Source of the DNA: Chrysomallon squamiferum
Taxonomy: Eukaryota > Animalia > Mollusca
Direction: 5' to 3'
NCBI GenBank assembly: GCA_012295275.1
Contig: CM022665.1
Coordinates: 34,162,001-34,226,000, forward strand
DNA: 64,000 nt
The translations under genes and the position numbers were made by a program. This document shows positions 1 through 64,000 of this stretch, piece by piece (the stretch's first letter is position 1; each line of letters opens with the position of its first letter). The notes below the pieces were generated by a model, which made no database searches, had not been told where the DNA came from, and saw only the letters and a program-made list of their open reading frames with translations.

Positions 1-653
1 TGCTTGCTGTACAGAGAATGTCACTTATTTCTGGAAATGACAATCTGATTAATTTTGTACTTGTATGTATCTAATGCATTTTAACCATTCAAACTATCAT
101 TTTAATCATTCAAGACTGCCAAGCTTATTTCATATATTAGCAATATTTTATAGAAAAATGTTACAGTGCACAACAGCAAGAATTCATAATGCTTTTCCTT
201 AATAATAAACAAGAAATAAAATTATTTAGGAATAGTTTTATAACTAAATTGCTATTATTAATTAAGTAAATTTTATTTTCACTTTTTTCCACTGATATAC
301 AACTGCAACATCAAAAGTTGTTAATACAGAGGATTCAGCAACTTTTTATGAATTTCCCTGACCAATACAATATGCAGATTTCCTGAAACAGACTGTCAAT
401 CTAATGAAACGTTTCAAATCTCCAATAAGATGCTATATATGCATGGTTAGAAGAGTGGTCAACAGGAAATAATGCATGCACAAATTATTCATACGCCAGT
501 ACCAGACATCTATGAACAATTTAAACAGAATCAAATGGAATTACCCATCAAACTGCAGACATTGCAACAATACAGCTGAAACTTAACACATCCTCATATG
601 CAGTCCCATAACAACACAGAAAACAACTATCTACACCATCAATACTCTATATA

Positions 654-1742
654 GGATACGGTGGGACATTCCTGGCTTACAGCAACTATACTGTTCTGTC
701 CAGGCTTCTGGAACTTTGTTGATATAAATACAACCTTCCTATCTCCAAACGATGTAACTAATCAGCCATTTACACATGGAGTATAGCGGTCATGAAAGTA
801 GTCAAAACAATTTTTTTTTTTTAAAGTGCATTTTGAGGTTTCAAATACGAGTTATTTTTTTAGTTCTTTAGACATAAGGTTAGTGATAACTTATTATAGG
901 TAAATATAAAATCAATTATTAAGTTCAGCAGAAGAAAACCGATTAATATGTGGTAATTAGGCAAGGAGTGTGTGTGTTTTATTTAACTCCACCACATAGG
1001 CAATTCTGGCCCTGATATAGTCCATTCTGAATTTTATTTAAGTTTTTTGAAACAACTGAATGTCCACAGTCCATCTTTTGGGACATGTCATCAAACTTCA
1101 AATAAAATGAAGAGGATGAGGTATGCCAAGGGACTGACAGATGACGAATGCGTCACAAGGTATGAAGAAGTGTTGTCAGAGAACAGGAAGATGGAGGAAG
1201 AAAAGGTAGAGAGAGCCAAGGTGAGAGGTAAAAAAATAATAACCAGAAGAAGATACCAAAGGTAAAACGGCAGCTCAATTTGAATGTTACAGCAGAACCG
1301 GTGGATGCAGTCAAAGAAAATGTTGGCGGTGACGAGCCTGAACCAGAAAGACAGAAATGTAGTAAATACACAAGAAAAATGTGAACTCTGTAGCAGAGTT
1401 GATGGTGGCATAATCATAGGATGTGATGGGTACCCAAACTGGTATTGTCTTGATCCTTGCGCAAACCTCGAAATCCTAGCTGTTGCAGACTATTATATTC
1501 TTGTGTGATATTTGTCAAGGAGTTTAGTTTATTAAGTTTTGAATCTTGTCTTGTATAATGATTAGGACTAATTTGAGGACTGAAATACATCATGGTAGTA
1601 GGGGCAAGATTTACCCTCGAAAACTCTTTTTAACCTGATTCCCATTTCAAAAGTATAAGCACTATGCATGTAGTTTTTGTGTGTTTTGAAGCTATAGGTG
1701 AGGTTGAATGGAAAATGGGGCCAGATTTACCCCACCTTATCC
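654..1742 (+). mobile_element. Non-autonomous pogo/Tc1-mariner-superfamily DNA transposon remnant in EEF1G intron 4
   Basis: Imperfect TIRs: GGATACGGTGGGACATTCCTGGC at 654 versus the reverse complement of the right end, GGATAAGGTGGGGTAAATCTGGC, ending at 1742. TA flanks both ends (652-653, 1743-1744). Broken ORFs at 1047-1520 encode a charged helix and a degenerate PHD-like finger (CELC...IGCD..PNWY...C). Confidence 0.65.
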
Positions 1743-4663
1743 TAACTGTATGCGACACCACACAAAAACTCTGACAAACAAGTTGTTTCTTCAGCCTGGC
1801 ATCCTAAGCCTGACTGGGATAAATAAAGAAAACAAACCATTTCAAATAAAAGTCCTTGTCTGAAACATCTAACAGTACTTTGTAATTAATAAATTTGCAA
1901 CAAAGGTTAACCAAAACAGTGAAACAGAATGGGTGCACTTGTGAAATACCATTTTATTATTTTGCTTACAACTCACTGAAACAAGGTCTGATGTATTTCA
2001 TCTGCTTTATTAAATTTTCATGACAGTCTCAACTGATTTCTTAGGTCTATTTTTTTTTTTCAGATCTTAGTCCATTTCTGGAATTCTACCAGTGGCAACA
2101 GTGATAATTTAAGTGTTTGAAAACTGCTTTTCACCAGTTAACAGATGTAACTGGTTGCAAAATATCAATTTAATGTATCTCCACTTCTTACACGATAGCC
2201 ATTTTAGACCAGCATGCCTTTTGATGGAGAAATTAATTCTTTAGTAAAACATTTTAGCCAAAAAGAACAATTTATACATTTCTTGTGCTACTCCAATTAA
2301 ATTTTTTTAACTGATCCTTTTTTCAAAACAATAACCAAGTACATAAATATGAGAAATATTTACAAATGCTCCAGCAGCATACAAATAGGTACTGGATGCC
2401 TAGCCGATATAATTGGTTGAAGCTGTTAAAAGTTCAGATTTTGTCCATTTTCCTCCACTCCCAAATCCCTTCTATAAACCTACCATAAAAAACAAATACA
2501 AGTAACTAAAGATCTTTATGTGCTCTTTTAAATGGTGGTGTTGTTCTTGTTGTATGTTAAATCAGTTCTTTGTACAGAGTGTTAAACGCGGTGGGGGTAA
2601 ACACACTTCGGCGCCCATGATCCTAAAATAGGGTTGCTCCACAAACACCTGGCTTGTTTTTGCCAAAATGGGTACAATGTTATTTTTAGCACAGCTAGGA
2701 GGGTCAAAGTTCAATCTTTCTAACAGTGCATGTCGTCACTGGCAATGGCTTTTATCAAAAGGTGTGTCCAAAAATATACTTTTTCATGCCTTCAAACCTA
2801 TTTTGAAAAAAACTGGCTGAAAATAAAACCTATGTTCATGGGATCAAATGAAAGATCATTCAATTACCTTTCAAACAATGAGAGACACTACGGTGTGTCT
2901 TTTTTGGTGGAAAGAACCTCCATGTTTGAAAGTAGTACGTGCTTGGCAAAATCGCCATTATGTTACATTTTTTACAGAATAAAATCGCCATAGATTTTAT
3001 GTACAGCTAGAAAGGTCTGGCACTGTTTAAAATGGTTACATTTATATGTCGTTTATATTTTTAATTAACTTGTTGGTTGTTATTTTTTCTTCAGTGTTCC
3101 TACTTTTAGCGCATACATTATAGCATGTGCATAGCGAAATCGCATTGTGAAATAAACGAATTAACATTGTTTTGCCGAATACTATCTTCAGTTTAAAACC
3201 ACTGATTATTTTGCATTCAAAATTCTTGCGATAAACATCGAATTAAGAATCGTATACATAAACTATACAACATAATAGAACAAAGTATTCAGAGGTATTG
3301 ATGGAATGCTGAATAAAAATCTATTTTAAAAATGTTTTGCTTATTGATAAGCTCTATCAGAGAAAATTTCAAGAATGGTCAGATGATAGGTAACTTTTGT
3401 TTGCTGTCAAATTACAGCAAGTACAAAGCTAAGAAAATTCATTTATGTTTGGTTCAAATGAGACTTAACACCTGTGTCTTTAATTGCCTCTAGTCTCACG
3501 ATTACATACTTTTTATTGTCCCTGATTAATAACTGCAACACTTTTCCGGAGTTGACTCCAAGGATTAGCTGAGTTTATGTATTGCAAAGGATTATGGTTA
3601 AACATCAAATGCTTGTAGACCTTTTAAGTAACATTTATATATATGTATGATATATACACATCAAAGTATCTGAACTTATTACTACAAATTATTTAATAGA
3701 GTGAAAACTGAAGCTGCTTATGTAAATAAAGTTGTAAATAAAGCTGTTCTATAAAAATTGAAAAGGTAATTTTTTATTTTTATGGGCTTGGCAATTTTGT
3801 TTTGATGTTTTTTGTTACAAATGTTAAATTCATGTATGTCATCTGAAAGATCTTGATAAATTGTTCACAACACAGGTTGAATTTGTCAAATAAGACAAAA
3901 ACTGAAACCACAGTGTCTATTCACACTTTTAGTCATTCTGCCACATGTTATTTTGACGATTTTTGGCAAGTTTAGCATGTTATTGTGAACACACATAAAA
4001 ACATACAGGTCTGAAACAAATTGAGCTCATTTAACGAGTTGGTCCCAGCACTCTTGTCGATTTTAAGTCTTTTGTATCAGTTATTTTTCAAACTACTGTT
4101 GGCCAAAGTTGCCCTTTCTGCTAATTAGCCAAAATAGGGCTAAAAAACAACCAAATACCTGTTGTACCTATTTGCATGTATTTTCTTGACTGCTGGAGAT
4201 TGAAAACACACAAAAAATTATGACTTTCTTTTTGCTATGTGATATTTTTTTTTGCATATTATATGAAACTGAAGTCAGAAAAAGTTTGCCTGCTGGTACC
4301 TAATACAAATATAAATTATACCTAATCAGAGTCTTAAACTTTTGAACAATCTAATGACTGTCTTTACCTTTCTAGGCAAACTAACAATATTCTTACTCTA
4401 AATAACAATGAAAGTTTACCTGTTAATGATTATGCATTTTCTATTATCATATCACCTATTTATAATATTACTTTGCAAGAATGTATGACACTGGCATACA
4501 ACTTGCAAGTATTCAGGCCATTGGCAACACACTCCAATGACTAATTTCATCAAGTTCATTTATATCCTCATCCTACATGTTGTGCCATTTATCAGACAAG
4601 CATGTCTTAGAATGGAGAATTTGACCTGTTTTTAAAAATGATAAAGAAAAATATGTTATATAC

Positions 4664-7205
4664 CTGTTTGTTGTATTGAATCACGCCAAGGCATGGGAAA
4701 ACCCAAGTGCAAGCCGATGGAATAATTTCATTGTCTCCAAAACTGATCCACTGCTGGATTTTAGCAGCATCTTTTGGATTACTTCCTGACAATTGCGAAT
4801 TTCCCACTGGAGAGAGAGAAAAAAATAAAAAATAAAAGCCGACTTGGTAAGTAGGTGGTTAGACAAATTTGAATTTAAATATAATTTAAAATTCTTTATC
4901 TACACATGTAATGGTTTAAAATTATAAAAGCAGCATTTTTCAAATTGGTGACATTCGTTGTTTTTTTTTCAGAGCAAGAAAGAAAAAATTACACTACAAG
5001 CTTAAGCAAAAACAATTGATAATTGGCTTATTTGTTATTTGTTACTAACCATAATGAGCTATTGCATTGCTTTCAAAAAGGCAGAAACCATCTCCTGATT
5101 CAAAGGCTGGAACCTAAACAAAATGAAAGATAACTACAAATCTAAACTTGAAAAATCAGATAATAGAAAATTGGTTACTTAAACAATTGTATTGGTGAAT
5201 ATTCATTTAATAAAAATAAAAAAGGAAAACCAAAACTATTTCTTCAATAAATAATTTTCTGTTGTGCATTTATAGTGCTGCATTTAATTTAACTATTAAT
5301 TTTATTATCACTGACAACATTACACACTGGATATTATAGGTATCTGGATGTAATCGCCATATGTTGCAGCTATTTCGCATTAACGGGCTGTTCCACTTCA
5401 CCCTCTCTCACTTGAGGATGTGCATTGTTTGCTCGCTTTTATTGTGTTACTTCTGGGGGATTCTAGTATAAAATCAACAAGCATTCTGTTTTTAATATTT
5501 TGATTTGGTCAAGTTTTTCTGTTTTTAAAAATTACAAATGTTCAACACACTATCAAGCAGTTGCAAGTATGCTGTTAACCTTACAACTTGAAACATGGTC
5601 AGTTCAGCAAAGTGTCATGGCAGACCAATTGTCCTGCTTAATGACTTGTATTTGAGAAAGAATTATTTGGACTTATTTATCTTACACAAGAATGATGGAA
5701 AAAGATGTCCTTATGTTATACCGGCAATTTTTCATCCACAATTGTATCAATGTCTTCGGATTTTAAAATAATATGCTTGTTTGAAAGCGAAACATGGCTG
5801 TCAGGTTACCATTTGTGTTTATTAAACTTACTGAAAATGATATTCCTGGCACTCTTAAGACAATTATTTTGTTTGCAAAATTCTAACAATAAATGGCAAA
5901 TTAAACAATGAATCTAAGAAACTTTGCTCAAATGCTGAATTAAAAATAAACAACTTTTTTTTTTTAATATCAGTAATTGATTTTTAAAACAGTTTATTCA
6001 GGTTAAAGTGCTGATTAGCTCTATCAGAGAAAACACCAATAATGTTCTGATGATAAGTAACTTTCGTTTGCAGTCAAATCACAGCAAGTACAAAGCCAAG
6101 AAAAATCTTTATGTTTCTGTTTCAAATATCCACCTTTTAAAATTTAATTCACTGAAGGGAAAAATGGAAAATCTACCACTTTAATCTCAGACAATGAACA
6201 ACTGTGGAAAACTGGCAATTCATTTTTGCTGAAACTTCTTTTTTTGCCAAGTTTTTTTTTATGACAAATGGTCTAAAAATGCAAGTGGCGAGTTATTTTA
6301 CAATACACAGGCACTGTTTTAGTTACAGTGCTAGCTAAAAACAGATGCAGGCTGCAACTTGTACAAGCCCTTTTTTCTTAAACAACTTAAAACAGTGTTT
6401 AACTGCACAAAAATAAGCACTTATTACAGGCTTTGAAATTACTGTTACTTCCTTAATATTCAACATTAACTTCATCTTGGTGTCATTTTAAAGGGGTCTG
6501 AAAATTTTGTCAACATACTTAGTTATTACTGATTCTAGAACGGGCATGGACAGCCTTTTTGAGAAGCAGGCCACATGAGACATGGCTCATCCTCAGGCGG
6601 GCCGCAGGTACCAATTTTTTGTTTTTATGTAGTTTATTTTAAGAAATTTTTCGTTTTCTTCAGTAACTGTTATAATAAAAAAATTACATGCGTTTTAGTA
6701 TATTAGTAGATACAAATTTTGTGAATTTTGAATTAACGTTATTTTCCTTGTGAAATTAGGCTGGCCAATCAAAGCCGCAGTTTGCCCATGACTGTTCTAG
6801 AATAAACTTGAATACTTTTGTGCACATTTTTAATGAAACTTATGTTTCACAATTGTTTCTTTCCGACGACTCACATTGCAATACAGAATTAATATTATAA
6901 TTTGTGGCGAAAATACCTTTCCTAATGGAAATTTTGAAATGAAATCTTTGCTTTTGTTAGTTTCACCGAACTTAAAGTCAGCTGGTACTTTCAATTCCTT
7001 CCCGCTGTACTCGGAAGCTATGAGAGCTTTATAAGCTCGGAAATTTCCTGGATAGGTGTAAAGTGTCTGAAATAAATATTAAACAACGATGTTAATAAAC
7101 TAATATACTATATAAAAATCATAAAACCCGAAATTTTTTAATAAAGATGTCTCTGATAAAGGATAGATACTACACGTGAAATATAGCACTCACACCGACC
7201 GCCAT
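4664..7205 (-). CDS. EEF1G: Eukaryotic translation elongation factor 1-gamma, exons 1-4 (N-terminal GST-like domain); later exons not found in the window
   Basis: Exons 7205-7194, 7066-6917, 5113-5050 and 4806-4664, all GT-AG and in phase. Translation: MAVG|[22 protein letters not shown]...[18 protein letters not shown]|[21 protein letters not shown]|VGNSQL...[30 protein letters not shown]. This matches the eEF1G N-terminus. Confidence 0.96.
6541..6794. mobile_element. hAT (Charlie-like) MITE in EEF1G intron 2
   Basis: Imperfect TIRs CGGGCATGGACAGC / GTTTGCCCATGACTG. Perfect 8-bp TSD TTCTAGAA at 6533-6540 and 6795-6802, matching the NTCTAGAN target preference of Charlie-type hATs. Confidence 0.8.
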
Positions 7206-7347
7206 GTCATAGGCTGAAAAGGACATGACGTACCGGTATAATTTGGGATATGCGCATTTGCTCATTTAAATTATCAGTAACCCGGATGATTGACTGAAAT
7301 TTACATGAAGGAATTTTGGTTTATATTTTTGATAACAAATTAGCACA
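7206..7347. promoter_or_regulatory. Bidirectional promoter shared by EEF1G and calcineurin B, with a TCT/5'TOP start for EEF1G
   Basis: Only 142 bp separate the divergent start codons. The minus strand reads TCCTTTTC at 7223-7216 (fits YYCTTTYY). Also TGACGT at 7226-7231, TGCGCA at 7251-7256 and CCGGATG at 7282-7288. Confidence 0.75.
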
Positions 7348-10300
7348 ATGGTAAGCGAAATGAGTGAAAATAGATTCATTATGACGTATAACCAAGCATC
7401 TGTTTGTAAAAACTCAACATTCGTTTATATCTAAGACATTTTCTTTGCTTGATGAATTGCAACCAGAAGCTGTCATTGGCAACATTCAGCTTCTAAGAAT
7501 TTGACATAATCGGATTTATGCTTTTGTTTCATTTCCTCAATTAAAGTGCAAAAAAACCATATATATATATATGTAAAGATGATAAATAAATGCGCCAAAG
7601 GTTTAAATGCAATCCATGCTTACCTACAAAACAAAAAGTAAATATTCCGTTACAGTTCTCAAACATTAATAGAATAAATATTCGCCTTTAAAATGATACC
7701 AAGATGTTTATAATTACTAAATTAGTCAATTTTTGTGAAAGTCATGATTTTTTTATTTGATTAAAAAATCTGGTGGTTTTTTTTAGCACAAATGTATAGG
7801 CTCACAGAATCCAAATTAAAGTAATTATAACTTTCTGTGAAGGAAAACAATGTAACAGAATGAAAATAACTGAATAACAGTTTAGGATAACGTCCTGAAA
7901 AATGTAGGTAAACATGTGATCACTGCTTTGCACATGCATACATCCAGCAAACATTTAATTCCCTGAAGTGGAAGTAAAATAAACATCCAACTAAATGGCA
8001 GTATTTTTATCAAGTGACCTAACACAAGGCAATCAAGTTTGTCTAAAATATTCAGTAGGACAGTGTTCAACAAAATGCAAGCTATTTAATGAAAGTGTTC
8101 CCTTTATGCATTTCTAAAACTTCAACCAGTTAGTACAACACAAAGATACATGAGGTAGAAAACAATTGGTCATAGAGTTTTTAAACAAAACTGGTCTGAC
8201 ATCAGGGCCTCATTCTGCTGTGTTTGAAAGTGGGAACATGCTCCTTCCAGTTGCTGTGCATAACAGCTAGTGATTTTTATAAGCATATTCCTTCCCACAG
8301 ACAGGAAAACAATTGGCATGGACTTTGATGAACCATTTTGTCAAATGTGGGAAAATTCCTTCCATTCTTAATGAATGAATGAATAAAGAAGTCATGAAAA
8401 AAATACCTCTTTTTTTCTTTTTTTTCAAGCCTTTATTTTAAACTTCATATAATTTCATAAATACTGGAAGAAAAGAAAAAATTATTTGACATAATGAAAT
8501 TTAAATGGTAAAAGAACAAATTATATCAAAACACTGGGTAAAAGGTCTTAGTCAAATCAAGTTTACCCAAATCATATAGTCTGGTGAGGAGTGGTATTTA
8601 TTACAAGCCAACAGAACATTTGTAGTCATTCAGGCCATTAATTATAACTGATACTTGAAGTCTGATCAGCACTTTGTGATGATTCAAGATTTTAAACATA
8701 ATGTGACCGTAGGTTTAGAAACAGGAAAAAAAAATGGTGTATCTGTAATTCATTAAAGATTTAAAGGGGATTATAGAATTTGGTTGTCACATAATGTTAT
8801 TAGTATACAACAATATATAAATAAAGAATTCCATGTTATATATTTTTGAATTTAGAATATAGTATTTCAGATTAAACTTCAAAGAGATAAACTGAATGGT
8901 TAGACTTTTACTTACAAAATCTATAATAAACTATCTAAATAAATTATTTATCAATGATGAAATGCCATTCATAGAATCACAATTTCTTTACCCTTTTGAA
9001 TGAAAAGGACGAATATATCTTTATGATAAACTTAAGTGGAGAATATGTTTTTATTATTATTATTTTATTAATGTATTCTGAAGACGTGATGATTTTGTTT
9101 TTTGTTTTTATGATTTATTTTATATATATATATATGTATGTATATAATATGATCTTTTCAGGGAAATGAAAATAGTCTTCCCATGGAGCTCTGCTCAAAC
9201 TGTAAGCACATTTTTATACAATTATTTCATTGTGATATTGGTGTAATATATACTCAAACAAAAAAGAAATGCAAAAGTAGATTTTATTGACATCGGGAAT
9301 ATCTATCTAATGGATCAACAGAAAGCAGCAGAATGTTCACATTTTACACACACTTTCGCAATTCATTAACATTGATGGTATTACACTGAAAAGGTTAAAG
9401 TTCAAGGTTATAACAGTATAATATCAATATCTTGTGTGCCCACCATGGGAGTCTAGAACAGCCTGACATCTCCTTCCCATGGCAGTAATGACATGAATTA
9501 CACCTTGTGGAATGATGGCCCACTCTTTCTGTAGTAATAATGCCAACTGAGCACGATTCTGTGGCTATGGTTTATGCCGCCTTGGTCGTACATCCAACTC
9601 ATCCCATAAATGCTCTGTAGGGTTCAAATCTGGAGATTTCAGAGGGCCAGGGCAGGACCTGAATGATATTGTTGTGTAGGTACGCTGTTGTGAGTCTGGC
9701 TGTATGTGGTCTCACATTGTCATGCTGGAATACAGTGTTACTATTATTCATAATTGGAGCGACATGTGGCTGCAAAATTTCATCTCGGTATCTCTGTGCC
9801 ATTAAGTTGCCTTGGATGTGAACCTGGTTGGTCCTGCCAGTGTATGAGATTGCTGCCCACACCATCACACTACCACCGCCAAATCTGTCCACTTTCTGTA
9901 TGCAGTTTGCAACAAAACATTCACCACGATGTCTGTTCTCCATCGTAATTGTGGCTAGACTCTGTGCACTTGACACCACTGATGTTGTTGAGTCAAAACC
10001 ACTCTTCTTACAGGCCATCTGGCTTGAATACCTGCCTCACATAAACGATTGCGCACTATCTGAGCCAATATTCTACGCAGACCTGGTATTGCTGAAGCAG
10101 TAGAGGTTGCTATGGTGGTTCTTTCCCATAGATGAAGTAGCCGTATGTAGTGGTCCTGGGCCCTGGTGGTACACGTGGTCTACCTGATCTGGGACGGTCA
10201 CGTGTTTGATGTTGCTGGAACCAATACCACAATCTCAAGTTGGTGCTTGGGGATACATGGAACACCCAGGCTACAGCTGAGAAGGATTCGCCAGCTTGTA

Positions 10301-12356
10301 AATGGCCGATGGCATTGTTTCGTTGCGGTTCACTCAGTTGTGGCATTTGTTTGATGTTGGGTCAGAACTAAAATAACGAACAGAAGTTTTTGAAAACCTT
10401 GCATTTTTATAACCCTCATATTCAAGTTTCATGTGCCGCATGTGCACATGCACTGGTAATGTGGTTTGCATGCAGGGACATTTTGGCTAATAAACACAAT
10501 CATTGCCTTTATTTTGTGTTACCTGCTTTTCGGCGACTGTAACTAAAGCTATATGTTTGAATCACCAAATGTCATATTCATTGTTTGTACATCGATATGT
10601 GTCAGTTTACAATAGTTATCTAAGAAATCAACCATTTTGCATTTCTTTTTTGGGAGAGTATATTTTGTAGCCTCCACAGTCAGTATAAAACACTATAGAG
10701 CACTGATATCAATAACATTGGTTTAAAACTCAGAAATTTATCAGTCTATTAAGTTATAAAGGCATTTAAAATATATGCACTTTAAAAATCGGCTGCAAAA
10801 TTTGTTTTATTTAGTTTTGAAAGATGTAGTTATAAGTGAGTAAACTGCTATTTGTAACTTGTTTTTTGTTTTTTATAATTGTTGATTATATTGCTTTTTG
10901 TTATACAAGTATGATTATATATGCATTCTGTAAATTGAAAAGTTTAAAATATTTGTGGGATATATTTATACAGTTGATCTGGATGAAATAAAACGATTGG
11001 GCAAACGTTTCAGAAAATTAGATCTGGACAACTCTGGTTCCCTCAGTGTAGAAGAATTTATGTCTTTGCCTGAATTGCAGCAAAATCCATTGGTACAACG
11101 AGTCATAGATATTTTTGACACAGACGGAAATGGAGAGGTAGATTTCAAAGGTTGGTGAAGCCAATTCCATTGTTGTATGGCAAAGACCTCAAGAGTGTAT
11201 CCTTACAAACTAATATTTTAATGTTATTTTATACTTTACTGAATCCAATAATCTAAGTAATGTGAAATAACTGGAATATTTGTATTTTGTACCATTTAAC
11301 ACCTTAGATTTTTATAACTGGGACAAAAACCTAGCTTGCAAATTACCTTTATATTTTTATAAGGTAATTTAATGATTGTTTTTCAGTTTTTCAATTTTTT
11401 TTATTTAGTTACTTTATTTTACATCTATCATTTATTTTTTTACTGCTAGTATTTCAGTAATATAATTTTGCACACTTTATTTTTATTTTATGTACACACT
11501 CACATATATTGAAGCTATTTAACATTATTTCCAAATTAAAATATAATAAATATGCAGTATTATATATTTCAAATGAATGTAATTAAATCTTTACAGCATT
11601 TATTTTTTTAAACTTGGGAATTAAAGAGCAATTTCTTTTTTTAAATTTCACAAATAATAGCTTGTTGGTAAATGAAGCATATGAGTTCCTCATTTTATGG
11701 TGACTATTTTCAGAATTCATAGAAGGAATCTCACAGTTTAGTGTTCGTGGAGATAAGGAATCGAAGATGAGGTGTAAGTGTAAGCGTCTGTTTGTCCCTG
11801 GCTGAGATATGCCCCTTGGGACTTTATCCCATTGCATGTTTCTGATGGTAGCATTTTTTATTAAAATCTAATTTATATAAACTGTCTCATCCATGTTACG
11901 ATTAGTGTGAATATAAATCAGTATTAATTTATTATTTCTAAAAAATGAATTAAAAGTAATACAATCAATGTAATAATAGAAATCTAATATTTTGTAATGT
12001 AAATGTATTTAGTAAATTAGAAACTAGTTTGTTATTTTAAGTTTCAAATATAAGTAGTCATTATCTTAAGCATTTTTTTAAAAAGAAAAATGCAATAACT
12101 CAACATTTATTTTTTGTAGAAAAATACCAAACGGACATATATTTATTATTTTGTAAAGCATTTCTGTTTAGGTATAAATTTCAGTCTGACTGATAAACAG
12201 ATAATTTTTCAAATTTATTGAATTTTATTTTAATTTTGTGAAAGGTGCTACCATTCAGAAAATGCACCCCAGAAATTCTCATTTGTTTTTCAATTATTAA
12301 ATCCATCAGAAAATTGTTACTTTCATTAATGGTTTAATAACAAATATATTGATGTA

Positions 12357-12387
<31 letters not shown>

Positions 12388-15300
12388 TTTTTTTTTTTAA
12401 TTTAAAAAAAAATTAAAATGATTGATTTGAGAAATATTTCAAAATTACAACAAACAGAAAAAAATCAATGGCAAATTTTTTAATTATCTGGATTTACTCC
12501 ATTACTTATTAAACTGAAATGTTATGTTAATGAGAATTTCTGGTTTGCATGAATATTTTCTAGTTATTGTACATGTATCTGCTACTGGTTAATTGATCTG
12601 TCAGGGTTCTTGGAGTTAAAGCATGTAGTGTTGTAGAGATGTCTGTAATATTTATATTAAAACTGATAACTCTTATTATCTAAAGCTTTCGGAATACCTT
12701 TTCAGATAGATTATATAAAATAAAAATCTTCAGCTTTCATTCTTTCTGCTACTCTGGATTATATACCACTTATTTTCAAATCTTTCATCAAAACTGAAAA
12801 GAACTAATTATTTCAATAAAACATTAATACACCCATGTGTCTGTTCTGTATATGCATAAAATGTACACACACAGATGAGTTTTTTTGTTAAAATAATTAC
12901 TACATTCTAAAGTTCAGTATTTTATTGGGATCTAGCTTAGTTAAGTTTAGTCTAGAAATAAACTGCTCAGTTAGTAGTTTTTCTCTTCTTTTAATTTTTT
13001 TCCTTTAAATTTAGATGTATGGTTTATGAATTTTGCATATTCAATAAATAGTTGTTGATTTAGATAAACAATAACAACAGACACTTTTACATAGTTATGT
13101 TTAGGTATTGCTGAACTTGCACTCTTGGGATCAGTTGAATAATCTGCACCTATAAATCTGAATTGAGTTAGTTTGCCTTTATGCTTTAGTTTAGATTCTT
13201 GTGAGTTTTCAGTGAGGTTTTGGAATTTAGATGATGGCTGTTCGAAATAGTCTTGTAACATTATGGTTGAGAAAGGATTTAAAAATGTTTTATTTTTATG
13301 TTTATTTTGTTTGTTTGTTTATGTAGAGTGGCTACATAATATTTAGCAGATTGCTGTTGGTTATATTTTAGAACAATTTGATCTGCATCATTTACGTATG
13401 ATATTCTGTTTCTGGCATTTCTTCATTGATTCTATTATAAACTGAAAGTTGAAAGAGTATCCTGTGTTTTCAATTCTTAATATTTGGTAATGTAGGTGGA
13501 ATTCAAATTTTTTTATTGGGTAATTGTAATGGGGTATTTTTATAGTGCAGTGTCATATTACTGTGTACATATGCTATGCACATACTGTAAATGACCAGTA
13601 CACAAGTGTATGTAAATTAAATATCAGAATACAGCTCTCAACTTGGAATTTTTGCATGCTTCTTTTATAAAATGAAAATATGAAAAGTGCTGACTTTTCC
13701 ACATTTGTGAATTTTTATTCTCTCAAGGGGCAGCCTTTCAGTGTATTGTTGACAATGTTCTGTAAAAACTATAATCCTGTTCACTGTTCTTGTGAATGTT
13801 TAATTGTTATAAAACATGAATGTAACAGAAGTAACTTGTTTCTCTACAACAGAACCATGCAATATTAAAAAACAACAAAAAAAAAAAAACCCACTTTATA
13901 AGCCACAATCTTACTAATAACCAATGTTGCTGAAGTGTCAGTCAGTATATAGCGTTCTTGTTATTACATATCTAGATTATTAAACTTAATTAAGAACCAG
14001 GTAGTAATGTTAGTTTCTATATACTGTTACAAAATAATATACAACACATAACAAGTATACTTTAAGATTAGGAAATTAATTTATTTTCTTCTAGCAACTG
14101 AAGTGTACAGGTTAGTGAGCATTAAGAACTGGGGATATGTATCAGAAATCCTATTAATCTGGCTAACCATTAAAGCATTGGTGGTGAAAGAAATTAATGT
14201 TAATAGAGTTGACAGGCTAATTAATCTTTATATAGGTTGTTTATTACACACTGTCTTTTTTATATTGTACTTAAAAGCAATACTTTTAAATTAGATTAAA
14301 ATTGAATCGTGCTATTTTATTTTATTTATTTACTTTTAAATTTTAATTTTAACACTTTTTTCTTTTCTTTTTTGTTTGCTGTTATTACTATTACTTTTTC
14401 TCTCAAAATATGCTGTTTTAAATTCTTTTCAGGTTGGATTAGATGTAGCAGGTCTCAAAACCAGTAATACTTTCGGATCATAATAATATGTATGGCTGAA
14501 TTGCTCATTAATTTAGATAATGAGTCCATTGCATTTGTTACGAAGCAGATTAACATGCCCTGAAACATTAATACATTTAATTACTATTAACTAGATACAA
14601 ATTTTCTTTTTTTTAAATTAAAAAAGAATATATGCTTATTAAACCAAAATATAATCTAAAAACTGGCTTTCCTATGTAAGCACACTGAACAGCACCAAAA
14701 CAGGAATGTATTTAATTACTACTACATTAATCAGTGCTATTGAATACTAGATACAGTAATGCTTTGCTTGTTTGAAAGAATGTAGCATTATATTTACAAG
14801 ATCTGCTCTGGGGTTTTGTGTGAAACAAACTATATATTTTATTGCACATTTTTAAAAATAAATAACCTTTTAATCTATCATAAATATATTTCAAGGTGAT
14901 TTTTAATTTAAAAGTATATATTTTTATTCATTTTGTTTATCTGTTTATAAATAACATGCAAGTTTATATTTCCATGACTGGTTTGGTAATCATAAATGTA
15001 ATTCATTTTGCATTAGAATTTAAATTAACATAGATATTATCACTAAGTATGATAATGCTTTTATGGGATATCCATAACAAAGAAAACTTCTGTCACATAT
15101 TTTTTATTTAGTAAAGTTAATTTAGCTTTTGCAAATGGGAGTGGACTCAAAAACGTTAAAATAAGTTTTCTTAGACTTAGGAATTATTATAGCATGGGAG
15201 GTAAGACCAATATTAAAATTATGTTTAATATTGATAGGTATTATGTTTGGAGTTTTATTTATTGTTTTCCTTTTCTTTTGTTATTTCTGCTTTTCTTAAG

Positions 15301-15813
15301 AATCAGATGCACTTTGCAGTTATATTGTTGTTGGCTTCAGTTCATTATTTTTTCTTTTCTTTTTCTTTATTTTCTTTTTAAAATTATATTATGAAATGTT
15401 TTGTTTTTATCATTGTTATTTTCAAATCTTTTTATTATCTTTTTATTTATTTATTTATTTATTTCACATAACAGCATATTTCATAAAACTAGATAAAATC
15501 AGAAGTAAATTGTTAATCTATACTGTAAAAGAAAATATATTGCTGCCATGTAATAATGCATCATTAGATGTTGTGGCTATGTAAACAAATAGAATTACAT
15601 ATAAATTATCATATCATATTGTTTTGTGTTTTTTTTTGTTTTTTGTTTTTTTTAAATGAAGTATTTATCAATAATTAGGCTGCTTCTGATTTATCTTTCA
15701 TGTGTAATGTCATTAACATTTTCTTTTTGTATCCAGCTTATATAACCACCACTTAAAACACCAATTTAACATAGCACAGTAATTAAAAAATAAAACATCA
15801 TTATTCTTCTTCT

Positions 15814-15861
<48 letters not shown>

Positions 15862-16952
15862 CCCTAGCTGCTGATTTAGGTAAAACTTGTAAAATAACAT
15901 TCAAGGTTATTTTAGAATTAAAGAGTACATCTAAAAGTTACAACAGTGACAGTATAAAGCCATTAAAAATTTGTATTAATTATTCAATGTTGGTGAGAAC
16001 ATATACTTTTTAAACCTGACATTTAAAAAGAATATGTATTGTGTTTTTCAAATTATTTGTAATCCTTCCTGTGACTTTCTGGTACTTGCTAATACTACAA
16101 TGTTGTTACCATTGTGTCTCTGGACTGTCTGGTCTCTTTTCCCAGACTCTTTGATTTGGTATTGTGAAAATATCCACTTCTTTTTAATACAGTGCTGAAA
16201 AATTAGTATGAACTGAAACAACAAATTCCCGAATATTTTAAAATTAGACTGGTAGCATCATAATAAGTAAGCAGGCATTTTATTTGTTTATTTATGAAAT
16301 CTGATTATGTAAAAATGGAAGTAATAAAATCAGAATAATCAGACTGCTTGGATTATGTATTGTAATGTTTGTATCAATTTCCATACTCTGTTAAGAAATT
16401 TGATTATTATACAAGACAATTACTAATTTTGTATCTTAAACATTGAAGTGGTGAACATTTTCATTACCTAATTGTTGTGATACGAATATGTCTTTAATTT
16501 TCTTTCACGTGTGTTCATTTTATTTGCAGTTGCTTTCAAGATATATGACATTGACAAGGATGGCTACATTTCCAATGGAGAGTTGTTTCAAGTGCTCAAA
16601 ATGATGGTGGGCAACAATCTCAAAGATACACAGCTGCAGCAGATAGTTGATAAGACAATCATTCATGCAGATACTGATGGTGATGGCAAGATATCCTTTG
16701 AAGAATTTTGTGCAGTAAGTACTATTATTTCTTGGTTTTAATTTATATTATTATTATTATTAATTTTAGAGTATTTTATCATTATTTTTAGCTTCTAGGT
16801 GCAAAAAATTATTAAATCCCTCAAAATAATTTCATCAAAGTTTAAACAGAGTTGTTTTTAGCTGTTTTATACATTTAAAAGTGTGAAATTATTTAATTTT
16901 TTAGGTTGTTGGCAGTATGGATGTTCACAAGAAGATGGTTGTGGATGTGTAA
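7348..16952 (+). CDS. PPP3R1: Calcineurin subunit B (protein phosphatase 2B regulatory subunit), 170 aa, four EF-hands
   Basis: Exons 7348-7350 (ATG only), 9162-9201, 10974-11150, 11714-11773, 16530-16714 and 16905-16952 total 513 nt, all GT-AG and in phase. Translation: [43 protein letters not shown]...[13 protein letters not shown]...[13 protein letters not shown]...[30 protein letters not shown]. MGxxxS myristoylation motif present. Confidence 0.97.
9251..10660 (-). mobile_element. Full-length Tc1-family transposon with frameshifted transposase, in calcineurin B intron 2
   Basis: TIRs TACTCAAACAAAAAAGAAATGCAAAA / TTTTGCATTTCTTTTTTGGGAGAGTA, with TA TSD at 9249-9250 and 10661-10662. Transposase fragments run from 10346 ([14 protein letters not shown]...RSGRPR) through [20 protein letters not shown] and LPWPS to GGHTRY* (stop 9426-9424), split across frames. 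Confidence 0.93.
15817..15858. repeat. Poly(T) tract
   Basis: Uninterrupted run of about 40 T. Confidence 0.9.
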
Positions 16953-19900
16953 AACAATCCCTGAACCCCCTTTTTTTTTGTAAAAAAAAGGGGAAGACTC
17001 CTATATCTGTTTTCCATGACAGCTTGGTGGTCTCTCAGCCCTGACTCTGATATGTTATGGACTTTCATATTAGACACACTGCAGCTGGATTTTCCAGTTT
17101 TGTTCTCTGATGTGCCAGTGGTAGAGAGATGGCCAGGCAGCCTGTGGTATACTCCTTATCCTCTCTCAGTCTTTTGGCCACTGAGGCAAACCTCTCGGAT
17201 TTACTCTACAGCTTTTTAATCTTCTTTTACCTAGCTTAAGAATAAATTCCAATAGCCACATTTGAGATTAATGGACTTAATTTGATATATTTCAAATGAA
17301 TGCTCATTGTTTTCATTCTGAGGCTAGTCTGTTGTCTTAGCTGTTTGATGTGGTACTAGTTGTTTATTGTTAGACTGTCAGTTTAATTTATTAATATTCA
17401 TTGTTTTAGTAAAAGTAAGTGTATAGTTATGCTAGCTAGGGCTTCAGCTATCAGTCAGTAGTAGATTTTCTCTTCTGGTTTTTTTTTAAATTATTTTTAT
17501 TTATTTTGTTTGTTTTTGAATAAATTATTGGTTTTATTGTTAAAAATAAAAGTATTTTATAATATTCTCAGGGCACTGAAAAGGCTTGACCACACAAGTT
17601 TTGTTTCTTATTTGTTTTTTCTGACTGCTTTAGGCTTTGCCATTTTAAATGATTGGATTAGTCTGATGTGAAAAAAAGGGTTAAATGCACACACAAAAAA
17701 AATCGTTTTTATTCAGTGTAGTGAATGTAAAGTGATTGTGTGTGATCTTTATATTTGTATTTGAAAGAAAACAATGTACAAATTCATTAAATTTCTAAAA
17801 GCTGTCACAGATGCAAATAAATATTTAACGGTAAAATTTTTAAAAAGGAAGAAAAAGATATTTTGTTTTTTTTATATGTAATAAAAGCAGATGAAAAATC
17901 TATTTTGTAACTGAGCAAAAGTATTTTTTAGATATTTATAATAACAACAAAAAAAAACCGACTGAATTTTACTTTTGATGATTATAATATATATATATAT
18001 ATAAACCATAATTAATTTCTTTGTATATATATATATATATATATATGAAGAAATTAATTAGGTTTTTGTTTTTTTTGATGATTATTAAATTCTTAATGCA
18101 TAATTAAAACTCAATTGCATTCCTCATATATACATACATGCCTCATAAATATTTCTTTCTTTTATTACATTCAGCATTATTTAAGAATATTTGATCTGTT
18201 TTATAATCCTAATATATGTCAAGTAAAACATTTTTAGTTAATTATATGCTGTTTTTGAGGGTGGTATTTGTTGTTTTTTTTTGTTTTTTTTTTTTATTTT
18301 GGCTGCAAGTCCTTCATTTTAAGTAAAAAAATTACACACATTAAAAAGAAAAATAGAAAACAAAGATCTCTTTAATAATAGACCGTATTGTTATGTTTAT
18401 CACACTCACCTCAACATCAAAACAAAGTAACTGAACTTTATTTAAGGCTTAAATCAGAATCTCCAAATATATGATTAGTTGTATCTTATTCTGTAGAATC
18501 TTACAGGATATTCCTACGGTAATTAAGAAAACCTTATAATTAAAGATATATATTTATATTTTTTTAATTTTCTGGGCATCTGAAATGGCATTAACATTAA
18601 TGAAAAAAAGATTTCAATATGTATTGAAAGAAACTGAATTCTTTTATTGCAAAAAATAAAAGTACATTAAGTACTGATAATATCAGCTAGAATTTTAATG
18701 AAGCATTTATCAGAGTTGCTACTGGCTAAAGCTGAAGCTCTGGTATGAAGCATTTACTGATACTGCAGATTAACATTCAGCTTACCCAAAGTGATGTCAT
18801 TTAATGTCAGAATAAGTTGTACAGCATAATGTATACGGCTTACGCTGTTTGAAGAAGTTTGTAATTGTTGTTACCGTTTTTTATTATTATTATTTTGCAT
18901 GTGACTTATCTGTTCATAAGTGTTTTCAATGGAACTACAACTAATTTATTTTACATTTCATGGGCTTTTAACTGATTTTCACCTTATAGTATCTTTTTCT
19001 AATTCAGTTTTGAAAGGAAAATGTAACACCAACTTAAATATATTTTGTAAATTTTGTGTAAGATCTATTGAAAATTTTACTTGCTTGATCATCATTAGCA
19101 GCACTCAAATTTTAATGTTCACTTAATAATCTGATGTTCTGTTTTCTGTTAATATTGTTTTATATTTCTTTTAAAAATAAATTTAATTGTTTGGGGTTGT
19201 TTTTATCATTTTAAATTAAAACTATTTAAAAATAAATGGATCATTTTAAAAATTATAAAATTTACAAAAATATACATTACCTCATGGGTTTAATCCAAAT
19301 TTTGGCTCATAAAAGTACCAGTCATTTAAAGATAGGTATTCAGTAATTCATGATTAATTTAAACAAGATTTTATTTCATGTATGGCTGTTCACCCAAAGA
19401 AGCACTAAAAACAGTTAATATTAATTTTTGTTATTTTTATACTTTAGATGTCCTGTTCTGTTATAGTTTCTTTTTTTATTGTTGTTGTGTTTACAGTTTA
19501 AAAAAATAGAACAAAGACAACTGCCTAAAATGGATCTTTTTACTTGTAATAGTTAATTTAGCATTCTTAATTTTGATCCAGAACATTTTTTATTTTAAAT
19601 CATCACCTAAGCTTAATTCATAACTTGTTAAGATATGTTTTCTTTATTAACTTGTTACTTAAATTTAAAATGCAGATTAAAAACAGTTACATATATCACT
19701 ATAAAGTACTGTTAAACATGGCAGATATCATTTGTGAAATCAGTAAAGTATTTATGTGTGAAAGCAACTTTCAGATACAAACACCTTTTGTAGGATAATG
19801 CAGCAATTTCAGTAATTAATGCCAGGTTTCTATCTAACCACTTCACCTAAAATTTGTTAGGATACACAATTTTAGTTACTGCTCAACAGAATCTACTTGC

Positions 19901-21442
19901 ATGTAGTTTTGCTAAAAGAAAATAAATTAAATTACTGACTAATAAAATAAAATTCTGTTGAAATCTTTAAAAATTATTTAACTGACATTAACTGTTAATA
20001 TTTTATTCAGAAATATATTAGCTTGTTCATTATTTTATTATCATCTGAAGTTGCAAATGGATAAACATATGGATGCCAGATGGCTTGTACATTACATCAG
20101 AAATAATTTAACCAGCAGCTAATTAATTTATATCAGTCTTGTAATATATTAATACTGGAATGATGTACATATTTATCACACTATTTAATCAAAGTCAATT
20201 ATTTCTTGTCTGTTTATTTTCTTCAGAAAGCTTAATCTGCTGTTTACCTATGGCTTTACATTAAAGCCTAAAAGATAATAGCTTCATGAAATCAAATTCG
20301 TATTTAAATAATTGATACTGATGCATGACATTTACATACATTAATAAATTACAGAAAATATGTTACATGATGTCATAGTTAAATATCAGAATGATAGCAG
20401 GTTGGTTCAGTTATAAAAAATATGTGTTAATAGAGTTTATGGATTAAACTTGTAAACAATGACTCGAATAGCATATACTTATTTTCACAAGGAAGTAATT
20501 ACCAGATAAACATTTCTAACTAATGATGTATTACATTCTTATATACTTGACTGAAAAAATAATGTTAACACATGCAGATAGTGATGTTAACTAGTTCACA
20601 GTTACTGAAAAGTGAACTTTCAAAATGAACACTGTCCTTCATGAGCTAATTATGTCTCAAAAAAATAATAATAAAAAATAAAATAAAATTAACAAGAAAA
20701 ACTTAGCATCAAGCTCATATTGAGTGTTTAATCCTTGTTTTCAGAGAGACCTAGCTCTTCAGCAATTTATTTTGGCTCAAAAGAAATTTCTTCAGAACTG
20801 TTTTTGCTATAATGTTGAATTCAGGATCTGCCAGTTAAATGATACTTCAAAACATTTTGAAATTTCTATATTTCTATACTTTGTGTATTTAATTTTTAGT
20901 GTGATTTTTGTTGTGTGCATTGTATCCCAGTTTTTCAATATATCTTTTGATTTAAATCAGGTTTTTTCCCCTAACTTGTTTTGCCAGTAATATAAAAACC
21001 AAAGTTTTTGTTTTGCATTTTAAAGTGTTTATACACACACACAGATACACAAATGTACAATATATGTGTGTGCGTGTGTGTGTAATTTTTTTTTAATTTT
21101 TTTTTTTGTAATGTTGAGTTTCTGTTTTTAAAATATATTAATTACCCATTTAAACCTGTTGCTGTAATGGACTGAAACTTTTGCATGTTTTTTGTTTTGT
21201 TTTGGTGTGTACATTACATTTATTAAAAATGTATGTTGAAAATGTGTATATTTTTGCAGTAATTTCAAGTTTGCACAAGCTCTTTTATTATCTGTATGTG
21301 ACTTCGTAAATTTAACCATTTGTATGTTACGTGATTACCACTCTCACTCTAAATCCTTTACTTGTGTTCGGTCAAGCTCGTCTTTGGCAAGCTGTCTGAT
21401 ACATTCATTTTCTCTTTTCACGATATTGCTAATTTTTTCTTG

Positions 21443-21448
21443 AATAAA
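21443..21448 (+). promoter_or_regulatory. Candidate distal polyadenylation signal of calcineurin B
   Basis: AATAAA followed by U/GU-rich sequence (TTGTGTTGTCTTTT at about 21484). It sits just before a (TA)n tract and transposon DNA. Confidence 0.35.
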
Positions 21449-21612
21449 TTTTGAAAACATTGGTCATTATTTATGATTAAATATTGTGTTGTCTTTTATT
21501 TAGTGTTTTTTAGAGAAAGATTTATAGACATCCATAAATAATAGTCCGTTTAAAATGGTATCTTCTATAAGAAAATCAGAAAAATTAAATAATTTATATA
21601 TTATATATCACT

Positions 21613-21615
<3 letters not shown>

Positions 21616-21672
<57 letters not shown>
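21616..21672. repeat. (TA)n microsatellite
   Basis: Read directly. Confidence 0.9.
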
Positions 21673-21674
<2 letters not shown>

Positions 21675-21828
21675 ATGTGAATCTTCTGGATTATTGACTG
21701 CCCGATTGATTTTCAAAATTTGTGATCATTCTGGGTTTTGCACAAACCACTAATTCAATCGTCGAACAAACATGGCTGCCGCCACGTTTTAACTAATCTC
21801 TTGGGAAGTAAGTGCGCAGTATCAACAA

Positions 21829-24349
21829 TGGCATGCGTACAGGAACATAAGCTTCATCGTTTTTGTTATTGAAATTCCGTTGTGAATAGACAATTTATGA
21901 TAGCATACAAAATAACTGACTGAACTGCCGACTTGAATGCTTTGGGGAGGGATGTGAAGAATAAGTTTTGGCGGATGTGGTTGGAAGAAACGGATGAAAA
22001 CGGTGATTTCTTGAGTAAGTATTTGAGAAAGATTGATGTGCCGGGTTTTGTAATTTGTGTGTGGTGCATTGTCAAGCTAAAATATTCGAGTAGTGGCAAA
22101 GCCGATCTAAAAGCACATGCAAAGAAACAGAAGCATATTGACATTCAGAATGCCAGGCACTGAGGCAGGACACTTCACATTCCAGTTGTGATGAAGGCGA
22201 CACAGGCAATGGAAGACTGTGATATGGACATTGACATTCATGTTTGGCAGGAAACTGCTACGATTCCATATGGTGATCCCCAAAACTGTGGCAATCGTAA
22301 GGCAGTTTCAAATCTTGTGCTGCCAAGGCCTGCACCTTTGGTCAGTGTAACTGATCAGAAAGCTCACCAGGAAGCCTTTACGTTGTCATTTAATGCTGAG
22401 AATTCCCTGCCATTGAGCATGATGCCCAAAATGATAGAATATGCTAAAGAAATTGCTAGAGATAAAATGGCAATGGATGCCCTAAATGATAGAATATGCT
22501 AAAGAAATTGCTAGAGATAAAAAGGCAATGGATGCCCTGTCATGCATGCATTGTACCACTTCTTCTCATAAGATGTGTGAAGGACTTAGTACTTTTTCTC
22601 ACAAGAGGCTAGTGAAGGACTTGAATCAAAGTTTCTTTTCGATGAACATGGATGAGTGTTTTTCAAACAACAACAAAAAGGTGCTCTCTATATTAGTTAG
22701 CTACTTCTCCAAGTCACAGCAAGAGGCTGTAGTCAAACACTTCGAGTCTGAAGACGTGACAGTTGTGAATGCCCAGAAACTTCTGGATTTTATCTTGAAA
22801 ACTTTTGAGAAGTACCAAATTCCACTAACAAACCTAATATCCAATTTGTCAGATTCTACAAATTTTATGAGAGGAAAACATGCCGAATTTGAAACCCTGT
22901 TGAGAGAAAAGGTCCCCCATCTGTGTGACATTGATGGTGATATCTGTCGCCACATACACAACAGTGTTCAGAAATTCTGTGTTCATTTTGGGTATTAGTT
23001 GAAAGTCTGATGGTTGACTTGCACATGAATTTTAAATGAAGCCCAGATATACACAAGTCATTCCAAGAGGTGTGCTTCATTCTTGGAATAAGCTACACAA
23101 TGCCTGCCCAACGAGTTGCACATCAGTGGTTATGTGTATATGATATGCTGACAAAGAACTTGCCAATGTTGAATGAATTCCGAATCTTCTATTTTGCCTG
23201 GGAACCTACCAGTGGTGGCCTGAAAGTTGCTTACACCCCAGTTGTTGCAAAACTCCTTTCAAAAGTCTCCATGGAAGGAAGGCAAAGGATCTATAGCATC
23301 ATAAACAATATGAAGCAGAATAACCTGACACAGGATGGTAAAAGCCCTAAGGAGAGAATTGTGACCAGGGTACTCTATAAATTATGAACAAACAAAGTTG
23401 AACATAAATTTATACTCAGCCCTACTGCCCATGTTCAAATCCATGATCCTCATGTTTGAACTAAAACAACTGATGATACATTGGTTACATGATGAAATGG
23501 TTGACCTCTTCCATCACTTCTTAGCATGTTTCCTGAAGCATGAGGTCCTCAGAGATACTAATTTCAAACAGTTGAAAAGAATTGATGTAGAAGATGAGGG
23601 AAATCACCTCCCCATCTAGTCCATATTCATTGGATCAGCCACACAGTCCATTGTTGATGCAATGAAGAAGAAACCTATCCAAAGAAAGGAGGCAGTTGAA
23701 TTCATGGAAACAGTGAAGAAAGCACTTAGTTTCCTCTAAATACATGCAGCAGAAGCTCCACTTGGAGAATGTATTGCTTCTGTGTCTGTCAGCCCTAGAG
23801 CCCAGAATTCAGGGACAATCCATGACATGTGGTGCATTGAGAAAACTGAAGGACTTCATGCCCAATGTGTTACAAAATGAAGAGTATGACACTTATCTGT
23901 TGGAGGCATTTCATTTGCAAGTAGATCAAGACCTACCACCAGCAGAAGTTGATCGAAAGCCTGTTCAATTAGACCACTGGTGGGTTAAAGTGTTTGGGAG
24001 GTATTCCATATTGGCTAAAGTAGTCGAGGCATGTCTAAGCATTTTTACAGGACCCCATATTGAACAATCGTTCAGTCAGATGAATGACATTGTCAAAAAG
24101 AAGTCAAACTGTTCAGAAATGGCCGACTCTGCAATGCAGAATGTCCAATATGATCTTTCTGCCTGGCATACCACCTCCATCCAGGCATTCCATCGCGATG
24201 ACATTCTCAGAACTCCTGTGGACCAGAATATGGTTTACCACACAAACACTGCTGCTGCTAGGTGCAAGAAAAAACTTGAACAAGCTAAGCTGGAGACTGA
24301 ACAAAGAGCCATCAGGCTCAAGTTGAATCACAAGGCAAAACCATCGTAG
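21829..24349 (+). mobile_element. Degenerate hAT-superfamily transposase pseudogene between the calcineurin B and JKAMP 3' ends
   Basis: Successive broken ORFs give an N-terminal C2H2/BED-like finger (CVWC...HAKKQKH), FSMNMDEC, NLISNLSDSTNFMRG, DICRHIHN, and a C-terminal dimerization-like WWVKV...LSIFTGPHIEQSFSQMN. Several stops and frameshifts. TIRs not identified, so the boundaries are approximate. Confidence 0.8.
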
Positions 24350-26382
24350 GTGGTAAAACAACCTCGGTGCACAGAGCTGCTAAACAAATCACATACTCTG
24401 ATTTAAAAAAAAATTCACTGCTTATGGTTCCCTAAATTTTATAAAAATATTTTCCTGATATTTTTTGTCAGGCCATTCTCATCTATGTATATATAATACT
24501 TTATTATTATTAAAATATTTTTAACAATATATGGGAAGTAAGGAATAAACAACTGCCAATTCTATATGTACAAGAAAGCACATTCATAACCTTTGGTAAT
24601 TTTTTACAGAATTAATATAAAAAATAAAAAAAAGAGGTTGTAAGTCTAAAATATGTAGTTGAACAATATTTATTCATAATTAATACATTACAACTGGTGA
24701 TTTTTTAAATGCATATTAAACAAAGTAAATGTATAAATATTAATTTTAACATTAACTTGTCACAATACTATGCCAGCAAGATGAATAACAGATGGGAAAA
24801 AAAAGAAAATTATATTTAACATCTGACTGAGGGATTCATTAATTAAAATGACCAGTAGGTTTCAAAATAATAACAAAATGTTAGTCCTTTCAGTCAGATT
24901 AAATGACTGAATAACTTTCTTATTGTAGAAAATTAACAAAAACCAAAAGAATTAAATGGCAATTTCTGTTAATGTCCTAATTCTCTAAAATTACATCAAA
25001 ATTTAAAACTTCTAATTATGGAAAGTTATGTCACAGGAAAGATCAGTTCAGACAAACTCTCAAAACTCTTATCTACAGAAAATGCCCATTTCCCAAATTA
25101 TTATCTAAACAACAGCAACAAACTACCAATAATTAAAACCTGATATATGTTCTAACAATATTGGTACTGAAGAAAAATATTAATGCAATCAAACTTGAGC
25201 ACACTGGATCAGACCAGTCAATTTCAGACTATTACTTGTAGAAAACTAACAACTGAATATAATAAGTGAAAAAACAAGATGCAAGAAGGTTTAATAATGT
25301 TGTTATTCACAGAAAAGTACTAAAATCATGAAAAAAGCAAGACGTAACAATACTACCATTCATAAATATGGAAGCTGTAATATGAAGTATCTCAAACTGG
25401 TAGAAAAATATCAACTTTTGCTAAGAATATTAACATCAGTGGTATTTTTGTTTGCATATGTTCAAATAAGTTCTAAAAATATTAATTAAGCCTTTAAGGA
25501 TTAAGAAAACCATTAATATTGATATTATTGTTCATTTTATAATTAAGAAAATCAACAGTTCCAGTGTGCTCACCAAAACAATCTTTATGAACATAACTTA
25601 AGTGTACTTTATATTTAAGCTGCCTTTTGACAAATGTATTAAAAAGCATCTGTCAAATCCATACAAACTCTTATTGAGATTGCATCCCCTAAAACATGTA
25701 GCTACCTAAAATATAAAAAAAAATTATTCTGTATTTAAAAACTTCTATTGGGTTCATATGAACATTTCTACTTTCTTAGTTCAAAAATTACTGAACAATA
25801 TGGATACAACAACAAAAAAAGTAACAAAGAACTAGCATTTATAATGAAGAAAGAATTGCATAACTGATGCTCAGATTGTACAACAAGTGATTATGTACAA
25901 ATAACATGACATTTTATAATAAACCATCTGTATGTACTCAAATTCTGGATTTTTCTTTAAAAATTACAGTCATAAACTTCCTCCATGCAGATTTTTCAAC
26001 AGATGTTAACAACATCACCAACACTTTAACAAAGAACTTCCTTGAAACTTAAGTCTCTCTCCTTTTACAATAACTATGACATAAATCAAGTTTTTCATTA
26101 TAACATAAATCCAAAGTTCCATGTACTGGTTCCAACCTTTGAAAGCGTGTATATTTACTGCAGTTATATAGTACTTGTGTATTTTTCTCCTGCAGTTAAC
26201 ATTTACTGTTGATGTTTATTCAGCTGTTTTATATAACATTATTAAATTATCTTTGAGATATCAATAAAACACGTCTAATGACTATTAAATTATAGCTTGT
26301 AATTATTAGCAAAATAAATAGGATTTCTCAGAGGAATATTAGGCATTTTTTACCTTTTCCTTTTTAAATATAAACATAAAAA

Positions 26383-29071
26383 CTATACATTTTCTAACTT
26401 ATCTGGATGGGAACATCTGACAGTTAACACATAAAATAATGCTGGGAATGGTACCAGAGCCAAAAGAGGCATTTCAAAACTAGGATTCTTCAATTCTGTC
26501 AGTGAAATTATTCCATAGGCATGTAATGCCCAGTGTCCCACAAGTATTGTAGCATTTCGGCCATTGGTAAAACTATCAACAAATAAGTCTTTAATGTTCT
26601 AAAAATAAAGAAAGAAAATTGAAAAGAACATGAAGTTTCCTGAAATATTCAAATATAAATATAAATATGTTTTGAGGATGCTAAACTTAGTTTTGAGGGT
26701 AATCAAACATTTTTGGAAACATCATAAATGTTGCAGGTAGGTAAAGATCACTTGTGCTAATAAATGATGTGTAATTAGTAAAAACTTGTAAGAACAGTAA
26801 AAGTTACAATTCCATTAATATGTTTCAATGAAATTAATATTTAAAAAAATAATGTTTTTTACTTGTTTCTTTACTTGCAACATTTTTAAATCAACTCTTT
26901 TTTATTTTCTAAAAAACCAACAGCAACAAGAACAATAAAAATAAAAATCACACATACATATAAAATAATTCTTTCTTTACCTGTTCTTTCATTGTAGCAA
27001 GGTGTACTGCACTTGTCACAACAGATACAACCAATATTATGTATGGAAATGCATAATCTGAAAAAAGAAGAGTTTTTAAAAATACTTTTAGGATCTGTTG
27101 TTCAATTTAGATTATAAAAAAATAATAAAATAAAATCAATAAATAAAGTAACAATTCTCAAAAAATGTTAACAAAAGTTCTTATATATCAAGATAAAATT
27201 ATATATTAAAAACTGACAAAAGTTACTTTGAATAAAACACCATAAAAATGAAACATGTAATATTGAATATTTTCACATTTTCATCTAACTTACATAGAAG
27301 TCCTCCAAAAATAGCCTGTACAACAATCAGTATTGGTAAGAAGTATAGTGCTGCATATGCTGACTTAGTACCCCGTGATTCAACCAACTTGAAGGATACA
27401 AATGTTCTGATAAGCAACAGAAAGACAAGTGATAGGGAGTAGTGTATCATAACCATTGAATACCTACAAAATAAAAAATACATGTGTTAAATTATTCTTT
27501 CCAATCAGCAGTATTGTTTCTTATGTCACTTTAAGAAAATATTTAAACACAGATTTTGTCACTGTGTTTACAACAAAAAAATATTAAATTTTATGTTCTC
27601 CCTATACCAGCAAACTGATTTAAAAAAAAAAAATAAAAAAAAAAATAAAAAATATCAATATTTTCACCCAGAAATATTTCATTTGTCTTAATAAAACATT
27701 CTCTTCTGGTATGTATAATAATACAAAGTAGTTTAAGTTTTAAAAAATCAGTGTATCTCTTTCTGTATCAACATACATAGTGAAAGGAAAGAAAGTCGAA
27801 GAAAACAAGTAAAAACTGAAGGTATGTTTTTTGTTTTTTAACACTGCATTTTCAATCAGCAAATACTTATTATAAAAGTGTGAAGTATCAACTAAACTCA
27901 ATTATTTAAGTAAATTCACTTATTTATATGACAGATATTTCAGTATGTATGTACCTTCTAAACACATTACAAATAACAGTTAATATTAATAGTGAATGCA
28001 TGTGAACTCACAGAGGAAACACCATTTCTTGAGTACAATGAAGAGTAGTTGTGTAATTGATGCTTGGATTGTACAGCAATGTGTACCAGTCAGAGAGGTG
28101 GTTGACACTGCAGGATCTAATATCAAGTCTGCCTACAGGGTCTGCCATGACCAAGGTTAGCAGAGCAGCCAGGACACTTTCTAGCAGAGCACTGATGTGA
28201 AGAAATATCACTCGTCTGAAAATCAAAGATGTGTATAATAAAAAAAATTAAAAAAAAGTACTACATGGACAACATAAACTAATTATTTTAAAATACTGCT
28301 TACTGTATTCCATTTATAAACTGAAGCACAAAATCTTCATACTAAATTATAATAAAATAAATGCTCAAACAAAATAATTAATTAATTATTATATATATTT
28401 ACTGGCTTCTGTTTTGAAACAATCATATCAAGTTTTGAAAATATAATAAATAAAAAGAAATAATTGTTTTTATAACTAAGATAAATGTCTGACATTGCAA
28501 ATTGGTCATTAGCCATTTTAAATAATATTAAAGCAGTAATAATTACAAGAACAGCAGCCTTAATGAAAATAACAATAATAATTCAATAAATGTTATACTT
28601 TATTTACTGTTATATTAGTAAAATGAATATTTGTTTCTGTTAAGTATTATTTTTCCTATGTGATCAAAAGTGAAAAAATATATTAATTATTTGGGATCAA
28701 AATGCTGAACTAATTAAAAAAATATCATTGACAGTTATGCAGATGGGAAGTACAGGATTTTCTGTAAAATAACGACACATTCAGGACAATATAATTATTT
28801 AAACTGTAAACTAAAATTTAAAAAAAAGAAAATAGACAGTACTTTTTTCTCCTGGTGGTAAATTCAATAAAAAACCAGTGTAGAACAAGAGAAAGAAGTG
28901 CCATAAATCCAAGATACAGCTGATCATATAATGTGAGATGTCCATCACATCGTATGCACATTGACTTACTATCTGGTTGATAACCTCGTGGACAAGCCTA
29001 TTATATAATAAAATTGAAACATGAATATTAATATTATCAGTGTACTTAGACATATATTACTACAGATACTT

Positions 29072-29104
<33 letters not shown>

Positions 29105-31226
29105 AAAACAGAAGTATCAACATATTTATATGCATGATTCTGACAGAGAAACCTCATTTTAACATGTGGGAGATCGGGGCACAGTGGATTGGAAATCTTC
29201 TGTTTAATATTATTTCTATGTTAAAGTCAGCATACTTAATGATGATGGTGGAAATGATAGAAGAACTTCACCTGTATAAAACTTTTTACTTATAACCTGC
29301 CAACTGCCACCATTTTTTGGTGAATGGAAATTTTAAAAAAAATATTGGATACACTGTGATGGTACCTAAGTGTAGGCAAAAGGAAATAAAATTATAATAA
29401 CTCAATTTAAAACAGTCCTATAAAACCTGTTACAGTTAAACCTAGTGTTCAAGATTATAAACAGTGAACAAGTACAAAGGGAACATAGTATGTGCATGTC
29501 TTGCAAAACATTTTAAACTAAACTGCATCTGTGGGTCATGCAATACTCAAAACAGGTCAGTGAATCCCCTGGTTGAAGATGTTAACTGATGTTAACCTGT
29601 CGCAGCACATCTGAGTAAGAGGTGAGGTCCACTGGAAATACCATGTGGTGTGTGACACGAGCTGTGCCATCTTATTGGTTGGGAGCAGGCAACTTTCCTA
29701 CAACATCATTGAATGAAACATCTGGTATGTCTTCTACATTTGGAAAAATAAATGTGAATGACTTTGGTTTCTCACATCTCAAGAACTTCACTTCAAAGAC
29801 TGCCTCATCAGTAGCTTCAATACGGTTTTGGACCTGCCCTATGTACACAACTGTAGTTTTTTCACTGAAAACTTTATCAAAACAAAATCGTAAGTATTGA
29901 GTGCATTGGAATCTGGCAATTCTATGTCCTCTACTTGATGCTCCATAAGTTCATCATAGTCTGATGCATCATCATCATCAACACAGAATGTGCTGTCATC
30001 TGCTTCCTTGTTGGAACTTGTGCTGTCTTCATTTGCATTATCTATAGACTGGAACTTAAGCTTCTTTGTAACTTTTCTAACTACTTTAATCTTTCGGCTC
30101 TCTTGTTTATCTTTCTTTCTTTTTCTTTTTTGTTCAACTTCTCTTATTTGTTCCTTGATTGGAGTGTCTGTCAGAATAAGAGTTGCACCCTTCTTTCTTC
30201 CTCCTTTGTTTTTACCTGTCAGCCTGTACTGAATTTTTGATACTATAATAAGGTTATCCTATAGAAGTATCACTTCATCATGACTGAAAACCTGGTGGCA
30301 GTTGTATTTTGGTGAATATGCTTGTCTTCAGAAGTGCGTGCCTTTTTCACGTATCTACAGAGAGTTGAAAACTTGATGTTATGTGTTACACCAACATTTT
30401 GAATACTTTTTCCTTCATCAATCACAGTGCAAACAGTTTCTTTCATTTGCCCACTATCAGTATTTCCCATTTTTCTTTCTCCTTGTTTCGTATTGCGTAC
30501 CATTAATTGTATTGCCTGAAATGGTAAAATAAAAACTGTTAATTAAGAGGCTATCTTAAGAATATAAAATAATTTCAATGAGGAAAATAAAATTAGTTTA
30601 GAAAAAAAAATAAAGTTTTGAAAATTTTCCAGAGCACAGTGAATCACTTGTCAAAATGAGCCACTGTACCCCAAATGCACTTAATGCCCTTTTGTGGCAC
30701 TGTTTTAAAAGTGGCTGCCTGCAGCAGACAGAGCACGTGGTTATTAACTGCATGAGACAGCCTTCTAATTAAAAACAAGTGCTTGGTTACTGATTACTGG
30801 ATGATCTATACTAAATGACAAAAACAATAGAGCATGCAAATTTTACTTTAGGTAGTGAAAAACATACTTTACCTTGTAATTATTCTGCAGTGAAATCTGG
30901 TCTTGAATCATGCACTAATTCAGTTGGGGATTGCCTACAGGTATAAACTGAAGACATCATCTTGTTATTACAAAGTATCAATTTCTCTAAAAATAGACAG
31001 ATTCACTGTGCCCCGGTCTCCCCTACATTTGATCATAAAATATTTATATTGTAACAAAAATAAATTGCACTTACAATCTTTTATCTTTTTATGATAAGAA
31101 AAACAATGAGTTAATTAAATTACATATATAATTTTAAAAACTAATTACCCCACATTCGGATTCTGGTAAAATTTTTCCACAATACAGACCAGGACATAAA
31201 TGTGACTGCTTTACAAGAGCTAAAAA

Positions 31227-31267
<41 letters not shown>

Positions 31268-31509
31268 AAATAAATAAATTAGTAATATAATCTGAAACAC
31301 ACATAACGCTCGAGTTTTCAAGTCTGTATGAATCTGTGGCTTAATATTTAACTCGACACTACTAAATGGTCCATTCGCTTACACACAGTTACTATTATTG
31401 TATTAATCATTTACTAAATGATTTAGTCGTGACCACAGACCCGGTGGATATTATTTATATTACCATTATTAGAACATTACCTACCTCCATCAGCAACTTC
31501 AGCCATCAT
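26383..31509 (-). CDS. JKAMP: JNK1/MAPK8-associated membrane protein (JAMP), 305 aa, multi-pass ER membrane protein
   Basis: Exons 31509-31485, 31219-31149, 28997-28843, 28215-28012, 27463-27294, 27057-26981 and 26598-26383 total 918 nt, in phase. Family motifs: CPGLYCGK, CGACPRG, LYLGFMAL..LVLHWFFIE, LSDWYTLLYNPS, LHCTQE, YAALYFLPIL, GGLLYYAFPYII, HWALHAYGIIS. Confidence 0.95.
29168..31023 (-). mobile_element. Internally deleted pogo/Tigger-like transposon in JKAMP intron 2
   Basis: TIRs GGGAGATCGGGGCACAGTGGAT / ATTCACTGTGCCCCGGTCTCCCC, with TA on the right flank. ORF 30503-30270 is a psq-type HTH (GKSIQNVGVTHNIKFSTLCRYVKK). It is joined to a C-terminal-type segment (RKKGATLILTDTP); no DDE domain is visible. 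Confidence 0.75.
31229..31264. repeat. (TA)n microsatellite next to the JKAMP exon 2 acceptor
   Basis: Read directly. Confidence 0.85.
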
Positions 31510-31918
31510 TTGACATATTACAAACAACCAAGCATAAAAAACAGTGTTTATGATGACACATTTTTCCATGTTTAAAGTATAATAATATATTTATAAATTA
31601 ACGTTAACATATGCAGAAGAAGTCAGATCAAATATATTAAAGAGAAACGAAAACGGAACAGATCTGCAATACTTTGACTTTAGAGTTACTTTCCTTGTTT
31701 TAACAACAAAAACGCCTCGATGAAAAAGATTTAAATTATAATAATCTGTCATTAAAGAAGAAAAAAAGAAGATAATAATAATATTATACCAACAAAAAAT
31801 AATGAATAAAAAAAAATAAAAATAATACAAAATTATATAAACAGAATTTTTTTATTTCTTAAATAATGTGAAATAAGCAAGAACTTATTTTTGTCAATAA
31901 TTGATGTTTTTATTTAGT

Positions 31919-32113
31919 CCAATCATTAACCAGTTAACAAATGGTAATAATAGCCAATCAACAATCCTGATACGAAAAGCGGTAAATTCGAGTACTTTTT
32001 TTATTTTATTTTTCATATTTTTTTACATAATGATAATAAATAAAAAATTTCAGTGCAATATTTTGTAAACAAGTTAAAAATAGCCACATAGTTAGACGTA
32101 AGTTTATTTCAAA
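31919..32113 (+). promoter_or_regulatory. Candidate NEK2 promoter with two CCAAT boxes, a MYB site and a CHR-like element
   Basis: CCAAT at 31919 and 31954, CAGTTA (reverse of TAACTG) at 31931, TTCAAA at 32108-32113. Lies between the divergent JKAMP and NEK2 genes. Confidence 0.4.
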
Positions 32114-33245
32114 TTGAATTTTTATTTAATATCATAGAAGAAATATTACAATGGTAACTTTATAAATTGTACAAGTTGCAACGTGTTTTATTATGAATAT
32201 TTATAACAATGATAATGAATGAACACGTTACGACCTGTTTAAAAAGACTTCATCGTATTCATTTTTGTTTTGTTTGGTTTTGTCTGTTTGGATTACTTTT
32301 TTGGAAAAATAATATGTCAGCAAATGAGAAAAAAAAAAATAATGGAATTTGCAGCAGGAAATTATAAGAAAACTGACAGTGTTGTTAATAATTACAATGT
32401 TGAAGATAAAGAACAAATTCAGCATGTTCAGGAAGATCATCAGTCATGCAGAACCACTCATTTTCTAGGCCATTCATCAGAACTCAGAAAAGCGTAATAT
32501 GAACTCGACAGTAGATGAGATTATTCTAATTCTAGACTTAAGTTTTTAGATTTCAGTTTGAATAAAAATGGCAGTTAAAAATATAACAGTTAAATTGAGA
32601 TGGTGTTGTAAAAATGCATTTCTTGAATATAGCTAAAGCAGCTGAGTTCTGCTTGTAGTCAGTTTTAGCAACTTCTTTTTCAAGAAATATGTTTATTAAA
32701 ATGGTATCAGTTTCAGTCTTTTTTTTTTTTTTTTAACAAATTAGCAGGGATGCTGAAGCTAAATATCCCATTATTCATATTAATATTTAGGAGGTAGGGT
32801 ATCAGTTTTAATTTAACAAAAAAGAAGAAAAAGATTTTATTGTTAAGACATTAATTATGTATTCAAGAAAGGACTGTTGCTCACTAATGTTCAATTCCTC
32901 TAATGCGTTTTTTTCCTACTGAGGTCTGCTCATCAGCTTGTTTACCAATGGCGGTGTAACATATGCTTTCCATACAAAACAACAAACTTATAATTTCCCT
33001 GAAAAGAACAAATTTGCAGCAATTTCCCTGATCACACTCAAAATCAGGACTGTAATATACTGAAGAGAATAAAATTCTGTTATTTTTAAAATATTTATTT
33101 CAACATTTTAAGAATATAACTGTTGAAATATAAAAAATTTGTTATGAATAAGGTTATTTAAAAAAAAAAAAAATTTTCCCTTGTAAATAAAATCATCAAA
33201 TTTTAATGTTACCTTTTGTTAATTTTAATTACTTACAGATCCAAA

Positions 33246-36200
33246 ATGCCTACTGCACTTGATGATTTTGAAATTCTGGAAACTATAGGGACTGGTTCTT
33301 ATGGAACCTGCAAAAAAATCAGAAGAAAGAAGGATGGAAAGGTGAACATTGATTATCAGTTTTTCATGAAGTTTGAAGTATTGCAAACAGGGATATGCAT
33401 ATTACTTGAACTTGATATTTCTAGCAGAATGCAGATTTTGAATTCTTTTGAATGAGTTGAATGTGTTTTTCCAAATAATTTATTTATTTTTATCTTTTAT
33501 CCTGTTGACAGCTCTGCTTTAAGAATTTTATTATTGGTGTTTTTAAAAATAACATAAAATGGTCTGAAACTCGACAATAATTTGAAATAATTCATACTGT
33601 AAGTATCTTACTGCAGCTTGATATGTAAAATCACTTTACAGATTTTGGTATGGAAGGAAATGGACTATGGCTTTATGACTGAGGCAGAAAAGCAGATGCT
33701 AGTATCAGAGGTAAACCTGCTGCGTGAACTACGACATCAACATATTGTACGCTATTATGACCGTATCATTGATCGCAGCAAAACTACCATTTATATCATC
33801 ATGGAGTATTGTGAAGGAGGTGACTTGGCCACTATGATTGCTAACAACAAGAAACAAGGGTAAGACATTTCTATTTTCAAGTGTGGTCCTTTAATTTCAA
33901 TCAACTTACACATTTTCTTAAAAAGAAGAATGGCAATAAATTCATTAGTTAAGGTTTATCAGAAAATATTTAAAATTATCGTTTTCTGTGTTACTAATTT
34001 AATTTTCTTGCTTGTAAACGATAACTGATGCATTTAATTTAGTTACCTTGTATTTGAAATAAAACTCAGTACTTGTGCCTGGTGAACAAAATTATTATGA
34101 TTTATTTATAAATATTTTATTTCATAGTACTCATGTCACTGAAGAATTTGCTTGGAAAATTCTCATTCAAATGACACTGGCTTTACAAGATTGTCATCGA
34201 AGGAAAAATGGGCGAGCTGTTCTCCATCGAGATCTCAAACCTGCTAATATATTTTTGGATGGTAATCAAAATGTTAAACTTGGTGACTTTGGGCTGGCCC
34301 GAGTCCTACATCATGAAACAAGCTTTGCCAACACTTATGTAGGAACACCATATTACATGTCCCCAGTAAGTGCGGTATGAAGAATTTAGTGTGAAACATT
34401 TGGACTTATTTTAGGACAATTATCAAATTAAATTTTAAGAAATGAATCCTTTACTTAATTTAATTTATTATATGAAATACTGAAAATAAAAGATAAAAAA
34501 GCTTTTTAGATGTGGTCATTGCATCCAGAACAATATTAATATTTCATTCATTTAATATAAATGTGGATGTAAAGTGCAGTGTTGTGTTACTTTACAAATT
34601 ATGAAGCTTTAAAATATCTTAATTGTTTTTACAATATAAATATTTTATAATTGTATGTTTTATGACTCTCTCCTATCCAGAATTATATGTCTTCATCCTT
34701 ATGAATAGGTAACAGAAAAATTATTTTTTAATTTTCCGTATGACATGATAAGAAAGAGATCCATTTGTTATTCAATACAGAATGGCTGCAAAGAGAGATT
34801 TCTGGCATACAAGATCAACATTAGCATATTTTTCATATTACTATTATTTTTTATCTTTAGGAACTGGTGAACAATTTGTCATACAATGAAAAGAGTGACA
34901 TCTGGTCAATGGGATGTATGTTGTATGAGCTGTGTGCACTTCATCCTCCATTCACTGCTCCAAACCAATCAGAACTAAACAGAAAGATTCGGTCTGGAGT
35001 ATTTCCTCGTCTTCCAGCACAGTACTCTGATGATCTGGATCAGATAATTCGAAAATTAATTGTAATAGAGGTGAGGCAGAAATCTTTAGTATTTTATAAC
35101 TGATCATTTTATATTAATATTTTATGTTAAAAACAACTGTGTCTAATGTATAAAATGGTTTTTTTTTTTCATTTAAAGCAAGAGTCTTTTATATTCATAA
35201 TATTTCAAAATGATTTAATTTTATATAATGTTAACAGATATCATTCTGATTATAAATCCTTTCTGTTTTAATTCCTTATATCCATGACTCTTGTTTATAT
35301 AAATTTATTGTTTTAAAATGGAGGTTCTGAAAAGGCCAAGCATTGAACAAGTACTGACTGATCCCTTGTTAGTGTTCAGGAGATTTAAAATGGAAAAACA
35401 TAATTCAGCTGATCCAGCATCTGAGAGCATGAAACTCAAACTTGAACTGGAGGAAGAATTTAGAGTCCGACAGAAAGTTCTTGATCTTCGAGAAAAAGAA
35501 TTAGAAAGTTTGTTAATTACATGTTTTGTGGAAAATTTATTTTGATATTTAATAATAATTTAAATATCCTTTAGAATGAATAAACTAATAAATTTTAAAA
35601 ATAATAATGGAATATATCTGTTTATAACATTTCAGTAGATTTTTTAATTGCTGATTTTGGATTTTTATAAAATTGTCACATTCACAGATTGGTCTTCATT
35701 TCTCAGATTGTTTTAGGTCAACAGTCGATGCTATTTCTTTGAATTAAAAAAAAATCTGATTACAAGTACTAAATGTTTTAATGGTCTGTATGTTTAGCAG
35801 TTGAAGATAATAAATATTTTTTGCTGACAGTGAAATTAAATTTGCTGTAAAATACTTGTTATTTTAAAACAGTGTTATTACATTATAAGTTTGATAATAT
35901 TTACACTTTTAAAAGTTCATTTGTCTTTAAAACATTTGTTAATTTAGGTCGTGAAAGAGCTGTAGCTTCTCGTGAAAAGGCAGTGGATGAAAAATATAAG
36001 AGGTAAATTTTTGCATTATTTTTAATCATTTTCGCATATACCACTGTTTGGTATCAGTCAGTTTCATCCACTGAAGACTGAAGCATATTTGTCTTAGGAA
36101 CAGTAGAGAAACCTGGATTTTCTGCGCAAGTCAGTATTAGAGTGTAAGAGGAAATGAAATGATGATCTTCCTATTTAGCTCTGAGCATGGTACCATTATG

Positions 36201-39200
36201 TATTTCTTATAAATATTTCTTTGCATTTTTAGTAGATAATTTCTTTAAATTTTTCTTTAAATTTGTTCTTTTTTTTTTAAATGTATTTTACACATATGTT
36301 TACTTTTGGAGTATATTAAAGTATTTTGCTGAATATTACAGAGTTGTTGAAATATGGAAACAGCTGAAGAAACGTGACTCGGCTGTTATAGATGAAAATA
36401 GAGCAAGCCCAGTATCCCCTGTACAGCTAGGTAGGAAACTGGATAGCTGGCGTGTACAGCTTGTCTCTCCTGTCCCTGCGCACTGCTGCCAATGTTTCCC
36501 CCAGTGTTAACTGTAACCCACCAGCAATTAATTTTCTGCCACATGAACGCTCACCGCTTCAGAGGCTTAATCAGATGCATAGATAGACTAGATTAGATAG
36601 TAGAATAGATTAACTCTAACGTGGCCATGCAATTGTTTGTCCCAAGTTACTGAGGTTTGAAAAAAAAAAAATTGCTTTATGAAAAAACCTAGAAAAGTAT
36701 AGAATATGAAGAATTAATTTCTTTCAGAGTGAAATGTTTTTGCCATATATAATTATCAGTTTCACAGATTTCGTTTTAAAATTTTAAAATTTTTAAATTT
36801 GGGCTTGTACAGTTTATTTAAAAAAAAAAAAAAATTATCTTGGGACAAATAATGACTTTTTCTACCTTGCTGTGTATTAATATAACATTTGTTAAGAAAT
36901 GATTTTCAGGTAATATTTGACTAGTTTTTTTAATTCATATTGTACATGTAAAGAGACTTTTCTTTTTATCTTTGCTAGACATGGTGACTTGTACCTATAC
37001 ATAGATTCATATTTGCATATATTCTATGATTTTGGACTGTCATTCATTCTTAGAAATACATATGAAACATTGAAAGAGAATAGTAAGATTCAATTATCTA
37101 TTTTAAATGTACTAAGAAAAGCAAATTATAAAATGTACTATTTGTTTCTGCAGACAGCTCACATTTTTATGCTAATTCCATTTTGACGTTATCCTCTATC
37201 TATGGTATAGAAGCCTTTGGAGGGTTATTTAAACTAAAATTACAGAAATAATGGTATAAAAATCTTAGTAAACTAATTTGGAAGGCCAGCATTAAGATAA
37301 TTCGTCTAACCCTGAAAATCTGAGATGCTTTTTGTTTTGTTTTTTGATATAAAATGAATCTGTCATAGAGATCCATGACGGTAGAAGATATGTAGGTAAA
37401 TATCAATCAGTTTTTAACAAATGTTTAATTTTTAATATAAATTTTGATGATTTTATAGTGTTAAAGTTACCTGAAATGAAATGTTTATCACATGTAATTT
37501 TTTCCTAATATTTGTAGTGTTTGACATTTTTAACAGCAGACATTTGACAAAATCTTAATTTTTTTAATCAAAATTACAGTAATTTTGAATTTTATAATTT
37601 TTTTCTTGTTCCTTTTAACTTTGTTATATCAATATGTATTTTGTTCTTTTTTGTGTATAGTGTACATTACTTACCTAACTTTTATGATGCATTTTTGATC
37701 TTTTTAATTTTGTAAATCAGAAATCAATTTCTGGCTTCTTTCTTCTGTTAACAGACAGTGTGGTTAATATCTGTTGGTATTGTACTGCCATCATTTGATT
37801 AACCTTCACCTAGTCATAGTTGGTGCGTAACTCATTATTTTCATGGATATACTCTTTAAGTGATAGCTTGTGGCTGACATTTTACATTGACAGTAAAATG
37901 GCAGATTAAGGAAAATTATTTTTTGCAACATGTCTTCCATTTCATAGTTACAAAATGTGTTATAAAATTAAACAAAATAATATAATACTAAACATACATT
38001 AGAAGTAACATTTTTAAAGAAGTTTATTTTAAAGGAAGAGCTAATGTTGACCAGACATCTAAAATTGATGAATATCCTTTTAACACATTTTAAAACATTT
38101 TATCTATTTACAAACATCTTCTACCACTCTGTGACTTTTTTAATAATTTTTATACAACTGTTGATCAGTTACCAACAGCTTCATTTTATATAACACAAAT
38201 GCAAGCTTGACCATATTTTGTTGTATCATAAGAAACTATAAATAAAAAGATTTAATAACACACTGAATTTCAGTGAATATAGATTTAACAAAACAAAGAA
38301 CAACAAAGGTTTAAATATTTTTGTATGATAGCTGAAATATTTAGAAATGTATATTTTTATAATTTTATTGTAATGTTTTGGAGTTTCTTTACTGTGGGTA
38401 GATGAAATGGAAGGGCAGGATATAAAAAATAATATAAAATTTCAAATGATTACTAATTAAAATCACAGTAAAAAGTGTAAAAATACAAATGACACAAGTT
38501 TTAATGAGTTATCCATGAAAGTAATCATAATATTTCTTTCATTTCTTACTCTTTGTCATGTTCTGTCATGTGTGCAATATACATTTGTGGATTATTTTTT
38601 AAAATGTACAATATACACTTGTACATGGTAGTGTGTACAATATACTCATCTTAGTATTTTTAGAAGATTTTCTGTCACTTTAATGAGATGACCATCTGGA
38701 ATGCTGACATGTTTAGAATGTTTATAATACTCGTATCTTTAAGAGAAAACACAAATATTTTTGATAATTTGCTTTACAATCTTTCGTGTTTAATCACGAA
38801 GTAATGTAGTATGTGCAGTCATAATGTTTGTAGATAATCATATTTTTCATAACAAAAACAGATAAAATATTTTGGTGCAGTTCCTTCAGAAATTTGCCAG
38901 CTGAAGAGTAATATATAATTGGTTTTATTTAGTTTTTATCTTTTTTAAAGTGGAAATTTGAAGGTAATGCAGATTCAATCATTTTTACATAGTTATTACC
39001 TTCATTGTGCTGTTTTGTATCAAAAATCTTGGGTTTCATGTTGGATTATCACACTGGCAACCAGGTGTTGCATCACACATTAAATTCTGACATAAAAAAA
39101 AAATCTTGCCTCCTGATAATTACATACAGATTTTTAGGATCACTGAAAATGTGTGAAAAACTCATGACTACATTTATTCAGAAAACATACGAAATGAGAA

Positions 39201-41352
39201 GATTGTTTGCAGTCCATTTCATTTTTGTAAACTATTTTTATGTATGACATATCCATTCATAATTTTCACCTTGTCATTACATTTTTGGCATGTTCTCTTT
39301 TTATAGTTAATATAACAATATACAAATTGATTGTTTTTCAGACATGGATGATTTTGACCACCCAATGATTTTTCAGTGTTGTTCAAGTTCACTTAGTTGT
39401 ATTGTAAAAATTGTTTTTCAAATGTAGATGATTTTGACTACACAGTAATTTTTCAATTTTGTTCAAGTTTATTTAGTTATATTATATTTACAATCTTCAG
39501 GTTATAAAAAACAAAGGAAAAACATTGCTTTGTTTGTTCATAGTTTTAGAAGTTTGATTATGCCATTCAGTATTATTATTTGAATGTTTCATGAATGAAA
39601 TGTTATCTTTCAGCCCAGGTAAGGATGCACATTTTTCTTACATTTTGTTTGTTTTTTAAATTTGATTCAATTTCATTGATGACTGGGATTTTGCCTTTTC
39701 ATTAAATTTATCATTTATAATGTGTAAGTAATTGTATTTGTATCTTTCACCAAACATTTGTAATAGACTAGACAGGTGGTTTTTTTAAAACATTGCATCA
39801 TAATGCCAGTATCTTGAAACCATTTTAAATACTATGCTAACACAGGTTTACTATAATACAATTTTGCTGCAAATTCTACATAAAATACCAGCTTGTTGTA
39901 AACTGCAATTACCAGTTACAAACACCATGAAAATATTAGTTCATTAACACACTGTACAAATATCAGTTTGTTACAAACATCACGCAAATATCAGTGTTAC
40001 AAACATTACGCAAATACCAGTTTGTTACAAACATTACGCAAATACCAATTTGTTACAAATACTACACAAATAATAAATAGTATTATAAAGTATTATAATA
40101 TTCTTTTATGAATGGTTGAGAATTTTTTTTTTAACAAAGGAATATAAAAAGTCTGATAATATTGAAAATATTTGGTATTAACTTATAAAATGGTAACAAA
40201 ATGGCCTAAGAATGCTTCATTTTTAAATTTGCAGATTTTACAGCATATTCTCAGTATTTCTATTATTTGGTTATTAAAAGCAGTTGTACACTACAAGATG
40301 TACATGCAAAATTGAATGTTTGGTGAAAGCATGATTTTGTGAAAAATAAAAAAGTTGCAAGTTTTGGCAATGTTTGTTTTGCTTTGAATGAAATATTTAA
40401 AGTAATTTTAAAATATCTGTTAATACCTGTAATTTTATTAAAGCATTTAAATGCAATATATTATTATTATTATTATTATTAAAAAATTTAAGTGCTAAAG
40501 TGATACTTTCCAGTAATTTTTTATTCAGTTGAAAAGAAATTAAAAAAAAAACAACAACCAAAAAACCCAATATAAAGAACTAAAGCAAACAAGATAACTT
40601 ACAAGATATGCTTCCTAATAAAAAATTCTTCAATGACATAAATATTCTTGTAATTTATTAACTCTGAACCCACCGTCCTGTCCCCCTCCCCACCAAAAAA
40701 TTCTTCATGGCGCAAAGGTATTCTGTTACAGACAGTTATAGAAATATGAAAGTTATTAATGATGGCAAATGTCTGTATACCTCTGTAGGTTCAGCAGAGA
40801 CCTTTAACATTAAAAAAAACATTCTTATTAAACAATAAAATGTAATAATGCTTTCCATTGTTGTCATTCTCTTACTGTGTATCAGTATATGAATTTACTT
40901 CTAGCATTTTTATTAAGTATTATTTTTTATCTGCTTATGATTGTAAGCTGCTTCTGCATTTCACTAAATACATTGCCTTTTTTAACTTGAGAAAAGTTCT
41001 GGATTCAAAACCAGTTAATTCACTGTAAACTGTTCAATAATAAAAAAATTGTTTTTCAGAGTCACCACCACCTTGTTTGTCTTGGGCTGACAGAGAAACA
41101 GACTCTCCTAAAAAACGAGTTTCATTTGACATTAATGGAAAAGAAAACCTACGTACCAAGTCTAGGTATACTGATCATAAACCAGTGCAATACCAGCATT
41201 TTAATGATGATTTGTACACAAGAGAGTTAGCCAGGAGACAAGAACTCAAAGACAGACTGTTTGAAGTGAAGACAAAAGCTTTAGAATATCATGGTCTTGA
41301 TTTGAGAGCAAAGTATAAATATAAAAATGGTGGAATCCTAAATTTTAGATGA
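33246..41352 (+). CDS. NEK2: NIMA-related Ser/Thr kinase Nek2, Nek2A-type, 460 aa from the conserved Met
   Basis: Exons 33246-33341, 33642-33859, 34128-34365, 34861-35070, 35324-35507, 35948-36002, 36342-36430 and 41060-41352 total 1383 nt, in phase. Kinase motifs IGTGSYG, LVWKE, LVSEVNLLRELRH, HRDLKPAN, DFG, GTPYYMSPE, KSDIWS. Then a coiled coil, KRVSF, a KEN box and a terminal FR dipeptide. Confidence 0.95.
39331..39490. repeat. Two diverged 80-bp tandem copies in NEK2 intron 7
   Basis: TTGTTTTTCA...GATGATTTTGAC...TGTTCAAGTT..TTAGTT begins at both 39331 and 39411. Confidence 0.75.
39955..40073. repeat. Minisatellite of about 28 bp, at least 4 copies
   Basis: Unit approximately TTTGTTACAAACATTACGCAAATACCAG, head-to-tail without spacers. 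More degenerate copies lie upstream, from about 39880. Confidence 0.8.
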
Positions 41353-41795
41353 GGATCATGATGTGATCAAAAAGTGTATTTTCCAGTTGGACGAGTTAGA
41401 AATATTCAAAAAATGGCACAGATTAAGAACTGATATCTGATCAATAACATTTGCTGTTGGATCTCATCTAATCAAACAAGTTTTGATATAAATATTTTAA
41501 GATTCAGTTATCATTTTTTATATAATCAAAACAAGATAAAATTGGACATGATTCTAATTAAAAGACCAAGTTGACTTTGAGACTGAAGTATGAACATCAA
41601 GTTAAAGAAAAATGCTTTACAATAACTAGGACTATGAATATATGTGCTACATATTTTATGACATTTTGGTTTTCATTTGTATGAGAATGTTTTTGATAAT
41701 GTTCTATTAAAATCATCTAGTGTTTTTAAAAAAGTATGTGAGCATTTTAAATTTTAATTCAAATTGAGTTACATTTCAAACTGTAAATATATATT

Positions 41796-41827
<32 letters not shown>

Positions 41828-43347
41828 TTAAAATAGTAATGCAAGGAACTACAATAAACCACATCTATTAACTGCCTGACAGGGTAACAAAGAAAATTAT
41901 AATTAACAATTAACAATTAAATGCCTACTAATTATATCTGACATCAGAGTTAATGCTTAGTATCAAAAACGCTGATTTAAAACTGTAATAAGTTAAAAAG
42001 ATATGTTTTTATTAGATGAATTACACAATCATAAAAATCTTCAAACCTATACCCACATTTATTTCACAAGACATTCCAGTTACTGCCAAAACATCCCAGT
42101 GTATTTGTAAAATGTATTTTTTTTATTTGTTCAAGTAACAATAAATGCAAAGGGCTCATAAATAAACAGTATTGTTCATTTCATATTAATTTAGAAAATA
42201 AGTAAGATACACTTGTCATGTTTTTGTATTCAGTTTCTATCCTTAAATGTTACATTATGTAAATAACTGAAACCAGTAACGGATAATTTCTCTATCATTT
42301 TATATGTTTTGTTTATTTGTTTGCTGTTATGTATTTTTTGTTAATATATCACCACTATCATGTATAAAATTTAAAGAATTTAAACTAATTAAAATTATTT
42401 TCACTATGTTTATTCAATTTTCAGAATAAGCATAGAGAAAAAGACCATTTTGTTTTGGTAAGATGAATTATATATATACATATATATTGGTTAAGTTTGT
42501 TCACAATAAAGGATTTACTAAAATTGTTGGTTTTTTTTTTTGTTTCCTAAGGCTTTACTGAAAATACTTGTACAGCTACTCACTATTCTTTTCTATCTGA
42601 TTAAATCACTGTTATATTTTACATAGGACAAAAGATGACACTGTATTTGTTTTTAAATAATAATTTTTCATCAGCAAAAATAAAATCTTACTAAATGAAG
42701 AGTGGGAAGATGCAAATAATTTATGTTAACGTCACATCATTGTTTAGGAGGATGAGTTGACAAAAATTTTACTTTTGTGAATATATGCTTTACATTTAAG
42801 ATGTGTTGATGTTCTTTATTTCTAATTATTTTCAATTAATGGATTTAATAACCTCAGAGCAAAATGTGTGTATGTCTATACCTATGTTATGTGATTTTTG
42901 TTGGGATTCTGAATTTTTTTTTGTAAAACAACCAAAACCAAAGACAAATATCAACACAAAAGAAAAGAAATCTTAATGGCATTATTGTTTTAGCCACGAG
43001 AAAAAGGTAAATGTTTTAAGTAACAGAGATCAGAATATTCTGCAGATATAATTACAGATTTTTCTCAAGTAATATTACTTGTGCATATGCATATTTATTA
43101 GTAATGTAACCAACCAGTCTCTGATATTAACTCCACTCTTAACTGGGATTGAATCTAAATTGATGTATATAGAAAAAATAACACAAAAAAAATAATTATA
43201 TGAAATATCACTTTAATTGTATTTGTTTTTCTTTAAATTCTAAGACAGGCATTGACTGCTAAGGTACAGAATACGGATATTTTTTTCTTTCTGCAACTGT
43301 TTATAATACCATCTATATATCCTATAAACATGCACATTTTAATGTTA

Positions 43348-43533
43348 TTACCAGGCTTTTTCTCCTGGGGCCAAATGACGTCCACCATATAATTTGCTTT
43401 TGTTTCTGAATGATGAATAATGACGGTCATCATTGTGAAGCTGGATTGCCCTTCCCACAAATACTAATCCAAATGGGATAACAATACCAATGTAGTACTT
43501 CATGAAACGTGGTTGCAACATGCTGAAACCCAT
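43348..43533 (-). CDS. NDUFB1: NADH:ubiquinone oxidoreductase subunit B1 (MNLL), 61 aa
   Basis: Acceptor TTTTCAG ends at 43541 and the ATG is in strong context (GAAGATGG). MGFSMLQPRFMKYYIGIVIPFGLVFVGRAIQLHNDDRHYSSFRNKSKLYGGRHLAPGEKAW has one TM helix followed by the MNLL-family FRNKS.L...L.P.E..W signature. Confidence 0.85.
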   Translation of the reverse strand: MGFSMLQPRFMKYYIGIVIPFGLVFVGRAIQLHNDDRHYSSFRNKSKLYGGRHLAPGEKAW

Positions 43534-43758
43534 CTTCAATCTGAAAATAAACAATAAGAAAAAGAGAATATCTGTAAAATAAAAATAAGTAATAATTTGT
43601 TTTCCTTAGTTCTTCATTATTATGTCGAGTTATTTGATCTTGGTTTTATTAAACATTAAAATAAATATAATTAAAAATAATTATTCAGGACATTAACATG
43701 AAATGTTATTTTGTTTCTCTATATTTTTATTTTTTAAAAATAAACTACATGTGTACCT

Positions 43759-43914
43759 TTAATTGACTGCTTTTTCAAGCTGCAACTGTGCTTTGTACTT
43801 TTTGGTGTGTGAGTAGTCTGAATAGATCAAAAATCCTACAATGCTAGGAAACAGGACTGAAAGAAAGTTGCGACGGACTTGGTAGATTATCCTTGTCAGC
43901 GATGAATTAAACAT
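43759..43914 (-). CDS. Putative 51-aa single-transmembrane microprotein in the exon upstream of NDUFB1
   Basis: MFNSSLTRIIYQVRRNFLSVLFPSIVGFLIYSDYSHTKKYKAQLQLEKAVN* occupies 156 of the 166 nt of an exon bounded by TTTTTTCAG (exon start 43922) and AG|GTACAC (exon end 43757). Confidence 0.7.
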   Translation of the reverse strand: MFNSSLTRIIYQVRRNFLSVLFPSIVGFLIYSDYSHTKKYKAQLQLEKAVN

Positions 43915-44211
43915 CTAAAAATCTGAAAAAACAAACAACATAAACGTTTCTTTTCCAAATAAAATACTGAGCAGTTTAATTAATGGTTTTCACTTTCGAA
44001 GGTATTTACTCTAGACAAGCGAGTAATCTTTGTTAATACAATTTACGAATAACTGAAAAAACTGAAATTGTGGTATTTGTGTTATACATAATATTTATAG
44101 AATCATTTAAAGCAGGGTATAACTATTCCAAGATCTTCAATATTTAATAAAATGTAACCTCTCACACATTTAGGGTAAGTCTCTCACTTTTATAACATAT
44201 ATACATACATA

Positions 44212-44437
44212 CAGGGGTGTGCAAAAGTAGGTGTACAGTTATGAAAAAAGAAAACACAGTACTCATTGCATTTATTATTCAAACAAAAAAGCTAATATAA
44301 AAATACATGCATTTTTATTAATTTAAATAAAATATGGTTAATGACACTCAAAATAAGAAAAATGAGTCCAACTAATTTAATTTGCTACTAAATTCACTGA
44401 TGTGATACTACTGTATACCTTCTTTTGCACCCCTCTG
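44212..44437. mobile_element. Tc1/mariner-derived MITE
   Basis: TIRs of about 28 bp: CAGGGGTGTGCAAAAGTAGGTGTACAGT versus the reverse complement of the right end, CAGAGGGGTGCAAAAGAAGGTATACAGT. TA TSD at 44210-44211 and 44438-44439. Confidence 0.85.
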
Positions 44438-44999
44438 TATATGTTTGTATTTTAGAGCTGAATAGCATTTTATACTGATTATGCAGAGTTTTCTGTACTC
44501 TTTACCTGCTAATAGTTGCCCATAATCAATATACCAATTTGCTGATGCTACTGATAACTGACTTACTTACTTTAACACTACACTCGCCTGCATTTTTGAT
44601 GCTGAACAGTCCCCCATTTTAATAACATAATCAGCAACAATTCTTCTCCCACTGTTCATAACACTGAATTTTTTATTACAGTTTATTATCAAACTCTCTC
44701 TTTTATGAAGGAACTGTTTTGGAAGTTTGTTTGCACTGAAAACATATGGATAAGACTACCCCTGATCACTTGTGTGGACTACACACCAGAGGAAAACAGC
44801 GTGCCAAATGGAACCTATTTACTGGTGTAAATACATAGGAGAAATTAATGTCAGTCAGGTGACACAAAGTTGAGTGATGGTAACAACTGGTTTGCTTTCA
44901 TTAATTAGCATATTTTGGTTTCATAGCTGATATTCTGGTTGGTGAACTCTGATAAAGAGACAGGTAATGTTACATTGTCATTCCCATGGTCAGTGACCA

Positions 45000-46520
45000 A
45001 GAATCATTGCACCATGTAGTGATTCACTGAGCTAGCTATAGTGGGAGTCTGTAATCATCCTGTGTAGCAATATTCTACTGAAAAGGTCAGTGCCTTCAAA
45101 TAATTATACAGCTGATGGCATTATCAAAACTATTGGTAAATTTCAAAACACCTGTAGGCAATGGAAACACATGTTCCTTCATGTTCCAATCCTGTAGCAG
45201 ATGTGCCATGGATAGACTACCAGAAAATGGTGCCTGTCAAGAAGGTTGTTCTTAAAACATGGGCCTGATTTACTGTCTCTGTGGACAAATGGCAGTGTCA
45301 CAGACAAAGGAGAAACTGAAGTCTGATGGAGTTCTGGCAGTCAGCTTGTACAAGCTGTGTGCATTCACAAAGTATATATACACACAAAGTGAAAAAATTA
45401 TATTTTGTACCATTTCGCAATACCTTAGTGCAATATCTGATGTTTTCAACAGAGTACCTGAAGTGGAGCTAGGAAATTCTGTTCAGTGCATGAAGTTGAT
45501 AGCTGTGGACTTCCCATTTGATGAATGTGCTGTGACTCGGGAATGCTCAAGTGGTTCAACATGCAGCTGTGCTGGCATGGTATCTTGCGAGATGTACTTA
45601 TGAAAAATTTTAAGAATTTAAGTAAATTTCAGCACACTAATTTAAAATGAAAAATTCTGCCATGTTCTCAGAAGAGGCCAAAACATGGAAACAGCAGTCA
45701 TGTATAGTTTGAAAATCATATGATTTGTAACATAAGACCCAATATTACTAATTTGATTCATAAACCAGGAAAAATGTGCTTTTGAATGGTCTCTGTAATG
45801 CTGAATCTGTTTCATCAGGTTTCATTAAGTATTAATATGTGCACTGAAAGAACCAATCTTTTCAACAGAATATGTCTACACAGGGTATAGCACAATTTCA
45901 CACTCCCATTACAGTCAAGTGAATCGTTACCTGGCAGTGTGGCTCCTAGCTAACTGATCAAACTGGGTCCAGGTGGTTAAAACTTTCAAGATTTGTATAT
46001 TTTACAGACAGAGCTTGTGTTATGTTTGAAGATGCACTTTTTTTGTTAATAAATATGCCCATCTACTGCCACTCCACTAAACCAACTGCAGGAACTTCAG
46101 AAAGTATCATCTGCTTGACACTGGAAATATCTCTAAATATGTGTGGACTGAGTATACTATCAAACTTGATGATAAAGATGAAGTGTACCAGACAGAAAGG
46201 ATTTGGGGGTCATCTTTGGGGCATGTAAGCTTGATGGGGCTGAATACAGATTAAGAGAACATGCCGAGGTTGCCACACTTGTTCTGATCATCCTGCACTT
46301 CAATGCTGGACAGGATAGAGTCTTCAACATTATCAGAAAGAACAAGACAAACTTTAGGAATGATTTGTCATTGGATGGCACTTTAACATCGTTGATCACC
46401 ATTAAATAGCCAATCTAGAATCACAAACACCCTGCTAGTGCTATAAATGGTAGTCAACTAAATAACTTTAAAAAAAGCAAAAGTATCACTATGGATTACA
46501 ATAAACTATATAAGAAGTAA
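45000..46520 (+). mobile_element. Highly decayed hAT-like transposase remnant (boundaries approximate)
   Basis: ORF 46203-46409 reads EVATLVLIILHFNAGQDRVFNIIRKNKTNFRNDLSLDGTLTSLITIK, resembling the hAT dimerization motif (L.LPHSNA..ERVFS...KNKT..R..L). Upstream DNA is less AT-rich and contains broken ORFs. Confidence 0.55.
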
Positions 46521-46951
46521 ATGCCATTTCATCATCTAAAGTAAGTATATTACTATATATAAACTGCTCCCTTTTTTTTTTTTTTTTTTTTTTTTCATGT
46601 TTAAAAACTTCCCTAGACCTCAACCTCGGCCTTTTATTTTTCTCACTCATTAGAATTGTCACATAGATAAATAACCGTATCATTATCACGGTAGACAATG
46701 TATGTTTGGTGCTAGATCATAAACTGAATTCTGAAAATTATCTGGTAAGATTTTGCATAAAAATGATACATGACTTCGAGTGTTTCACTGTTTCAGTGTT
46801 TGTCATTCGACTCTTTGTCACTACGGACACTAGCCATTACTGAAAGACATAAACTGTCATTATGCATAAACAAAACATTTCTTTGAAAATTTTGTTTGTT
46901 TTTGAATATATTCTTTTAAAACCAAAAACAAAAGAAAAAGAAATTACTAAC

Positions 46952-47140
46952 TTTATCCAAAAAGATTAAAAGATATGCATCTGCTTGATCAAGGTCGGAA
47001 ACTGAACAGACTGGTGTTCGTTTCTCTATTATTGATAGCTCATCAGCTATAAACTGAAGCGAAGTAACTCCAAAGACGTTCAGTCTACGCAACAAAACGT
47101 CGCGACACCTGGCGATTATAGTGATAACGTCGTATATAAG
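46952..47140. promoter_or_regulatory. Candidate bidirectional promoter with divergent non-coding first exons
   Basis: CpG-enriched patch. A minus-strand donor (AAA|GTTAGT at 46951) points toward NDUFB1 and a plus-strand donor (AAG|GTGAGT at 47141) points rightward. Confidence 0.4.
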
Positions 47141-50100
47141 GTGAGTGATCTTTAGTGCTGGTAATTAAAAATATTTACATATAACTTGAATAGAGATTGA
47201 TAATTATTTTGATTATCGTTATAGAATATACTTTATCAAAATACATTCAAATAAATTTCTTTCAATTTTGGGTATATCATATGTTATTGCAAGTAACTCT
47301 GGTATTTCACAAATTTTCAGTTAACTGGGTTTATATTAATGTCAAAATGACAAAACACAGTTTGTATTCGTTAATCATATCACAACTGAGATTTAACCAA
47401 ACAGTTCATGATTTATAGAATATAATAAGTAAACAATTATATACTTTAACAGTTACGCATTCACGGCATTGTCACGTGTACACACAGTACGGTTAGTGAT
47501 TGAACGGATTCATTGATTCAATGATTGACATTGACAAATTACATTTTTTTTTTTTATGGTAATTAATTTCAACGCATGCTCATTTTAATCACATGATCTG
47601 CTTGAACAGTATTATTCAAGATGCTTCAGAAATCAAACTTTCAAATATTTATGACTTTAGTAGTAATTTACTTGTAGATAATTAACAAAAATAACATAAT
47701 TCAATATTCATTAATCTTATTCCGCATTATAATTTCAGTTTATTATGCATGCATTTACACAAAAATAATCCAGTTTGAAAAGTTTGATTACGTTGAAAAA
47801 GTAGTTAGAAAAGGCGTGTGACATCATGGTTTGGTAATATGAACGACCATCCTTACCTTTATCAGTGTAAATCATAAAAGGTTCTGAAAAATGAACGCAA
47901 AATAATATAATTTGGAAGTTTAAATATTTCCGTGAGCTCACGGAAATGTCCGATCGAAATCCAACATGGCAGCATCGAACGCCGATTAGTGTTTACAAAC
48001 GTTTAAATACGTATGCCTTCATAATGCAATCAATTCTACATGTATTATTAAAAGTAATTTGGGTAAATATGTCGTTTACTCAATGCCTCGTATACATAGA
48101 TGTCTGTTATTGAGTAGAAATTGCTGCAAAGGTCGAAACCTTTTTTTTTTTTTTAGGTAACTTCGCCGTCATAGCTCATACCATCTCGTACACGTTTCGT
48201 ACTGTGTATTTTTTTCAGATATTATTACGAAAAAATAAAATAATAGTAAAATAAAATAAATAATTTTCACAGACACTGGAATTTGAAGATGACTATTCTC
48301 ATTAGGTACCATAATGTGGACACGTTATTCTGCTAAAACTCAATAGCAGACAGTTCTGAGTACGAAGTTCTAAAACGATACTTGAAACCATTATAATTCT
48401 TTTTTATATATATTTATTTCCATTTTCAAAGCACTAGAGGTCGTATTTACATGTAAAAAGCAAACTGATCACGTGTTATTTGAATGATTGCCTTGATACA
48501 TTCATTATAACGCTTGAACCAGTTTTACAACAGAAAATGTTTTGAAAAAGTTAAAGGTCCGTCAACCGGCCTTATAATTTTTTTTTATTAAAAATAAAAT
48601 GTTCACTCTTTTTCGTTAAAACAAAAAGTATTCAACTTCTAAAACATGTACTATTAAATGTGCATACAATGAGTTTGCTATTTTTATTTAAAAAAAAAAT
48701 CATTGGTCCATGCTAATAATAATACCTTTCTATTATTTATTTCGTTTTTGTTATTTCATTGCATTTTTAAAAATATATATATTTATTAATCAATTTAATG
48801 TTATTTAAAGTCATTTTAGATAATTATTGCTATTAAAAAGTGTATTCTGAAACTTTATAAATTCCATATATTCATAATGAGCTAGAGAAGCACCTATGTG
48901 TGCAAAGTACTAATAAGGCCTTACATTTTTTTTCTATATTCATATTGTATTGAGCATTAAATATCTATGTATATTTTTATTAAAGTAATATCAAATATAT
49001 TATGTTCTTTGTTCAAATATGCATTGCTTTTTTGTTTATGCTGTTTATTTTTAATTTTTGTTTAAAAAAAAAATGTGATTACATCTGCAGTAAATTTTAC
49101 ACACACACCCACACACATGGAATAACTGGACATTGTTGTAACATAAAAGCTTTAACCTGAGAAGATTAAATAATGACACCGTTTTATATATATATGTATA
49201 TGTATGTATGTATGTACGTATATATGTATGTAACAAGTCATTTATCAAGTAAATATAATATGAAGCTTTATTTTTGGTCAGTGCCTGAAAACACAGTAAA
49301 TTATCTAATCATATCTTGCTACTGCTTACAGTGATTGCAGGTTATATATATATATATATAGTCACCAGCTTGTAAGTTGATTATGACCTAAATCAGACGT
49401 CTGTATTTATAGAATCCATATTGTATGTATAACATCTCAGTATTAAGTCATACATTATGCATATAATTTAGTTTTAGTTAACCCTTTAATTAGTCAAATC
49501 AAACCCAATTTGCACTACTACGCATTTAGTACTTACTATAAAAAAAAACCCAACAATAGCAAATATTTATTGATCACTGCTGCTGGGTAGAGGACAAAGA
49601 TACTGTTGCCTTGGGTAGCTGAAGGAGTCATTTTCTTTACAAATATTCTGAGCTTTATTTCCATTCCTGTTCAGTCTTGCAGTAAAGATGAAAAATATCT
49701 TGCATTAGATAAGTCTGAACTTGGCTTCAGCTGCAGCATGACTCTCAGACATGAAGTTGTAAAGTTTAACAGTTGTAAGTCTATGACTATGCATATGCTG
49801 TCTTGATTAGGTCAGTGGTCTACTTTGTATGAACTGACCATTGATTTTAGCTTATACTAAGCTCAAAAGGTCACAAAATAGTCAATTTTTGTTACAGGTT
49901 TAAATGTCAAAATATAAACATTTCATATATAAATAATCATCTATTTTGTCCTGATTAAATCCCACACTGTTAGTGAAAACTAATTTTGCACAAGATAATT
50001 TAAAAAGGTTTATAAACAGGTGCAGTAAATTCATTATTTATACTACAAACTACTAACATTAAAAATAGGGCATGGAACTAAGAAATTGTTGCAGTAACTG

Positions 50101-50794
50101 AGCATAATTATTCAGCAGTAATGTTTGTTCCATATTTCACCAAAAACATTCACTGAATATAGAGTAATTATTATGTTTGCCTTCCATCAGCTTTAATATA
50201 TATCAATACTGACAGCAACAGAGGAGGTATGGTATGTATTTTCATTTCATTAAGTACTTTTCTTTTTAGGCTGTATGTTTTATTTCAAGCATTTTTGTCT
50301 TGGATGTAATATTTGGAAATGTTGTATTTATTTTTAATTATTTAATTATTAAATGACAATGATCTCTGCAATATTTATTTTGAAAAAGTTGTAAAAGTAA
50401 ATGAAGTAGGGATAGTGCTCATTTAGAAGAGGAAGAAAACAAGTTTTTTGCTATGTTAGTCAGTTCTATATATCTGTATTATCTTCCTGTTTGCTTTCAC
50501 TGGCTGTGGTGCTTCTGTCTTTCATACAACTGCAGATTGGCTACTTTACACATAGTGGTGAAAAAGTTCAGTACATTGTAAAAGAAATACTGACAATACT
50601 TGGTTTATTTAATCTGAAGAGACTAAAGCATTGAAATCTGGAAGCCAAATGTCTTGATAAGGTGGTATTTTTACAATAGCTAATTTTACTTAGTTTACAG
50701 ATGATAAATGCAGCTCAGATGGACAATTGCAGATCTGTGACAAACTTCACTTTCTGTTACAGATGTTGGAAACTTGTGACATTTGATATCTGCA

Positions 50795-51241
50795 ATGTCA
50801 CTTAGTTCAGTGGAAGGTTTAGCACATTTGTGCTTTCTGGAGGATGGATCTTGTTTCCATGGCATTTTGATTTCAACAACTGGTGATCAGTACACCTTGT
50901 TAGGTAAGCATGCAGATGAAGATGTCTGTCTAGACAAACACGAGTGCTGCTTTGAGGAGGATTCATTAATGATGGAATTAATAGTCATTAATCACAGCAA
51001 TTTTGATGAGGAATATTTTATTCCTGGTGTTATGAAATCTGGAGGAGATAACTGTACACTGATATCAGAACATATTAAATTCTACACAGATCAACTTCTT
51101 GTGGGTCAAAAAGCTGAAAATTGTATTCAGAAATACTTTTCGAAAAAGCTCTTAGGTCAAGAATGCTTAATCTGTATTGGAAAAATGGAAATTCATTATA
51201 TAGCTCCATCTCTGCAGAGTAATCACAAGAAATCTCCATAA
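50795..51241 (+). CDS. Uncharacterized 148-aa Cys-rich, acidic protein in a single coding exon; family not recognised
   Basis: 447-nt uninterrupted ORF from the first ATG, in very AT-rich surroundings. Acceptor-like sites at 50700 and 50762; AATAAA at 51373-51378. Confidence 0.45.
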   Translation: MSLSSVEGLAHLCFLEDGSCFHGILISTTGDQYTLLGKHADEDVCLDKHECCFEEDSLMMELIVINHSNFDEEYFIPGVMKSGGDNCTLISEHIKFYTDQLLVGQKAENCIQKYFSKKLLGQECLICIGKMEIHYIAPSLQSNHKKSP

Positions 51242-53414
51242 AGTTATGCATTAAATTATAGTTCTAATAATACTGTATCTGTTTTCATTTATAATGTGAT
51301 GTGAACTTTGAATGAATTTGTTTTCAACTTCTTTATTCTTTAAGTTGCAAATTTATCATTATTTATGGAAATAATAAAGCGAATATTTAGAAACCTATCA
51401 AAATGGTTTGTTGTCAAAAATTATTGCATTAACTACATGCACCAAGTTACACATGAAAAAATGACTTAATTTAACATGTGTCCATAAATATAATCTTGGA
51501 TATTTTGAATGTTTCAAGGTGGAAATTCATTACATGTAATTTGTCATTCATGATCAGTTTTCTAAGTTTCTTTTCTTTTATTTATTTATTTATTTTAATT
51601 AATTAATTTTATGTCTGTGTGTATTGTTTCTCTCTATTGCCAGTAGAGTATATTAATTTAAATACCACACACGGCAATTTCAGTAATAATAAATAATTAG
51701 TATTAAATAAAGGTTAGTATTTTGACATTCTACGAACTTAATATATCAGAATATTACTAACTGGTTTAATGAAATAAAATAAATTATAAAAAAAAAAATT
51801 CTTACAACTTCACCACTACCTGGAACAAAAGACAGTGAAATGCACTCTTTCTTGAGATCCACAGTATGACGTCACGATCAATGAGGTCATCAACCGATAT
51901 AAAAAGTTCAACAGATTTATATAATTGTGTATGACCTGTTTCACGAAATAATAATAATATATATAATTATAAATAAATTCACATATATCTCTGTTTTATG
52001 GAGTTTATTATCCACTATTCTTCACTGAAGTAACAGATTTATTTAGTTTATACCTGACATTTTAATAAAAATTTCAAATAAATAAATAAATAGTTCGTCA
52101 CTTATGAATGCGCCAGTTTTTCCATGTGGAAAATGGTCAGACCTTTTCTCTGTTAACAATACAGAGAAAAAAGAAATACTACTTAAATCTGTGAATATGT
52201 ATTATTTTCCGCAATTCAATCTTCTATAATAGATAAGCTAGGTCACAACTGAGTAAGAATGTTTTCAGAGTAGAAGAAGCACGTTTTTCTTTGAATGAAA
52301 GAAATTTCAAATAACTGTCAACAGGTAGGCTACAATATCAACAAAAGCAAATTTATAAATGTTAACGTTAAAATATGTTAAACAGAATGGTTAAAAATTG
52401 TCAATAATATATGGTGAATGTACACTGGTTTGATACTGTTTATAAGAAAGTTTAGTATGTATTTCACGGATAATTAATAATACTAAATGATCATAAATGA
52501 CAAAACCAAATCCACAACAAACGCATAAAAAATAAACACAAAAATCGTATAAGATTTTAATGTTAATTTTTAAACTACTGATAGTATTCAGGATCGATAC
52601 TTTTTCTTCTTTTTATTTTTTATTATTATTATTAATTGTAGTAGTAGTAGTATTTGTATTTGTATTTATTATTATGGGTTTTAAGTTACTTGACAGATGG
52701 CAGTAAAAATGTAACTGGGTAATTTGTATGCGCAACACTGAACAATTTACATGATAAACTCGCGCAGTGAACAAAGTCAACGCTGTGTGAGGGTCAGCGA
52801 ACGCTAATTTGTTCTAATTAGATATTTTACTACCGACCATCACATAGAGGACACATTTCTTATAACCCTTAGAAGAGTAACTTTGAACTTTCAGGAGTTT
52901 ACTAAGTAGATTAAGAAGAAAATAAAAACCAGACGTTGTTATTCAAATTGAGATTTCTCAGTTTTTCCTAATTAATATCTTCATGAATATGTCATCTTTA
53001 TTGGCTGACGTAAAGTATAAATGTACAGATAGTTCTATATCGTCACATGATTCTAGCGAAGAACAAAATTAGAGGCATTAATCCGTTAAAATGTTTATTT
53101 GGTAGTACCAAATAAATAATCAAAATTTCAAGTTGCTGCTGTATTTTTTTGTTGTTGTTGTTTTTTCTTTATTATTATTGTTATATAAGAATTACTAAAA
53201 TTAAAATATGGAAATAAAATAAAAGCTAACAAATATTGGTGGAAGTTGATATTTTCCTTTTTATCATCTGTGTGTGTGTGTGTGTGTCTAATCCTGCATG
53301 CTTAAGGCGTACTTTAATATAAAAAATCTTAACGTTCAAAATTTTATTATTTTATTCTAATACTTACATATTAATAAAAATAGATCGCTCGAAATTAAAT
53401 ATATACATATATAT

Positions 53415-54299
53415 CAGAGGTCTCGCTACGTACTTAAGAGATGTTGGGTCCGCCATCATTTACGGCTTACGACGAGTTCGCCCGCCATATGGCAGCAATA
53501 TCCGCCACCCGTTTATTTAGATTGGCTGTCATGCTATTGTTTTGCACTTTTAGTGTCAGCAGTTCACATATCTTGTCAAACATAATAGATGTAATCCGAA
53601 GCGGCGACTGTCATATTTACAAATTACCCCTTCTGACATTTCAAAGGAACGTAATTTGATTCCTCTGAAATTTGCTGCTACTCACGATGCCTGTGTAATC
53701 AAGGCTACTGTAGCAGACAGTGCATGGCTAAATTATTTCGCATGCATTTCAATGATCGCTACATTTTTTTTAAACATGCAACTGTATAAAGATACATAAA
53801 TATTTTAAAAATATTATCTTCGTCCTCCGAAAACAGATATAGGCTTGATCCACACAATATAAAATTAATTATTATTAACAGCGCATTGCTATTCTCATAA
53901 ATATTCATTATCACACTGCGTGGGGATCTTTTACTTTCAGAGCTATAAAAGCGATCTCACATTTCAAACACACACACACACACGTATATATAATATATAC
54001 AGGTTACAGAACAATATATATATATATATTATTTTGTAAAGAATATTATTCACAGAACAACCAGACAAAACTCGCCGACAACAGATAGTTTGATTTAATT
54101 TAATTGCAAATAAAATAAACTTGTTAATAGTGAATGCATTTGATGCAATTATTTATAGGAGTATTTTTGACAAACAAGTGATTTGAACATTGTTTAAAGT
54201 ACTTGTACCCTGAACATTTTCTGTACCACCCCTTCGTTTATCTTCCACCAGTTACGCCGACTCCCGCCATCCCTTTCACAAATGCCGGGGAAACCATTG
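53415..54299. mobile_element. Possible non-autonomous hAT-like element
   Basis: CpG-rich ends with weak inverted similarity (CAGAGGTCTCGC versus reverse complement CAATGGTTTCCC), flanked by microsatellite. No TSD resolved. Confidence 0.3.
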
Positions 54300-54343
54300 T
54301 GTGCGTGTGTGTGTGTGTGTGTGTATATGTATATATATATGTA

Positions 54344-54387
<44 letters not shown>
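54298..54387. repeat. Compound (TG)n/(TA)n microsatellite
   Basis: Read directly. Confidence 0.85.
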
Positions 54388-54390
<3 letters not shown>

Positions 54391-54501
54391 TAATAAAGTG
54401 TATTTTTTAAATGTTTAAGACTACTATGTTGATCAGTAATCTAGACATATAATGGTATAGTCTGATATGTAGAGCAAGTCAAAACTTCTTTCAGTTTAGA
54501 T

Positions 54502-54911
54502 CAGTGATTCTCAACCAGTGTGCTGCGATATTTTGAACGGCACATTAAGAAAATGCGAAAAACCACGTGATCCCAAAATAAAACAAACAGTAGCATGCAA
54601 GGTAAACACGAAAATATTCTCACTTCAACAGAGAAGTTAGTTGCCCTCAAAAAGAAAATTGTGATTTAGAAAAAAAGAACAATCACTGGCAATCTTGGTA
54701 TGTTCTCTTTACATTAGAGAAATGATTCCTATTGTGTTAACTCATCTGACAGCCCTGGACGAAAATATGTATGTGTTTATGACTAGTCTTTGTCTACGGT
54801 TGTATGCCGTCTATGACTTGCCATGTTTTTATTTTGCAAAATTCAAATATTTTTCTTATATATTTAGCTAGGTGTGCCGCTATTTTTTCATGTGTTCCAA
54901 GATGTGCTGTT
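54502..54911 (+). mobile_element. hAT Charlie/Buster-like deletion derivative
   Basis: Left end CAGTGATTCTCAACC. 8-bp direct repeat GTTTAGAT at 54494-54501 and 54912-54919. Internal fragment SMQGKHENILTSTEKLVALKKKIVI*KKR..GNLGMF resembles Buster transposases. The right TIR is lost. Confidence 0.6.
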
Positions 54912-55148
54912 GTTTAGATGAATGTTGCGCTGTTGGAAAAACAACTAAAATATATTTTGATATTATATAATCATACAAAGTCTAATAAAAGAAAGTATAA
55001 TATATATAAAGTTATATAACAGTAATGATGTTTTTTGTTTACATTTTCTTCTTCTTCTTTTTATTATTGTTCTTGTACTTATTATTATTAATTTTATTTT
55101 ATTTATTCAAATTTCTGTAAGCCACAGATATCCGAAGAATGCTCTAAA

Positions 55149-58100
55149 ATGGAGGAGGATATGAAAAAGAGACTGTCGGGTAGTCCACTGCATGACTACA
55201 TCGCTGGAGCGTTAGGAGGTATATCTCTTTCTATTAGTCAGAGAATGCGCTAAATCAGAGAACATGCATGTTTTAGCATTAGGAAAAAGAGAGACAATTT
55301 TGTCATTAATAGAGAACATTTTGCTCGTGTAATCGTGTATTATGAAGGTGGTGGAATGGGTTAAAAAAAAAGAAGGTTAAAACGGTACCGGATTGAATTT
55401 ATGATGAAAACAGATACTTGGATATCAGCAAATTGTCGAACCTAGGTAAATCGCAACCATTTCAAAAATAACCTAAATGAATAATAATTATTTTGTTTGT
55501 GTGGATACATCTGCTTATTTTCCAGCAATTCCTAGATTCACCTTAGTAATTTCTGATTTTTTTTGACGTTGATGGTAAAGCTGCTAATTCAAAAAAAAAA
55601 AAAAAAATAAATAAATAAAAAATTAAAGCTTCAAAAAAAGGTTCTATATCAACAGTTACTTCTTATCCAAAATCGTCTCTCAGTTTTCAGTTCTTGTCAT
55701 ATTTTCATATACGGATTGTTTCTCTACAAGGGTGATTAAGTAAAAGGTGCATCAGTATTTCAGCTTTTATTTATATTTTTAAAGATTATAAATAAAAGGT
55801 TAAATACATTTATTTCAAATGTTTATTAATCGGGTTGATTACCCCAAGAATCCGACCAGAAAGTGTTCTATTTTCACTAGGAGAAGTCCCGTTGGACGGG
55901 AATTCGATCCTGCTGCCTTTTGATCACCTAATTTGGTGAGTACGTTAGACGATCTTTCTTTTACAGATTTCACAGTGCACGCTTAGAACTTTGCGGTTGT
56001 TGTTATCTTACTTTACTGAATACAAAATACAACTGCAAACTGCAATGTGACTTCATCGTTTGGATTTCCTTGTGTAACTTTGTTCCTGAATGGATTTTCA
56101 AAATTAAGAAAGTAAAATAACTCATTTAAAATACTAAATTTAATAGATTTATTGTATTATTCATCAAGTATAAATGACAGTATTTTTGTGTTAAGGTGGT
56201 GCAGGAATTCTTATTGGACACCCCTTTGATACTGTGAAAGTAAGTAGAATGTGTTCCGTAACATTTTTCAAAGACATTTTAAACTAAGAATGGGTTCTTC
56301 TCGTGTTAAATATAAAATTGTTGCCACCTTTTAATTAATATATTTTGCCTATTTTTGATGATTCTATCCCATCTTGTCGAAGTCATAAATAAATCACTCA
56401 TCCCATTCACGGTACCCTCAAATAAGACAATGGACTAGGCCACATGGTCGAGTGTCGTCCCATCCAATCAAATCCCATGTACCGGCCACAGAGGAACAAC
56501 AAAACAAGTTGAATTTGCGTATTTGTGTATTTAATATTCAAGCACTATATTCAGGGATACTGTGTTCAGATACACTATCATCATCCTAGTTACGAAGTTC
56601 AAGTTTCACGAGGTGTCCAACTGCATCGAGGTACTGGAGAGGTGTCTTGGCTCCAGCCTGCAACTGTCTCTTGAGACGTCCTAGCCGGTTGTCACATTCC
56701 CTGTACATTCGCTTCCTGGGTGGAGCTGCACCTGAATTATTTTGTCCCGCTCTGCCTTCTCGATTCCTTGGATGAGGTCTACAAACTTGTAGATGTTGGG
56801 GTGCTGGTGGGGTAGAGCTCTGTTGAGCCTTGAATGGAACCCTTCCAAGTTGTTGTTTGTCCTGGGTCCTGTGGTGGCAGAGTGGTTCCACAAGAGAACA
56901 GGAAAGCGGGAGTCATCGTCCACCCAGTTTGTCACCGTGTAATCGTTCATCTCGACTGCTCTTGGCTTCCAATCAGGCACCCTGGACCTCAGCAATCGGA
57001 AGCAGTGGCAGTGCTGCAGCTCGTCGGATCCACGTCTGCACGTCTGGGTCGTTCTTGTGCAGGATGGCTAGTCCGAGGTCAGCGGTCTTGCGCCACACAG
57101 CCTGGCAGAAGTGGAAGAAGCAGCCTTTCAGCACAGCACGTGGAAAAACCTGCTCAAGAGCCCGGATGGAAGCCATCTCGAAGTCCGTTTGGCATACGGG
57201 GACCAAACAATCCATGCACAATGTACACTTGGTCCCACAAACCAGGGCAAGAGGAGAAACGTCCATGTAGATCGTCTCGGCCGCCTGTAGATTTCTTACC
57301 TGATCATCGGTTGAGAATACCACCATTTTGTCAGCATCTCCATCCGTGAACAAGAGGAAGCGCTTCCCATCTTTGTTTGTGTCCAGGGTCCTTGTAGGTC
57401 CAGTTCTTCTCTGGAGGCTGGGAGGACGGGGATGGTGGTTTTACGATAACGGTACAAGGCGCTCTTCACACTGTGGAAGGTAGGCAAGACGGGAACGCGG
57501 GCAATCTCATCGTTGTAGATCTGTTGCATGGTTGCATCGCTTGCGGATGGTGCTCATGAAACGAATGGCAGTCTCGTTATCGGGTGGGTGATCGTGCCCA
57601 AAGGAATTGCGAACATAGTCGCCAACAGTGGTAACTTTCCCCTTGCATGGCCTGTCAACGCACCTCCAGTAAACACTGTCAGCATTCGATCGGTTCTTAC
57701 TGTACAGATACCCATCAAGTAAGACCTATGGTTGACCACGAGCAGACTGGACGTATTCCACTTTCCTCAGACCCGCCATACTGATAACTATAGGTACCGT
57801 CTTGATCACAGCCTTCTAACCCAGTTTGAGACAATTCTACTAATTTGCGAATAAGAAGTGTTGACTACTAATTTGCTTTCATGAGTAGGATTCACCGCAA
57901 TGGATTAATAAACAAAACAAACCAGAGAAGACTGGCTAAACAAAACACTGTAAGGCAAGGGAGGATTCACCAATTTGAAAAACAATTAAACATGACACGG
58001 GATGCAATTGAAAATGTTAAACAAGCTAATGAAGATTTGATCAACAGGCTAAAGAAAACAATGTGAAACAAAGGAAGATTAACCAATTTTCCAAAAAAAG

Positions 58101-58518
58101 ATCGCACAAGATTCGATTGTTTTTAACTGACAGAGAAGATTGGATTAATAGGCTAAACAAAACAATTTGTGAAACAAAGGAGGATTAACCAATGTTCAAG
58201 AAATAAAAGAAACACAAGACACAAAACAAATAATACATTTACCGCATTGGATTAGCCCATTCAGCAGCGAGGTAGGGTCAGGTTGTTATTCCTGTATTAA
58301 TTTCGACAAAATGGGATTCGGCAAGATGGGACAACACCATTTTTGAAGGCAAAATTAGGATCACACCTCATCGCCAATTTCAAACGAAAAAGATTAACTT
58401 GAGCATGTAAATAACTGTTAAATTTGTTTTCTAATATAATACAGTTTACTTCTGTTTTACTCTCAGGGATGCCTAGAGCTAGTCTGTTGATTCGTACCTA
58501 TTTAATAACATACACACA

Positions 58519-58558
<40 letters not shown>

Positions 58559-59291
58559 CTCTCTCTCTTTCTTTCTGTCACTTTGGGGTATTAAAATATT
58601 TTATTATCATCTCAACAGTTTATTAGTATTAGTTCAAAAAACAAGAGAAGACACATGTTTCCCACTTTAATGTTTTATTATATCTTTGAAATATGCTTGT
58701 GACAATATTAACAGGTACAACTACAGACACAGGCTGGGAAATTTTCTTACTCTGGGACAGTGGACGCAATGAAAAATGTCAATTCATATGGCTTGGTAAG
58801 AGGAGTGGTAACTGAATAGATGTCTCAGAAACAAACGAACAAACAAACAAATGATAACAATAATAACAATAATAATAATAATAATAATTAATTGGATTCA
58901 GTCAGAACTATAAGGGAGTATTCAAAGATGCTGAGTTAAAACGAGTGATAGGGGACGAAAATTAAACATTACGAATACGCTTATTTCACATATTCATTAA
59001 TCATGTAGACAATGAAACATTAATTTTAGCTTCAGCAGAATAATGAAAGATATAATATTTATGCTTTTTCTTACAATTGTTTTGTTTGTCACAAAGATTT
59101 TAAATATGCGATATGTAGCATACAATATCAATGAGAGTCGTATCGCCACAATTAGAACGTCCTATTTCCTATTAAAAATTATAAACTCGACCAGTGTACA
59201 GCAAAATATGATACTAGAGTTCTGTCCCTTAGCTGCTTTTCTTTCTAAAGTTTTAATTAATTTTTTTTAAAATATTTACCCTGTATAATGT

Positions 59292-59327
<36 letters not shown>

Positions 59328-61584
59328 TAATTTTTAATATTGTATGCTGGATATGGTATTATGAGAGCTCATTATATTAAACTGCTTTAACTCGATTTAA
59401 TTGGCTTAATGTCTTACTATATATTTATTTATTTATTTTAATTAATTTATTTTTTAGTATTATTAAAAAAAATATATATATAATAATAATAAATAAAAAT
59501 ATTTTAATTTCTGCTTTTTATGTCATACCTGCTGTCGCTTGTCTGGTGTATTTTAAACATATTTTACTTTGTTCTTTAACTTCAGTTAAATGATATATTA
59601 TTGTATGCCATGCTTATACCTCGGAGATGGGAATTTGCACTCATAAAAGAATACAAATGCAGTTTGTTTTTTTACTTGAAAGAAAGTAAGCGATGCATGG
59701 ATAGGTTTGCCTTCTGTCAAACCGTTTGTAAACTCAATTTAAAAAAAATAATAAAATAAAAACTATAAAAGATAAAAAAAAAAATTCATAGTTTTATTTA
59801 TGATCGATTGATTGATTTTGTTGTGAGGATAATTGCTGGGTGTTGTTTATTAAAAGTTCTAATAATTTAACTCGTGTGTGTTTGTATTAACATTGTTATA
59901 AGACCAATTTTCAAAACTCACATTAAAAAATTATTTTGAAATATGAGTTTAAGGCAACAAGAACGCAGTAAATAAAATTAAATATTCGACTTAGTCTAAA
60001 ATAATAATGTCTTCATCTGCAAACATTAAAATCGATCGTGGTGGGGGAAGAAAAGGAACATATTTGTAGCGAGAAATTAGTGTTGAAAGACGTACAACTT
60101 TGTTAATACAGTGTCCGTGTTGAAATATTTATTATATTAGAATTATGTAAAGGGTTTCTAGTCATAACAATTATTCTGTGATAAAGGTTAGAGCATTTTT
60201 CACAAATATTCATTGAATCACAGCATTCTTCTTATATCAAACGTATTTTTAATTTAGAAAAGAAAGAAAAAGAAAAAAAAAGAAGAAGAAAACCTATATT
60301 ATATGAACATTAATACTAAAGAGTTAAGCGAGGAAGAAGACAACAAAATAATTGTGGTATCCTTAATTTCTTTTTTTACCTGTGTTCTACACAGATGCGA
60401 GGTACTTTCCGAGGAATGTCATGGCCTCTCTTATCATATGGTATTGTCAATGCGGTCTTCTTTGGTGTGTATGGAAATAGTCTAAAGCTTTTGCAGTGGG
60501 TGAGAAAAGATGAAGATCGCATTTCGAATATGGATATTTTCCTTTCTGGATGCTTGGCAGGGGCCGCCTCAGTCATGTTTGGCTGTCCCATTGACCTCTT
60601 TAAGGTCGTTCTTCAGTCCCAGATCCCACACGAGATTACTTCATCCGGTAAGACGGGTTAAGCAATACGCATGTCTTCCGTATGTTGCCAGTTAGAGGCA
60701 AATACAATCGTTCAGATGGCTAATTCAGGATATTTTATTAATTATTAATTAATTTTTTTTTTTTTTTTTTTTTTCCATCATTTCGCCTACTTTCTTTCAT
60801 ATTAAAATATGGAGTATATCCCCCAACCCTTTGTATACTAGCATGTTTTACTTACGATCCAACAGTGATATTAAGAAAAAAATAAGTAAAATAAAACATT
60901 TTAAAAAGTAAAGAAATCGGGAAAGTTACACCTGTAACATGAAAATAACGATCAAATAATTTAATATAAAAACATGAAAACAAAAAAACCCACCTTAACA
61001 ATGCAAATTATATTCACCTTCAGTTTCAACTTAATTATAATAACAATATATTCTTTGTTAAAAGAAACGCTGAATGATAACTTCTTATTTGATTGTTTAT
61101 TTTCACAGGTGGGCATGTAACATATCGTGTTGGAAAATTCTATAAAGGACCCTGGGAATGTGCAGTGGACCTGTTTAGAAAGAATGGAATTAGAGGTTGG
61201 TACAAAGGCTTGGTCGCAATGCTCTATCGCGATGTGCCATCATTTGGTCTATACTGTTCTGTGTATGAGTATCTCAGTAGCCAGATGCACAGATACCAAT
61301 GGACAGATTCAAGAGGAATTACTTCAAGTATTGTAGCGGGAGGTTGTGCGGGTATTTCCGCATGGGTCGTAGTAATGCCCCTTGATTTCGTTAAAAGTCG
61401 TCTGCAGTCAGACGTTCAAGGAAAATACAAAGGCATCATAGACTGTTTTAAAAAGAGCGCTGAAAGCGAAGGAATTCGTGTTTTATTCAGGGGAACTCTA
61501 ATAACGTGTCTGAGAGCATTTCCAGTAAACGCAACAACATTTTTAGTTTACTCACAAACTCTACAGTATCTCTCCTACCTTTAG
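55149..61584 (+). CDS. SLC25A45: Mitochondrial carrier of the SLC25A45/SLC25A48/SLC25A29 group, 307 aa
   Basis: Exons 55149-55218, 56196-56239, 58715-58795, 60395-60647 and 61109-61584 total 924 nt, in phase. Three carrier signatures: PFDTVKVQLQ, PIDLFKVVLQ, PLDFVKSRLQ. Also FRGMSWPL...VNAVFFGVY, RDVPSFGLY and RAFPVNATTF. The family is secure; the exact orthologue is not. Confidence 0.85.
56360..58338 (-). mobile_element. Mutator-like (MULE) transposon with frameshifted transposase, in carrier-gene intron 2
   Basis: Ends GATTCTATCCCATCTTGTCGAA / TTCGGCAAGATGGGACAACACC. 9-bp TSD with one mismatch: ATTTTTGAT at 56351-56359 and ATTTTTGAA at 58339-58347. MULE motifs DFEMASIRALEQVFP...GCFFHFCQAVWRK and RTNNNLEGFHSRLN are spread over several frames (about 57779-56586). 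Confidence 0.9.
58512..58575. repeat. (CA)n(CT)n microsatellite
   Basis: Read directly. Confidence 0.85.
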
Positions 61585-62631
61585 ATTATATTAATCATAG
61601 ACATATCCTTTAATACTGAGATATGCGATATATATATATATATACATACATACATTTTGAATATATTAATTCGTATTTCGTTACTGATCAATTTTTTTTT
61701 TTCAAAACTGTTATTAGATTTAGTTAGGGCATACTCGTTTTAAATAGGTAATAAATATTATTAACATCCACATTAAGTGTTATTTACGGTTGCTGTTTTT
61801 GTTCATTAATGATGTGATTACCTTCTCAGCCAAATTAATATGCAGTTCTTGAAGGACACTCGCACAAAGCTTTAGACATGTACAAATCCCAACATATAAT
61901 CAAGGGTTTTCTCTGTATTCAGTTTAGCACTCAATAAAGTAAAACAAATAAATAAAAAATAATTTAAAAAAGTTACAAAAAGAATAAATTAAGAATTATT
62001 ATTATTTTTTTGTTTTGTTTAAACCAACAAAAACCACCTAAAAACAACAACAACAACCCATTGTTATTTGTCTAAAATAACTGGAAGATGCTAAAATATT
62101 ATTCAGAAATACTAAAATGAGAAATGTGATGAAGGAATCTCGACATTTTGTTATTAAAATTATTTTATTAGATATCATTTGTGGATTTTTTATTTTTTGT
62201 GTGAAAATTGTGTGTTGTGTTTTATTTTATTTTCATCTCTATTTTTTATTATTATTATTTTTTTTAACCTGATAATTCTGGTTATTTAAATCTTCAATTC
62301 TTTATTCAATAAAAAAATTCATATGTACTTCTGAGAATCTCTAGAAGCATGTCTTTATGATATCACTGCAAAAATTATGAAACTGCAGTATATCACGCGA
62401 TCATTATATTTACGGAGTATGATATTCAATATTTATAATATTCTAACGAGCAGTTTCAGAAATTATGTTTTGCATATTTGTAGATAAATTTTAAAGTTTT
62501 AATATGTACATTATCAAATAGAAGACGCAAATTAAATAAATAAATTAATAATAATAATAATAACAACAACAATAATAGTAATACAACAGTGTATATTTCC
62601 AAATAAGTAATAACTTTATAAAACAAATCTA

Positions 62632-63213
62632 TCAACGAAAATTGATTCCATTATTTCTGCGGTTTATCTTCACGATACCCATTCTGCTGCAAGTTCAAAA
62701 AAAAAAAAAATATATATATATATTTAAATATTCTTCAAAATAGTCAAATTAAAAACATATTGAAAATTATTAACATTGTCATAATCACCGTTTATATTGC
62801 TATTATTATTATTATTAAGACGTACGAATGATTATTTATAGGCTTTGTAATTAGAAAAACAAGAGGTACAAATAACTACTCGTCTAAATATTTGTCCCGA
62901 CACGTTTGGCTTTAACCTTTTTATTTTTTTTATTTTTTTATTTTTTTACGTCGACAATGCACTTCTTGGTTAGGTTTATGAAGTGCAATCGCTTATAATC
63001 ACAATTAATAAAAACAGTGGTAATTCAAACGAACAAGTTAAAGTGGCTTACCTAACATCAACTAAACCTTCTTCATCCAGCATCTCACTGAGTACATTAG
63101 TTAGATAGTTAGCTTGTCGTTCTTTTAGGACGACAGTTAGTGCCTATGGTGATAAAAAACGTAGATGTGTTACTGTAAAATATAGAACTCCCTAAAATTC
63201 CTTTCTACTGTAA

Positions 63214-63277
<64 letters not shown>

Positions 63278-63782
63278 TTATTATTTTTATTATTTTTAAC
63301 CGTACAGAAGTGATCATTATAACAGATTCTTAATTTGTTTTTCCTGTAACATACCCACCTCCAAAGATCGGATGAAATCGAAAGGAGTAATCTTAGAACC
63401 TGGCACTTTATTTTTAAAATAACTGATATAGTCAATGTTCTTATCTCTTAAATAACATTTTATGAAGCATAAGACATTTCCTTTGTTCATTTTATCAGCT
63501 GGAATTCCAAATATTACGTCTGTGTTCGCAGAGATGAAAAACAAATGAAAATACAACATTAAATACACATACATAAAAAGCCTAAATATTAATGAGACAA
63601 GACCTATTTTTGAATTTATATGGATCTTTGTTTTTATGAAAGTAAATAAACAGACTTTTGTTTATAAGCTATCTCGAAAGACAAAATAATATAATAAAAC
63701 AAAATAAAATAAATAAAAAATAATTAATAAACACAAACATTCGAAAACTTCATCTTTAAAATAAGTTTTATTACTGCTTACA

Positions 63783-63820
<38 letters not shown>

Positions 63821-64000
63821 GCCCGAATATTTATTTATAATTTTTAGACATGAATGTTATTTTAATACAATTACTTTGTTCATTTTCTGCCTTTCGAAGA
63901 GCGAAGTCTCCCTAAAACAACGCCATGTTTAATTATAACCGGTCTTGTTTTCAAAAATTCATTTTTCTGTTGAATAAAACTATCATCCACTTCCACGAAC
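62632..64000 (-). CDS. 3' end of a gene entering from the right edge, with an LRRC74A-like C-terminus and a degenerate EF-hand-like region
   Basis: In-phase exons 64000-63891 (GC donor), 63519-63359, 63143-63052 and 62686-62632. Translation: FVEVDDSFIQQKNEFLKTRPVIIKHGVVLGRLRSSK|DVIFG...NVLCFIKCYLRDKNIDYISYFKNKVPGSKITPFDFIRSLE|ALTVVLKERQANYLTNVLSEMLDEEGLVDV|SRMGIVKINRRNNGINFR*. The resemblance to LRRC74A is from memory. Confidence 0.6.
63215..63275. repeat. (TTA)n microsatellite in an intron
   Basis: Read directly. Confidence 0.9.

Follow-up and report, generated by a model that had tools for sequence, protein, structure and literature searches.

The closest described counterpart of the locus considered here is found in Drosophila, where, according to PMC4528329, FlyBase R6 marks the gene for the complex I subunit NDUFB1 (CG18624, ND-MNLL) as dicistronic. 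Its partner on the shared transcripts, CG45089, is given in File S1 of PMC4528330 as an ORF of 54 aa with 21 nt between its stop codon and the NDUFB1 start. In the account of PMC4528330, FlyBase calls the two gene products 'unrelated', CG45089 is annotated only on dicistronic transcripts, and splice forms carrying NDUFB1 alone also exist in the fly; due to the existence of these forms, a strict coupling of the two products is not obligatory. The same ORF had been reported in 2008 by Hayden and Bosco (PMC2276209), who describe a 54-aa uORF of transcript FBtr0071140 (Ka/Ks 0.11) that accompanies NDUFB1 in flies, mosquitoes, silkworm, locust and two ticks; they assign it to the conserved-peptide uORFs (CPuORFs) and consider that it might be regulatory. 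A second system of similar architecture is the sloth1/sloth2 pair (viz. SMIM4/UQCC5 and C12orf73/Brawnin), for which leaky scanning was demonstrated by reporter and where translation of sloth1 reduces the output of sloth2 (PMC9681215). In this pair, as described in the same work, the spacer is 5 nt long, the members are proposed to be paralogues, and both are assembly factors that act on complex III.

In the window (the whole stretch of 64,000 nucleotides of Chrysomallon squamiferum DNA that was analysed), a locus of the former kind is present on the minus strand. Its features, listed in the order of transcription, are as follows, where X4 is one of the sequencing runs considered below.

46952..46981, minus strand: 3' end of exon 1, non-coding, to the extent covered by the X4 contig (30 nt)
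43923..46951, minus strand: intron 1, 3029 nt, GT..AG, as defined by the X4 contig
43757..43922, minus strand: exon 2, 166 nt, made up of an 8-nt leader, the 51-aa ORF and 2 nt (contig records 1 and 8)
43759..43914, minus strand: ORF1, the 51-aa microprotein, almost certainly orthologous to Drosophila CG45089, with its start in a weak context (T at -3)
43541..43756, minus strand: intron 2, 216 nt, GT..AG, separating the two cistrons; joint found in 4 of 4 runs
43257..43540, minus strand: exon 3 to the extent covered by the X4 contig, i.e. 7 nt, the NDUFB1 CDS and the 3' UTR
43348..43533, minus strand: ORF2, NDUFB1 (MNLL), 61 aa, with its start in a strong context (A at -3, G at +4)

A preliminary description of this DNA had proposed that the apparent 5' UTR exon of NDUFB1 is almost entirely an ORF of 51 aa, which ends 2 nt before a splice donor and is joined by splicing to NDUFB1, and this was borne out in its sequence, its stop position (ORF 43914-43759) and its splicing. 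The junction between exons 2 and 3 (43757-43540, minus strand) that it had put forward is present in all four RNA or sequence runs examined, which come from 3 studies (X1, X4, X5 and X7 of the eight listed; X1 and X4 are recorded as RNA, X5 is presumed to be RNA and X7 is of unrecorded kind) and whose contigs give no strand, expression level or transcript ends. Further, a single contig of 480 nt from run X4 (record 8) extends without any mismatch through exon 1, the peptide exon, the NDUFB1 exon and the 3' UTR, and it adds an upstream exon which the preliminary description had overlooked; the 3' end of this exon is at 46952, and its joint to exon 2 (43922/46952) is seen in one of the four runs, viz. 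X4. The stop codon of the peptide lies 2 nt ahead of the GT donor at 43756 and the acceptor lies 7 nt ahead of the NDUFB1 ATG at 43533, and the spliced spacer between the two cistrons is 9 nt long and in frame. The start of the peptide (ttttagATGt) is in a weak context and that of NDUFB1 (ttgaagATGg) in a strong one, and between the two starts no frame contains an ATG; in these respects as well the earlier reading agrees with the sequence.

Some other features of the leader may also be recorded. A uORF of 4 codons starts in exon 1 at position 46980 (46966-46980, minus strand), with a pyrimidine at -3 and inside the part covered by RNA, and a second uORF of 4 codons, likewise with a pyrimidine at -3, lies near exon 1 at about 47029-47043 (minus strand), outside the covered RNA. 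A second TAG is found immediately 5' of the peptide ATG both in the window (43914-43922) and in one of the related loci described below (L002, 250-257). If this TAG served as acceptor in the window, AAA from exon 1 would be placed before the ATG and the weak context would become strong; no use of it as an acceptor was seen in the RNA contigs. In the contig from run X1 (record 1), exon 2 is preceded by 42 nt that are unmatched within 42700-48700, unlike the 30 nt of the X4 contig at 46981-46952, and these 42 nt may stem from an alternative first exon, from a different allele or from a limit of the tool.

The identity of the downstream cistron is clear, as ORF2 passes the Pfam family PF08040 (28.4 bits against a gathering cut-off of 27) and matches the solved NDUFB1 chains in the PDB with an E value of 8e-4, or 6e-7 using a profile made from an alignment of 12 NDUFB1 sequences (A4), in which the C-terminal NKS-x-L-x-G segment is invariant. 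NDUFB1 is a one-helix member of the ND4 subassembly of complex I and is required for assembly, as described in PMC8762328.

For the upstream cistron, a word-indexed search among proteins, started from the peptide alone, returned no candidates, and the homologues emerged when HMMER was run over all 1.84 billion representative proteins, which gave 22 matches at E<=1e-3 (best 8e-9); a profile search raised the family to 49 matches. In an alignment of 53 peptide sequences (A2), from which 7 longer matches were excluded, the residues P23, Y31, D33, T37 and K41 are invariant in 53/53 members, an invariance that is partly an effect of how matches were selected. The motif P-x6-IY-x-D-x3-T-x3-K is likewise present in every member of this alignment, within upstream ORFs of about 45-65 aa; the conserved part is this internal helix motif, and the C-terminal tail and the length are variable. 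No convincing Pfam match was among those listed for any member of A2, and this is an invertebrate family lacking a Pfam entry; a match to Sipho_tail (E 0.09) was dismissed as due to chance. The family members with species names come from Diaphorina citri and from a bryozoan, Bugula neritina, and no vertebrate homologue is present among the few named matches. The nearest cluster in the Atlas is an unnamed eukaryote family of 51 aa, for which the phylum recorded most often is Nematoda (4 records).

The peptide published for the fly shares all five of these invariant residues at the same spacing, based on an unscored comparison by eye with the published sequence. As in CG45089/ND-MNLL, an upstream ORF with this motif, under purifying selection, is placed on the same mRNA directly before NDUFB1 and separated from it by a short spacer; the spacer is 9 nt in the window and 21 nt in the fly, both in frame, and an intron lies between the cistrons in the window, the comparison with the fly covering cistron order and spacer length. 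Based on the motif together with the synteny, the peptide of the window is almost certainly orthologous to CG45089. The pairing is hence already known and the window is a further instance of a known locus; the view in the preliminary description that the pairing was unrecognised does not hold, as it is the FlyBase pair CG45089/ND-MNLL, in print since 2008. In the literature searched, viz. papers outside the subscription journals, no main text names CG45089 or FBgn0266490 and no function of fly CG45089 was found, and searches for prior reports of a bicistronic NDUFB1 or a dicistronic ND-MNLL, molluscs and annelids included, gave only unrelated papers or none. CG45089 is also absent from the supplements of PMC9977279 and PMC9346487; since ND-MNLL is absent there too, these supplements are not full protein lists. 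The peptide seems uncharacterised. The present analysis adds a bryozoan homologue, together with a start-codon signature described below and mixed hints of NDUFB1 paralogy, the latter two of which were not met in the literature searched. As judged by the Bugula sequence, the peptide occurs outside arthropods, and its linkage to NDUFB1 probably extends outside them as well.

Thirty related loci were recovered from metagenome contigs, and their start codons and splice sites were predicted from sequence. NDUFB1 is present downstream on the same strand, at a distance of 323-2515 nt, in 12 of these; among the 18 loci lacking it, 13 have <1100 nt after the peptide stop and 3 have >2 kb. The loci share the layout of the window, viz. 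an acceptor, 3-8 nt, the peptide ORF, a few nucleotides and a donor, followed by an acceptor, 1-8 nt and NDUFB1. With the window included, the predicted spliced spacers measure 5-14 nt in 12 of 13 pairs, all without an ATG (the exception, L021, is without a clear donor). For the peptide ORF the median dN/dS was 0.24 (Nei-Gojobori; 199 usable of 300 pairs) with no pair >=1, and for NDUFB1 it was 0.28 (23 usable of 66 pairs); these values reflect the related loci, as synonymous sites are at or close to saturation when the window is compared with its relatives. The upstream ORF is shown to be under purifying selection in relatives. However, as 21 of 25 distinct peptide sequences fall into one cluster, the counts represent about 5 independent lineages.

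The two starts are marked by a contrasting signature. T is present at -3 in all 25 distinct peptide starts, compared with 514 of 1610 for any ATG; the start of ORF1 in these loci was taken to be the Met that most closely precedes the RRN motif, a choice which may inflate this pattern. A is present at -3 in all 12 measured NDUFB1 starts. Both AUGs adjoin splice acceptors, which may themselves shape the base at -3. Further, an internal Met is found in none of 1241 codons of the peptide ORFs versus 20 of 745 in NDUFB1 (in the A2 core, there are 2 Met among 1802 residues), and out-of-frame ATGs are depleted in the peptide ORFs (6 observed, 19.2 expected from synonymous shuffles) whereas in NDUFB1 27 are observed and 15.7 expected; one locus (L001) was excluded from these ATG counts. 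Depletion of ATGs together with a weak and then a strong start is the pattern expected where ribosomes scan through the first ORF. In such a mechanism, some ribosomes would initiate at the weak first AUG and the rest would cross the AUG-free ORF to the strong AUG of NDUFB1, so that leaky scanning would set the ratio of the peptide to NDUFB1. That both products are made in a fixed ratio by this means is, from the sequence signature, very probable. The resemblance to sloth1/sloth2 is evident in that two small one-helix proteins are encoded per mRNA, with a weak start followed by a strong one, no AUG between them and a very short spacer. However, the sequence family is a different one (PF15114, at 0.83-0.86 in the Atlas, is a lead and nothing further), and, as PMC9681215 describes the sloth proteins, both are assembly factors of complex III, whereas in the window the downstream cistron encodes a structural subunit of complex I. 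Of the earlier proposal of a bicistronic mRNA translated by leaky scanning, the shared spliced mRNA, the conserved ORF, the sequence signature and the predicted helix stand, but the novelty of the pairing does not.

The peptide is predicted to be a protein with one membrane helix. An AlphaFold2 model (pLDDT 87.9) has helices at residues 3-15 and 17-50, a hydrophobic stretch is found at about residues 17-31 (best 19-residue hydropathy 1.36), and both flanks of this stretch are basic family-wide, with median net charges of +3 and +4. A Foldseek search with the model gave 0 matches, its comparison by VIA-align returned generic long helices only (best Z 5.4), and a PDB search with the single peptide sequence gave chance matches only.

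The evidence bearing on the suggestion in the preliminary description that the peptide arose by an ancient duplication of NDUFB1 is mixed. In its favor, the family profile had only two matches in the PDB among 177,635 sequences and both are mammalian NDUFB1; the likeness is to the NDUFB1 N-terminal helix and runs ungapped over 26-28 residues, at weak E values of 1.4 and 2.9. In the Atlas, two divergent members have NDUFB1 clusters as their closest named family (0.90/0.89 and 0.92/0.92, with the next family at 0.85-0.86), although no more than 4 of the 10 top named matches share the family; the remaining neighbours are, we presume, small mitochondrial membrane proteins. Against it, an HHalign comparison of A2 with A4 gave a probability of 0.4% and the cross-HMM scores between the peptide family and NDUFB1 were equal to those of shuffles. 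PF08040 had no match for the window peptide and matched 3 of 53 members weakly (best E 0.02), whereas UcrQ was weakly matched by 11 of 53 (best E 0.025); thus ORF1 falls below the Pfam cut-off for NDUFB1, and it is without the C-terminal NKS-x-L-x-G segment. Taking these results together, descent of the peptide from NDUFB1 by tandem duplication is slightly favored.

The preliminary description further suggested that the peptide could be an unrecognised subunit or assembly factor of complex I. In two cryo-EM studies of fly complex I (PMC10036122, PMC9977279), the enzyme is described with 43 subunits, all having mammalian counterparts and none unique, and the family profile matched no fly chain in the PDB, in which the fly NDUFB1 chains, as positive control, were found. 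With no extra subunit in the fly structures, the peptide is probably not a stable subunit, at least in flies. A modelled complex of NDUFB1 and the peptide, made without alignments, had a score of 0.00 and weighs neither way. A permanent additional subunit of invertebrates, lost in purification or absent only in flies, could be argued from the linkage to NDUFB1 and the weak likeness to it, and also because fly NDUFA3, as the structural reports relate (PMC10036122/PMC9977279), was overlooked by bioinformatics until the structure; however, with two independent structures and no matching fly chain, we consider it quite improbable. In view of this, and as NDUFB1 is a part of the ND4 subassembly that is needed for assembly, a role as assembly helper is the reading that we prefer. 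The peptide is probably stable and destined for the mitochondrial inner membrane. It would act transiently while the NDUFB1 part of complex I is built, serving the ND4-containing module as a chaperone or placeholder that resembles NDUFB1, and would be absent from the mature enzyme. This last step is a guess, to which we give an even chance.

The same properties could also belong to a stable mitochondrial membrane protein acting outside complex I, e.g. an accessory of complex III, complex IV or ATP synthase, with the mRNA being shared for co-regulation only. The weak matches of UcrQ to members of the family (11 of 53; best E 0.025), and the ATP synthase j, COX6C, UQCC5 and MITRAC7 clusters at 0.83-0.86 in the Atlas, are consistent with this. 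However, NDUFB1 outranks these families in both Atlas queries and is the sole match in the PDB, and the linkage is retained in several distant lineages, in contrast to polycistronic layouts generally, which are said in a fly smORF survey to be rarely conserved; an explanation of this kind is a possible but unlikely one. A conserved-peptide uORF acting in cis, whose translation or stalling tunes the output of NDUFB1 and whose peptide, once released, has no further function, would agree with the class to which Hayden and Bosco assigned it (PMC2276209), with the lowering of sloth2 by translation of sloth1 reported in PMC9681215, and with the annotation of the fly gene only on dicistronic transcripts. 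Peptides that cause stalling generally do so close to their C-terminal codons, whereas in this family the conservation is in the internal helix motif and the C-terminal tail and length vary; as the predicted shape and charge also fit a membrane protein, this explanation is improbable. Lastly, the in-frame spacers of the window (9 nt) and the fly (21 nt) could be taken to mean that the ORF arose by chance within a 5' UTR, or that it forms the first part of a protein fused to NDUFB1 by read-through. However, the conservation of the family and the dN/dS values argue against the former, and the measured spacers are out of frame in 10 of 12 pairs, which rules out a conserved fusion, so that a read-through protein was rejected. 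No longer or fused forms were found among 7996 candidates, which is weak evidence, and one gene call (P0007, from another contig) is a fusion of peptide and NDUFB1 made by the gene caller. Any explanation of this kind is extremely unlikely.

Several observations concern the surroundings of the locus. Within 36000-48600, CpG is depleted over a kinase gene and intron 1 (observed/expected mostly <0.5) but is near or >1 at 46800-48600, a pattern which fits methylation of the gene bodies and a promoter at exon 1 that is free of it; the bin containing the peptide exon is a local exception at 1.0. The kinase gene (PF00069, NEK-like, presumably NEK2) occupies 33603-41349 on the plus strand, and its probable last exon is about 1.9 kb from the 3' UTR of NDUFB1, tail to tail. 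Other genes in the window include a GST-N-domain gene at 4600-7080 (minus strand), which we take to be EF1-gamma-like, an EF-hand gene at 10934-16740 (plus strand), which we take to be calcineurin B-like, and a mitochondrial carrier (PF00153) at 60320-61581 (plus strand). Coding-like, CpG-depleted ORFs of 71 and 153 aa at 49591-51238 (plus strand), the latter without a Pfam match, may belong to a divergently transcribed gene. Decayed transposon-like stretches and a multi-copy repeat are found at 45000-46450, 47700-48600, 9600-10360, 21900-24350 and 56400-57770. In the RNA runs, numerous divergent contigs map to the repeat at 47700-48600.

A gene of this kind is easily missed by annotation, as it has no Pfam family, few of its homologues carry names and gene callers fuse it to its neighbours. 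The full account that we would tentatively offer, which we hold to be less probable than its separate parts, is that an ancient tandem paralogue of NDUFB1 may have become a placeholder for invertebrate complex I, carried on the NDUFB1 mRNA across protostomes in a ratio set by leaky scanning. As polycistronic layouts are, according to the fly smORF survey (10.1101/2022.04.24.489283), seldom conserved in distant species, the retention of this layout with the same start-codon logic in distant lineages suggests a functional coupling of the peptide and NDUFB1.
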